Part shown: piece after piece, positions 1 through 23,523 of the stretch | Layout of the letters: every line of letters begins with the position of its first letter | Position numbering within the stretch: the stretch's first letter is position 1 | Assembly (NCBI GenBank): GCA_963772655.1 | Contig: CAVYYE010000003.1 | Location: forward strand, 2,865,341-2,888,863 | Length of the DNA: 23,523 bases | Direction of reading: 5' to 3' | From: an uncultured delta proteobacterium | Lineage (GTDB): Bacteria; Myxococcota_A; Polyangia; Haliangiales; Haliangiaceae | Position numbers and translations under genes: made by a program | Notes under the pieces: model-generated | What the model was told of the DNA's origin: nothing | The model's database searches: none | Seen by the model: only the letters and a program-made list of their open reading frames with translations

Positions 1-2
1 AG

Positions 3-227
3 GTCCGCGGCGAGGTCGTGTGGCTCAAGGACCTCGCGGCGACGTTCGGGCTTCTCGATGCGTACGAGGGCGAAGACTTCGCCCGCGTCATCACGCAGGT
101 CACCCTCGCGACCGGCGAGGACGTATGGTGCTGGATCTACGTGCTCGCAGATCCTGCGGCGACCAAGGTCGGAACGCTGATCGAGGACGGGGACTGGGTC
201 CGATACTGGACCGAAGAGCAGTCCTAG
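3..227 (+). CDS. 5'-truncated CDS (C-terminal 74 aa): gamma-glutamylcyclotransferase-like (AIG2/GGCT family)
   Basis: Frame 3 is open from the window edge and has high GC3. The C-terminal pattern LLDAYEGEDFARVITQVTL..GEDVWCWIYV matches the GGCT/AIG2 consensus (LDxxEGxxYxRxxVxV...AWVYV). Stop at 225-227. Confidence 0.55.
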   Translation, partial: VRGEVVWLKDLAATFGLLDAYEGEDFARVITQVTLATGEDVWCWIYVLADPAATKVGTLIEDGDWVRYWTEEQS

Positions 228-249
228 CCGCTCGCGAGAACGACGACTT

Positions 250-360
250 CTAGAAGAACACGTACCCGAGCACGACCAACGACAGAGCGGCGATCGCGGC
301 GGTCATCGTGCCGAACCCGACCTTGTAGTCGGGGCTCGATAGGGACAGACGGTGCTGCAC
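250..360 (-). other. possible small hydrophobic ORF in the AT-richer convergent intergenic region (18 aa from ATG 306; up to 37 aa from GTG 360)
   Basis: The ATG-initiated product is MTAAIAALSLVVLGYVFF*. The minus-strand frame is open up to 429. There is no SD, so support is weak. Confidence 0.15.
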
Positions 361-534
361 GGGGCGAGAGATTGCCCCTTTCCTGGAAAGAATCAAGTTA
401 CGGCAGCACCTCTCGCGGGAGTGCGATTTTTACTGCAATTTCATCGAGTTATGTCGCAAAATCGGTGCCAGTGGGGTGATCTACCCCGTTGACTCCCGGG
501 TCGAGACGCACTCGCCCCTACCTCGTGACCCGAC

Positions 535-1701
535 TCACGAACCGCGGGCCTGGCGGATCAAACGCAGGTACGAGGTCTCGCATCGCTTCGCCAGATCGCC
601 GAGCTCGTCGATCACGTTGCGCGCCACCGGACCGTCCGTCCGGTGCGTGTAGATCAGGTTCACCGCCCGCTGCTTGAGCATGATCGGCACCACCACGACG
701 TCGCTCGGCTCGCGCGCGATCCCGAGCGCCGTCCACAGCTGGGTCTCGACCGGCTTGGCGGCCGAGGGCGGCGGCCCCACGAACAGCATGCCCGCGTCGT
801 GGGCCGACTGCAGGGCGGACGCGCCTCCGAGCGGCAGCGACAGCTCGTCGATCGGTGTGTGGGACGCGTCGGCCTCGAGCACCGCGGACTCGACAACACC
901 GCGCCACCCGAGCGCGTTGCCGTCGCGGATCAAGAACAGCACGAGCAGGTCGACCCGTCCCTTGGCGTACTCGCACAGGGCGTCGGCGATCTGTTCGCGG
1001 CTCTCGGCGGTGTCGATCCGCTCGCAGGCCGCGCCATAGGTGATCTGGGGGGCGGGCTCGGTCGCGGGCTCCGCGGCGATCGATGCCTGCGATGCCCGCC
1101 GGCGGCGCGGCTCGAGCGTCAGGGTCGGTGGCAGCACCATGCCGCGCGCGGGCTGCGACTTGCGCCGCTCGATGACCTCGCCCGCGGGCGTCGTCACCTC
1201 CGACTCGCTTCCGATCCGTCCGCTGCGGATGAACCGTGCCCGGCGCGGGAGCCCGAAGTGCTTCTCGAGGTAGTAGAGCGCGCGGAGCTCGGGCACGACG
1301 TACGCCGTGATCGGGGCCTCCAGCCGCGAACGCAACTCCTCGAGGGTCTCGGCGTTGGTGGGTTCGACGAGCGCCACCGCGATCGCACCGTCGGCGCCCT
1401 TCGATCCACCGAGGTGCCCGAGCGGGATCGCGCGCAGCCGGTGGGCGTGATCGGAGCCGAGCTTCTCGATCAGATGCGCGTCGACGTTCTCGAGCAGGGT
1501 CGGGGTGGCGATCGGAAACCCGGACAGCTCGGCGAGGTATGCCCCGAGCAGCTCGAGATCGATGAAGCCGAGCTCGACCAGGTTGGTGCCGAGCCGGCCG
1601 CCGTACAGCACCTGGTTGCGGAGCGCGGCCTCGAGCTGGGACAGACCGATCGCCGCGTTGCGCAGAAGGAGGGTCCCGAGCTTCATGGCTTCGTCCAGCA
1701 T
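535..1701 (-). CDS. MshEN (T2SS-E N-terminal-like) domain protein, putative c-di-GMP receptor; C-terminal domain of unknown type
   Basis: ATG at 1701, 17 bp downstream of the queC stop (alternative ATG at 1686). The N-terminus has two tandem 24-residue MshEN motifs. KLGTLLLRNAAIGLSQLEAALRNQ aligns position-for-position with the RLGxxLVxxGxITxxQLxxALxxQ consensus, and RLGTNLVELGFIDLELLGAYLAEL is the second copy. The upstream part of ORF 535..2316 is Arg-rich garbage overlapping queC. Confidence 0.7.
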   Translation of the reverse strand: MLDEAMKLGTLLLRNAAIGLSQLEAALRNQVLYGGRLGTNLVELGFIDLELLGAYLAELSGFPIATPTLLENVDAHLIEKLGSDHAHRLRAIPLGHLGGSKGADGAIAVALVEPTNAETLEELRSRLEAPITAYVVPELRALYYLEKHFGLPRRARFIRSGRIGSESEVTTPAGEVIERRKSQPARGMVLPPTLTLEPRRRRASQASIAAEPATEPAPQITYGAACERIDTAESREQIADALCEYAKGRVDLLVLFLIRDGNALGWRGVVESAVLEADASHTPIDELSLPLGGASALQSAHDAGMLFVGPPPSAAKPVETQLWTALGIAREPSDVVVVPIMLKQRAVNLIYTHRTDGPVARNVIDELGDLAKRCETSYLRLIRQARGS

Positions 1702-1718
1702 ACGACGCCTCGCGCCGC

Positions 1719-2396
1719 TCAGCCCGCGTACCGGGTCGGATCGGGCACACCGGCCTCGGCGAACCCCTTCCGGCGCAGCGCACAGGCGTCGCACCGCCCG
1801 CACGCGCGACCGTCGATCGGGTCGTAGCAGGAGTGGGTGATCGCGTAGTCGACCCCGAGCGAGAGGCCGAGCTCGATGATCTGGGCCTTGGTGAGGTCGA
1901 TCAGCGGGGCGTGGATCCGGACGTTGCCACGTCGGGTCGCCACCCGCGCGAGCGCCTCGAACGCGGCCACGAACTCCGGGCGGCAGTCGGGGTACCCGCT
2001 GGCGTCGAGCACGTTGACGCCGAGGAAGATGTCGCCGGCATCGAGCGTCTCGGCCCACGCGAGCGCGAGCCCGAGGAGCACCGTGTTGCGCGCGGGCACG
2101 TAGGTCGCCGGCACGTCGCCGTCCGCGCCAATCTCCGCCAGCCCGCGGTCCTTGGGCACGGCGATCGACGGTGTGGTCAGCGCGGAATCGGCCAGGGCCG
2201 AGAGCTCGACCCCGACCACGCGATGCTGGTGCGCACCGAGCGCGGCCGCGACCCGGGCCGCGGCGTCGAGCTCGACCTGGTGGAGCTGGCCGTACCGCAC
2301 GGTCAGCGCGTGGCAATCGAAGCCGCGCGACCGCGCGACGGCGAGGGCCGTCGTCGAATCGAGACCACCGGAGAGAAGGACTACCGCGCTCGGCAC
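1719..2396 (-). CDS. queC: 7-cyano-7-deazaguanine synthase QueC
   Basis: 225 aa with a GTG start at 2396 (cac on the + strand). PP-loop motif [12 protein letters not shown], and a C-terminal Cys cluster [10 protein letters not shown] that fits the zinc site. Full-length similarity to QueC as recalled. Confidence 0.9.
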
Positions 2397-2452
2397 GCCC
2401 CGAGCCTACCCGAACGCGGTGCGGGGGGCGGGCCCGCGGTACCGTAGCGATC

Positions 2453-3352
2453 GTGTCGGCGCGCGCGACATACCGGTGGTGCGCGATCTGCGTGGTGTTC
2501 GTGATCGCGTTCTCGATCGCGCAGCGCTGGGACGTGCTGTCGGCATCGCCGTTCCCGCTCGGGATCGACGGCTACTTCTATCCGGTCCAGCTGCGCTCGC
2601 TGCTCGCGCACGGCCACCTGCAGTATCCGGCCTCGCCGCTCGGGTTCTGGCTGCTGGCGCCGTTCGCGGCGGTCACCGATCCGATCGTCGGCGCCAAGCT
2701 CGGTGCCGCGGTGCTCGGTGCGGCGATCGCGATCCCGGCGTACGGGGTCGGCGCGCGCCTCGCTCGCACCGGCGATGACGCGGGTGGCGACCACGGTGCC
2801 GTCGGCGGACTGCTCGCTGCGACCCTCGCCACCACCAGCGCCGGCTCGATGTACCTGTCGATCGAGTTCGTCAAGAACGGCATCGGGCTCGGCGTCGCGC
2901 TGACCGCGGTGTGGTTGGTGCTGCGCGCCTGCGATCGCCGCGAGGGCTCGAATCGCGGGCGCATCGCGCTCGCGCTCGTCGGGCTCGTCGCCGCGGTGCT
3001 GACCCACAAGATGGCGGCCGCGCTCGCGATCGGGATCGCGGTCCCGGTGGTGATCGCCGAGGCGCGGGCGCGCGGTGCGCTGCGAGGTCGGGGCGCGCTC
3101 GTGATCGCCGGTGCGGTGATCGTCGCGATCGCCGCGCTGATCGTCGCCGGCATCGCGTGGCCGCGCCGGTTCGCGTCGATCGCGGATCTGTCGCTGGTCG
3201 AGCACCTGCTGTCCTCGCGCGCCGACGGGTCGCTCCCCGTGCTCGCCGGCCACCTGACGCTCGGCGACGAACCGCGGATCGGCGTCTGTGTCGCGATCGC
3301 CGCGCTGGTCGTGCTGATCGCCGACGGGATCTGGCGGCGCCGCGACGAGACT
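2453..3352 (+). CDS. membrane protein, N-terminal segment in frame 2 (about 300 aa with multiple TM helices)
   Basis: WCAICVVFVIAFSIAQRWDVLSASPFPLGIDGYFYPVQLRSLLAHGHLQYP... carries repeated hydrophobic helices. Codon usage is coding-like until about 3350. Confidence 0.5.
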
Positions 3353-3392
3353 GCCCGCCGATCCCCCGGGGCCCCGTGTCGTCCGGTGGACG

Positions 3393-3900
3393 ATGATCGT
3401 CCTCGGGCTCGCGATCGGCCTGCCGTGGCTCGACGTCTCGCACACCCAGGGCCTCGGCATGCGCCTGCGCGTGATCGCGTTCGTCCCGCTCGCGCTCGAC
3501 GCCGCGATCGTGCTCGGCATCGTGCTGCGGTATCTGCGACCGCTGCTCGCGCGTCCGTCGAAACCTCCCGCCGGCGAGCCGCCGCCGCGACGGTTCCCGG
3601 TGCACGCCGCGCTCGGCACCGCGCTCGCCGCGTTCGTGGTCGCGCTCCACACCGGCGGTGGACCGCGCACCGAGGGCCAGGTCGTCACGCATCCGGCACT
3701 GGTGACCAGCGCCCAGGCCCTGGTCGGCCGGCTGCCGCCCGACGCCGTGGCGATCGTCCCCGAGCGTCACATCGCGTTCATGATCGCGTGGTACGCGCGC
3801 GTGCCGGTCGCGCTGCGACCCGAGGGGATCGACGCGCACCGGCGGTGGCGCGTGATGCCGCTCGCGTTCATCGAGCGCGGCCCGACCCTCGATCGGGCCT
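3393..3900 (+). CDS. membrane protein, middle segment in frame 0
   Basis: ATG at 3393. MIVLGLAIGLPWLDVSHTQGLGMRLRVIAFVPLALDAAIVLGIVLRYL has TM helices, and GC3 is high through about 3897. Confidence 0.45.
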
Positions 3901-4062
3901 CGCCTGCTCGAGATCCGGGCACGCACCGATCTACCGCCCGTGATCGGCCTGCACCCGCACCACCCCAACGGGATGATCGCGGTGCCCGAGAAGACCTGGC
4001 GGGCCGTCCTCGCAAACCCTGCCCGCCGACGAGCGCGCGCTGTTCGAACGCTGGCCGACGAT

Positions 4063-4159
4063 CTAGGGGTCAGACACAAGTTGCACAAGTTTGTTGGGGG
4101 GGCAGACCCGCACTCGGTCTGGCACCGCACAAACTTGTGGAACTTGTGTCTGACCCTAG
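4063..4159. repeat. long imperfect inverted repeat; candidate bidirectional terminator or REP/MITE-like element
   Basis: The left arm 4063-4094 (ctaggggtcagacacaagttgcacaagtttgt) is the reverse complement of the right arm 4129-4159 (acaaacttgtggaacttgtgtctgaccctag), with one mismatch and one extra g. The loop carries a nested 6-bp hairpin (cagacc 4103-4108 / ggtctg 4116-4121). The arms are about 50% GC against about 70% background. The outer CTA(G) of each arm is the stop codon of a convergent gene, at 4064-4066 and 4156-4158. Confidence 0.7.
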
Positions 4160-5805
4160 CTGACGTCGGTCTCGGGGACGTCGTCGTCGGGTTTGAGCGC
4201 GGTCGCCTTGGGCAGCGTCGGCTTGGCCATCATCTTCTTGATGATCGGCGCGACCACGAATAGCGCGGCGGAGATCGCCAGCGACGTGATGATCAGCGTC
4301 ATGAACAGGAAGTGGTACCCGTGGCCCTCCGACAGACCGGCGGCACGTCCCGCGAGGTAGTTGCCGACGGCGGTGGCGAGGAACCACGTGCCCATCACCA
4401 TGCCGGCGAGCCGCGGCGGTGCGAGCTTCGACATCGACGATAGCCCGACCGGCGAGATGAACAGCTCCGCGCACGTCGATACGAAATACAGCGCGATCAG
4501 GTACATCGGACTGACGCGGTTGTAGTCGGTGTCGAGCGCGAGATCGTGCACGAACGGGAACTGCGCGAGCGTGTCGAGCGTGTCCTTGCGCTCGGTGATC
4601 GACGCCACCGTCGGCAGCAGCACCACGAACGACAGCGCCGTGAGGATCATGCCGATCGCGAACTTGATGGTCGGCGACGGTTCCTTGCCGGCCTTGGCGA
4701 GCTTGAGCCACATCCACGCGAACGGGCTCGCGAGCACGATGATGAAGAACGCGTTGGGGAACTGGTAGAAGCTGGCCTCGAGGTGGAGCCCGAGGAAGTC
4801 GCGGTGGACCATGTCCTGCGCGTACAGGGACAGCGTGGTGCTGGCCTGCTCGAACACGCCGAAGAACCCGATCGAGCCCAGGAACAGCGGCACGATCGCC
4901 GTGATCCGCTTGCGCTCCTCGGGCGCGACCATCTTGTAGTAGCCGACGAACAGGAGGATCGACGCGATGCCGAGGCCGATCCCGAAGATGTTGCCGATCA
5001 GCTCCTTGTCGAGCGTGATCACGCCGGCGGCGTCGAGCCCCCAGCCGAGCACGATGATGCCGATCAGGCCGCCGATCAGCCCCCACAGCACCGTGCGATC
5101 GCGCGCCGCGCGCCTGGGGTCGCTCGGGATCGTCGGGTGGAGGCCGGTCTCGCCGAGGGCCTTCCAGCCGGCGCGATACTGGATCAGGCCGAGCACCATG
5201 CCGAAGGCGGGCACCGCGAACGCGAACTGCCAGCACCAGTTGGGATCGATGCCGATGTCCGAGAGCAAGCCGCGGAACGTCTCGCTCTGCGCGATCAGCA
5301 TCCCGACGAACGGCGCGAAGAACGCGCCGATGTTGATGCCCATGTAGTAGATCGTGAACCCGGCGTCGCGGCGGATGTCCTTCTCGCCGTAGAGCTGGCC
5401 GACCAGCGTCGAGATGTTGGGCTTGAGAAAGCCGGTGCCGATCGCGATCAGGGCGAGGCCCGGATAGAACGTGGCATCGATCGGCAGCGCGAGACAGAAG
5501 TTGCCGAGCGCGATGCCGACGCCGCCGACCATCACCGCCTTGCGCTGGCCGATGAAGCGATCCGCGATCCAGCCGCCGGGCAGCGACAGCAGGTAGACCG
5601 AGGACATGTAGAGCGCCATCACCAGGCCCATCGACGCGGCCGACATGCCGCGGCCGCCACGCGCGACCGAGGTGACCATGTAGATGGCGAGGAACGTGCG
5701 CGCGCCGTAGTACGACAGGCGCTCCCACATCTCGGTGAAGAACAGCGTCTTGAGGCCGGCCGGATGCCCGAAAAACGCGCGGTCCGGATCCTTCGTGGCT
5801 GACAT
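4156..5805 (-). CDS. POT/PTR2 family proton-dependent di-/tripeptide transporter
   Basis: 549 aa. PTR2 signature 1 is present as GGWIADRFIGQRKAVMVGGVGIALGNF, and signature 2 as YYMGINIGAFFAP. The N-terminal ExxERFxYYG-like motif appears as TEMWERLSYYG. About 14 TM helices. RBS AAGGTG (5814-5819 on the + strand) lies 7 nt from the ATG. Confidence 0.9.
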   Translation of the reverse strand: MSATKDPDRAFFGHPAGLKTLFFTEMWERLSYYGARTFLAIYMVTSVARGGRGMSAASMGLVMALYMSSVYLLSLPGGWIADRFIGQRKAVMVGGVGIALGNFCLALPIDATFYPGLALIAIGTGFLKPNISTLVGQLYGEKDIRRDAGFTIYYMGINIGAFFAPFVGMLIAQSETFRGLLSDIGIDPNWCWQFAFAVPAFGMVLGLIQYRAGWKALGETGLHPTIPSDPRRAARDRTVLWGLIGGLIGIIVLGWGLDAAGVITLDKELIGNIFGIGLGIASILLFVGYYKMVAPEERKRITAIVPLFLGSIGFFGVFEQASTTLSLYAQDMVHRDFLGLHLEASFYQFPNAFFIIVLASPFAWMWLKLAKAGKEPSPTIKFAIGMILTALSFVVLLPTVASITERKDTLDTLAQFPFVHDLALDTDYNRVSPMYLIALYFVSTCAELFISPVGLSSMSKLAPPRLAGMVMGTWFLATAVGNYLAGRAAGLSEGHGYHFLFMTLIITSLAISAALFVVAPIIKKMMAKPTLPKATALKPDDDVPETDVS

Positions 5806-5813
5806 CGCCGCGC

Positions 5814-5819
5814 ACCTTA
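5814..5819 (-). promoter_or_regulatory. Shine-Dalgarno (AAGGTG) for the POT transporter
   Basis: cacctt on the + strand, 7 nt upstream of the ATG at 5805. Confidence 0.5.
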
Positions 5820-5988
5820 ACCGAAGCCCCTTCCGGCGGGAACCCCCTGAAATGACCCCATGACCGGGCGCGGATCGTGTTGCGACACCCCCCGGTCCCA
5901 GGTGCCACGCCGCCGCCTCAATTCTGCGATGAGTGGCCAGCCATCACCGAGGTTGCAAACCCGCTGGGATTGGGAAAGATCCCCGCCC

Positions 5989-8760
5989 ATGAAGTCGAGA
6001 TTCTCGCGGGTGTGGGGACCGGCGGCCATGGCCCTCGCCGTCGTCTCCATGTTGCTGTCGTGCACGCCGGCCGATCCCAAGATCGCGTTCAAGGCCGCCG
6101 AGCGACGCGGGCGACTCGAGAAGAACGGCCTCCGGTTCGTGATCATGCCGGACCCGACGACCGACATGATCGAGGTCGACGTTCGCTACATGGTCGGCTC
6201 GCGCGAAGACCCGCCGGGCAAGGCCGGCCTCGCGCACCTCGTCGAGCACTTGATGTTCCAGCAGCGTCCCGACGGGCCGAACACCAAGCCGCTGATGTCG
6301 TTCATCATGCAGAACGCCGTCAACATGAACGCGTGGACCAAGACCGACGCCACGCACTACATGATCAACGCGCGCAAGGAAGAGCTCGACGCGATGATCA
6401 AGATCGAGGCGATGCGCATGCACTACGGCTGCCAGACGATCTCGGAGGCCGAGTTCGAGCGCGAGCGCGACGTCGTCCGTAACGAGATCCGGCTGCGCGG
6501 CGCGCGCACCCCCGAGGGCCAGATCCCGCGGCTCGTGCTGCAGAACATCTATCCCGAGGGTCACCCGTACCGCGAGGACACCGGCGGCAACGACGAGCAG
6601 ATCGCGCACCTCACGCTCGCCGACGCCTGCCAGTTCATGAAGAACTACTACACGCCCGACCGCGCGGTGCTGATCGTCGCGGGTGGCGTCGAGGTCGATC
6701 CGACGGTCGCGTCGATCGAGAAGTGGTTCTCCGGCGTCGAGAAGCGCACGCCCGCACCGCGCCGGGTGGTGCCGCCGATCCACCTGCAGCGCGAGAAGAA
6801 GGTGATCGACCTCGACATCGAGCGTCCGTACCTCGCGGTCGCGTGGGCGCTGCCCGACGAGACCACCGACGAGGGCGAGCTCGCGCAGTTCGGCGTGTGG
6901 AACGCGTTCTCCGAGGCCGCGATGCTCGGCAACAAGTACAACTGCGCGGTCTCGACGCAGCCGTTTCCCGCCGGTGGCGAGCACGCACCCGCGTTCGTCA
7001 TCCTGATGGAGCTCAAGAGTTACGACAAGGCCGACGAGTGCATCGACCTGATCATGAAGGCGGCCAAGTCGGCACACCGCGGCTACGACATGGTGCCCGA
7101 GCTGCAGGTCGACGAGATCAAGAACCGGCAGAAGGCCCAGTTCATCTCCCGCCTCGAGCCGCTGTTCGGCGGGCGCGGCGAGGTGATGGGCGACCTCGTC
7201 GAGTACACGCACGACTTCGACTTCGACTCCACCGACCTCTACGTGTTCCACCAGCTCGACAAGATCGGGAAGTTCGATCCGGGCAAGATCGGCTCGATCG
7301 TCAACCGCGTGCTCGATCCCGACAAGGCGCACATCGTGCTGTTCAAGCCGTCGAAGGCCGGCTCGCACGGTGACAAGCGCGCCAAGGTCGCGTTCCACGC
7401 CAAGTCGCACGATCAGATGGAGCAGCCCGATGTCGATCCGCGCGAGGCCCACCGGCCGTTCCGGGTCGCGACCGAGCTCAAGAGCCTGCAGGGAGCCGTC
7501 CGCTACCAGCTCGACAACGGCATGAACGTCGTGCTGCTCGCGATCGATTCGTTCCCGGTGATCTCCGCGGAGCTGATCTTCGACGTCGGCGAGTCGGCGA
7601 CTCCCGACAACCCGCAGCTGGCCTCGGCCGCCGCCGACTTCCTGTCGGGTCCGATGGACTCCGAGGCCGTCGGGCGCACCGGCGTCCGCATGGGATGCCG
7701 CGCCACGCCCGATCACACGATCTGCGGTGCGCGCGGCATGAACGTGTACCTCGACGTCGTGGTGAAGGGCCTCGAGCGCCTGATCAAGGCCGGCACCTAC
7801 CACCAGGAGGGGATCGAGAACTGGCAGAAGCGCGTCAAGCTCGCGCTCAAGCTGCGCCGCTCGCAGCAGAAGCTCGAGTTCCAGCGCCAGCAGCTCGCCG
7901 CGATCTTCGGCCCGGATCACGCGTACACCAAGACCGGTGCGCCGGCGCCCGACACGGTCGGCGGCGTCGGTCGCGACAAGCTGAACGACTTCCGCAACAC
8001 GCACTACTCGGCCGCCAACGCGACCCTCGTGATCGCCGGCAGCTTCGATATCGAGAAGGCGAAGTCGCTGATCGGCGGCAGCTTCGGGCACTGGGGCAAG
8101 GGCCACAAGGACGAGCCGGTGGCGGCGACCCCGTACAAGCGCACCGGCCCGGCGTACGTGGGCGTGATCGGCGACGAGGATCCGCAGATGGATCTCGCGA
8201 TCCTCTACCCGTCGCCGGCCGGCATCGACGGCCAGCAGGCCGCGCGCCTCGTGCTCGCGGGGATGGTCAACGATGCGATGTGGGACATCCGCACCAAGCT
8301 CGGAACGACCTACGGCATCTACGCCCGCCGCGACAACCGGCTCGGACCGTCGTTCTACGACATGGGTGGCACCGTCGACGCGCTGCGCGCCGGCGAGTCA
8401 CTCAAGGCGATGCGCGACGGTATCGACGACCTCCGCAAGGGTGGCGTCGACTTCGACACCAAGTTCGTGCGCGCCCGTCGCAAGATCATCCAGCAGCTGC
8501 TCGGCGAATCGACGATGTCGGCATCGCTGGCGCAGCGGCTCGGCCTGATCGCCCAGTACCACCTCGGTCCGAACTACTACAACCAGTTGCTCCAGCAGGT
8601 CGCCGCGGTGTCGCTCGCGCAGGTCAAGGCGCTGCTCGCGACCGAGCTCGATCCCAAGAACGAGGTGGTCGTGGTGCTCGGCGACCGCAATGCGGTGAAC
8701 AAGGCGTTCGAGGTGGCCGGGATCACCGACGTCAAGCTGGTCGAGCCCGACTACAAGTAG
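5989..8760 (+). CDS. M16 (pitrilysin/insulinase) family zinc metallopeptidase, two-module, secreted (probably a lipoprotein)
   Basis: Inverted zinc motif HxxEH (HLVEHL). 923 aa from ATG 5989 with a signal peptide MKSRFSRVWGPAAMALAVVSMLLSC (lipobox-like LLSC). The ORF is open from 5860, and alternative ATGs at 5928 and earlier are less likely because they lack a signal peptide. GGGAAAG sits 11 nt upstream. Confidence 0.85.
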   Translation: MKSRFSRVWGPAAMALAVVSMLLSCTPADPKIAFKAAERRGRLEKNGLRFVIMPDPTTDMIEVDVRYMVGSREDPPGKAGLAHLVEHLMFQQRPDGPNTKPLMSFIMQNAVNMNAWTKTDATHYMINARKEELDAMIKIEAMRMHYGCQTISEAEFERERDVVRNEIRLRGARTPEGQIPRLVLQNIYPEGHPYREDTGGNDEQIAHLTLADACQFMKNYYTPDRAVLIVAGGVEVDPTVASIEKWFSGVEKRTPAPRRVVPPIHLQREKKVIDLDIERPYLAVAWALPDETTDEGELAQFGVWNAFSEAAMLGNKYNCAVSTQPFPAGGEHAPAFVILMELKSYDKADECIDLIMKAAKSAHRGYDMVPELQVDEIKNRQKAQFISRLEPLFGGRGEVMGDLVEYTHDFDFDSTDLYVFHQLDKIGKFDPGKIGSIVNRVLDPDKAHIVLFKPSKAGSHGDKRAKVAFHAKSHDQMEQPDVDPREAHRPFRVATELKSLQGAVRYQLDNGMNVVLLAIDSFPVISAELIFDVGESATPDNPQLASAAADFLSGPMDSEAVGRTGVRMGCRATPDHTICGARGMNVYLDVVVKGLERLIKAGTYHQEGIENWQKRVKLALKLRRSQQKLEFQRQQLAAIFGPDHAYTKTGAPAPDTVGGVGRDKLNDFRNTHYSAANATLVIAGSFDIEKAKSLIGGSFGHWGKGHKDEPVAATPYKRTGPAYVGVIGDEDPQMDLAILYPSPAGIDGQQAARLVLAGMVNDAMWDIRTKLGTTYGIYARRDNRLGPSFYDMGGTVDALRAGESLKAMRDGIDDLRKGGVDFDTKFVRARRKIIQQLLGESTMSASLAQRLGLIAQYHLGPNYYNQLLQQVAAVSLAQVKALLATELDPKNEVVVVLGDRNAVNKAFEVAGITDVKLVEPDYK

Positions 8761-9948
8761 TCACGACGCCGCGACGCACGCGCGCACCAGCTTCATGTAG
8801 TGGTGCCACTTCCAGTGGCGCCCCGGATCGCTGTGATGCGAGACCCCGCCGCAGGCTCCCGCCGCGGCACGGGCATCGCTGCACAGCCGGTGCGAGGCCA
8901 GGTTCGACGGGATGTTGCCGTGGCCGAAGATGTGTTTGCGATCGACGGGGATGTGGTGCTTGACCGCGATCGCGCAGGTCAGCGCCGCCGACGCGCGGTA
9001 CTGGGTGTCGACGTAGTAGCCGCCGCCCTTCGCGCGATGCGCGAACCCCTCGTGCTCGATCCCGATCGAGTGACGGTTGAACCAGCCGTGGCCCGCATGC
9101 CACGCGTTGTCGCCCTCGTGGACCATCTGCACGATGTGGCCGTCGCGGGCGCGCACGATGTAGTGCGCCGAGGCCTGGCTCGCCGACGACTTGAACACGT
9201 GGATCGCACCCGCCATCGTGCCTTCGATGTCGTGGACGACGACGTAGCGGATCGCGTAGCCGAGGCGGCTCGAGTGATTGGGCGACGCGATCCACTGGCG
9301 CTTCGGATACTTGCCGGGCACCGGCAGCGCCTCGAGCGCGATCGCGTGCGGCCCCGGGTCGGCGGCGAGCGTCAGGTGCTCGCCGTCGGAGGTCGTCAGA
9401 TCGAAGCCGTCGGCGATCGTGGCATCGAGATCGTCGAGGGCGAACCCGGCCGCGTCGGCGTCCCCGTCGAGGCCGAGCAGCGACACCGTGGCGGTGCGTA
9501 GGTCGGTATCGTCGCGCGCGTCGGCGAGCAGCGCGGCCGCGGCGGCGGCGTTGGCATCGAGCCGGTTCTCGATGTCGGCCGGCGCATCGCCGGTGAGCTC
9601 GGACGCCCGCGCGATCTGCGCGTCCGTCAGATACATGAGGCCGTGGGCGTTGGTGTCGTCGACGTCGGCGCCGCCGACCGCCGCGGCGTCGTCGAGCGTG
9701 CCGTCGGTCTCGTCGACCTCGGTGTCGGCCGCGAGGGCATCGCCGTCGTCGGACTCGGCCGGGGCATCGACGGTCGCGACCGTGCCGGCGAGCTCGAACC
9801 GTCCGCGTTCGTACGCGATCGCGAGCAGCCACGGCTCGGGGATCGCGTAGGCGGTCGCGGCCTCGTGGATCGCCGACGCACGGGTCGCTTCGGAAGGTGG
9901 CGCCGCACACGCGGCGAGACTCAGGCAGACCAGGATTCGAAACCTCAC
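8761..9948 (-). CDS. N-acetylmuramoyl-L-alanine amidase (Amidase_2/PGRP family) lipoprotein with an acidic disordered N-region
   Basis: GTG start at 9948, preceded by a perfect AGGAGG (9952-9957 on the + strand, 5-nt spacer). Signal peptide plus lipobox LSLAAC. The C-terminal domain (YVVVHDIEGTM...HAGHGWFNRHSIGIEHEG...HIFGHGNIP) carries zinc-binding His residues typical of Amidase_2. The stop abuts the M16 stop with zero gap. Confidence 0.85.
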   Translation of the reverse strand: MRFRILVCLSLAACAAPPSEATRASAIHEAATAYAIPEPWLLAIAYERGRFELAGTVATVDAPAESDDGDALAADTEVDETDGTLDDAAAVGGADVDDTNAHGLMYLTDAQIARASELTGDAPADIENRLDANAAAAAALLADARDDTDLRTATVSLLGLDGDADAAGFALDDLDATIADGFDLTTSDGEHLTLAADPGPHAIALEALPVPGKYPKRQWIASPNHSSRLGYAIRYVVVHDIEGTMAGAIHVFKSSASQASAHYIVRARDGHIVQMVHEGDNAWHAGHGWFNRHSIGIEHEGFAHRAKGGGYYVDTQYRASAALTCAIAVKHHIPVDRKHIFGHGNIPSNLASHRLCSDARAAAGACGGVSHHSDPGRHWKWHHYMKLVRACVAAS

Positions 9949-9951
9949 GAC

Positions 9952-9957
9952 GTCCTC
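9952..9957 (-). promoter_or_regulatory. Shine-Dalgarno (AGGAGG) for the amidase gene, located in the 9-bp gap after the upstream gene stop
   Basis: tag-GAGGAC-GTC-GTG as read on the minus strand. Confidence 0.7.
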
Positions 9958-11793
9958 CTAACGGAACCGAAGGGTCTGGTGATGCATCCGCGCGATCAGC
10001 TGGGCGTACGAGTACGCCGACGGCGGTGCCATGTCCGACTTGTTGACGAAGTAGTAACCGACGCCGTGCTGCTGCCGCAGGCGCTTGCTGCCGTGCCGGA
10101 TCGCGTTGACCTCGCGCCGGATCGCGGCGAGGTCGTGGCTCGGTTGATCGAGGTAGCGGTACTGCGGATAGATCGAGTGCATGCTCGTGCCGAGCACGCT
10201 GATCGCGCGCAGGTTGATGCCGCCGCCGTACTTCATGCCCCGGGTCGAGCGGGCGAGGCGAGCGGCGGCGGTCCGTAGCGTCGACGGTGCCGCGCCCGCC
10301 ATCACCTGCGCCGTGTGCAGGTAGACCTCGAGCGCGATCCCGCGGCCGCGCCGCTTGAGGGCACGCATCAGGTACCGACGATCGCGCAGCCGCTGGGCGC
10401 CGCCGGCGTACTGCGTGAGATCGATGCTGACGTACCCGATCACGGTGCGCGGCGGCAGCCGGAGCAGCAGCTTGCGAAACCGGTGGTTGAGCGCGTGGCC
10501 GTCGGCCCAGTCGGCGGCCGCCGTGATCTCGTCGACGACGATGTAGTCGTAGCCGCTGGCGAGCTTGGCGCGCAGATACGCCGCGGTGCGCTCGACGCCG
10601 TTGGGCCGCGCGAGCAGCTCGCGCAACTTGTCGCCGTTGCGATCGAGCACGAACGCGGTGCGCCCGCCGCGCTCGTGGTTGGCCGGGTTCTTCATCCGGC
10701 CGTGCGGTCCGCTCTCGCGCTTCTCCCCGACGATGACCTCGCCGGGACAGCCACCGAGGAACTGCTCGGTCTCGTCGGCGCCCGGGCTCGCGTACAGCAG
10801 GAACCAGGGCGAGTGCTTGGTGACGTGGCAGGTCGCGGCGTAGAGCGCCGGCGCATCGGCCGGTTCCGGATCGCCGAGGCCCGGCGGCCACACGTACCCG
10901 AGCGTGCCGGCGACCGTGTAGCCGTCGCCGGTCAGGGTCTCGATGGTCTCGGGCGAGGTCTCGTAGACGCGGCAGCCGTCGGGCGCGATCAGCTCGACGA
11001 ACGCGGCCGTCCCGTCGCCGTCGTCGGACCGTGCCCAGCCGAGGAGCTCGGTGCCGTCGCCGGGCGTCGCGGTCAGGCGATCGCCGCAGGCGTCCGCGTC
11101 CGCGCGCAGGATCGGGACGTCGCCGGTTCGCTCGAGCGCGAACTGCGCGGTCGGTTGCCCGGTGTCGGCGGCGAGCGGCTGATGCGCGAGCACGAAGCGC
11201 GCCCCGATCCCGTCGGACCGTGCGGCGGAGAACACGTCGATCCGTGCGACCGCCGACGGCGTCGGACCGTCGTTCGCCAGCTCGTCCCAGTCGGCCGCGG
11301 CGTCGGTCGCGCACGACGCCGCGAGCGCCAGCACGACGAGAGATTGCCGCCGCCGCCGGATCGCGATCGCGATCAGCAGCACGACCGCGAGTCCGACGAT
11401 CGCGCCCGGCGCCGCGGTGGTCGCGCAGCCGCCGAGGTCGACCGCGTCGAGGTCGCCCGGCATGCATCGCCCACCGTCGAGCACGGCGCCGTCGGGGCAC
11501 GACACCGCCGCCGCGTCGACCGCCCAGTCGATCGGATCGTCCGGCACCGCCGCCGCATCCTCGTCGGCCTCGAGCGTCGCGTCCGCCGACTCCGGCAGAC
11601 AGCCCGCGCCCGGCAACGTGCACTCGTCGACGTCCCAGTCGACGCTGCACTCGTCGTCGCACGCGCACCCCGCGTCGCACGCCGCCGCGTGTTGGTTGCA
11701 CGTGCACGCCTGGTGATCGTCGATCTGCGCATCGGCGTTGGAGGCCGACGCGACGATCATCCACGTGACGAACCAGATCTTCCAGACGTGCAT
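9958..11793 (-). CDS. secreted Cys-rich/MYXO-CTERM-like N-module fused in frame to a glycoside-hydrolase-like (TIM-barrel) lipoprotein-like module
   Basis: ATG at 11793 with a signal peptide MHVWKIWFVTWMIVASASNA. A Cys-rich stretch (CTCNQHAAACDAGCACDDEC...) is followed by GGCATTAAPGAIVGLAVVLLIAIAIRRRRQ, which matches the MYXO-CTERM pattern (Cys, hydrophobic stretch, RRRR). A lipobox-like LVVLALAASC comes next with no intervening stop or Met. The C-terminal roughly 330 aa (GYDYIVVDEI..GYVSIDLT..EVYLHT..YYFVN) looks like a GH114/GHL-type TIM barrel, though the family is uncertain. The ORF is open upstream to 12108, but that extension lacks a signal peptide. Confidence 0.6.
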   Translation of the reverse strand: MHVWKIWFVTWMIVASASNADAQIDDHQACTCNQHAAACDAGCACDDECSVDWDVDECTLPGAGCLPESADATLEADEDAAAVPDDPIDWAVDAAAVSCPDGAVLDGGRCMPGDLDAVDLGGCATTAAPGAIVGLAVVLLIAIAIRRRRQSLVVLALAASCATDAAADWDELANDGPTPSAVARIDVFSAARSDGIGARFVLAHQPLAADTGQPTAQFALERTGDVPILRADADACGDRLTATPGDGTELLGWARSDDGDGTAAFVELIAPDGCRVYETSPETIETLTGDGYTVAGTLGYVWPPGLGDPEPADAPALYAATCHVTKHSPWFLLYASPGADETEQFLGGCPGEVIVGEKRESGPHGRMKNPANHERGGRTAFVLDRNGDKLRELLARPNGVERTAAYLRAKLASGYDYIVVDEITAAADWADGHALNHRFRKLLLRLPPRTVIGYVSIDLTQYAGGAQRLRDRRYLMRALKRRGRGIALEVYLHTAQVMAGAAPSTLRTAAARLARSTRGMKYGGGINLRAISVLGTSMHSIYPQYRYLDQPSHDLAAIRREVNAIRHGSKRLRQQHGVGYYFVNKSDMAPPSAYSYAQLIARMHHQTLRFR

Positions 11794-11872
11794 GTTCGGG
11801 CCGAAGAGCACCTCGCGTGCCGAGACTCGTCGCAGGCTCGCCGACAATGGTTTGGTCTGGTTGCCGGCGTTC

Positions 11873-11892
11873 GATCGCCCATGATCGCCCAT
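11873..11892. repeat. perfect tandem duplication of the 10-mer gatcgcccat, x2
   Basis: Read directly from the sequence. It lies in the divergent promoter region between 11793 (- gene) and 12048 (+ gene). Confidence 0.8.
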
Positions 11893-12047
11893 GACAGGTC
11901 CTGAACCTCCCCGGTGAGACGTGTCAGTTGCGCAGTGATGTCCACGGTTTGGCGAGCTGAGCCGGCGTCGATTGCGCGTACCGACCAGATCTCGCGGCGC
12001 TCGCCGCACGCCGCGGGGAGGCACGTCGGTTGCCTGTCGGCGAGCGC

Positions 12048-13001
12048 ATGACGATCTCCCGTTTCGCTGTGCTCGCCGTGCTGCTGGGTTCGATGACCGG
12101 TTGCGCACTCGACGATCCCGCCACCGACGACACCACCGACGATCCGGGTGTGTTCGAGGTCCAGACCACCGGCACCCTCCGCGGCGTCGATCGCGCGGGC
12201 GCGTTCTCGACGCGCGAGGCCAAGCGTCTCGCCCACCGTCACGCCGTGCGGTGGACCGGCGTCTACATCGGCGGTGCGTGCAACGCCGGCTACGGCTGGA
12301 GCAAGCACCGGGTGCGCGTGCTGCACGATGCGGTCGGCTGGCGGTTCCTGCCGATCTGGGTCGGACAACAGACCTCGAACATCTGCCGCCATCACCGCCT
12401 GACGTACGCGCGCGGGCTCGCCGACGGCAAGGCCGCCGTCAAGCGCATGCGTGCGTTCGGGTGGCATCCGCATCGCGAGATCCCGATCGCGCTCGACGTC
12501 GAGGGCGGCACCTACGCGTCCGCGCACCACCCGTCGACGGCCTACACCCGTGGCTGGGTCAAGTCGGTCCGCGCCGCCGGGTATCGTGCCTACGTCTACT
12601 CGAGCGAGCTCGCCGTCGAGCACTACCACGATCGCCACATCCCGCTCGACGGCGTGTGGGTCGCGAGCTGGTACTACACGAGCTTTCACGCCGCCGATCC
12701 GTCGCAGCTCTCGCTCGGCCAGCGGTATCGCCACCACGATCGGGCGTGGCAGTACGCGGGCGACTTCACGGTGACCGGGGTCGGCCGCGTCGATGGCAAC
12801 GTCTCCGATCTGCTGCTCGCGCCCGGGCCCGGCGGCACCAACGTGGAGCCCGGCACCTCGCCGCGCACGCTCGATGCCGAACCGCTGACGATCGATGACG
12901 AGGCCGCGGCGTTCGACGAGCTCGCCCTCGAGCCCGCCGACGACCCGGGTTCGCTCGACGACCTAGGTTCGCTCGACGACAGCGGCGACCTCGACGAGTG
13001 A
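12048..13001 (+). CDS. DUF1906 (Rv2525c-like, GH25-like glycoside-hydrolase fold) lipoprotein with an acidic C-terminal tail
   Basis: ATG at 12048. MTISRFAVLAVLLGSMTGC is a signal peptide plus lipobox-like TGC. WTGVYIGG..VGWRFLPIWVGQQ...IPIALDVE...AYVYSS..WVASW resembles Rv2525c-like domains. The tail DDPGSLDDLGSLDDSGDLDE is encoded by an imperfect 18-bp tandem (ggttcgctcgacgac x2). The ORF is open from 12030 (M at 12030 unlikely). Confidence 0.6.
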   Translation: MTISRFAVLAVLLGSMTGCALDDPATDDTTDDPGVFEVQTTGTLRGVDRAGAFSTREAKRLAHRHAVRWTGVYIGGACNAGYGWSKHRVRVLHDAVGWRFLPIWVGQQTSNICRHHRLTYARGLADGKAAVKRMRAFGWHPHREIPIALDVEGGTYASAHHPSTAYTRGWVKSVRAAGYRAYVYSSELAVEHYHDRHIPLDGVWVASWYYTSFHAADPSQLSLGQRYRHHDRAWQYAGDFTVTGVGRVDGNVSDLLLAPGPGGTNVEPGTSPRTLDAEPLTIDDEAAAFDELALEPADDPGSLDDLGSLDDSGDLDE

Positions 13002-13177
13002 GCCCAACCGCGACACACATGTCGCGCTCGAACGCACCACCGCGTCGCGGTGCGCCTTCCTCCGTCACCTGCTCGGCTCCGGTCACGCGTGTCCGTAGTC
13101 CTGGCGTAACCTTCGAGTTGTCGTCGTCGTGGCAGTTGTTCGCGCGACGAGCCACCGACTCGGATAGACTCGATGTG

Positions 13178-14320
13178 ATGGGGTGGCGACTCGCGGTTAT
13201 GAGTTGTCTCGTTGGCTGCTACTCGCCACGAGGCCCGGCAGGTGCGCCCTGTGGTCCCGCGGGAGAGTGTCCGAGCGGTCAGGCCTGCGTGACCCAGACC
13301 GGAGTGTGCCAACCGATCGGGACCTCGGTCGATCCCGATGCGAGTGATGCGCCGGTGTCTCCACCCGACGGTGCGAGCGACTGGTGGGATCTCGCCTGGA
13401 CCCACCGCCGCGCGATCGACGTCGTCGCCGGCGATAACGGCACCCCGGCGCGCTACTCGCTGTCGATCACGTTCGATCACGACACGCTCGTCGATACCGG
13501 CGAGGCGCTGGCATCCGGAGACGACGTCCGGATCGTGCGCGCCGACGGCGTCGAGGTCGAGCGCGTGCTCGACTCGGGCTCGGACTGGCGCTCGCCGACG
13601 ACGACCGTGTGGTTCGCCCACGAGCCGGCGCTCGCCGACAACGCTGCCGTTCGCTACTACCTCTACTACGGCAATCCGAGCGCCGGAGCGCCACCCGAGA
13701 ACGCGTCGAAGGTGTTCCTGCTCGCCGACGGGTTCGAGGGCACGCTGTCGCAGTGGTTCGCCGATGCGAGCGTCGGTCGTACGACCTCGCGCGCCCATAG
13801 CGGCACCCACGCGGTCCGCGTCCCGCCGCAGGACCAGACCGGGGTCGGGATCTCGGCGATGGACATCGACGAACGCGATGTCGTGCTCGATGCGTGGTGG
13901 AACCTCGAGGTCGCACTCGGTGCCGACGTCTCGATGGGCATTCGCGAGAACGCGACCTCGGTGTACTTCACCGACCTCCAGCAGATCGATGCCGGTCAGC
14001 CTTCGGTGTGGGACATCTCGAAGTTCGAGAGCGACACCTACACCGAGCTGGTACCGGCGCCGCCGGGCGCTCCCGGCGCGGCCGACGACACCTGGACCCG
14101 GGTGACGATCTACGCGTATCGCCACTCGATGGCGCTCGACATCGACGGCCAGCGCTACGTGCCGGAGTCGGGGTTCGCGACCGTCGACGCCGACCTGTCG
14201 GGCACGGTCGGCATGGGCGCGTACTTGACGACCGGCGACACGTTCTTCGACGACGTGACGCTGCGGCGGTTCGTGCTGCCCGAGCCGACGGTCACGCTCG
14301 GTCCCGACGAGACCCCGTAG
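13178..14320 (+). CDS. DUF2341 domain + LamG/concanavalin-like domain lipoprotein
   Basis: ATG at 13178 follows a lower-GC 175-bp intergenic region. MGWRLAVMSCLVGC is a short signal peptide plus lipobox. WWDLAWTHRRAIDV...YSLSITFDHDTLV...GDDVRIV..VWFAHEPALADNAAVRYYLYYGNP matches the DUF2341 consensus (WW..W.YR..I.I...FP...GDD..F...W..VP.L...YMYYGN). A DGFEG...W start to a LamG-like module follows. Confidence 0.65.
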   Translation: MGWRLAVMSCLVGCYSPRGPAGAPCGPAGECPSGQACVTQTGVCQPIGTSVDPDASDAPVSPPDGASDWWDLAWTHRRAIDVVAGDNGTPARYSLSITFDHDTLVDTGEALASGDDVRIVRADGVEVERVLDSGSDWRSPTTTVWFAHEPALADNAAVRYYLYYGNPSAGAPPENASKVFLLADGFEGTLSQWFADASVGRTTSRAHSGTHAVRVPPQDQTGVGISAMDIDERDVVLDAWWNLEVALGADVSMGIRENATSVYFTDLQQIDAGQPSVWDISKFESDTYTELVPAPPGAPGAADDTWTRVTIYAYRHSMALDIDGQRYVPESGFATVDADLSGTVGMGAYLTTGDTFFDDVTLRRFVLPEPTVTLGPDETP

Positions 14321-14348
14321 CTCGTCGATCGTAGCGAGTCGATCGTAG

Positions 14349-15890
14349 CTACTCGATCGTCGCCACGTGGCGCATCACCACGCGGCCGCTGGCGTCGACC
14401 AGCTTGAGGCCACCGCGGCGCGTGCCGATCAGGGTGTACGCGGTGCCGTCGACGTCGAGCGACGTGCCGTCGGCTGCGGTCACCCGCGAGGCGCCGAGCG
14501 TCGCGAGCGACATCGCCTGGTGGTGGCCGAGCGAGATCGCCGCGCCGCGCACGGTGACGGTGGTCGGAGCGACGCGCGCCATCGCGGTCGAGGTGTCGCG
14601 CGCCGGCGGCGCGTTCCACGCGATCGGGTGATCGTGGGCGATCACGACGGTCGCCGGCGCGGTGGCGATCGCGTCGATCTGGCTGACGAAGCCCTCGAGG
14701 GCCGGCATCTCGGCGAGCCAGCTGGTGGCGCCGGTCGCGGGATCGATCTTGACCATCGAGCGCGACGACAACAGGTCGGTGCCCTCGTTGGTGCCGTCGT
14801 TGTTACCGGTGGTCGAGTTATCGAACGAGCCGACGATCACGCCCTGGATGCTCGCCATCGCGTTGGGCATGAACGACTGGTTGGCGAACACGCCGTAGTC
14901 GAGCGCCGCGATCGTGGTCTCTGCGCCGGTCGTGGTGTCCACCGAGTTGAGGTCCATCGTGCCGGCGTTGACGTTGAGATTCGCCGCCAGCAGGTTGTTG
15001 TTGTCGTCGAACACCATGCCGCCGCCGAACGCGAACCCGTTCGTGGCCACCGGCGTGACCGCCGCCGTGGTCGGGTCGATCGTGACCAGTCCGGCGATGC
15101 CCGAGTGGCCGTACAGCGTCGCGCCGTCGAACTTGATGTCGGCGATGTGGTGCTCGTTGTTGCCGTCGGTCAGCGTGCCGATCACCGTCACCTTCGCGGT
15201 CTGCGGGTCGACCGTGACCAGCTGCGAGGTCTTCGTGAGCCCCGCGGCCGTGGTGCCGAACAGCGTGCCGTTGCCGTCGAACGCGAGGCCGGTGAGGCCG
15301 TACGTCGTGTTGGCGTCGGTGGCGTCGGTGAGGATGTCGATCACGCCCCAGAACCCGTTGGTCGGATCGATCAGGTAGAGGAAGCCGTTGTCGAGGCCGC
15401 GGCCATCGGCGGCGTAGATCGCGAGGTACTCGAACGACGTCGTGACGCTGCCCTTGTCGGTGGTCACCGTGACCGTGGTGTCGATCGACACGCCCGGCGG
15501 GATCACGCCGGCGATCCGGTTCGGCGTCACCGCGGCGATCGTCGCGGCCTGGTCGCCGAACTTCACGGTGACGTTGCCGGCGCCCTGACCGGCGAAGTTG
15601 GTGCCGTCGATCGCGAACACCGTGCCGCCCGAGATCCCGGCCGCGCCCGGCGTGATCGCCGTGATCGTCGGAATGCCGACGTCGTCCTGACCGTCGGGAA
15701 CGCACTCGCCGTTGGCCTCGTGCGTGCCGGTGCCGCAGGTCAGCCCGTCGGGCGGCGGGGTGCCATCGGGCACGCACACCCCGTCCATCTCCACCGTTCC
15801 CGTACCGCACGTGATCGTCGTGCCCGCGGGGTCAGATCCACCACACGACACCAACGGGAGACAGAGCAGCGTGAGGAGGACTCGCTTCAT
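14349..15890 (-). CDS. lipoprotein with an IPT/TIG domain and beta-propeller-like repeats
   Basis: ATG at 15890. MKRVLLTLLCLPLVSC is a signal peptide plus lipobox LVSC. The TIG-like segment is ITAITPGAAGISGGTVFAIDGTNFAG...VTVKFGDQAATIAAVTPNRIAGVIPPG. The motif L(V/Y)xIDPxTG recurs four times, which suggests propeller blades. Confidence 0.7.
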   Translation of the reverse strand: MKRVLLTLLCLPLVSCGGSDPAGTTITCGTGTVEMDGVCVPDGTPPPDGLTCGTGTHEANGECVPDGQDDVGIPTITAITPGAAGISGGTVFAIDGTNFAGQGAGNVTVKFGDQAATIAAVTPNRIAGVIPPGVSIDTTVTVTTDKGSVTTSFEYLAIYAADGRGLDNGFLYLIDPTNGFWGVIDILTDATDANTTYGLTGLAFDGNGTLFGTTAAGLTKTSQLVTVDPQTAKVTVIGTLTDGNNEHHIADIKFDGATLYGHSGIAGLVTIDPTTAAVTPVATNGFAFGGGMVFDDNNNLLAANLNVNAGTMDLNSVDTTTGAETTIAALDYGVFANQSFMPNAMASIQGVIVGSFDNSTTGNNDGTNEGTDLLSSRSMVKIDPATGATSWLAEMPALEGFVSQIDAIATAPATVVIAHDHPIAWNAPPARDTSTAMARVAPTTVTVRGAAISLGHHQAMSLATLGASRVTAADGTSLDVDGTAYTLIGTRRGGLKLVDASGRVVMRHVATIE

Positions 15891-15966
15891 GAGCTGCCTA
15901 CACCACGTTTCGGGCGGTTCGCACAAGATCGAATTCGCGCCAGGCATGTTGCCGGCGTGAGCCGAG

Positions 15967-16320
15967 TTACGTTTCGGCCGAGATCGGTGCCGACAACAGG
16001 TCGACCCAGACGTCACCGTCGACGATCGTCACCCGGTAGCGCCGCAGGGTCAGCGTCGGATCGTGCTCGCACGCACCGGTGCGCAGGTCGAACACGTAGC
16101 TGTGACCGGGACACGTCAGCTCGCAGCCGACCAGCTTGCCGCCGGCGAGCTCGACGTCCTCGTGCGGGCACACGCCGGGGGTCGCGACGATGTCGCCGGC
16201 CTCGCCATCGTCGCCTTCCAGGCGCACGACGAGCACCGGCCACGTGACGCCCTCGACCGCGAACGCGCGCGGCTGGTCGCCGACGTCGGTCACGCTGCAC
16301 ACGCGCACGCGCAGCGCCAT
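15967..16320 (-). CDS. small Rieske [2Fe-2S] domain protein (NirD-like ferredoxin)
   Basis: 117 aa. The Rieske ligand motifs CPH (CxH) and CPGH (CxxH) are separated by 16 residues: CPHEDVELAGGKLVGCELTCPGHSYVFDLRTGAC. Its ATG overlaps the upstream permease stop as ATGA at 16317-16320. Confidence 0.8.
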   Translation of the reverse strand: MALRVRVCSVTDVGDQPRAFAVEGVTWPVLVVRLEGDDGEAGDIVATPGVCPHEDVELAGGKLVGCELTCPGHSYVFDLRTGACEHDPTLTLRRYRVTIVDGDVWVDLLSAPISAET

Positions 16321-17216
16321 CACCGCCTCCCGCGTTGTCGCGGATCCGACCAGTCGCGAAGACCGTCGCCGAGCAGGTTGGCGCCGAGCACGACCCACAT
16401 GATCGCGAGGCCGGGAACCAGCGCGTAGAGCTCGACCCAGTCGGTCTTCCACAAGAACGTGCGCGCCTGGTCGAGCATCGCGCCCCACGCGTAGTCGGTG
16501 TGCGTGCCGAGGCCGAGGAAGCTGAGCGTCGCCTCGACGAGGATCACCGCCGCGAACCCGAACGACATCTGCACGAGCGCCGGACCCATCAGGTTCGGCA
16601 CCAGGTGGCGCCACATCACGCGCACGTTCGAGGCGCCGAGCGCGACGGTGGCGGTCACGTAGTCGCGTTCGCGCAGCGCGAGCACCTGGCCGCGGGCGAC
16701 GCGCGCGTAGCCGACCCAGCCGTTGGCGATCAGGGCCGCGATCAGGATCCCGAGCCCCGGGCGATCGACGGTCGCGACGATCGCGATGTTGAGCAAGATG
16801 CCGGGAAACGCCATCAGCACGTCGACGATCCGCATCACGATCTCGTCGACGATGCCGCGATACCAGCCGGCGATCGTGCCGAGTGCGAGGCCGATCGTGG
16901 CCGACACGCCGACGACGATCGAGCTGATCACCAGCGCCGAGCGCGCGCCCCACAGCAGCTGGCTCAGCGTGTCCTGGCCGCGGCTGTCGGTGCCGAGCCA
17001 GTGCGCGCCGCTGATGCCCTCGAACCGGCTGGACAGATCGATCGCGGTCGCGCTCGACACGTCGTGCGGTGCGATCCACGGCCCCAGCACGCCGGCGATC
17101 ACGAATACCGCGAGCATCACCGCGCCGATGCGTCCCGACCAGCCGAGCTGGCGGATGCCGGCGAACGCGCCCCGAAGTGCGCGCCCCGCTTGCAGTGCGA
17201 TCCGGATCGCCTTCAT
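16320..17216 (-). CDS. ABC transporter permease, DppC/OppC-like (BPD_transp_1)
   Basis: 298 aa from ATG 17216 with 6 TM segments. The N-terminal region ([30 protein letters not shown]) and conserved permease-loop region ([22 protein letters not shown]) are typical of OppC/DppC. There is an ATGA overlap with the upstream permease at 17213-17216. The ORF is open from 17984, but that extension is antisense garbage. Confidence 0.85.
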
Positions 17217-18148
17217 CCGCGACGGATCCTCGGATCGGCGAGCCCGTACGCCAGATCGACCAGCATGTTGACCACCACGTAGATCACCGCGATCACGAAC
17301 ACGGTGCCCTGCACCACGGGGTAGTTGCGCTCGGAGATCGCGTCGACCAGCGTGGTGCCGAGCCCCGGGCGCGAGAACACGTTCTCGATCACGACCGCGC
17401 CCGACAGCATCGAGCCGAACTGCAACCCGGCGATCGTGATCACCGGCAACAGCGCGTTGCGCAGCGCGTGGACGAACAGCACGCGGCGCTCGGGGACGCC
17501 CTTCGCGCGTGCGGTACGCACGAAGTCCTCGCCGAGCACGTCGACCATCGACGTCCGCGTCATCCGGGCCAGCATCGCCATCAGGTGGGTGCCGACGGCG
17601 ATCGCCGGCAAGATCAGCGCCGCCGGGCCGGTCTCCGTCGGGCCCGGCAGCCAGCCGAGCACGATGAAGAAGATCATGAGGAGCAGCGGCGCGAACATCA
17701 TCTGCGGGATCGCGATCCCGGCGAGCGAGGTCGTGGTCGCCAGCGTGTCGATCCAGGTGCCGCGCTTGATCGCCGCCAGGATCCCGAGCGGCAGCGCGAG
17801 CACGATCGCCACCAGCATCCCGGCGATCGCGAGCTCGAGCGTGTACGGGAACACCTCGCCGATCCGGGTCGCGACGTCGGGGCGGCCCTTCGCCTTCGGG
17901 CACTGGTGACCGAGCGAGCCGTCGACGATGTGGCCCATGAACGCCACGAACTGCGCGGGCAGCGGGCGATCGAGCCCCATGCACTCCTCGATCTTCTGGC
18001 GCTGCTCGGGGGTCGCCTCGCCGCCCGCCAGGTGATCGACCGGATCGCCCGGCACGATGTGCAGGAACGCGAACGTCAGGATCGAGACCCCGAGGATCGC
18101 GATCAACCCGGAGCCGAGCCGTCTGAGCAAGAAGCCCGCGATCGACAC
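17213..18148 (-). CDS. ABC transporter permease, DppB/OppB-like
   Basis: 311 aa with a GTG start at 18148. The N-terminus [36 protein letters not shown] is the canonical DppB/OppB start. The EAA-like loop appears as [26 protein letters not shown]. Confidence 0.85.
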
Positions 18149-18193
18149 GACGGCGAGCCTACCAGGACGGGATCGCGACTTCGCGACCCGGAG

Positions 18194-18673
18194 CTACTTG
18201 AGCGCGACCGCGCAGAACCGAGGCAGCGCGTTGGCGTCGAACGGCGTGCCCGGCGCCAGCACCGGCTCGCCGCCGTGCGAGATCATGTCGCTGAGGTCGC
18301 GGCACTCGTAGCCGTCGCGGCAGTCGCCGTCGCCGTTGCACTTGCGCATGCAGAACCGGACCTCGCTCGAGCGCGGCACGCAGTTGCCGACCAGCGAGCA
18401 CAGCTCGTCGAGGCCGCAGTCGTCGGTCGACACGCCCTCGGTCGCCGGATCGCACGTCAGGTTCGAGAAGTTGCCGGTGAAGAACCGCACGCACACGGCC
18501 TCGCTCGGGCAGGTGTCGAAGTCGCAGCCCTGGATCGTGCAGTACCCGCCCTGGCTGCTCGAGTCGCACTGGCGCTCGCCGGTGGGGCTGCAATCGGAGC
18601 TGACGATGCACGCGTCGCCGATCTCCTTGCCGCATCCGGCGGCGACGAGCGCGACGAGTACCAAGTACCTCAT
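18194..18673 (-). CDS. small Cys-rich lipoprotein (17 Cys in about 160 aa), hypothetical
   Basis: MRYLVLVALVAAGC is a signal peptide plus lipobox VAAGC. An in-frame ATG also exists at 18685 (MPALM...). The many Cys fall in CxnC spacings suggesting a disulfide-rich extracellular domain. It is the first gene of the permease operon. Confidence 0.6.
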   Translation of the reverse strand: MRYLVLVALVAAGCGKEIGDACIVSSDCSPTGERQCDSSSQGGYCTIQGCDFDTCPSEAVCVRFFTGNFSNLTCDPATEGVSTDDCGLDELCSLVGNCVPRSSEVRFCMRKCNGDGDCRDGYECRDLSDMISHGGEPVLAPGTPFDANALPRFCAVALK

Positions 18674-18773
18674 GAGGGCCGGCATCCTAGCGGCCGTTTC
18701 GACCCCCGTAAAGCCGCGGTGGTTGCCTGAGCGAAGACCGAGATCTTCATCACTTGGGTGGTATCACCGCCCC

Positions 18774-19226
18774 ATGCGAGCCGTGGTCCAGCGAGTCACC
18801 CGCGCCGAGGTCCGTGTCGACGGCCAGCCGACCGGCACGATCGCCGGCGGGCTGCTCGTCCTGCTCGGGGCCGGGGCGGGCGACACCGCCGCCGACCTGG
18901 CGTACATCGTCGACAAGGTCACCAACCTGCGGATCTTCGCCGACGACGCCGGCAAGATGAACCGGAGCGTGCTCGACGTCGGCGGGGGCGTGCTCGTGGT
19001 GTCCCAGTTCACGCTCTACGGCGACGCTCGCCAGGGACGCCGGCCGTCGTTCATCGGGGCGCTCGAGCCGGCGGCCGCGAAGGCCCTGTACGAGCAATCC
19101 CTCGACGCGTTCCGTGCCGCCGGGGTCGCCCGCGTCGAGGCCGGGCAGTTCGCCGCCGACATGGCGGTCGAGCTGGTCAACGACGGCCCGGTGACGATCC
19201 TTCTAGATTCGCGCAAGCGGTTCTAG
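18774..19226 (+). CDS. dtd: D-aminoacyl-tRNA deacylase
   Basis: 150 aa. MRAVVQRVTRAEVRVDGQ...GLLVLLG...NLRIF.D..GKMN.SV.DVGG.VLVVSQFTL....GRRPSF...ELVNDGPVTILLDS has the Dtd hallmarks, including the SQFTL and NDGPVT motifs. Confidence 0.9.
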   Translation: MRAVVQRVTRAEVRVDGQPTGTIAGGLLVLLGAGAGDTAADLAYIVDKVTNLRIFADDAGKMNRSVLDVGGGVLVVSQFTLYGDARQGRRPSFIGALEPAAAKALYEQSLDAFRAAGVARVEAGQFAADMAVELVNDGPVTILLDSRKRF

Positions 19227-19278
19227 CTATAGGAGAACGAGAGCGTTAGGGTCCGCTGGCAGGTCAAGCCCACGTCAC

Positions 19279-20208
19279 ATGAAGGTCAGGTTCTGGGGAG
19301 TTCGCGGTTCCATCCCCGTACCCGGTCGGGCGACCAGCCGGTACGGTGGAAACACGTCGTGCGTCGAGGTGCGGCCCAAGGGCGCGTCGCCGATCATCAT
19401 CGATGCGGGCACCGGGCTCCGGCGGCTGGGCAAGTCGTTGACGCAGGAGGCGTTCGGCGAGGGTAAGGGCACCACGACGATCCTGATCAGCCACACGCAC
19501 TGGGATCACGTGCAGGGCCTGCCGTTCTTCTCGCCGCTGTACCGCGCCGGCAACGCCGTCCACATCTTCGCCCGCCAGCGCGACACCCACCTCGAGGCGG
19601 TGTTCAGCCAGCAGCACGAGCTGCCGTACTTCCCGGTGCCGCTGTCGGCGATGCGCGCGGACATGTACTTCCACGAGCTCATCGAGGGCGCGCGGTTCGA
19701 CGTCGGCAAGGCCACGGTCACCACCGCGCGGCTCAACCATCCGTGGATCGCGATGGCCTACCGGATCGATGTCGATCGCGCGTCGGTCGTGTACTGCGCC
19801 GACACCGCGCCGTTCACCGACATCCTGTTCGGGCGCGAGTTCATGACCACGCCGCCCCGGCTCGATCAGGATCTGCCGCCGGAGGTCGTCGACGAGCTCG
19901 CCAAGATGCGCGCCGCCGTGGTCGCGCTCGCGAAGAACGCCGACCTCCTGATCTACGACACCCAGTTCACGATCGACGAGTACCGGCTGCGCCCGCACTG
20001 GGGACACTCGCATCCCGACGACGCGATCCAGATCGCGCGCGATGCCGGCGCCAAGCGGCTGTGCCTGTTCCACCACGCGCCGACGCGGTCCGACGACGAC
20101 AACGACGCGATCCTCGCCAAGTACCGCGAGGTCGTGACCGCGCAGCACGACAAGTTCGAGCTGATGAGTGCCTACGAGGGACTCGAGATTCCCCTGGGGG
20201 ACGAATGA
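19279..20208 (+). CDS. MBL-fold metallo-hydrolase (copy 1)
   Basis: 309 aa. MKVRFWGVRGSIPVPG..YGGNTSCVEV at the N-terminus and the metal-binding motif HTHWDH. Intact. Confidence 0.8.
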   Translation: MKVRFWGVRGSIPVPGRATSRYGGNTSCVEVRPKGASPIIIDAGTGLRRLGKSLTQEAFGEGKGTTTILISHTHWDHVQGLPFFSPLYRAGNAVHIFARQRDTHLEAVFSQQHELPYFPVPLSAMRADMYFHELIEGARFDVGKATVTTARLNHPWIAMAYRIDVDRASVVYCADTAPFTDILFGREFMTTPPRLDQDLPPEVVDELAKMRAAVVALAKNADLLIYDTQFTIDEYRLRPHWGHSHPDDAIQIARDAGAKRLCLFHHAPTRSDDDNDAILAKYREVVTAQHDKFELMSAYEGLEIPLGDE

Positions 20209-20248
20209 CCAGACCAACGTGCGGGCAAATGCCGGCCGGAGGTCGGCG

Positions 20249-21113
20249 ATGAAGATCCGGTTCTGGGGAGTCCGCGGCTCGATCCCCGCGCCCGGACCCG
20301 ACACGATTCGCTACGGTGGCAACACCTCGTGCGTGTCGGTACACACCGCGAGCGGCGGGCTGGTGATCATCGACATGGGCACCGGGCTCATGCACCTCGG
20401 CAATGCCCTGATGGCCGGCGAGTTCGGCAAGGGTCAGGGCCGCGCGCTGTTCCTGCTGTCGCACACGCACTGGGATCACATCCAGGGGCTCGGCTTCTTC
20501 CCGCCGGTGTTCGTCGGCGGCAACCAGTTCACGGTGTGGGGGCCCGGCGACACGCCGGAGGTGCTCGAGCAGATCCTCGAGGGCCAGATGGATCCCAACT
20601 TCTCGCCGCTGCAGTCGCTCAAGAACTTCTCCGCCGGGTTCGACGTCCGCTCGCTGACCTGCGGCAAGCCGTGGGAGGCCGAGGGCGTGTCGATCATCGG
20701 GCAGGAGCACCCGCACGGCGGGACGATCGCGCTCGGGTTCCGGATCACCGAGGGCACCGGCGCCGCGGCGAAGACGTTCGTCTACGCCTCCGATGTCGGC
20801 TACCCGGAGACCGGGCCGTCCGACGAGGCGATCGCGTTCTACCGGGGCGCCGACGTGCTCCTCCACGACACCACGTATCGGCCCGCCGACCAGGCGACGC
20901 GGCGCAACCGCGGGTTCGCGTCGTACGAGGACGCCGCCGACGCCGCGGTCAAGGCGAAGGTCAAGCGCCTGGTGATGTTCCACTACGACCAGGACTACTC
21001 CGACGACGACGTCGACGAGATTCTGCGAGCTCACGCGCGCCGCGCTCGACACCCGCGGCGGCAAGGCCATCGGGCTCGTCCCGGCGCGCGAAGGCGACGA
21101 GCTCGAGGTCTAG
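20249..21113 (+). CDS. MBL-fold metallo-hydrolase (copy 2, tandem paralog) with an apparent frameshift about 30 codons from the 3' end
   Basis: MKIRFWGVRGSIPAPG..YGGNTSCVSV and HTHWDH are present. GGAGGT sits 5 nt upstream of ATG 20249. Coding signal is in frame 2 to about 21027 (...SDDDVDEIL), then continues in frame 0 (ELTRAALDTRGGKAIGLVPAREGDELEV*) to TAG 21111-21113. This parallels the copy-1 C-terminus. Frame 2 beyond 21030 is non-coding by codon usage. Confidence 0.6.
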
Positions 21114-21119
21114 CGCGTC

Positions 21120-21617
21120 GTGGCCTTCGACCTGATCGCCGAGCTCGAAGCGCTCGTCGATGCGTTCGAACGCGAGCACGTCGAGTACGCCGTGTGCGGG
21201 GGGCTGGCGCTCGCCATGCACGGGTACCCGCGAGCGACGATGGACATCGACGTCCTCGTGCCCGCCTCACAACTCGCCGAGGCGATGCGTATCGTTCGTT
21301 CCCTCGGATTCGACGTCCCCGCACGCAAGATGACGTTCGGCCTCCAGGCCGGTACGCCACGCGAGGTCCAACGGATCTCCAAGCTCGATCCGACGACGGG
21401 CGAGCTGCTCCCGGTGGACCTTTTGGTCGTCGCGCCAGATCTCGAGGAAGTCTGGAACACGCGGATGCCGACCCGAAGCGGCACGAGAAAACTCGTCATC
21501 GTCTCCCGCGAGGGCCTTGCTACGATGAAGAGGATCGCCGGACGACCCAAGGACCTCCTCGATCTCGCCCAGCTCGAACATGACGACACCAACGGCAACG
21601 ACTCCGGACCGGCGTGA
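21120..21617 (+). CDS. Pol-beta-superfamily nucleotidyltransferase-like protein (short AbiEii/MNT-like family)
   Basis: 165 aa with a GTG start at 21120 (first start after the MBL2 stop; no clear SD). The NTase motif appears as CGGLALAMHGYPRATMDIDVLV (hG[GS]..x9-13..DhDh). The C-terminal RIAGRPKDLLDLAQL is typical of this family. GC3 is noticeably lower than in flanking genes. Confidence 0.55.
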   Translation: MAFDLIAELEALVDAFEREHVEYAVCGGLALAMHGYPRATMDIDVLVPASQLAEAMRIVRSLGFDVPARKMTFGLQAGTPREVQRISKLDPTTGELLPVDLLVVAPDLEEVWNTRMPTRSGTRKLVIVSREGLATMKRIAGRPKDLLDLAQLEHDDTNGNDSGPA

Positions 21618-21630
21618 CGCGGCGATCGAC

Positions 21631-21747
21631 ATGTCTCCGGCGGCCGTCGCGGCGCGGCTCGAGCAGGTGCGTGCGCTTTACAAGCTCATGGTCTACCTGC
21701 GCCGGTTCCAGCCCGCCGAGGTAGCCGAGCGTGAACCTCGGACGTGA
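21631..21747 (+). CDS. small ORF 1 (38 aa), paralog of small ORF 2
   Basis: The ATG lies 13 bp after the NTase stop. The product is MSPAAVAARLEQVRALYKLMVYLRRFQPAEVAEREPRT. It shares the motif MS.AA.A.R.E..R.LYKLM.YLR with the next ORF. Confidence 0.35.
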   Translation: MSPAAVAARLEQVRALYKLMVYLRRFQPAEVAEREPRT

Positions 21748-21757
21748 ACAGGTGGAC

Positions 21758-21916
21758 ATGTCGCAGGCCGCCTTGGCCCGGCGGCACGAGGACATGCGTC
21801 AGCTCTACAAGCTGATGATGTACCTGCGGCACGCCCGCTACGTCGGCCCCGTCGAGCCCCGCGCCGTCGATCCGGACGCCGTCAGCGACCGCCGAACGCG
21901 CGGCTCTGGGCGTTGA
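21758..21916 (+). CDS. small ORF 2 (52 aa), paralog of small ORF 1
   Basis: The product is MSQAALARRHEDMRQLYKLMMYLRHARYVGPVEPRAVDPD.... The ATG lies 10 bp after the small ORF 1 stop (GTG 21731 is also in frame). 15 of the first 24 residues are identical to small ORF 1, with 6 synonymous codon differences. The 3' end overlaps the convergent gene by 35 bp. Confidence 0.35.
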   Translation: MSQAALARRHEDMRQLYKLMMYLRHARYVGPVEPRAVDPDAVSDRRTRGSGR

Positions 21917-22781
21917 GAAAGATGCCGCCCATCCAGCTGTCGTCGATCAGGCTCTTGCCGGCGACCACGCCGAGCTGGCCGAACGGCGAGAACCACCAGC
22001 CGCCGCGCACGCGGGCCTCGACCACGCCCGTCGCCCGGAGGATCGACGTCTGCTGCTCGCACGCGCCGTAGCTCGACGCGTAGTTGTACATCAGCGAGCG
22101 ACCACCGCCCGCGACCTCGGCGCCGAGGGCGAGATGGCCGGTACGACCGGCGAGGCCGAGCGCGACATCGCCGCCGACCAGCATCACGCTCGTCGGGCGG
22201 ATCGTCGGTGCGCCGCGTGCGCCGACGTCGAGCATCGTCGCGTGCGCGTCGTCGCCGACGCCGCCGATCTCGCCGTCGAACGCCAGATACAGCCCGCCCG
22301 GCAAGCCGATGCCGAGTCGCATCGCGAACGCCAGCGCGGTGTCGCGATTCGGTGCGCCGCCGCCGCTCGGCGGCTGGACCACGCGATACGAGAACGTCTC
22401 GTCGTTGTGGGTCACCAATCCGTTGGCCTCGCCGAGTGGGCTCGCGAACTCGCGCATCACCATCCCCATCTCGAGGATGACCTTCGGTAGCCGGAGGTTG
22501 GTCGCCCACTTGCCGTACGGCGTGCAGTGCCGGAACCCGACGATGTCCGTGTCGTCGACGCACGCCGGGGTCGAGCTGCTCGAGCTGCCCGAGTCGCTGT
22601 AGCTGCTCCCGCCGCCACCGGAGCTTCCGCCGGAGCTGCCGCCCGAGCTCCCTCCGCTCGAGCCGCCGCCGCCGCAACTGCCGCCTCCGCCACCACCACC
22701 ACCGCCACCGGCGAGGGCGACTCCGGGTCGCATCGCCACCAGGCTCGCGATCGCCAGGCCGAGCGTGATCGCGCGCTTCAT
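21882..22781 (-). CDS. secreted protein with a poly-Gly/Ser linker and a C-terminal domain of unknown function
   Basis: ATG at 22781 with GGAGGTG 6 nt upstream. It forms an ATGA overlap with the upstream lipoprotein. Signal peptide MKRAITLGLAIASLVAMRPGVALA, then G10-SC-(GGSS)n-S-rich, then about a 230-aa Gly/Ala-rich domain. ORF 21882..23330 in the track carries an N-terminal out-of-context Arg-rich extension. Confidence 0.6.
   Translation of the reverse strand: MKRAITLGLAIASLVAMRPGVALAGGGGGGGGGGSCGGGGSSGGSSGGSSGGSSGGGGSSYSDSGSSSSSTPACVDDTDIVGFRHCTPYGKWATNLRLPKVILEMGMVMREFASPLGEANGLVTHNDETFSYRVVQPPSGGGAPNRDTALAFAMRLGIGLPGGLYLAFDGEIGGVGDDAHATMLDVGARGAPTIRPTSVMLVGGDVALGLAGRTGHLALGAEVAGGGRSLMYNYASSYGACEQQTSILRATGVVEARVRGGWWFSPFGQLGVVAGKSLIDDSWMGGIFLNAQSRAFGGR
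22596..22725. repeat. low-complexity GGN/GCC-type coding repeat (poly-Gly/Ser linker)
   Basis: It is read directly from the sequence. It encodes AGGGGGGGGGGSCGGGGSSGGSSGGSSGGSSGGGGSS. Confidence 0.7.
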
Positions 22782-23335
22782 GGCGTCACCTCCGGAGCCT
22801 CGTCGTCGACGATCTGACTGCGGTTGGCGTCGGCGTCGGCGTCGGCGGCCGCCGTGCGCGCGGCCTCGGCTTCGAAGCCCGGTTCGTCCTCGCGGAGTGG
22901 AAGCCCCTTGCGAGCGAAGCACATCCATCGCGACGGGCCGGCGTCGTCGCCGAGTGTCGCCACGTCGACGCAGACCTGCACCATCGCCTCGTGCGCCGGA
23001 TAGCTCAGCGCCTCGGCGCCCGACAGCCGGCCGTCGAGGGGAAGCGGTCGGATCGTGCCGTCGGGATCGAACGGCCGGAGCGTGTGCTCGCGACCCTCGG
23101 CGTCGCGGCCGACCACGTCGAGGTGTGCGAGGTCGACCGTCTGCGGACCCTCGCAGCGATTCGCGAACTCGAACGACAGCACCGACCAGCCGTCGTGATC
23201 CGCGCGGCGGTCGACGGCGAGGTCGAGGCAGCCCACCGTCGTGCGCGTGCCGGGAAAGTAGTTGAGACCGTGGTGAAACGAGCCCGGCGAGTACGAGCAT
23301 CCCGCCACGGTGATCGCGATCGCGCCCCATCGCAT
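22778..23335 (-). CDS. hypothetical lipoprotein
   Basis: ATG at 23335. MRWGAIAITVAGCSYSPGS is a signal peptide plus lipobox VAGC. 185 aa. The track ORF 22778..23407 adds 24 aa lacking signal-peptide character. Confidence 0.6.
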   Translation of the reverse strand: MRWGAIAITVAGCSYSPGSFHHGLNYFPGTRTTVGCLDLAVDRRADHDGWSVLSFEFANRCEGPQTVDLAHLDVVGRDAEGREHTLRPFDPDGTIRPLPLDGRLSGAEALSYPAHEAMVQVCVDVATLGDDAGPSRWMCFARKGLPLREDEPGFEAEAARTAAADADADANRSQIVDDEAPEVTP

Positions 23336-23523
23336 GCCCGCGATCACACCTCCCGCATGCTGAGTGCGTCTTGCGCGTACGTTGCGAACCTTGAACGGCG
23401 TAGCCACCCCGCGTCTACCAGCAAGACCGGCGCCGCCCCGATTCGCCGCGTTCGTCGTCGAGATTTGCCGGTCTTACCGGTGCGTGCCGTGGCCCGTGCG
23501 CCACAGTGTGGCCGAACCACCCT

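Follow-up and report, generated by a model that had tools for sequence, protein, structure and literature searches.

The window, by which we mean the whole 23,523-nucleotide stretch of DNA analyzed here, carries on its minus strand a gene for a 611-residue precursor in which a MYXO-CTERM-type sorting signal runs directly into a predicted lipoprotein signal in the middle of the chain. The gene and its parts are as follows.

9958..11793, minus strand: whole gene, coding for the 611-aa precursor plus stop and starting from MHVWKIW (open reading frame and translation)
11734..11793, minus strand: Sec-type N-terminal signal peptide, aa 1 to ~20, assigned by inspection
11434..11733, minus strand: Cys-rich acidic N-terminal module, aa ~21-120, ~100 aa with 10 Cys
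11425..11433, minus strand: G121-G122-C123 with the signature Cys, the proposed lipidation and myxosortase site, within the TIGR03901 match
11359..11415, minus strand: first hydrophobic helix, aa 127-145, a proposed stop-transfer segment that crosses from the periplasm into the cytoplasm
11347..11358, minus strand: Arg cluster R146-R149, encoded by four CGG codons
11311..11346, minus strand: h-region Q150-S160 and lipobox A-A-S-C161, the proposed Lgt/LspA site; the mature C-terminal product would begin with C161
10888..11244, minus strand: middle beta-rich, divergent DUF5648-like domain, aa ~184-302
9961..10836, minus strand: C-terminal (beta/alpha)8 barrel, aa ~320-611, from an uncharacterised family with a GH18-like fold
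10528..10551, minus strand: acidic motif Y415-D416-Y417-I-V-V-D421-E422, candidate catalytic residues in columns that are invariant in alignment A1

The start at MHVWKIW is in line with the N-termini of most of the 40 homologs in alignment A1; a database model of the same protein (P0001, 100% identical) begins 33 codons further upstream. A hydrophobic N-terminus and A-x-A-like sites are kept in the homolog alignment, and the signal peptide was judged by inspection. The ten Cys of the N-terminal module fall in aa 30-113, and in alignment A1 the motif DWxxDEC...GC is conserved and E78 never varies. AF2 gives the module little regular structure, and a search of 1.84 billion representative proteins found no stand-alone relatives of it. 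When aa 1-161 were modeled alone, the local confidence was similar (pLDDT 81-90 over aa 71-110; pTM 0.28), so the high confidence of the full model is uninformative on inter-domain contact. We therefore rejected docking of the module onto the enzyme-like domain as a feature supported by the full model. After the module the chain reads G121-G122-C123-ATTA-APGAIVGLAVVLLIAIAI-R146RRR149-Q150-SLVVLALAAS-C161-ATDAAADWD. The first-pass annotation had picked out positions 11290-11500, which correspond to aa ~99-168, and the elements it described (signal peptide, Cys-rich module of ~100 aa, tail, RRRR, lipobox and TIM barrel) are all present on the minus strand. Motif counts below refer to 84 homologs and Cys-parity counts to 79.

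The first mid-chain signal has the tripartite MYXO-CTERM design, in the window protein and in the family: a Cys signature, a transmembrane helix and an Arg-rich cluster. A 17-aa hydrophobic helix lies between G121-G122-C123 and RRRR in the window protein, and AF2 places a helix at 130-146. The MYXO-CTERM model TIGR03901 matches aa 121-149. For the full protein its score is a marginal 20.2 bits against a cutoff of 20; it rises to 22.8 bits when only aa 1-150 are scored and to 24.2 bits for the 49-aa segment ending at RRRR, a segment that TIGR03382 scores at 18.1 bits (cutoff 15.85). An internal MYXO-CTERM tail had been claimed here and a TIGR03901 search asked for, and scores above the cutoffs of both models bear the claim out. 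The corresponding family segments are matched by TIGR03901 in 47 of 84 cases (E<=0.01) and by TIGR03382 in 37, and TIGR03901 matches 10 of the 40 full-length members. GGC is present in 81 of the 84 homologs and a basic cluster of 3-5 R/K in all of them, the spacing from the first Cys to the cluster being 19.8 +/- 1.8 aa with a mean uncharged run of 17.9 aa. Instead of standing at the extreme C-terminus, the motif is followed by 461 residues beyond RRRR, and it is internal in ~85 homologs as well. Judged by its sequence, the internal tail is a MYXO-CTERM-type signal.

The second signal begins immediately after the Arg cluster. Its lipobox Cys is found in 84/84 homologs, preceded at position -1 by A (69), S (8) or G (7), which makes 100% A/S/G, and with L/I/A/F/V at -3; W169 and D170, just downstream, are nearly invariant in alignment A1. 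The RRRR directly upstream of the h-region is placed as a positively charged n-region. The segment thus resembles SPase II lipoprotein signals (PS51257; Lgt/LspA/Lnt) in its positive region, hydrophobic stretch and lipobox [L/I/A/F/V]-[A/V/I]-[A/S/G]-C, but differs in lying mid-chain (its Cys is residue 161, where roughly 15-35 is usual), in lacking its own Met and n-region and in its shorter h-region. The difference in length is visible in the PS51257 core, which we take to be {DERK}(6)-[LIVMFWSTAG](2)-[LIVMFYSTAGCQ]-[AGS]-C: the window protein passes it, and most family members fail (17/84 pass) because their h-region is short, whereas 81/84 pass once the six uncharged residues are relaxed to 3. 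In stand-alone relatives the last R/K and the Cys are separated by 10-16 residues, and the family h-region is 2-4 residues shorter than theirs. The second stretch measures 7-9 residues in 64/84 members (11 uncharged residues in the window protein), with D/E within 3-5 residues after it, and is thus too short for a stable membrane helix in most members. A crude insertion energy (dGapp of the best 19-mer) averages +10.0 kcal/mol for this stretch and never falls below 0 (+7.9 in the window protein), as against a mean of +2.1 kcal/mol for the first helix. The length is that of a signal peptide rather than of a helix, and the segment after RRRR is, on these sequence features, a lipoprotein h-region and lipobox without its own Met or n-region, as had been proposed at the outset. 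We propose that RRRR is common to both signals, serving the first as its cytoplasmic tail and the second as its n-region.

Two domains follow the lipobox. AF2 predicts strands at 184-302 with pLDDT >90, and profile positions ~197-298 match proteins called DUF5648 by Pfam. The predicted barrel beyond it can be superposed on GH18 structures at 8-15% identity; Foldseek against the PDB returned generic TIM-barrel matches only, and no Pfam or NCBIfam model, Glyco_hydro_18 included, matched the barrel at E<=10. The GH18 family of endo-beta-N-acetylglucosaminidases and chitinases carries the motif DxxDxDxE, whereas the barrel has D416-x4-D421-E422. AF2 puts this acidic motif on barrel strand 417-423, and its residues Y415-E422 might be catalytic. 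Stand-alone relatives of the barrel carry ordinary N-terminal lipoprotein signal peptides: P0098, P0099, P0100, P0107, the distant P0138-P0170 and an open reading frame from a Sandaracinaceae locus (L007). One homolog, P0095, is without the middle domain and still has GC-TM-RRARRR-LLLASC.

The same uninterrupted reading frame, with both Cys kept, is present in ~85 homologs that are 43-67% identical and come from independent assemblies of Kofleriaceae, Haliangiales and Polyangia. The layout is therefore not a broken gene boundary. Among the 84 hits from 1.84 billion representative proteins there is no split ortholog, and none of the hits ends at RRRR, the short ones being contig fragments or frameshifts; the seven loci read at the DNA level have no stop at the junction. 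The conserved positions are those that define both signals, in a region of otherwise freely varying hydrophobic residues. Even Cys counts in the N-terminal module (78/79 homologs) and in the C-terminal part (77/79) leave C123 and C161 as the unpaired ones. The spacing, the R/K cluster and the invariant lipobox Cys across 84 homologs place the tandem signal beyond chance. A regular expression for the tandem motif, run over six frames of ~135 kb of related high-GC DNA, found this family only; a 43-sequence profile of the hairpin gave no significant match in 5.8 billion proteins, a database size for which the profile is too short. Conservation of an operon context was also considered and rejected: tblastn of the window's neighbors (amidase, Rv2525c-like, DUF2341, M16, TIG and POT) against loci L001-L007 found nothing, and the neighborhoods of P0006 and P0028 are unrelated. 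Since the stand-alone barrels are N-terminal lipoproteins, a fusion is plausible, and the layout most likely goes back to an ancient event in which a MYXO-CTERM gene fused with the lipoprotein gene downstream of it, a layout that selection has maintained. The two-gene fusion suggested by the first-pass annotation thus survives as a plausible origin and fails as a recent event, given that ~85 homologs share the reading frame.

Several known systems come close to this arrangement. In one archaeal case, reported by Abdul Halim et al. 2017 (J Bacteriol 199:e00802-16), a Haloferax volcanii ArtA substrate is said to have a tripartite sorting structure that is not C-terminal. This precedent, cited in PMC11980579, is similar in having a 'C-terminal' tripartite signal that can reportedly be processed in mid-protein and differs in being archaeal, of the PGF-CTERM/archaeosortase type and a Tat substrate. 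The MYXO-CTERM/myxosortase system itself is phylum-wide in Myxococcota; MrtX cleaves MYXO-CTERM in a Cys-dependent manner, and Lgt is the leading candidate for lipidation of the Cys, although the enzyme question is open (PMC11980579). MYXO-CTERM/MrtX substrates such as TraA of Myxococcus xanthus share with the window protein the Gly-Cys signature with its invariant Cys, the transmembrane helix, the Arg cluster, a putative N-terminal signal peptide and the Myxococcota host. By contrast, the signal described here is internal, its Arg cluster leads straight into a second signal, and it has one Cys (GGC) where known tails often have GCGC. The internal position has one published precedent, MXAN_5598 of M. 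xanthus, in which a MYXO-CTERM motif lies mid-protein between an adhesin region and an outer-membrane beta-barrel/OmpA region; the authors explain it by two genes having fused, suggest continued processing and surface anchoring of its N-terminal part, and cite evidence that C-terminal sorting tags are able to work mid-protein (PMC11980579). MXAN_5598 has other domains than the window protein and is described as a single atypical case rather than a conserved family (PMC11980579); compared by its description only, it has no reported lipobox directly after the motif. A direct MYXO-CTERM-lipobox join was not found in the literature searched, the phrase 'internal lipobox' or a similar one occurs in no paper of that literature, and the Haft preprint has no discussion of internal motifs or lipoboxes.

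We give about an even chance to a transient hairpin precursor that is cut at both Cys, by a myxosortase and by Lgt/LspA, to yield two lipid-anchored products. The architecture and its conservation, the signal-like features, the short second segment and the lipoprotein signals of stand-alone relatives are observed; how the chain is threaded through the membrane, the lipidation and cleavage at each Cys, where the products end up and what the enzyme does are what we infer. The N-terminal signal peptide would take the Cys-rich module through Sec, the first helix would halt transfer with RRRR remaining in the cytoplasm, and the short second stretch would resume export, now of the 450-aa DUF5648-like and GH18-like part. 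A transient hairpin would result, with C123 and C161 both on the periplasmic face. C161 would be lipidated and the chain cut before it by Lgt and LspA, leaving an ordinary N-terminally acylated lipoprotein enzyme. C123 would also be lipidated, and a myxosortase of MrtX/MrtC type would cut after it to release a C-terminally lipid-anchored module of ~100 aa, which may reach the surface by a type II secretion route; the hairpin peptide of ~37 aa would be thrown away. Seen as a whole, the protein would be a natural envelope 'polyprotein', a Sec-exported precursor that uses two lipid-anchoring pathways at both ends of a disposable membrane hairpin, a description we hold tentatively and with slightly less than even confidence. 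Several points count against the model with two cuts: cleavage and lipidation are both steps that we wholly infer, canonical lipoprotein signals have a longer h-region, the TIGR03901 score on the full protein is marginal, and the unpaired C123 and C161 could form a disulfide across the hairpin. Cleavage of an internal signal by LspA is, to our knowledge, undocumented, and the literature searched contained no such case.

The best-surviving alternative, which we consider unlikely but still a serious contender, keeps the same topology and has only one of the two signals in use. Either Lgt/LspA would free the C-terminal lipoprotein while GGC-TM-RRRR served merely as an inner-membrane anchor of the N-terminal module, or a myxosortase would free the module while an uncleaved signal-anchor held the enzyme part. 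The h-region that is atypically short for LspA substrates, the marginal HMM score on the full protein and an N-terminal module without known function or stand-alone relatives all fit use of a single signal. Against it, both Cys are kept together with their flanking signature residues, the GG pair that precedes C123 and the small residue at -1 of C161. A pure stop-transfer helix has no need of GGC, nor a pure signal-anchor of an invariant Cys with A/S/G at -1, and an uncleaved stretch of 7-9 residues with acidic residues next to it would make a poor anchor.

Distinctly improbable is a stable, unprocessed hairpin of two membrane segments, possibly closed by a C123-C161 disulfide, that would keep both extracytoplasmic parts on the inner membrane. 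An RRRR between two hydrophobic stretches fits the positive-inside rule, AF2 gives low-confidence helices at 130-146 and 151-167, and the two odd Cys would be near each other on the periplasmic side. The length of the second stretch, the acidic residues after it and its unfavorable insertion energy nevertheless speak against two spanning segments. A disulfide explains neither the GG before the first Cys nor the lipobox before the second, and the homologous position in stand-alone relatives is a real lipoprotein signal. The helical-hairpin anchor offered earlier as an alternative to fusion therefore has the right topology for the precursor and is unlikely as its stable end state.

A separate C-terminal lipoprotein translated from an internal start just before RRRR, giving two overlapping products, is very improbable. 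A few homologs do have Met directly before the basic cluster, as in ...VFM-RRRKR-LALVVIAAC, and a start there would produce a textbook lipoprotein signal. The 22 codons before the cluster, however, hold no conserved in-frame start-like codon (none at all in L002, and in the window only a GTG 8 codons upstream), and none of the seven loci has a Shine-Dalgarno-like motif; we rejected an internal translation start on these grounds. Finally, a local artefact or recent merger (lost stop or start, indel or assembly error), suggested by the normally terminal position of MYXO-CTERM signals and by the CAA codon of Gln150 (11344-11346), which is indeed one transition from TAA, retains practically no probability after the ortholog boundary comparison that the first-pass annotation had set beforehand as its refuting test: a single continuous frame with a conserved junction runs through ~85 homologs, whose assemblies and gene callers were independent, and position 150 is occupied in them by varied sense residues (V, A, T, L, W, G, M, S, F and others).

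C-terminal sorting tags and N-terminal lipoprotein signals are usually treated as end-of-chain features, and annotation pipelines consequently label this family 'MYXO-CTERM domain-containing' or 'hypothetical'. The conserved family suggests that such tags can stay functional in mid-chain over long evolutionary times, and a tandem signal with a shared Arg cluster may be a route by which neighboring envelope genes merge with their targeting retained. The finding also draws attention to an uncharacterised family of GH18-like lipoproteins in Myxococcota. The family predicts a bacterial precursor that gives rise to two lipid-anchored proteins, and it would allow a test of LspA action on internal signals. 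Two substrate Cys a few residues apart and on the same membrane face would form a natural system for asking which enzyme lipidates the MYXO-CTERM Cys; if the polyprotein reading is true, the precursor is a ready natural substrate for Lgt action on that Cys. The organism would then make, in a fixed 1:1 stoichiometry, a surface module lipidated at its C-terminus and a glycosidase-like enzyme lipidated at its N-terminus.

The first-pass annotation had noted a MYXO-CTERM-like tail joined to a lipobox inside one ORF; this tandem is present on the minus strand, and the codon following the arginine cluster is CAA (11344-11346), as described there. The target protein is laid out as follows:

9958-11793, minus strand: target ORF, 611 aa, start MHVWKIW
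First element of the protein: hydrophobic N-terminal signal peptide
aa ~21-120: acidic module with 10 Cys (N-module)
G121-G122-C123, then four small residues: directly before the hydrophobic helix APGAIVGLAVVLLIAIAI
R146-R149: after the helix, directly before Q-SLVVLALAAS-C161
Directly after C161: polar stretch ATDAAADWD
aa ~184-302 (10888-11244, minus strand): beta-rich domain in the AlphaFold2 model
aa ~320-611: (beta/alpha)8 barrel in the AlphaFold2 model

The database model of this protein (P0001, 644 aa) begins at MGDHGRS, 33 codons further upstream (11794-11892, minus strand). The homolog alignment favours MHVWKIW (11793) over that position and supports it as the true start, which would place the signal peptide at the real N-terminus.

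A search covering 5.8 billion proteins returned 103 homologs, approximately 90 of them 550-650 aa long with query coverage of 91-100% and identity of 43-67%; those with names are Kofleriaceae, Polyangia or 'Deltaproteobacteria' MAGs. C161, the lipobox cysteine, is invariant in a 40-sequence alignment, in which G121, G122, C123, R148, R149, W169 and D170 reach 90% conservation or more and the hydrophobic residues amid these positions vary freely. Among the 84 homologs spanning the tandem-signal region, GGC occurs in 81, its Cys is separated by 19.8 +/- 1.8 residues from a basic cluster of 3-5 R/K found in every homolog, and the second Cys is present in all 84, with A, S or G at -1 in 100% and L, I, A, F or V at -3. 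The homolog P0095 has lost the middle domain and retains GC-helix-RRARRR-LLLASC. The MYXO-CTERM tail claimed by the first-pass annotation also passes the HMM check proposed there: the NCBIfam model TIGR03901 matches aa 121-149 with 20.2 bits on the full protein (cutoff 20), 22.8 bits on aa 1-150 and 24.2 bits on a 49-aa segment ending in RRRR, on which a second MYXO-CTERM model, TIGR03382, scores 18.1 bits against a cutoff of 15.85. On full-length family proteins the MYXO-CTERM HMM is marginal, matching 10 of 40 members.

MYXO-CTERM helices run from periplasm to cytoplasm and end in Arg residues; lipoprotein signals have their positive charges in the cytoplasm and then lead outward. The head-to-tail join fits a topology in which a single Arg cluster would be common to both signals and both C123 and C161 would be periplasmic. 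Both the N-module (78 of 79 homologs) and the C-terminal part (77 of 79) hold an even number of Cys, and therefore C123 and C161 are the two unpaired cysteines. The last R/K lies 7-9 residues before the lipobox Cys in 64 of the 84 homologs (11 in the window protein), and an acidic residue follows that Cys by 3-5 positions. On a simple additive hydrophobicity scale, the best 19-residue stretch after the basic cluster has a crude insertion energy that is +10.0 kcal/mol in the mean and never negative, against a mean of +2.1 for the first helix. Judged from sequence, the second hydrophobic stretch is therefore as long as the h-region of a signal peptide and too short for a membrane helix. Our best reading, to which we give an even chance, is that the target is a transient hairpin precursor, predicted to be cut at both ends and to yield two lipid-anchored products.

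Stand-alone relatives have an h-region of 10-16 residues, and that of the family is 2-4 residues shorter. A strict PROSITE-type core pattern is passed by the window protein but by only 17 of the 84 homologs. Possibly only one of the two signals is used. The hairpin may instead stay unprocessed, bridged by a C123-C161 disulfide, against which stand the signal-peptide length of the second stretch and its mean of +10.0 kcal/mol. The helical-hairpin anchor suggested earlier holds as the two-stretch topology of a precursor, but is unlikely as a stable state, given its short second stretch (7-9 residues in 64 of 84). A lost stop or recent fusion, the other earlier suggestion, is ruled out by the comparison of ortholog boundaries named beforehand as refuting it, which shows one continuous ORF in homologs, uninterrupted at the DNA level in 7 of 7 loci (the window plus six MAG contigs with the labels Haliangiales, Kofleriaceae, Myxococcales or Polyangia). 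The ENA, JGI and Logan gene callers independently predict a single ~600-aa gene. An exhaustive HMMER search over 1.84 billion representatives gave only 84 hits, none terminating at RRRR; the short ones are without exception contig fragments or frameshifted gene calls. No conserved start codon exists inside the ORF, the related contig L002 having none within 22 codons, and an SD-like motif for such a start is absent in all seven loci.

An ancient fusion is a plausible origin of the architecture. Barrel-only relatives begin with ordinary N-terminal lipoprotein signal peptides (for example P0099, MKARSLRSLLLVTTLGAAAAC; P0107; P0141; P0149; P0154), as does a barrel-only Sandaracinaceae ORF in contig L007 (MEARTWTMWVLLAVGC), so the lipobox of the fused family would most simply be the signal kept from an ancestral lipoprotein. 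A homolog profile search of 1.84 billion representatives turned up no stand-alone N-module relative, and the proposal of two ancestral genes is thus directly supported for the lipoprotein half only.

The AlphaFold2 model, run with the 40-sequence alignment, has a mean pLDDT of 85.5 (>90 from about residue 180 on) and a pTM of 0.84. The family profile connects the beta-rich domain to proteins that Pfam calls DUF5648; the domain is a divergent DUF5648-like one, missed by Pfam's own model. In P0137, a distant barrel homolog, the barrel is followed by a recognisable DUF5648, so that the pairing of these domains seems to recur. Pfam and NCBIfam give no match in the DUF5648-like and barrel part, and Foldseek finds generic TIM barrels only; the earlier term 'GH-like TIM barrel' is therefore fair for the fold, but GH18 membership is not established. 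A YDYIVVDE motif (D416, D421, E422) is invariant in the alignment. In the N-module, a six-Cys cluster at aa 30-50 (11644-11706, minus strand; CxCxxxxxxCDxxCxCDxEC) is present in about half of the homologs and cleanly missing elsewhere. Cys numbers are mostly 10 or 4, so the cluster appears to behave as an insertable mini-module. A short helix within the otherwise variable acidic linker carries the invariant E78 (11560-11562, minus strand) along with L74 and A80, both conserved at 90% or more, which suggests a specific contact. In the contig-truncated homologs P0074 and P0086 the N-terminal signal ends in a lipobox (MFRAMLVCIVVCAVGC-TDD and MIRWALLLCVLASAC-VDD), so the small module of this subclade might carry a lipid anchor at each end.

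The window has a G+C content of 69%, which produces many long spurious ORFs in every frame. The neighbouring genes are:

8761-9951, minus strand: Amidase_2 (N-acetylmuramoyl-L-alanine amidase), own lipoprotein signal VRFRILVCLSLAAC
12030-13001, plus strand: lipoprotein with Rv2525c-like/GH25-like glycoside-hydrolase domain, signal …LLGSMTGC, acidic repeat tail DDLGSLDDSGDLDE
12998-14320, plus strand: DUF2341 protein, probable lipoprotein, MGWRLAVMSCLVGC…
14349-16028, minus strand: IPT/TIG-domain protein, probable lipoprotein, MKRVLLTLLCLPLVSC…, long Thr/Gly-rich beta region
1719-2405 (minus), 4156-5943 (minus), 5851-8760 (plus), 17213-18193 (minus), 19207-20208 (plus): housekeeping or unrelated genes (QueC, POT-family peptide transporter, M16 peptidase, ABC permease, metallo-beta-lactamase-fold protein)

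The Amidase_2 gene starts no more than ~10 nt beyond the target stop, and the two are probably co-transcribed in the window; their pairing is absent from related loci. Together with the divergently transcribed Rv2525c/GH25-like gene upstream of the target, the amidase gene forms a local cluster encoding lipoproteins that are putative cell-wall hydrolases. The neighbourhood is conserved in none of the related loci compared, and offers no more than a weak hint of a role in cell-wall or glycan hydrolysis.

MrtX cuts MYXO-CTERM in a Cys-dependent manner, and for its lipidation the authors name Lgt as the leading candidate (PMC11980579). The same paper notes one internal MYXO-CTERM, in MXAN_5598, as a probable gene fusion, and states that mid-protein sorting tags work, citing LPXTG and an archaeosortase substrate (PMC11980579). 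The target family shares the internal MYXO-CTERM with MXAN_5598, the one published precedent, and the internal tag position with sortase and archaeosortase substrates. Its members are labelled 'MYXO-CTERM domain-containing' or 'hypothetical' in databases, and the searchable literature yielded no conserved family with a MYXO-CTERM tag joined straight to a lipobox via a common Arg cluster.

Follow-up and report, generated by a model that had tools for sequence, protein, structure and literature searches.

How do the two membrane subunits of a peptide-type ABC importer operate when no ATPase and no binding protein is encoded beside them, and what do a cysteine-rich lipoprotein and a Rieske [2Fe-2S] protein contribute to the same row of genes? 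This question is raised by the 23,523-nucleotide stretch of DNA analysed here (the window), which comes from a soil-dwelling myxobacterium (Kofleriaceae) and carries on its minus strand a gene for a Cys-rich lipoprotein ("CysLipo"; 18194..18685; 163 aa, or 159 aa with start M5 in the database version), followed by genes for a DppB-type ABC importer permease (17213..18148; 311 aa, start codon GTG), a DppC-type permease (16320..17216; 298 aa), a soluble Rieske-type ferredoxin (15967..16320; 117 aa, with orthologues of 104 aa) and, 76 nt further downstream, a lipoprotein with TIG/IPT and beta-propeller-like regions (14349..15890; Pfam TIG 9.6e-11). The ORF list and our own reading of the sequence agree with the positions that the initial annotation had assigned to these five reading frames. 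As detailed below, the layout is real and conserved, and most likely belongs to an ordinary importer for which genes at other genomic sites supply the missing parts.

The conserved unit is smaller than the five-gene operon originally proposed. In a set of 13 Kofleriaceae-like Myxococcota genomes (L001-L013), whose flanks were covered up to 10 kb, the order lipoprotein-DppB-DppC-Rieske is largely kept, but tblastn detected no counterpart of the TIG/propeller gene or of the remainder of positions 8761-15966; this segment is a genome-specific insertion, leaving the TIG/propeller gene outside the conserved cassette. Within the cassette, the stop codon of DppB and the start codon of DppC overlap as ATGA (17213..17216, minus strand), as reported initially, and this overlap is retained in all 12 related genomes whose contigs span the junction. 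The link between DppC and the Rieske gene is similarly tight, although its sequence is TGATG (16318..16322, minus strand) rather than the ATGA previously placed at 16317-16320: the DppC stop codon TGA (16322-16320) and the Rieske ATG (16320-16318) have a single base in common. An alternative Rieske start, the in-frame GTG at 16323, would turn the junction into GTGA, and a Shine-Dalgarno-like hexamer, GGGAGG, lies 5 nt upstream of the ATG (16326-16331). The lipoprotein gene heads the permease genes as described, but a gap of 45 nt separates it from DppB, so that the translational coupling does not extend to it. Promoter and terminator scans of the locus found nothing, and an Rfam search revealed no riboswitch; nor did we find a regulator pointing to a substrate.

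Several lines of evidence identify the two permeases. Both match Pfam BPD_transp_1 well above its cut-off of 26.4 (DppB, 2.9e-41 and 141.7 bits; DppC, 9.2e-25 and 87.9 bits), and DppB additionally matches BPD_transp_1_N (50.8 vs 23.8). The OppC_N score of DppC (20.9) stays under the Pfam cut-off of 23.9, and its assignment as the C-type subunit is backed by a full-length alignment to E. coli DppC and by the C-type NCBIfam models. The nearest PDB chains are E. coli DppB (8z1v_A, 1.6e-72) and E. coli DppC (8z1v_B, 6.4e-50), respectively. The pair misses the cut-off of every NCBIfam equivalog (NikB/Opp2B, DppB and GsiC; NikC/Opp4C and DppC), with DppB scoring best against an Opp2B/NikB-like model (311.7 bits vs 350) and DppC against Opp4C/Opp1C/NikC-like models (Opp4C, 239.8 vs 350). 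DppB and DppC are predicted, from sequence, to be the membrane subunits of a type I ABC importer of the PepT (Opp/Dpp/Nik) family. Their EAA coupling helices correspond to the "RTA" (DppB) and "TAS" (DppC) helices of E. coli, which touch DppD and DppF (PMC12136057). In alignments, the DppB helix (EDY[IV]RTARAKGL) is nearly invariant over ~23 sequences, and the canonical DppC helix is conserved among the relatives, with orthologues reading ..AARA.GAS.

The genes that should supply the remaining subunits are consistently missing from the surroundings. No ORF in the window combines a Walker A motif with LSGGQ, leaving it without an ABC ATPase, and a Pfam scan of those large ORFs judged likely to be genes found no SBP_bac_5 protein. 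ATPase and binding-protein genes were likewise absent within ~10 kb of the permease genes in the 13 related genomes and at 10 distant lipoprotein-DppB-DppC loci, which came from a metagenome scan with an 8-sequence alignment as the query and in which the operon terminates after DppC. The initial annotation's claim that the operon lacks DppD/F and DppA genes therefore holds for the window, the 13 relatives and the 10 distant loci alike, and ATPase and binding-protein genes immediately adjacent to the operon were looked for and not found. Moreover, SBP_bac_5 does not occur among the Pfam-labelled called genes of L021, L023 and L107-L109, and the only nearby Walker-A-containing ORF, in L092, was rejected as an ABC ATPase since it is UvrA-like. 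At all three loci of an actinobacterial outgroup, by contrast, ATPase ORFs do accompany the permease genes: they are located directly downstream in L014 and L015 and a few kb upstream in L016. The absence of adjacent partner genes at 13 plus 10 loci indicates a stable trait of the clade and not a local deletion.

Since both ATPase-docking helices are canonical and nearly invariant, the ATPases are likeliest to be encoded elsewhere. We consider it probable (roughly 0.6) that DppB and DppC serve as the translocator of an importer whose ATPases and periplasmic receptor act in trans, with the Rieske protein as an accessory. In such a system, DppB and DppC would be the membrane-embedded translocator in a type I importer of the PepT family, DppD/F-like ATPase subunits from another genomic site would dock on the conserved coupling helices as shared components, and the substrate, a peptide or a metal chelate, would be delivered by a receptor in the periplasm, be it a cluster-C binding protein or one of another kind.

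Known systems allow a comparison. The Dpp system of E. coli (DppBCDF/DppABCDF; dipeptide, haem; 8z1v; PMC12136057) is likewise built around a BPD_transp_1 heterodimer of DppB and DppC, with the same type of coupling helices (RTA in DppB, TA-type in DppC) and a periplasmic scoop in DppB. It differs in that the operon studied here, as well as the ~10 kb around its counterparts in relatives, has no dppA, dppD or dppF, and in that its permease genes are preceded by a gene for a lipoprotein and followed by one for a Rieske ferredoxin; furthermore, DppB is shorter (311 aa vs 339 aa in E. coli) and carries a clade-specific pair of cysteines in the scoop. A direct precedent within the transporter family for partners in trans is OppB2C2 of Borrelia burgdorferi, in which OppB1C1 and OppB2C2 are served by a single OppDF and the OppA1-5 genes are scattered (PMC5736914). 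The shared ATPases of Borrelia have been identified, whereas those of the present locus are inferred, and the Borrelia system has neither a Rieske nor a Cys-rich lipoprotein partner. Permease operons without an ATPase of their own that are energised by a multitask ATPase are also documented for MsiK/MsmK (sugar permeases), MceG and FhuC, although these belong to other ABC subfamilies (CUT1, Mce and siderophore importers) and not to PepT, and sharing has been proven experimentally there. If the ATPases and receptor indeed act in trans, the locus adds a further, unsurprising case of Opp/Dpp permeases whose partners are encoded elsewhere, with the practical consequence that such permease pairs should not be labelled incomplete or pseudogenic.

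The nature of the Rieske protein is clear, as is its coupling to DppC. It matches Pfam Rieske (PF00355, 9.7e-13; 48.3 vs a cut-off of 20.3) as well as Rieske_2, it has the intact ligand set CPH-x16-CPGH (CxH...CxxH), conserved in its orthologues, and it lacks a signal peptide. Together with the tight junction, these features bear out the earlier proposal of a genuine Rieske [2Fe-2S] ferredoxin translationally coupled to DppC. Its NCBIfam scores do not exceed 47.7, against cut-offs of at least 113, and in the PDB it comes closest to ferredoxins of dioxygenases and monooxygenases (2i7f, 1e-08; 2qpz; 1vm9). Like BphF, TmoC and the ferredoxins of NDO and carbazole dioxygenase, the type that it matches best in NCBIfam as well, it is a soluble, single-domain CxH...CxxH protein of ~105 aa. 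What sets it apart from these partners of ring-hydroxylating oxygenases is its coupling to an ABC permease; no oxygenase or ferredoxin reductase gene lies beside it in the window or in the flanks of the relatives. Literature searches combining Rieske with DppB and DppC found no paper.

The linkage of the Rieske gene to the permeases, claimed as a distinctive trait of the locus, stands for close relatives and fails for distant ones, being restricted to Kofleriaceae-like genomes. By tblastn synteny, it directly follows DppC in 12 of the 13 Kofleriaceae-like genomes, as it also does in L021-23, L107 and L109, and all named orthologues among the matches are labelled Kofleriaceae. It is absent from the distant lipoprotein-DppB-DppC loci, stands alone and apart from DppBC in L017-L020, and in L108 begins 1 nt past the stop codon of the M16 peptidase gene instead of after DppC. 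Including L004, in which DppBC was kept and the Rieske gene lost, the gene was lost or separated from DppBC at least three times. It is because of this absence from distant relatives and its loss or separation in others that we regard the Rieske protein as an accessory add-on. Still, the conservation of both the orphan permease pair and the Rieske coupling among relatives argues against a chance arrangement.

The Rieske gene could also be an unrelated passenger that sits behind DppC in a syntenic, compact genomic family and has no part in transport. Gene order around the cassette is maintained across more than 15 kb among the Kofleriaceae, so that the mere adjacency of DppC and Rieske carries little weight, and the breakpoints in L017-20 and L108 fall exactly between the two genes, with the Rieske gene remaining on the M16 side. 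Its loss from L004 and its failure to appear with any distant DppBC relative fit the same idea. The junction itself speaks against it: among the 12 relatives retaining the Rieske gene, 11 show either a 1-nt overlap (TGATG/TAGTG) or a 2-nt spacer together with an internal Shine-Dalgarno-like sequence, down to 60% DppC identity, the exception being L001, in which ~100 nt of additional sequence separate the genes. Maintenance of this junction implies selection for co-expression, and there is no nearby oxygenase or reductase partner that would account for an independent role of the ferredoxin. We take a mere passenger to be unlikely, while according it serious consideration. As a separate observation that weighs against the accessory view as well, the conserved 1-nt overlap is unusually tight for something dispensable.

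In our reading, the Rieske protein is a [2Fe-2S] ferredoxin of the cytoplasm whose gene came to be translationally coupled with DppC in the Kofleriaceae, and our best, speculative guess is that it lends redox support to the importer. The DppD and DppF proteins of E. coli contain one [4Fe-4S] cluster each, and oxidation dissociates DppBCDF (PMC12136057). Complex stability requires the Fe-S domains found in DppD, DppF and OppD, and these domains show that Fe-S redox chemistry is already present in the transporter family, albeit in clusters that sit within the ATPase polypeptides and not, as here, in a separate co-translated [2Fe-2S] protein. It is tempting to speculate that the ferredoxin keeps the [4Fe-4S] domains of Dpp/Opp-type ATPases, which are labile to oxidation, in a reduced state or, as a second option, that it reduces imported cargo; an interaction between the Rieske protein and [4Fe-4S] domains of the DppD/DppF/OppD type is hypothetical.

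The lipoprotein is the second candidate for a dedicated partner. Its N-terminus (MPALMRYLVLVALVAAGC) comprises a signal peptide and the lipobox VAAGC, and both the lipobox cysteine and the hydrophobic leader are conserved throughout the family, as expected of a predicted lipoprotein. The initial count of 17 cysteines is correct if the lipobox residue is included, the 16 others being invariant. No Pfam or NCBIfam model matches the protein, none of its 1082 homologues (537 clusters at 50% identity) bears a functional name, and fold and sequence comparisons with the PDB yielded no match among solved structures; its AF2 model is confident (pLDDT 87). The protein is a member of a large, uncharacterised family known from Polyangia MAGs. 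It is probably periplasmic and stabilised by disulfides, and its gene often, though not necessarily, sits immediately ahead of DppBC.

The initial annotation suggested that this lipoprotein might play the part of the binding protein, and one could imagine it as a dedicated receptor or partner, a small substitute without a Venus-flytrap fold that docks on the cysteines of the DppB scoop. Its gene lies immediately 5' of DppB in all 12 DppC-anchored genomes with upstream sequence, and the 10 distant loci have the same lipoprotein-DppB-DppC trio in genomic surroundings of another kind. In alignments, DppB has two additional, clade-specific conserved cysteines in the periplasmic scoop, the region where DppA docks in E. 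coli, and no binding-protein gene is found nearby. However, DppBC adjoins the lipoprotein gene at only 10 of 37 informative distant loci; the other 27 have no DppBC, and a ComEA-like gene follows the lipoprotein gene instead. In L099, DppB lies on the opposite strand behind Dtd, away from the lipoprotein gene, and L031 and L066 retain the trio although their DppB lacks the cysteine pair. In addition, the mature protein, with ~140 aa, resembles no binding-protein fold, and its gene is never less than 45 nt from DppB and never overlaps it. A role as dedicated binding protein is thus improbable, chiefly in view of the 27 informative loci without adjacent DppBC. The trio in its second context nevertheless hints at a closer tie between the lipoprotein and DppBC than the borrowing of partners from elsewhere assumes.

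A more ambitious proposal unites both partners in a distinct Dpp-type module, in which the lipoprotein, with its novel fold, replaces or supplements the binding protein and the Rieske protein of the Kofleriaceae acts as the translocator's dedicated redox partner, for instance by keeping the [4Fe-4S] domains of the ATPases assembled or by redox-gating import. We see only a slim chance that this is correct. If it were, the unexplained Fe-S clusters of Dpp/Opp ATPases would gain a physiological electron partner, and a natural Rieske partner would offer a concrete way to test whether peptide import is under redox control.

A permease pair that dispenses with ATPases altogether, be it as a Rieske-powered redox transporter or as a passive or repurposed channel or anchor, would be in keeping with the lack of an ATPase gene near any of the 23 loci and with the co-translation of a redox protein with DppC in the Kofleriaceae, but the ATPase-docking coupling helices are among the most conserved segments of the permeases and such a system has no known precedent, which makes it highly improbable. 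Specifically, the Rieske protein was rejected as a replacement for the ATPase: distant relatives that lack ATPase genes lack the Rieske gene as well, and it can thus be no general energiser. Even less credible is the idea that a once complete Dpp operon is decaying here after loss of its ATPase and binding-protein genes, for which the missing partners and junk sequence after DppC in one relative might be cited. We rejected it because the ORFs are intact in all 13 genomes and at the 10 metagenomic loci, with protein identities of 60-80%, and because the overlaps and motifs are conserved. In addition, each of the four genes has a Ka/Ks below 1, its magnitude being uninformative as extreme GC3 bias compresses Ks.

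Beyond the importer itself, the analysis has two by-products: the lipoprotein family, wholly uncharacterised and disulfide-rich, and the conserved translational coupling of a Rieske ferredoxin to DppC. As to the genomic neighbourhood, the gene for D-aminoacyl-tRNA deacylase (Dtd; 18774..19226, plus strand; tblastn synteny, with Pfam Tyr_Deacylase in relatives) is divergent from the lipoprotein gene; its position is conserved in synteny, but no functional connection is evident. On the other side, the gene for an M16 (insulinase-type) peptidase lipoprotein (5989..8760, plus strand), a conserved neighbour, is immediately convergent with the Rieske gene in relatives and directly abuts it in L021, L023 and L107. 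Together with the likewise conserved POT/PTR2 peptide transporter gene (4156-5805, minus strand), it forms a conserved peptide-use neighbourhood.

The two permease genes of the cassette, both on the minus strand, encode a DppB-like protein (17213-18148; GTG start, 45 nt past the stop codon of the lipoprotein gene) and a DppC-like protein (16320-17216). Each contains a BPD_transp_1 domain (Pfam; 141.7 and 87.9 bits, respectively), joined by BPD_transp_1_N in the DppB-like permease and by a sub-threshold OppC_N match in the DppC-like permease. The solved chains most similar to them are those of E. coli DppB (8z1v_A, 1.6e-72) and DppC (8z1v_B, 6.4e-50). The nearest NCBIfam models are nickel/oligopeptide-type B subunits for the former (Opp2B, 311.7 bits; GsiC, DppB, NikB) and C subunits for the latter (Opp4C, 239.8; Opp1C, Opp2C, NikC), with no score reaching its equivalog cut-off, so that the substrate class of the permeases is not fixed. 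The best-supported account, to which we assign a probability of roughly 0.6, is that they form a PepT-family translocator whose ATPases and receptor are encoded in trans. This translocator would be accompanied by a Rieske accessory restricted to one family and by a lipoprotein of novel fold whose association is facultative.

The proposal that the operon lacks ATPase and binding-protein genes was borne out for the accessible sequence, as the window extends 14 kb beyond the operon in one direction and 5 kb in the other. A motif scan of all 23.5 kb revealed no ORF joining a Walker A motif with an LSGGQ-type signature, and Pfam detected no SBP_bac_5 protein among the large ORFs judged to be likely genes. 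With DppC as query, a scan covering a single genome for each GTDB species yielded 13 related Myxococcota loci (60-79% identity) and three actinobacterial outgroups (~33% identity). None of the 13 Myxococcota loci contained an ABC ATPase ORF in the flanks of up to 10 kb that were fetched; all three outgroups had ATPase ORFs near their permease genes, either directly downstream (L014, L015) or a few kb upstream (L016). ATPase genes were equally absent from ten distant metagenomic loci with a lipoprotein-DppB-DppC arrangement, in which unrelated genes follow DppC; the sole Walker-A ORF among them (L092) was rejected as UvrA-like.

The main argument for ATPases probably encoded elsewhere in these genomes is the strong conservation of the ATPase-docking surface. 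In an alignment of the 13 genomes, the ten distant loci and the further metagenomic locus L099, the cytoplasmic coupling helix of DppB (EDY[IV]RTARAKGL) is essentially invariant and that of DppC (RDY/F-V-x-A-A-x-A-x-GAS) is canonical. These helices correspond to the 'RTA' and 'TAS' helices of E. coli DppBCDF, which mediate the DppB-DppD and DppC-DppF contacts, respectively (PMC12136057). DppB also retains, between TM1 and the next helix, a segment of the scoop type, the element that in E. coli inserts into DppA (PMC12136057). Within it lie two extra conserved cysteines (..IEECMGLD.., ..GHQCP..; window 17900-18000, residues ~55-95), which plausibly form a periplasmic disulfide. The pair is present in the Kofleriaceae, in L099 and in eight of the ten distant loci; in the alignment, it is absent from the other two (L031, L066) and from the actinobacterial outgroups. 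Borrelia burgdorferi combines two Opp permease heterodimers (OppB1C1, OppB2C2) with a single OppDF ATPase pair, its five OppA genes being scattered (PMC5736914), and shared ATPases are established for the MsmK/MsiK sugar systems, MceG and FhuC. An Opp/Dpp permease pair with neither ATPase nor SBP genes next to it thus represents a genomic pattern that is already known.

It appears improbable that the lipoprotein, the Rieske protein or both are true functional subunits of the transporter, which would make for a considerably more interesting system. The Rieske gene (15967-16320, minus strand) encodes a 117-aa protein that lacks a signal peptide and has a Rieske domain (PF00355, 48.3 bits; also Rieske_2) with all its ligands in place (CPH-x16-CPGH). 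The solved proteins most similar to it are soluble dioxygenase and monooxygenase ferredoxins (2i7f, 1e-08; 2qpz, 1vm9, 1fqt), and it is itself a genuine ferredoxin, presumably located in the cytoplasm. None of the contexts examined has a reductase or oxygenase partner in the vicinity. Orthologues (104 aa, 57-74% identical) came exclusively from assemblies and metagenomes of the Kofleriaceae type.

The tight linkage of this gene to the permeases withstood scrutiny in part. The DppB/DppC overlap reads ATGA (17213-17216), as annotated, and is present in all 12 related loci spanning that junction. The DppC/Rieske junction, also annotated as ATGA, is in fact TGATG, with one base common to the stop codon (TGA, 16322-16320) and the start codon (ATG, 16320-16318); an in-frame GTG at 16323 offers an alternative start, and a GGGAGG sequence (16326-16331) lies 5 nt 5' of the ATG. 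A one-base overlap (TGATG or TAGTG) or a 2-nt spacing is found in 11 of the 12 relatives keeping the Rieske gene, the remaining one (L001) having ~100 nt of extra sequence that includes a short duplicated segment. This coupling predicts that most Kofleriaceae synthesise the Rieske protein and DppC together. The linkage is nevertheless separable. L004 has AT-rich non-coding sequence at the expected Rieske position. Among loci anchored on the Rieske gene, L021-23, L107 and L109 show the canonical cassette, whereas L017-L020 (one lineage, four contigs) carry the gene alone beside UvrB, with an M16 peptidase gene ~5 kb downstream and neither DppBC nor the lipoprotein within 10 kb. In L108, it begins one base past the M16 stop codon on the same strand, with lipoprotein-DppB-DppC at a distance of 2-5 kb, followed by an HTH gene. 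Counting L004, the coupling was lost on three or more independent occasions with the remaining genes intact, and tblastn and a ligand-motif scan revealed no Rieske gene in the ten distant DppBC loci. Its repeated separation from DppC suggests that the Rieske protein is no more than an accessory. Both DppD and DppF of E. coli contain a [4Fe-4S] cluster, and cluster-ligand mutations or chemical oxidation dissociate DppBCDF; further roles of these Fe-S domains are unknown according to the authors, who also cite haem import by Dpp with MppA (PMC12136057). One might speculate that a co-translated Rieske protein protects or re-reduces ATPase clusters or couples import to redox state, or, alternatively, that it reduces an imported metal chelate or haem. 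In L001 (10925-13045), the Rieske frame stays open and joins the ORF of a TPR-rich lipoprotein, which may reflect a fusion or an assembly frameshift.

The Cys-rich lipoprotein (18194-18685, minus strand; 163 aa, leader MPALMRYLVLVALVAAGC, 17 cysteines in total) had no Pfam or NCBIfam match even at E <=10, and none of 1082 word-sharing homologues bears a functional name. Its family comprises 537 clusters at 50% identity (E <=0.001), all of them lipoproteins of 150-300 aa with a common Cys framework; a profile built from the distant members recovers proteins annotated as Polyangia bacterium. The lipoprotein is a predicted disulfide-stabilised periplasmic domain. A metagenome scan with an alignment of these members gave 80 loci, 37 of them informative (at least 1.3 kb downstream of the lipoprotein gene). 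DppB-DppC directly follows in ten, with DppB 52-58% identical to that of the window (46% in L084). The other 27 mostly have an MBL-fold gene pair on one strand, then the lipoprotein gene, a ComEA-like HHH_3 gene and a convergent Ser/Thr kinase gene. Upstream of the ten DppBC-containing loci, no MBL or Dtd homologue was found, and L066 has DnaJ-like, ThiD-like and cyclophilin-type genes there, so that the trio recurs in a second genomic setting. This frequent adjacency in two contexts is suggestive of a functional tie and would suit a dedicated receptor of DppBC; against such a role speak the small size of the lipoprotein, its more common occurrence without DppBC than with it, and the lack of correlation between its presence and the DppB Cys pair. 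In L099 (1-4755) and L100, DppB follows Dtd after a 3-nt gap and precedes an S8-peptidase-like 935-aa gene, with the lipoprotein on the opposite strand. In two database entries (P0280, P0311), an S8 peptidase is nominally fused to the lipoprotein domain; both appear to result from merged gene calls, given that the lipoprotein portion bears a signal peptide of its own.

Most closely related to the window (G+C ~70%) are metagenome-assembled genomes that bear the labels Kofleriaceae, Myxococcales or Myxococcota. By tblastn with the window proteins, the order MBL-MBL-Dtd on one strand and lipoprotein-DppB-DppC-Rieske on the other is kept in 12 of the 13 loci; the L005 contig starts inside the permease genes, leaving its upstream gene content not judgeable. 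The TIG/IPT and propeller-like lipoprotein gene (14349-15890, minus strand; 76 nt beyond the Rieske gene), assigned to the operon in the initial annotation, falls outside this conserved unit, within a genome-specific insertion of ~7 kb. Neither its product nor the other proteins of the block 8761-15966 had a tblastn match in the 13 relatives, and in L021, L023 and L107 the Rieske gene abuts a convergent M16 gene, followed by genes for a POT/PTR2 peptide transporter, QueC and an MshEN protein. The window counterparts lie beyond the block: M16 lipoprotein-type peptidase (5989-8760, plus), POT/PTR2 transporter (4156-5805, minus), QueC (1719-2396) and MshEN protein (~535-1650). The block also encodes an N-acetylmuramoyl-alanine-amidase-like protein (8761-9948, minus), a 600-716-aa protein with no family named (9958-12108, minus), an Rv2525c/GH25-like protein (12030-13001, plus) and a DUF2341 lipoprotein (12998-14320, plus). 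It resembles a lineage-specific insertion that brought in genes for the cell envelope and cell wall; the G+C content of the block is not deviant. The POT/PTR2 transporter and the M16 peptidase are conserved neighbours of the cassette, and these surroundings may represent a peptide-utilisation neighbourhood or mere synteny.

On the other side, a tandem MBL-fold (Lactamase_B_2) pair adjoins the lipoprotein gene in Kofleriaceae and most distant Polyangia loci (window 19279-21100, L021, L023, L104-L109), usually accompanied by Dtd in Kofleriaceae; the relatives' MBL genes have weak precomputed matches to the Anti-Pycsar Apyc1 family. The protein encoded at 21882-22742 begins with a long low-complexity region rich in Gly and Ser (GGGGGGGGGGSCGGGGSSGGSSGG...), followed by a conserved domain that lacks a Pfam match; homologues of the protein occur in L001-L003. 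Directly past the MBL pair lies a small nucleotidyltransferase gene (21120-21617; AbiEii/DUF6036/NTP_transf_5-like matches, E ~1e-6), and a related DUF6036 gene adjoins the stand-alone Rieske gene of L017. The second MBL gene of the window (from 20246) seems frameshifted near its 3' end (~21030-21113), where the frame enters Arg-rich sequence and the conserved C-terminus of its orthologues (...VPAREGDELEV, then stop) is found in the +1 frame; the cause is either an error in sequencing or assembly or a genuine frameshift.

Follow-up and report, generated by a model that had tools for sequence, protein, structure and literature searches.

The window, that is, the whole 23,523-nt stretch of DNA analysed here, carries on its forward strand an ORF for a nucleotidyltransferase (NTase) followed by two small ORFs, ORF1 and ORF2 (Table 1). 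The block is flanked by an MBL-fold gene on one side and a convergent gene on the other, as the earlier note had described. The last 35 nt of ORF2 overlap the 3' end of the convergent gene. The convergent gene matched no Pfam family. Relative to its orthologs, the MBL2 gene has a 1-nt insertion frameshift near 21022-21030. A promoter scan found no sigma-70-like promoter, and a terminator scan found nothing.

Table 1. Features in and around the NTase block, in coordinates of the window.
Feature	Position	Strand	Remarks
MBL2, second of two MBL-fold paralogs (Lactamase_B_2)	20246-21113	+	directly upstream of the NTase ORF
NTase ORF, 165 aa	21120-21617	+	GTG start, 6 nt past the MBL2 stop codon
ORF1, type A, most likely 55 aa	21580-21747	+	ATG at 21580; 38-nt overlap with the 3' end of the NTase ORF
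ORF1, shorter version of the earlier note, 38 aa	ATG at 21631	+	
Direct repeat copy 1, 74 nt	21628-21701	+	includes the DMS motif of ORF1 and its helix core
ORF2, type B, most likely 61 aa	21731-21916	+	GTG at 21731; GAGG 9 nt upstream
ORF2, shorter version of the earlier note, 52 aa	ATG at 21758	+	
Direct repeat copy 2, 74 nt	21755-21828	+	spans the ORF2 core
Convergent Gly/Ser-rich putative lipoprotein gene	21882-22838	-	3' end overlaps ORF2

The NTase and the two small ORFs

The NTase ORF had been read as a Pol-beta-type enzyme, and this assignment held. Judged by its sequence, the product is a full-length minimal Pol-beta-type NTase of the AbiEii/DUF1814 superfamily and MenT1-like. It scored 28.9 bits (E 1.4e-6) against the Pfam family AbiEii (PF08843), above the gathering threshold of 22.5, with residues 12-157 aligned on profile positions 6-173 of 238. 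In this superfamily a set of motifs I-IV has been described, and motifs I and II are defined as hG[GS]x(9-15)DhD (PMC3985639). All four are present: motif I (C26-G27-G28), motif II (R38-A-T40-M-D42-I-D44, with the Arg inside the motif), motif III (K137..A140.R142, within M-K137-R-I-A140-G-R142) and motif IV, +DxxD (K144-D145-L-L-D148, preceded by R142-P). Residues G27, G28, R38, T40, D42 and D44 are invariant across 26 homologs, and K137, A140, R142, D145 and D148 showed no variation among the homologs aligned. The concern that the NTase might be a degraded piece of a larger gene was dispelled by the uniform length of the family, which comprises 344 homologs of about 160 aa each; longer entries are N-terminal overcalls or read-throughs.

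In the sequence profile search, the best PDB match of the NTase was MenT1 (8an4, E 2e-4), and TM1012 and LnuA scored E 0.02-0.13. The AF2 model (pLDDT 87) was matched by Foldseek to LnuA, TM1012, MenT1 (TM 0.70) and ANT(2'')-Ia; when ranked by E-value, LnuA and TM1012 came out on top, ahead of MenT1. The score for Pfam Aminoglyc_resit was under the cut-off, and no MNT family was among the Pfam matches. The score for DUF6036 (PF19502) was just below the cut-off (22.5 versus 23.6 bits), and many close homologs have a precomputed PF19502 match, so that membership in DUF6036 is borderline. Literature searches for DUF6036 and NTP_transf_5 gave no papers. The sole match in PADLOC-DB v2 was AbiEii PDLC02314 (E 0.041, 11.2 bits). 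No NTase homolog was found in the plasmid and phage collections searched.

The conserved cores of ORF1 (IDMSPAAVAARLEQVRALYKLMVYLRR) and ORF2 (VDMSQAALARRHEDMRQLYKLMMYLRH) share the pattern MS.AA.A.R.E..R.LYKLM.YLR that had been pointed out before. The two proteins are 56% identical, and the resemblance extends to the DNA as a 74-nt direct repeat, the copies of which are 76% identical and spaced 127 nt from start to start. For ORF1, AF2 predicted one helix at the core, from residue 20 to 42 at pLDDT above 90, and disorder in the rest of the protein. Neither ORF matched Pfam, NCBIfam or PADLOC-DB v2. The tandem arrangement given in the earlier note stands, whereas the sizes of 38 and 52 aa are to be replaced by the more likely 55 and 61 aa; compared with related sequences, the starts probably lie further upstream than had been thought. 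Several orthologs have L or Y in place of the Met of the DMS motif, which was therefore rejected as the start codon. In an identical Logan contig (935 nt, from a near-identical strain) ORF1 had no gene-predictor call, and a called 61-aa protein (P0121) is identical to ORF2.

An HMM of the small-ORF family was built without the window sequences and run on the six-frame translation of the whole window. Only ORF1 (58.6 bits, E 1e-17) and ORF2 (52.5 bits, E 8e-16) were matched, the next segment scoring 5.2 bits, and both matches are far beyond chance. The claim that the two copies differ mainly at third positions did not survive the count: of the codon differences in the 29 aligned core codons, 6 are synonymous and 12 non-synonymous (pS 0.40, pN 0.28, omega about 0.6). 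Purifying selection could thus not be read from this pair alone, but it emerged from the family as a whole, in which pN/pS was 0.41-0.53 in frame versus 0.94-1.68 in the shifted frames, and the column entropy of the codons fell in the order of positions 3, 1 and 2. It is therefore the family-wide conservation and the frame-specific substitutions, not the comparison of ORF1 with ORF2, that support the view that the two are real, translated and diverged paralogs. Conservation of the C-terminal tail of ORF2 is no independent evidence, since this stretch is shared with the convergent gene.

A conserved module of two components

The small-ORF family has the core [IV]DMSxxA[IV]xxRLxx[VI]xxLxxLxxxL, with a divergent variant LTPELVxxRL, and comprises 385 clusters at 50% identity in the protein library. 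Homologs of the small ORFs were found in relatives at a constant place: a same-strand helix ORF lies at the NTase stop codon, overlapping or adjoining it, in each of the 80 genome loci examined and in 13 of 13 close metagenome loci. At least six bacterial phyla are represented, among them Myxococcota, Acidobacteriota and Planctomycetota. The encoded proteins are 40-60 aa long and, in AF2 predictions, form one amphipathic helix with disordered ends. S or T is nearly invariant at the start of the helix. A profile of 30 small proteins, compared with all PDB chains, revealed no solved relative but just weak coiled-coil noise such as GCN4, and the partner alignment contained no conserved HEPN Rx4-6H. 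The frame of the small ORF relative to the NTase is +1 in most loci but also 0 and +2, and the small ORF has its own start codon; a programmed frameshift fusion of the two is thereby excluded.

Tandem pairs of helix ORFs occur in the window and in four other loci (L081, L012, L016, L163), and two DMSPEA..RL repeats reside in a single ORF in P0206, P0214, P0241, P0233, P0262 and L028. The type-B subtype is the first or sole copy in P0122, L016, L082 and L163. The earlier note had stressed an unusual architecture with duplicated small partners. The basic architecture is an NTase gene with one downstream helix gene, and the second copy is a recurrent lineage-specific duplication.

The order MBL1-MBL2-NTase-small ORF(s)-convergent gene is kept in L016, L082, L086/87, L002 and L163. 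In relatives with the synteny of the window the MBL proteins are about 80% identical, and some of these relatives have two small ORFs. The codon bias from which horizontal acquisition had been proposed was confirmed, in that GC3 is 0.81 for the NTase and 0.77-0.79 for ORF1 versus 0.93-0.95 for the MBL genes, but the synteny in relatives rules out a recent horizontal insert. The lower GC3, seen in several genomes, is a trait of the module and no sign of recent arrival. MBL2 and the NTase are probably co-transcribed in the window's clade, to which the MBL context is confined. A common context was likewise found in 17 of 31 Acidobacteriota loci, mostly of Pyrinomonadaceae. The module is vertically stable within families and less mobile than many toxin-antitoxin systems.

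Comparison of the flanking genes across phyla revealed no family in common; the sole mixed cluster consisted of Ser/Thr kinases at variable positions. A conserved third gene was ruled out on this basis, and the module therefore has two components. The block forms a bicistronic module that is self-contained and conserved. In one locus (L164), a canonical AbiEi/AbiEii pair adjoins it. The searched literature on AbiEii/MenT antitoxins does not describe a downstream helical partner. The NTase and its small partner constitute a conserved module that has no entry in Pfam, NCBIfam, PADLOC or the literature searched, and in this form the resemblance to a toxin-antitoxin module that had been noticed is upheld.

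A sister clade of more distant, DUF6036-type NTases (about 33% identity, L095-L161) lacks the helix ORF downstream and carries another conserved ORF, of 63 aa, on the upstream side. This upstream ORF showed no similarity in Pfam, NCBIfam or PDB. Such partner swapping is typical of toxin-antitoxin families. A crippled NTase next to an intact helix ORF was found in three independent cases, by an internal deletion (L165), by loss of the catalytic N-terminus (L074) and by an internal deletion with fusion (P0166). These cases are few and recent. Among the loci examined, there was no intact NTase without a helix ORF.

Comparison with known systems and possible function

The closest known counterpart is MenAT1 of Mycobacterium tuberculosis (MenT1, Rv0078A; MenA1, Rv0078B). 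Both NTases are compact AbiEii-type proteins (196 aa in MenT1, 165 aa here), and the catalytic set T39/D41/K137/D149/D152 of MenT1 aligns with T40/D42/K137/D145/D148. The identity of about 20% (19-21% by Foldseek), together with the profile E of 2e-4, indicates distant homology, not orthology. In both systems the NTase and partner genes overlap. The two partners are also alike as very short helical proteins that lack a DNA-binding domain, an analogy in form only. The profile of the small proteins gave no match to MenA1 at E up to 10 in a PDB search that included the rv0078a-rv0078b complex (8an5). MenA1 is a helical antitoxin of 68 aa that can be cut down to its first 32 residues, the N-terminal helix of about 30 residues being enough; it binds to two MenT1 protomers and brings about autophosphorylation of T39 (PMC10435456, PMC11375011). 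The menA1 gene lies upstream of the menT-like gene in 15 of 21 cases (PMC10435456). The partner gene here is, in contrast, downstream of the NTase in every locus, is often duplicated unlike in MenAT1, and encodes one predicted helix rather than the two of MenA1. The hosts also differ, being Myxococcota, Acidobacteriota and Planctomycetota here and Actinobacteria for MenAT1.

With AbiE (AbiEi/AbiEii, a type IV toxin-antitoxin and abortive infection system; PF08843/DUF1814), the module has in common the Pfam match and motifs I-IV including +DxxD. The NTase, however, covers just 6-173 of the 238 profile positions, the winged-helix antitoxin AbiEi (COG5340) is absent at the window locus, where Lactamase_B_2 is found upstream instead, and the partner gene, on the downstream side, encodes a 55-aa helix. 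The minimal NTases of DUF6036 agree with the window NTase in fold and size, whereas bona fide DUF6036 relatives have the 63-aa upstream ORF in place of the downstream helix ORF. HepT-MntA (HEPN-MNT, type VII) also has a minimal NTase first and a small helical partner second; its NTase belongs to another family, the partner here has neither the HEPN motif nor the fold, and the polarity of toxin and antitoxin would be opposite. LnuA, ANT(2'')-Ia and TM1012, with the best Foldseek E-values and a length similar to that of the window NTase, are single-gene enzymes without a small partner, and their sequence similarity is weak or non-significant.

The reading that best fits these comparisons, to which we give roughly even chances, is a MenAT1-like toxin-antitoxin module with reversed gene order and an unrelated short helical antitoxin. 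The NTase would be a MenT1-like toxin that blocks aminoacylation by extending the acceptor stems of tRNA with nucleotides at the 3' end. The small helix protein would be the antitoxin, binding across the active-site face of the NTase; it possibly bridges two protomers as MenA1 does, and may trigger inhibitory autophosphorylation of the invariant Thr40 (T39 of MenT1). The toxin gene would precede the antitoxin gene, unlike in MenAT1, and translational coupling is suggested by the start of the helix ORF, which overlaps the NTase. ORF2 would be a diverged extra antitoxin that may give bivalency or heteromeric binding, or may be drifting. This reading is based on the NTase motifs and the MenT1 match, the conserved partner and the MenA1 precedent, and also on the partner swapping in the sister clade and the AbiEi/AbiEii pair adjoining the module in L164. 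The assignment of the NTase as toxin and of the helix as antitoxin is supported by the decayed NTases that stand beside an intact helix ORF and by the lack, among the loci examined, of an intact NTase on its own. Several points weigh against this reading: the partner resembles neither MenA1 nor any solved protein in sequence and is encoded downstream; the module is vertically stable and is found on no plasmid or phage in the collections searched; the three decay cases are few and recent; LnuA and TM1012 lead the Foldseek ranking, and the PADLOC match to AbiEii is just E 0.04; and the NTase of the window's clade probably shares a transcript with the MBL genes instead of having an autoregulated promoter of its own.

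It seems rather unlikely that the NTase is an enzyme without toxicity, for which the helix serves as regulatory or specificity subunit, with no addiction or growth arrest. Such an enzyme could be a small-molecule or antibiotic NTase like LnuA or ANT(2'')-Ia, or a housekeeping modifier of RNA or protein. That LnuA, TM1012 and ANT(2'')-Ia have the best Foldseek E-values would fit, but by sequence the affinity is to AbiEii/MenT1, down to the Arg in motif II and to motif IV (+DxxD), which is specific to the family. Vertical synteny within families and the lack of the module on plasmids and phages would also suit a non-toxic role, whereas the asymmetric decay, in which the helix ORF is kept while the NTase is lost, and the partner swapping of the sister clade do not. 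The place of the module behind two MBL-fold hydrolases, probably in one operon, would suit it as well, but this context is limited to the window's clade. Also in its favour, DUF1814 proteins are not all toxic; MenT2 is a non-toxic member (PMC7450476).

In a type VII-like system of reversed polarity, the NTase would be an antitoxin or modifier that nucleotidylates the DMS Ser/Thr, and the small protein would be the effector. MNT antitoxins AMPylate their HEPN toxins, as in HepT-MntA, and an NTase-first order would fit the usual antitoxin-first arrangement. The NTase, however, matches AbiEii/MenT1 toxins and no MNT family, and the partner, without HEPN Rx4-6H, is a charged amphipathic helix with no catalytic-type fold and no likeness to a membrane peptide. 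The almost invariant S/T would offer a target, but S/T-P-E at the helix start is adequately explained as an N-cap. An intact small ORF is moreover kept beside a dead NTase; with the small protein as toxin, this would either kill the cell or serve no purpose. We therefore regard this polarity as improbable. That the small ORFs are not genes at all, but an RNA element, or else a repeat of GC-rich DNA that is structural or due to chance, is hardly credible. Spurious ORFs are abundant in high-GC genomes, the gene predictor left ORF1 uncalled, and the omega of about 0.6 between the two copies leaves room for it; yet the amino acid motif is kept at constant position and strand in at least six phyla of very different GC, selection is frame-specific, the family numbers 385 clusters in the protein library, the region has no Rfam match, and the varying frame relative to the NTase excludes a frameshift fusion.

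To return to the MenAT1-like toxin-antitoxin module, a bolder version of it, which we regard as doubtful, is that the DMS-helix proteins are a new, phylum-spanning antitoxin class of bivalent clamps that bridge two protomers of a minimal MenT-like NTase and switch on inhibitory autophosphorylation of Thr40. The two helices would be supplied by tandem genes, as in the window, or by two repeats in one gene. The theme of bivalency derives from the tandem helix ORFs and the paired repeats in one ORF.

Significance

NTase toxins of the AbiEii/MenT type extend the 3' ends of tRNA and thereby block translation, and they are studied in phage defence and persistence. To our knowledge, their antitoxins are strikingly diverse, and just a handful have been characterised. 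The module contributes a partner family of 385 clusters at 50% identity that has no annotation and is fixed to one NTase clade in at least six phyla. The helix partner is often overlooked by gene callers, as ORF1 was here, which makes a case for adding a small-protein model to annotation pipelines. If the module is a toxin-antitoxin pair, it would be a second, independent case in which a minimal MenT-like NTase is controlled by a helix about 30 residues long, here with the gene order inverted and the helix repeatedly duplicated, and the generality of the MenA1 mechanism would become directly testable. If the helix proteins are indeed bivalent clamps, the antitoxin-induced autophosphorylation known for MenA1/MenA3 would extend from mycobacteria to Myxococcota, Acidobacteriota, Planctomycetota and beyond, and unrelated peptides would have converged on one control mechanism.

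The nucleotidyltransferase and the two small ORFs

The protein encoded by the nucleotidyltransferase (NTase) gene scored above the threshold of the Pfam family AbiEii (PF08843) and just under those of DUF6036 and NTP_transf_5. The four motifs that define the AbiEii/DUF1814 toxins (PMC3985639) were all present and invariant: G27-G28, R38..D42xD44, K137..A140.R142 and K144-D145-L-L-D148. The NTase is, on its sequence, assigned to the AbiEii/DUF1814 superfamily because of this Pfam score and these motifs. It is a complete protein and not a fragment of a larger gene, a concern of the earlier note, since its 344 homologs (60-76% identity) are nearly all 157-165 aa long. When a profile was searched against every sequence in the PDB, the top match was MenT1 (8an4; E 2e-4), the toxin of the M. 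tuberculosis pair MenAT1. The profile alignment placed T40/D42/K137/D145/D148 of the NTase on T39/D41/K137/D149/D152 of MenT1. The AF2 model of the NTase (pLDDT 87) matched LnuA, TM1012, MenT1 and ANT(2'')-Ia, the best TM being that of MenT1 (0.70). MenAT1 is the closest characterised system.

Features of the window and of two related loci
Feature	Position	Strand	Remarks
MBL1	19279-20208		MBL fold, Lactamase_B_2; tandem paralog of MBL2 (~34-37% identical)
MBL2	20246-21113	+	MBL fold, Lactamase_B_2
NTase	21120-21617	+	165-aa ORF; GTG start, 6 nt past stop of MBL-fold gene
ORF1	most likely from ATG 21580	+	probably 55 aa; 38-nt overlap with NTase
ORF2	most likely from GTG 21731	+	probably 61 aa, the version in public gene calls
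Direct repeat, 74 nt	21628-21701 and 21755-21828		copies 76% identical at DNA level
Convergent gene	21882-22838	-	Gly/Ser-rich putative lipoprotein, no Pfam family
MBL pair, locus L163	3218-5001		directly upstream of NTase
63-aa ORF, sister-clade locus L160	2320-2511		overlaps NTase start
NTase, locus L160	2456-2932

Two small ORFs sharing a motif follow the NTase back-to-back, as had been described from the sequence; their aligned part is 56% identical in amino acids. The sizes first given, 38 and 52 aa from the ATG codons at 21631 and 21758, are less likely than those in the table. Several orthologs (L012, L016, L082, L023 and L056) have Leu or Tyr in place of the Met of the DMS motif at the helix start, and in Acidobacteriota the small protein starts MKKVDMS; the true starts therefore probably lie upstream of this Met. 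At their 3' ends ORF2 and the convergent gene share 35 nt (21882-21916), and no terminator-like structure was detected between the two. Since an indel between the near-identical strains L086 and L087 also switches the frame of the ORF2 tail and leaves the core untouched, the tail is not independently constrained.

A search HMM built from sequences of other genomes only was run against all six reading frames of the 23.5-kb window. It matched only ORF1 and ORF2 (58.6 and 52.5 bits; next segment 5.2 bits), so GC-rich sequence did not produce their similarity by chance. The copies had been said to differ mainly at third positions, which did not hold: over the 29 aligned core codons there are 12 non-synonymous and 6 synonymous changes (pN 0.28, pS 0.40, omega ~0.6), and this pair alone does not prove purifying selection. 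The selection proposed in the earlier note is supported instead by the family, where raw pN/pS over 80 unique core sequences was 0.53 in the proposed frame versus 0.94 and 1.51 in the shifted frames. Column entropy of the core was likewise highest at third and lowest at second codon positions. That the small ORFs are not genes at all, as the ambiguous pair might have allowed, is scarcely credible.

A small helix family tied to the nucleotidyltransferase

The small ORFs have homologs in many genomes. A search of 5.8 billion proteins returned small proteins of 36-57 aa, several on contigs equal in length to those of NTase homologs, and 1.84 billion representatives, scanned in full, gave 385 clusters at E <= 1e-3, nearly all of 30-90 aa. 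We scanned 80 genome loci chosen by the NTase alone. At about 75 of them, an HMM match on the NTase strand overlapped or abutted the NTase stop codon, and the others carried a divergent form, LTPELVxxRLxxLxxLxxLGxSLL, in the same position. The hosts are Myxococcota, Planctomycetota, Verrucomicrobiales, Cloacimonadota, Sumerlaeota and Acidobacteriota (Pyrinomonadaceae, Blastocatellia, Thermoanaerobaculia and Aminicenantes). Relative to the NTase, the helix ORF is mostly in frame +1, also in 0 and +2; it is therefore a separate gene, and a frameshift extension of the NTase was ruled out. Its position suggests that it may be translationally coupled to the NTase. The small helix ORFs thus form a conserved family of genes that accompanies this NTase. 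No model was found in Pfam, NCBIfam or PADLOC, and no homolog in the PDB. AF2 predicted for the 55-aa ORF1 one helix (residues 20-42, pLDDT >90) with disordered flanks, and the conserved S/T-P-E with which it begins resembles a helix N-cap.

Tandem helix ORFs were found in the window, its near-identical strain L081, L012, L016 and L163 (where the gene predictor calls both, 50 and 41 aa), and probably in L082. ORF1 is of the common type (RLEQVRALYKLM). ORF2 is of the subtype RRHE[DE]MRQLYKLMMYLR, which is the first or only copy in P0122, L016, L082 and L163; copy content varies among relatives at this single syntenic locus. In other lineages, two DMSPEA..RL repeats, a short one and then the full helix, lie within one ORF (P0206, P0214, P0241, P0233, P0262, P0266 and L028, 2108-2398), and the protein P0133 is an apparent fusion of two tandem copies. 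These forms argue for repeated, independent duplication of the helix. An Acidobacteriota MAG (L069, 4001-5169) carries two complete NTase-helix modules in tandem. The window and L081 (Logan contig, SRR12659820) show 9 differences over 935 nt: none in the NTase, one synonymous in ORF1, and seven in ORF2, in three clusters within 21749-21861 with 3 amino-acid changes. ORF2 is a local variation hot spot, which relaxed constraint, diversifying selection or gene conversion could explain.

Neighbourhood and age of the module

No flanking gene family is shared between phyla among these loci, and the module has two components, the NTase and the helix ORF(s). Within lineages the order is stable. L016, L082, L086/87, L002 and L163 (MBL proteins ~80% identical) retain MBL1-MBL2-NTase-small ORF(s)-convergent gene, and an upstream gene is common to 17 of 31 loci in Acidobacteriota, most of them Pyrinomonadaceae. 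The module is older than the window genome, and a recent insert, in line with the horizontal acquisition hinted at earlier, was ruled out by this synteny. The codon usage behind that proposal does differ (GC3 0.77-0.81 in the block versus 0.93-0.95 in the MBL genes), but it is no sign of recent acquisition, since the lowered GC3 recurs in L162-L164 and is therefore a property of the module. No NTase homolog was found in plasmid and phage collections.

The MBL pair is directly upstream of the NTase throughout the window clade. In L163 the stop codon of the MBL2 ortholog overlaps the NTase start, and this ortholog has a precomputed match to PF23023 (Anti-Pycsar Apyc1, a cyclic-nucleotide phosphodiesterase family). 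In this clade the MBL genes and the module are apparently transcribed together. In the window, MBL2 carries a 1-nt insertion within 21015-21035 relative to L016, L082 and L163, which shifts the frame of its final ~29 codons. In frame +1 the conserved C-terminus ...GGKAIGLVPAREGDELEV* can be read up to TAG 21111-21113, and the original frame continues through the NTase gene to 21583. Either MBL2 has truly acquired a pseudogenising mutation or the assembly is wrong here.

A possible toxin-antitoxin pair

MenT1 adds CMP to tRNA 3' ends; MenA1, a helical 68-aa protein without a DNA-binding domain whose first 32 residues suffice, binds two MenT1 protomers asymmetrically and triggers T39 autophosphorylation (PMC10435456, PMC11375011). 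By analogy, the helix protein would be the antitoxin and the NTase the toxin, its invariant T40 being available for MenA1-like autophosphorylation control. We give this reading about an even chance. The toxin-antitoxin or defence likeness seen in the earlier note is upheld by the superfamily of the NTase and its conservation with a partner. A further hint is a canonical AbiEii gene (251 aa, PF08843 69.9 bits) with a 230-aa, weakly AbiEi-like or MarR-like partner, directly downstream of the module in a Myxococcota MAG (L164, 5745-7189, minus strand).

The polarity is hinted at by three loci in which the NTase is crippled and the helix intact: only ~25 N-terminal and ~30 C-terminal NTase codons are left in L165 (160-660), the first ~50 codons including the catalytic motifs are lost in L074 (3780-4470; compared with L010), and in P0166, an in-frame fusion with the helix, ~27 internal residues are missing. 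No intact NTase without a helix ORF was found among the loci examined. The DUF6036-type NTases of a sister clade (L095-L161), ~33% identical to that of the window, have no downstream helix ORF; a strongly conserved 63-aa ORF (MNRKHTAIYRMSD..FVPG..RLQRH..), with no match in Pfam, NCBIfam or the PDB, overlaps their start and perhaps represents a second family of partners without annotation. Partner swapping is usual in toxin-antitoxin families, and this exchange is counted as another hint of polarity. The reversed, type VII-like polarity is improbable. Several points speak against the toxin-antitoxin reading: the partner lies downstream and has no relation to MenA1, the module is inherited stably in vertical descent and, in the window clade, is apparently transcribed together with the MBL genes, and antibiotic NTases that are not toxic are among the structural neighbours. 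A non-toxic enzyme with the helix as accessory protein is unlikely, though less so than reversed polarity.

The module is not AbiE, since there is no AbiEi, and a HEPN-MNT identity was rejected. Nor is it an ortholog of MenAT1, from which it differs in its non-homologous putative antitoxin and opposite gene order. No description of it was found in the literature searched. What is new is a small-helix partner family of a MenT-like NTase, with inverted gene order and recurrent helix duplication. It is well supported that the module is a real, widespread and unannotated unit; it sits inside a known mechanistic framework and is directly testable.
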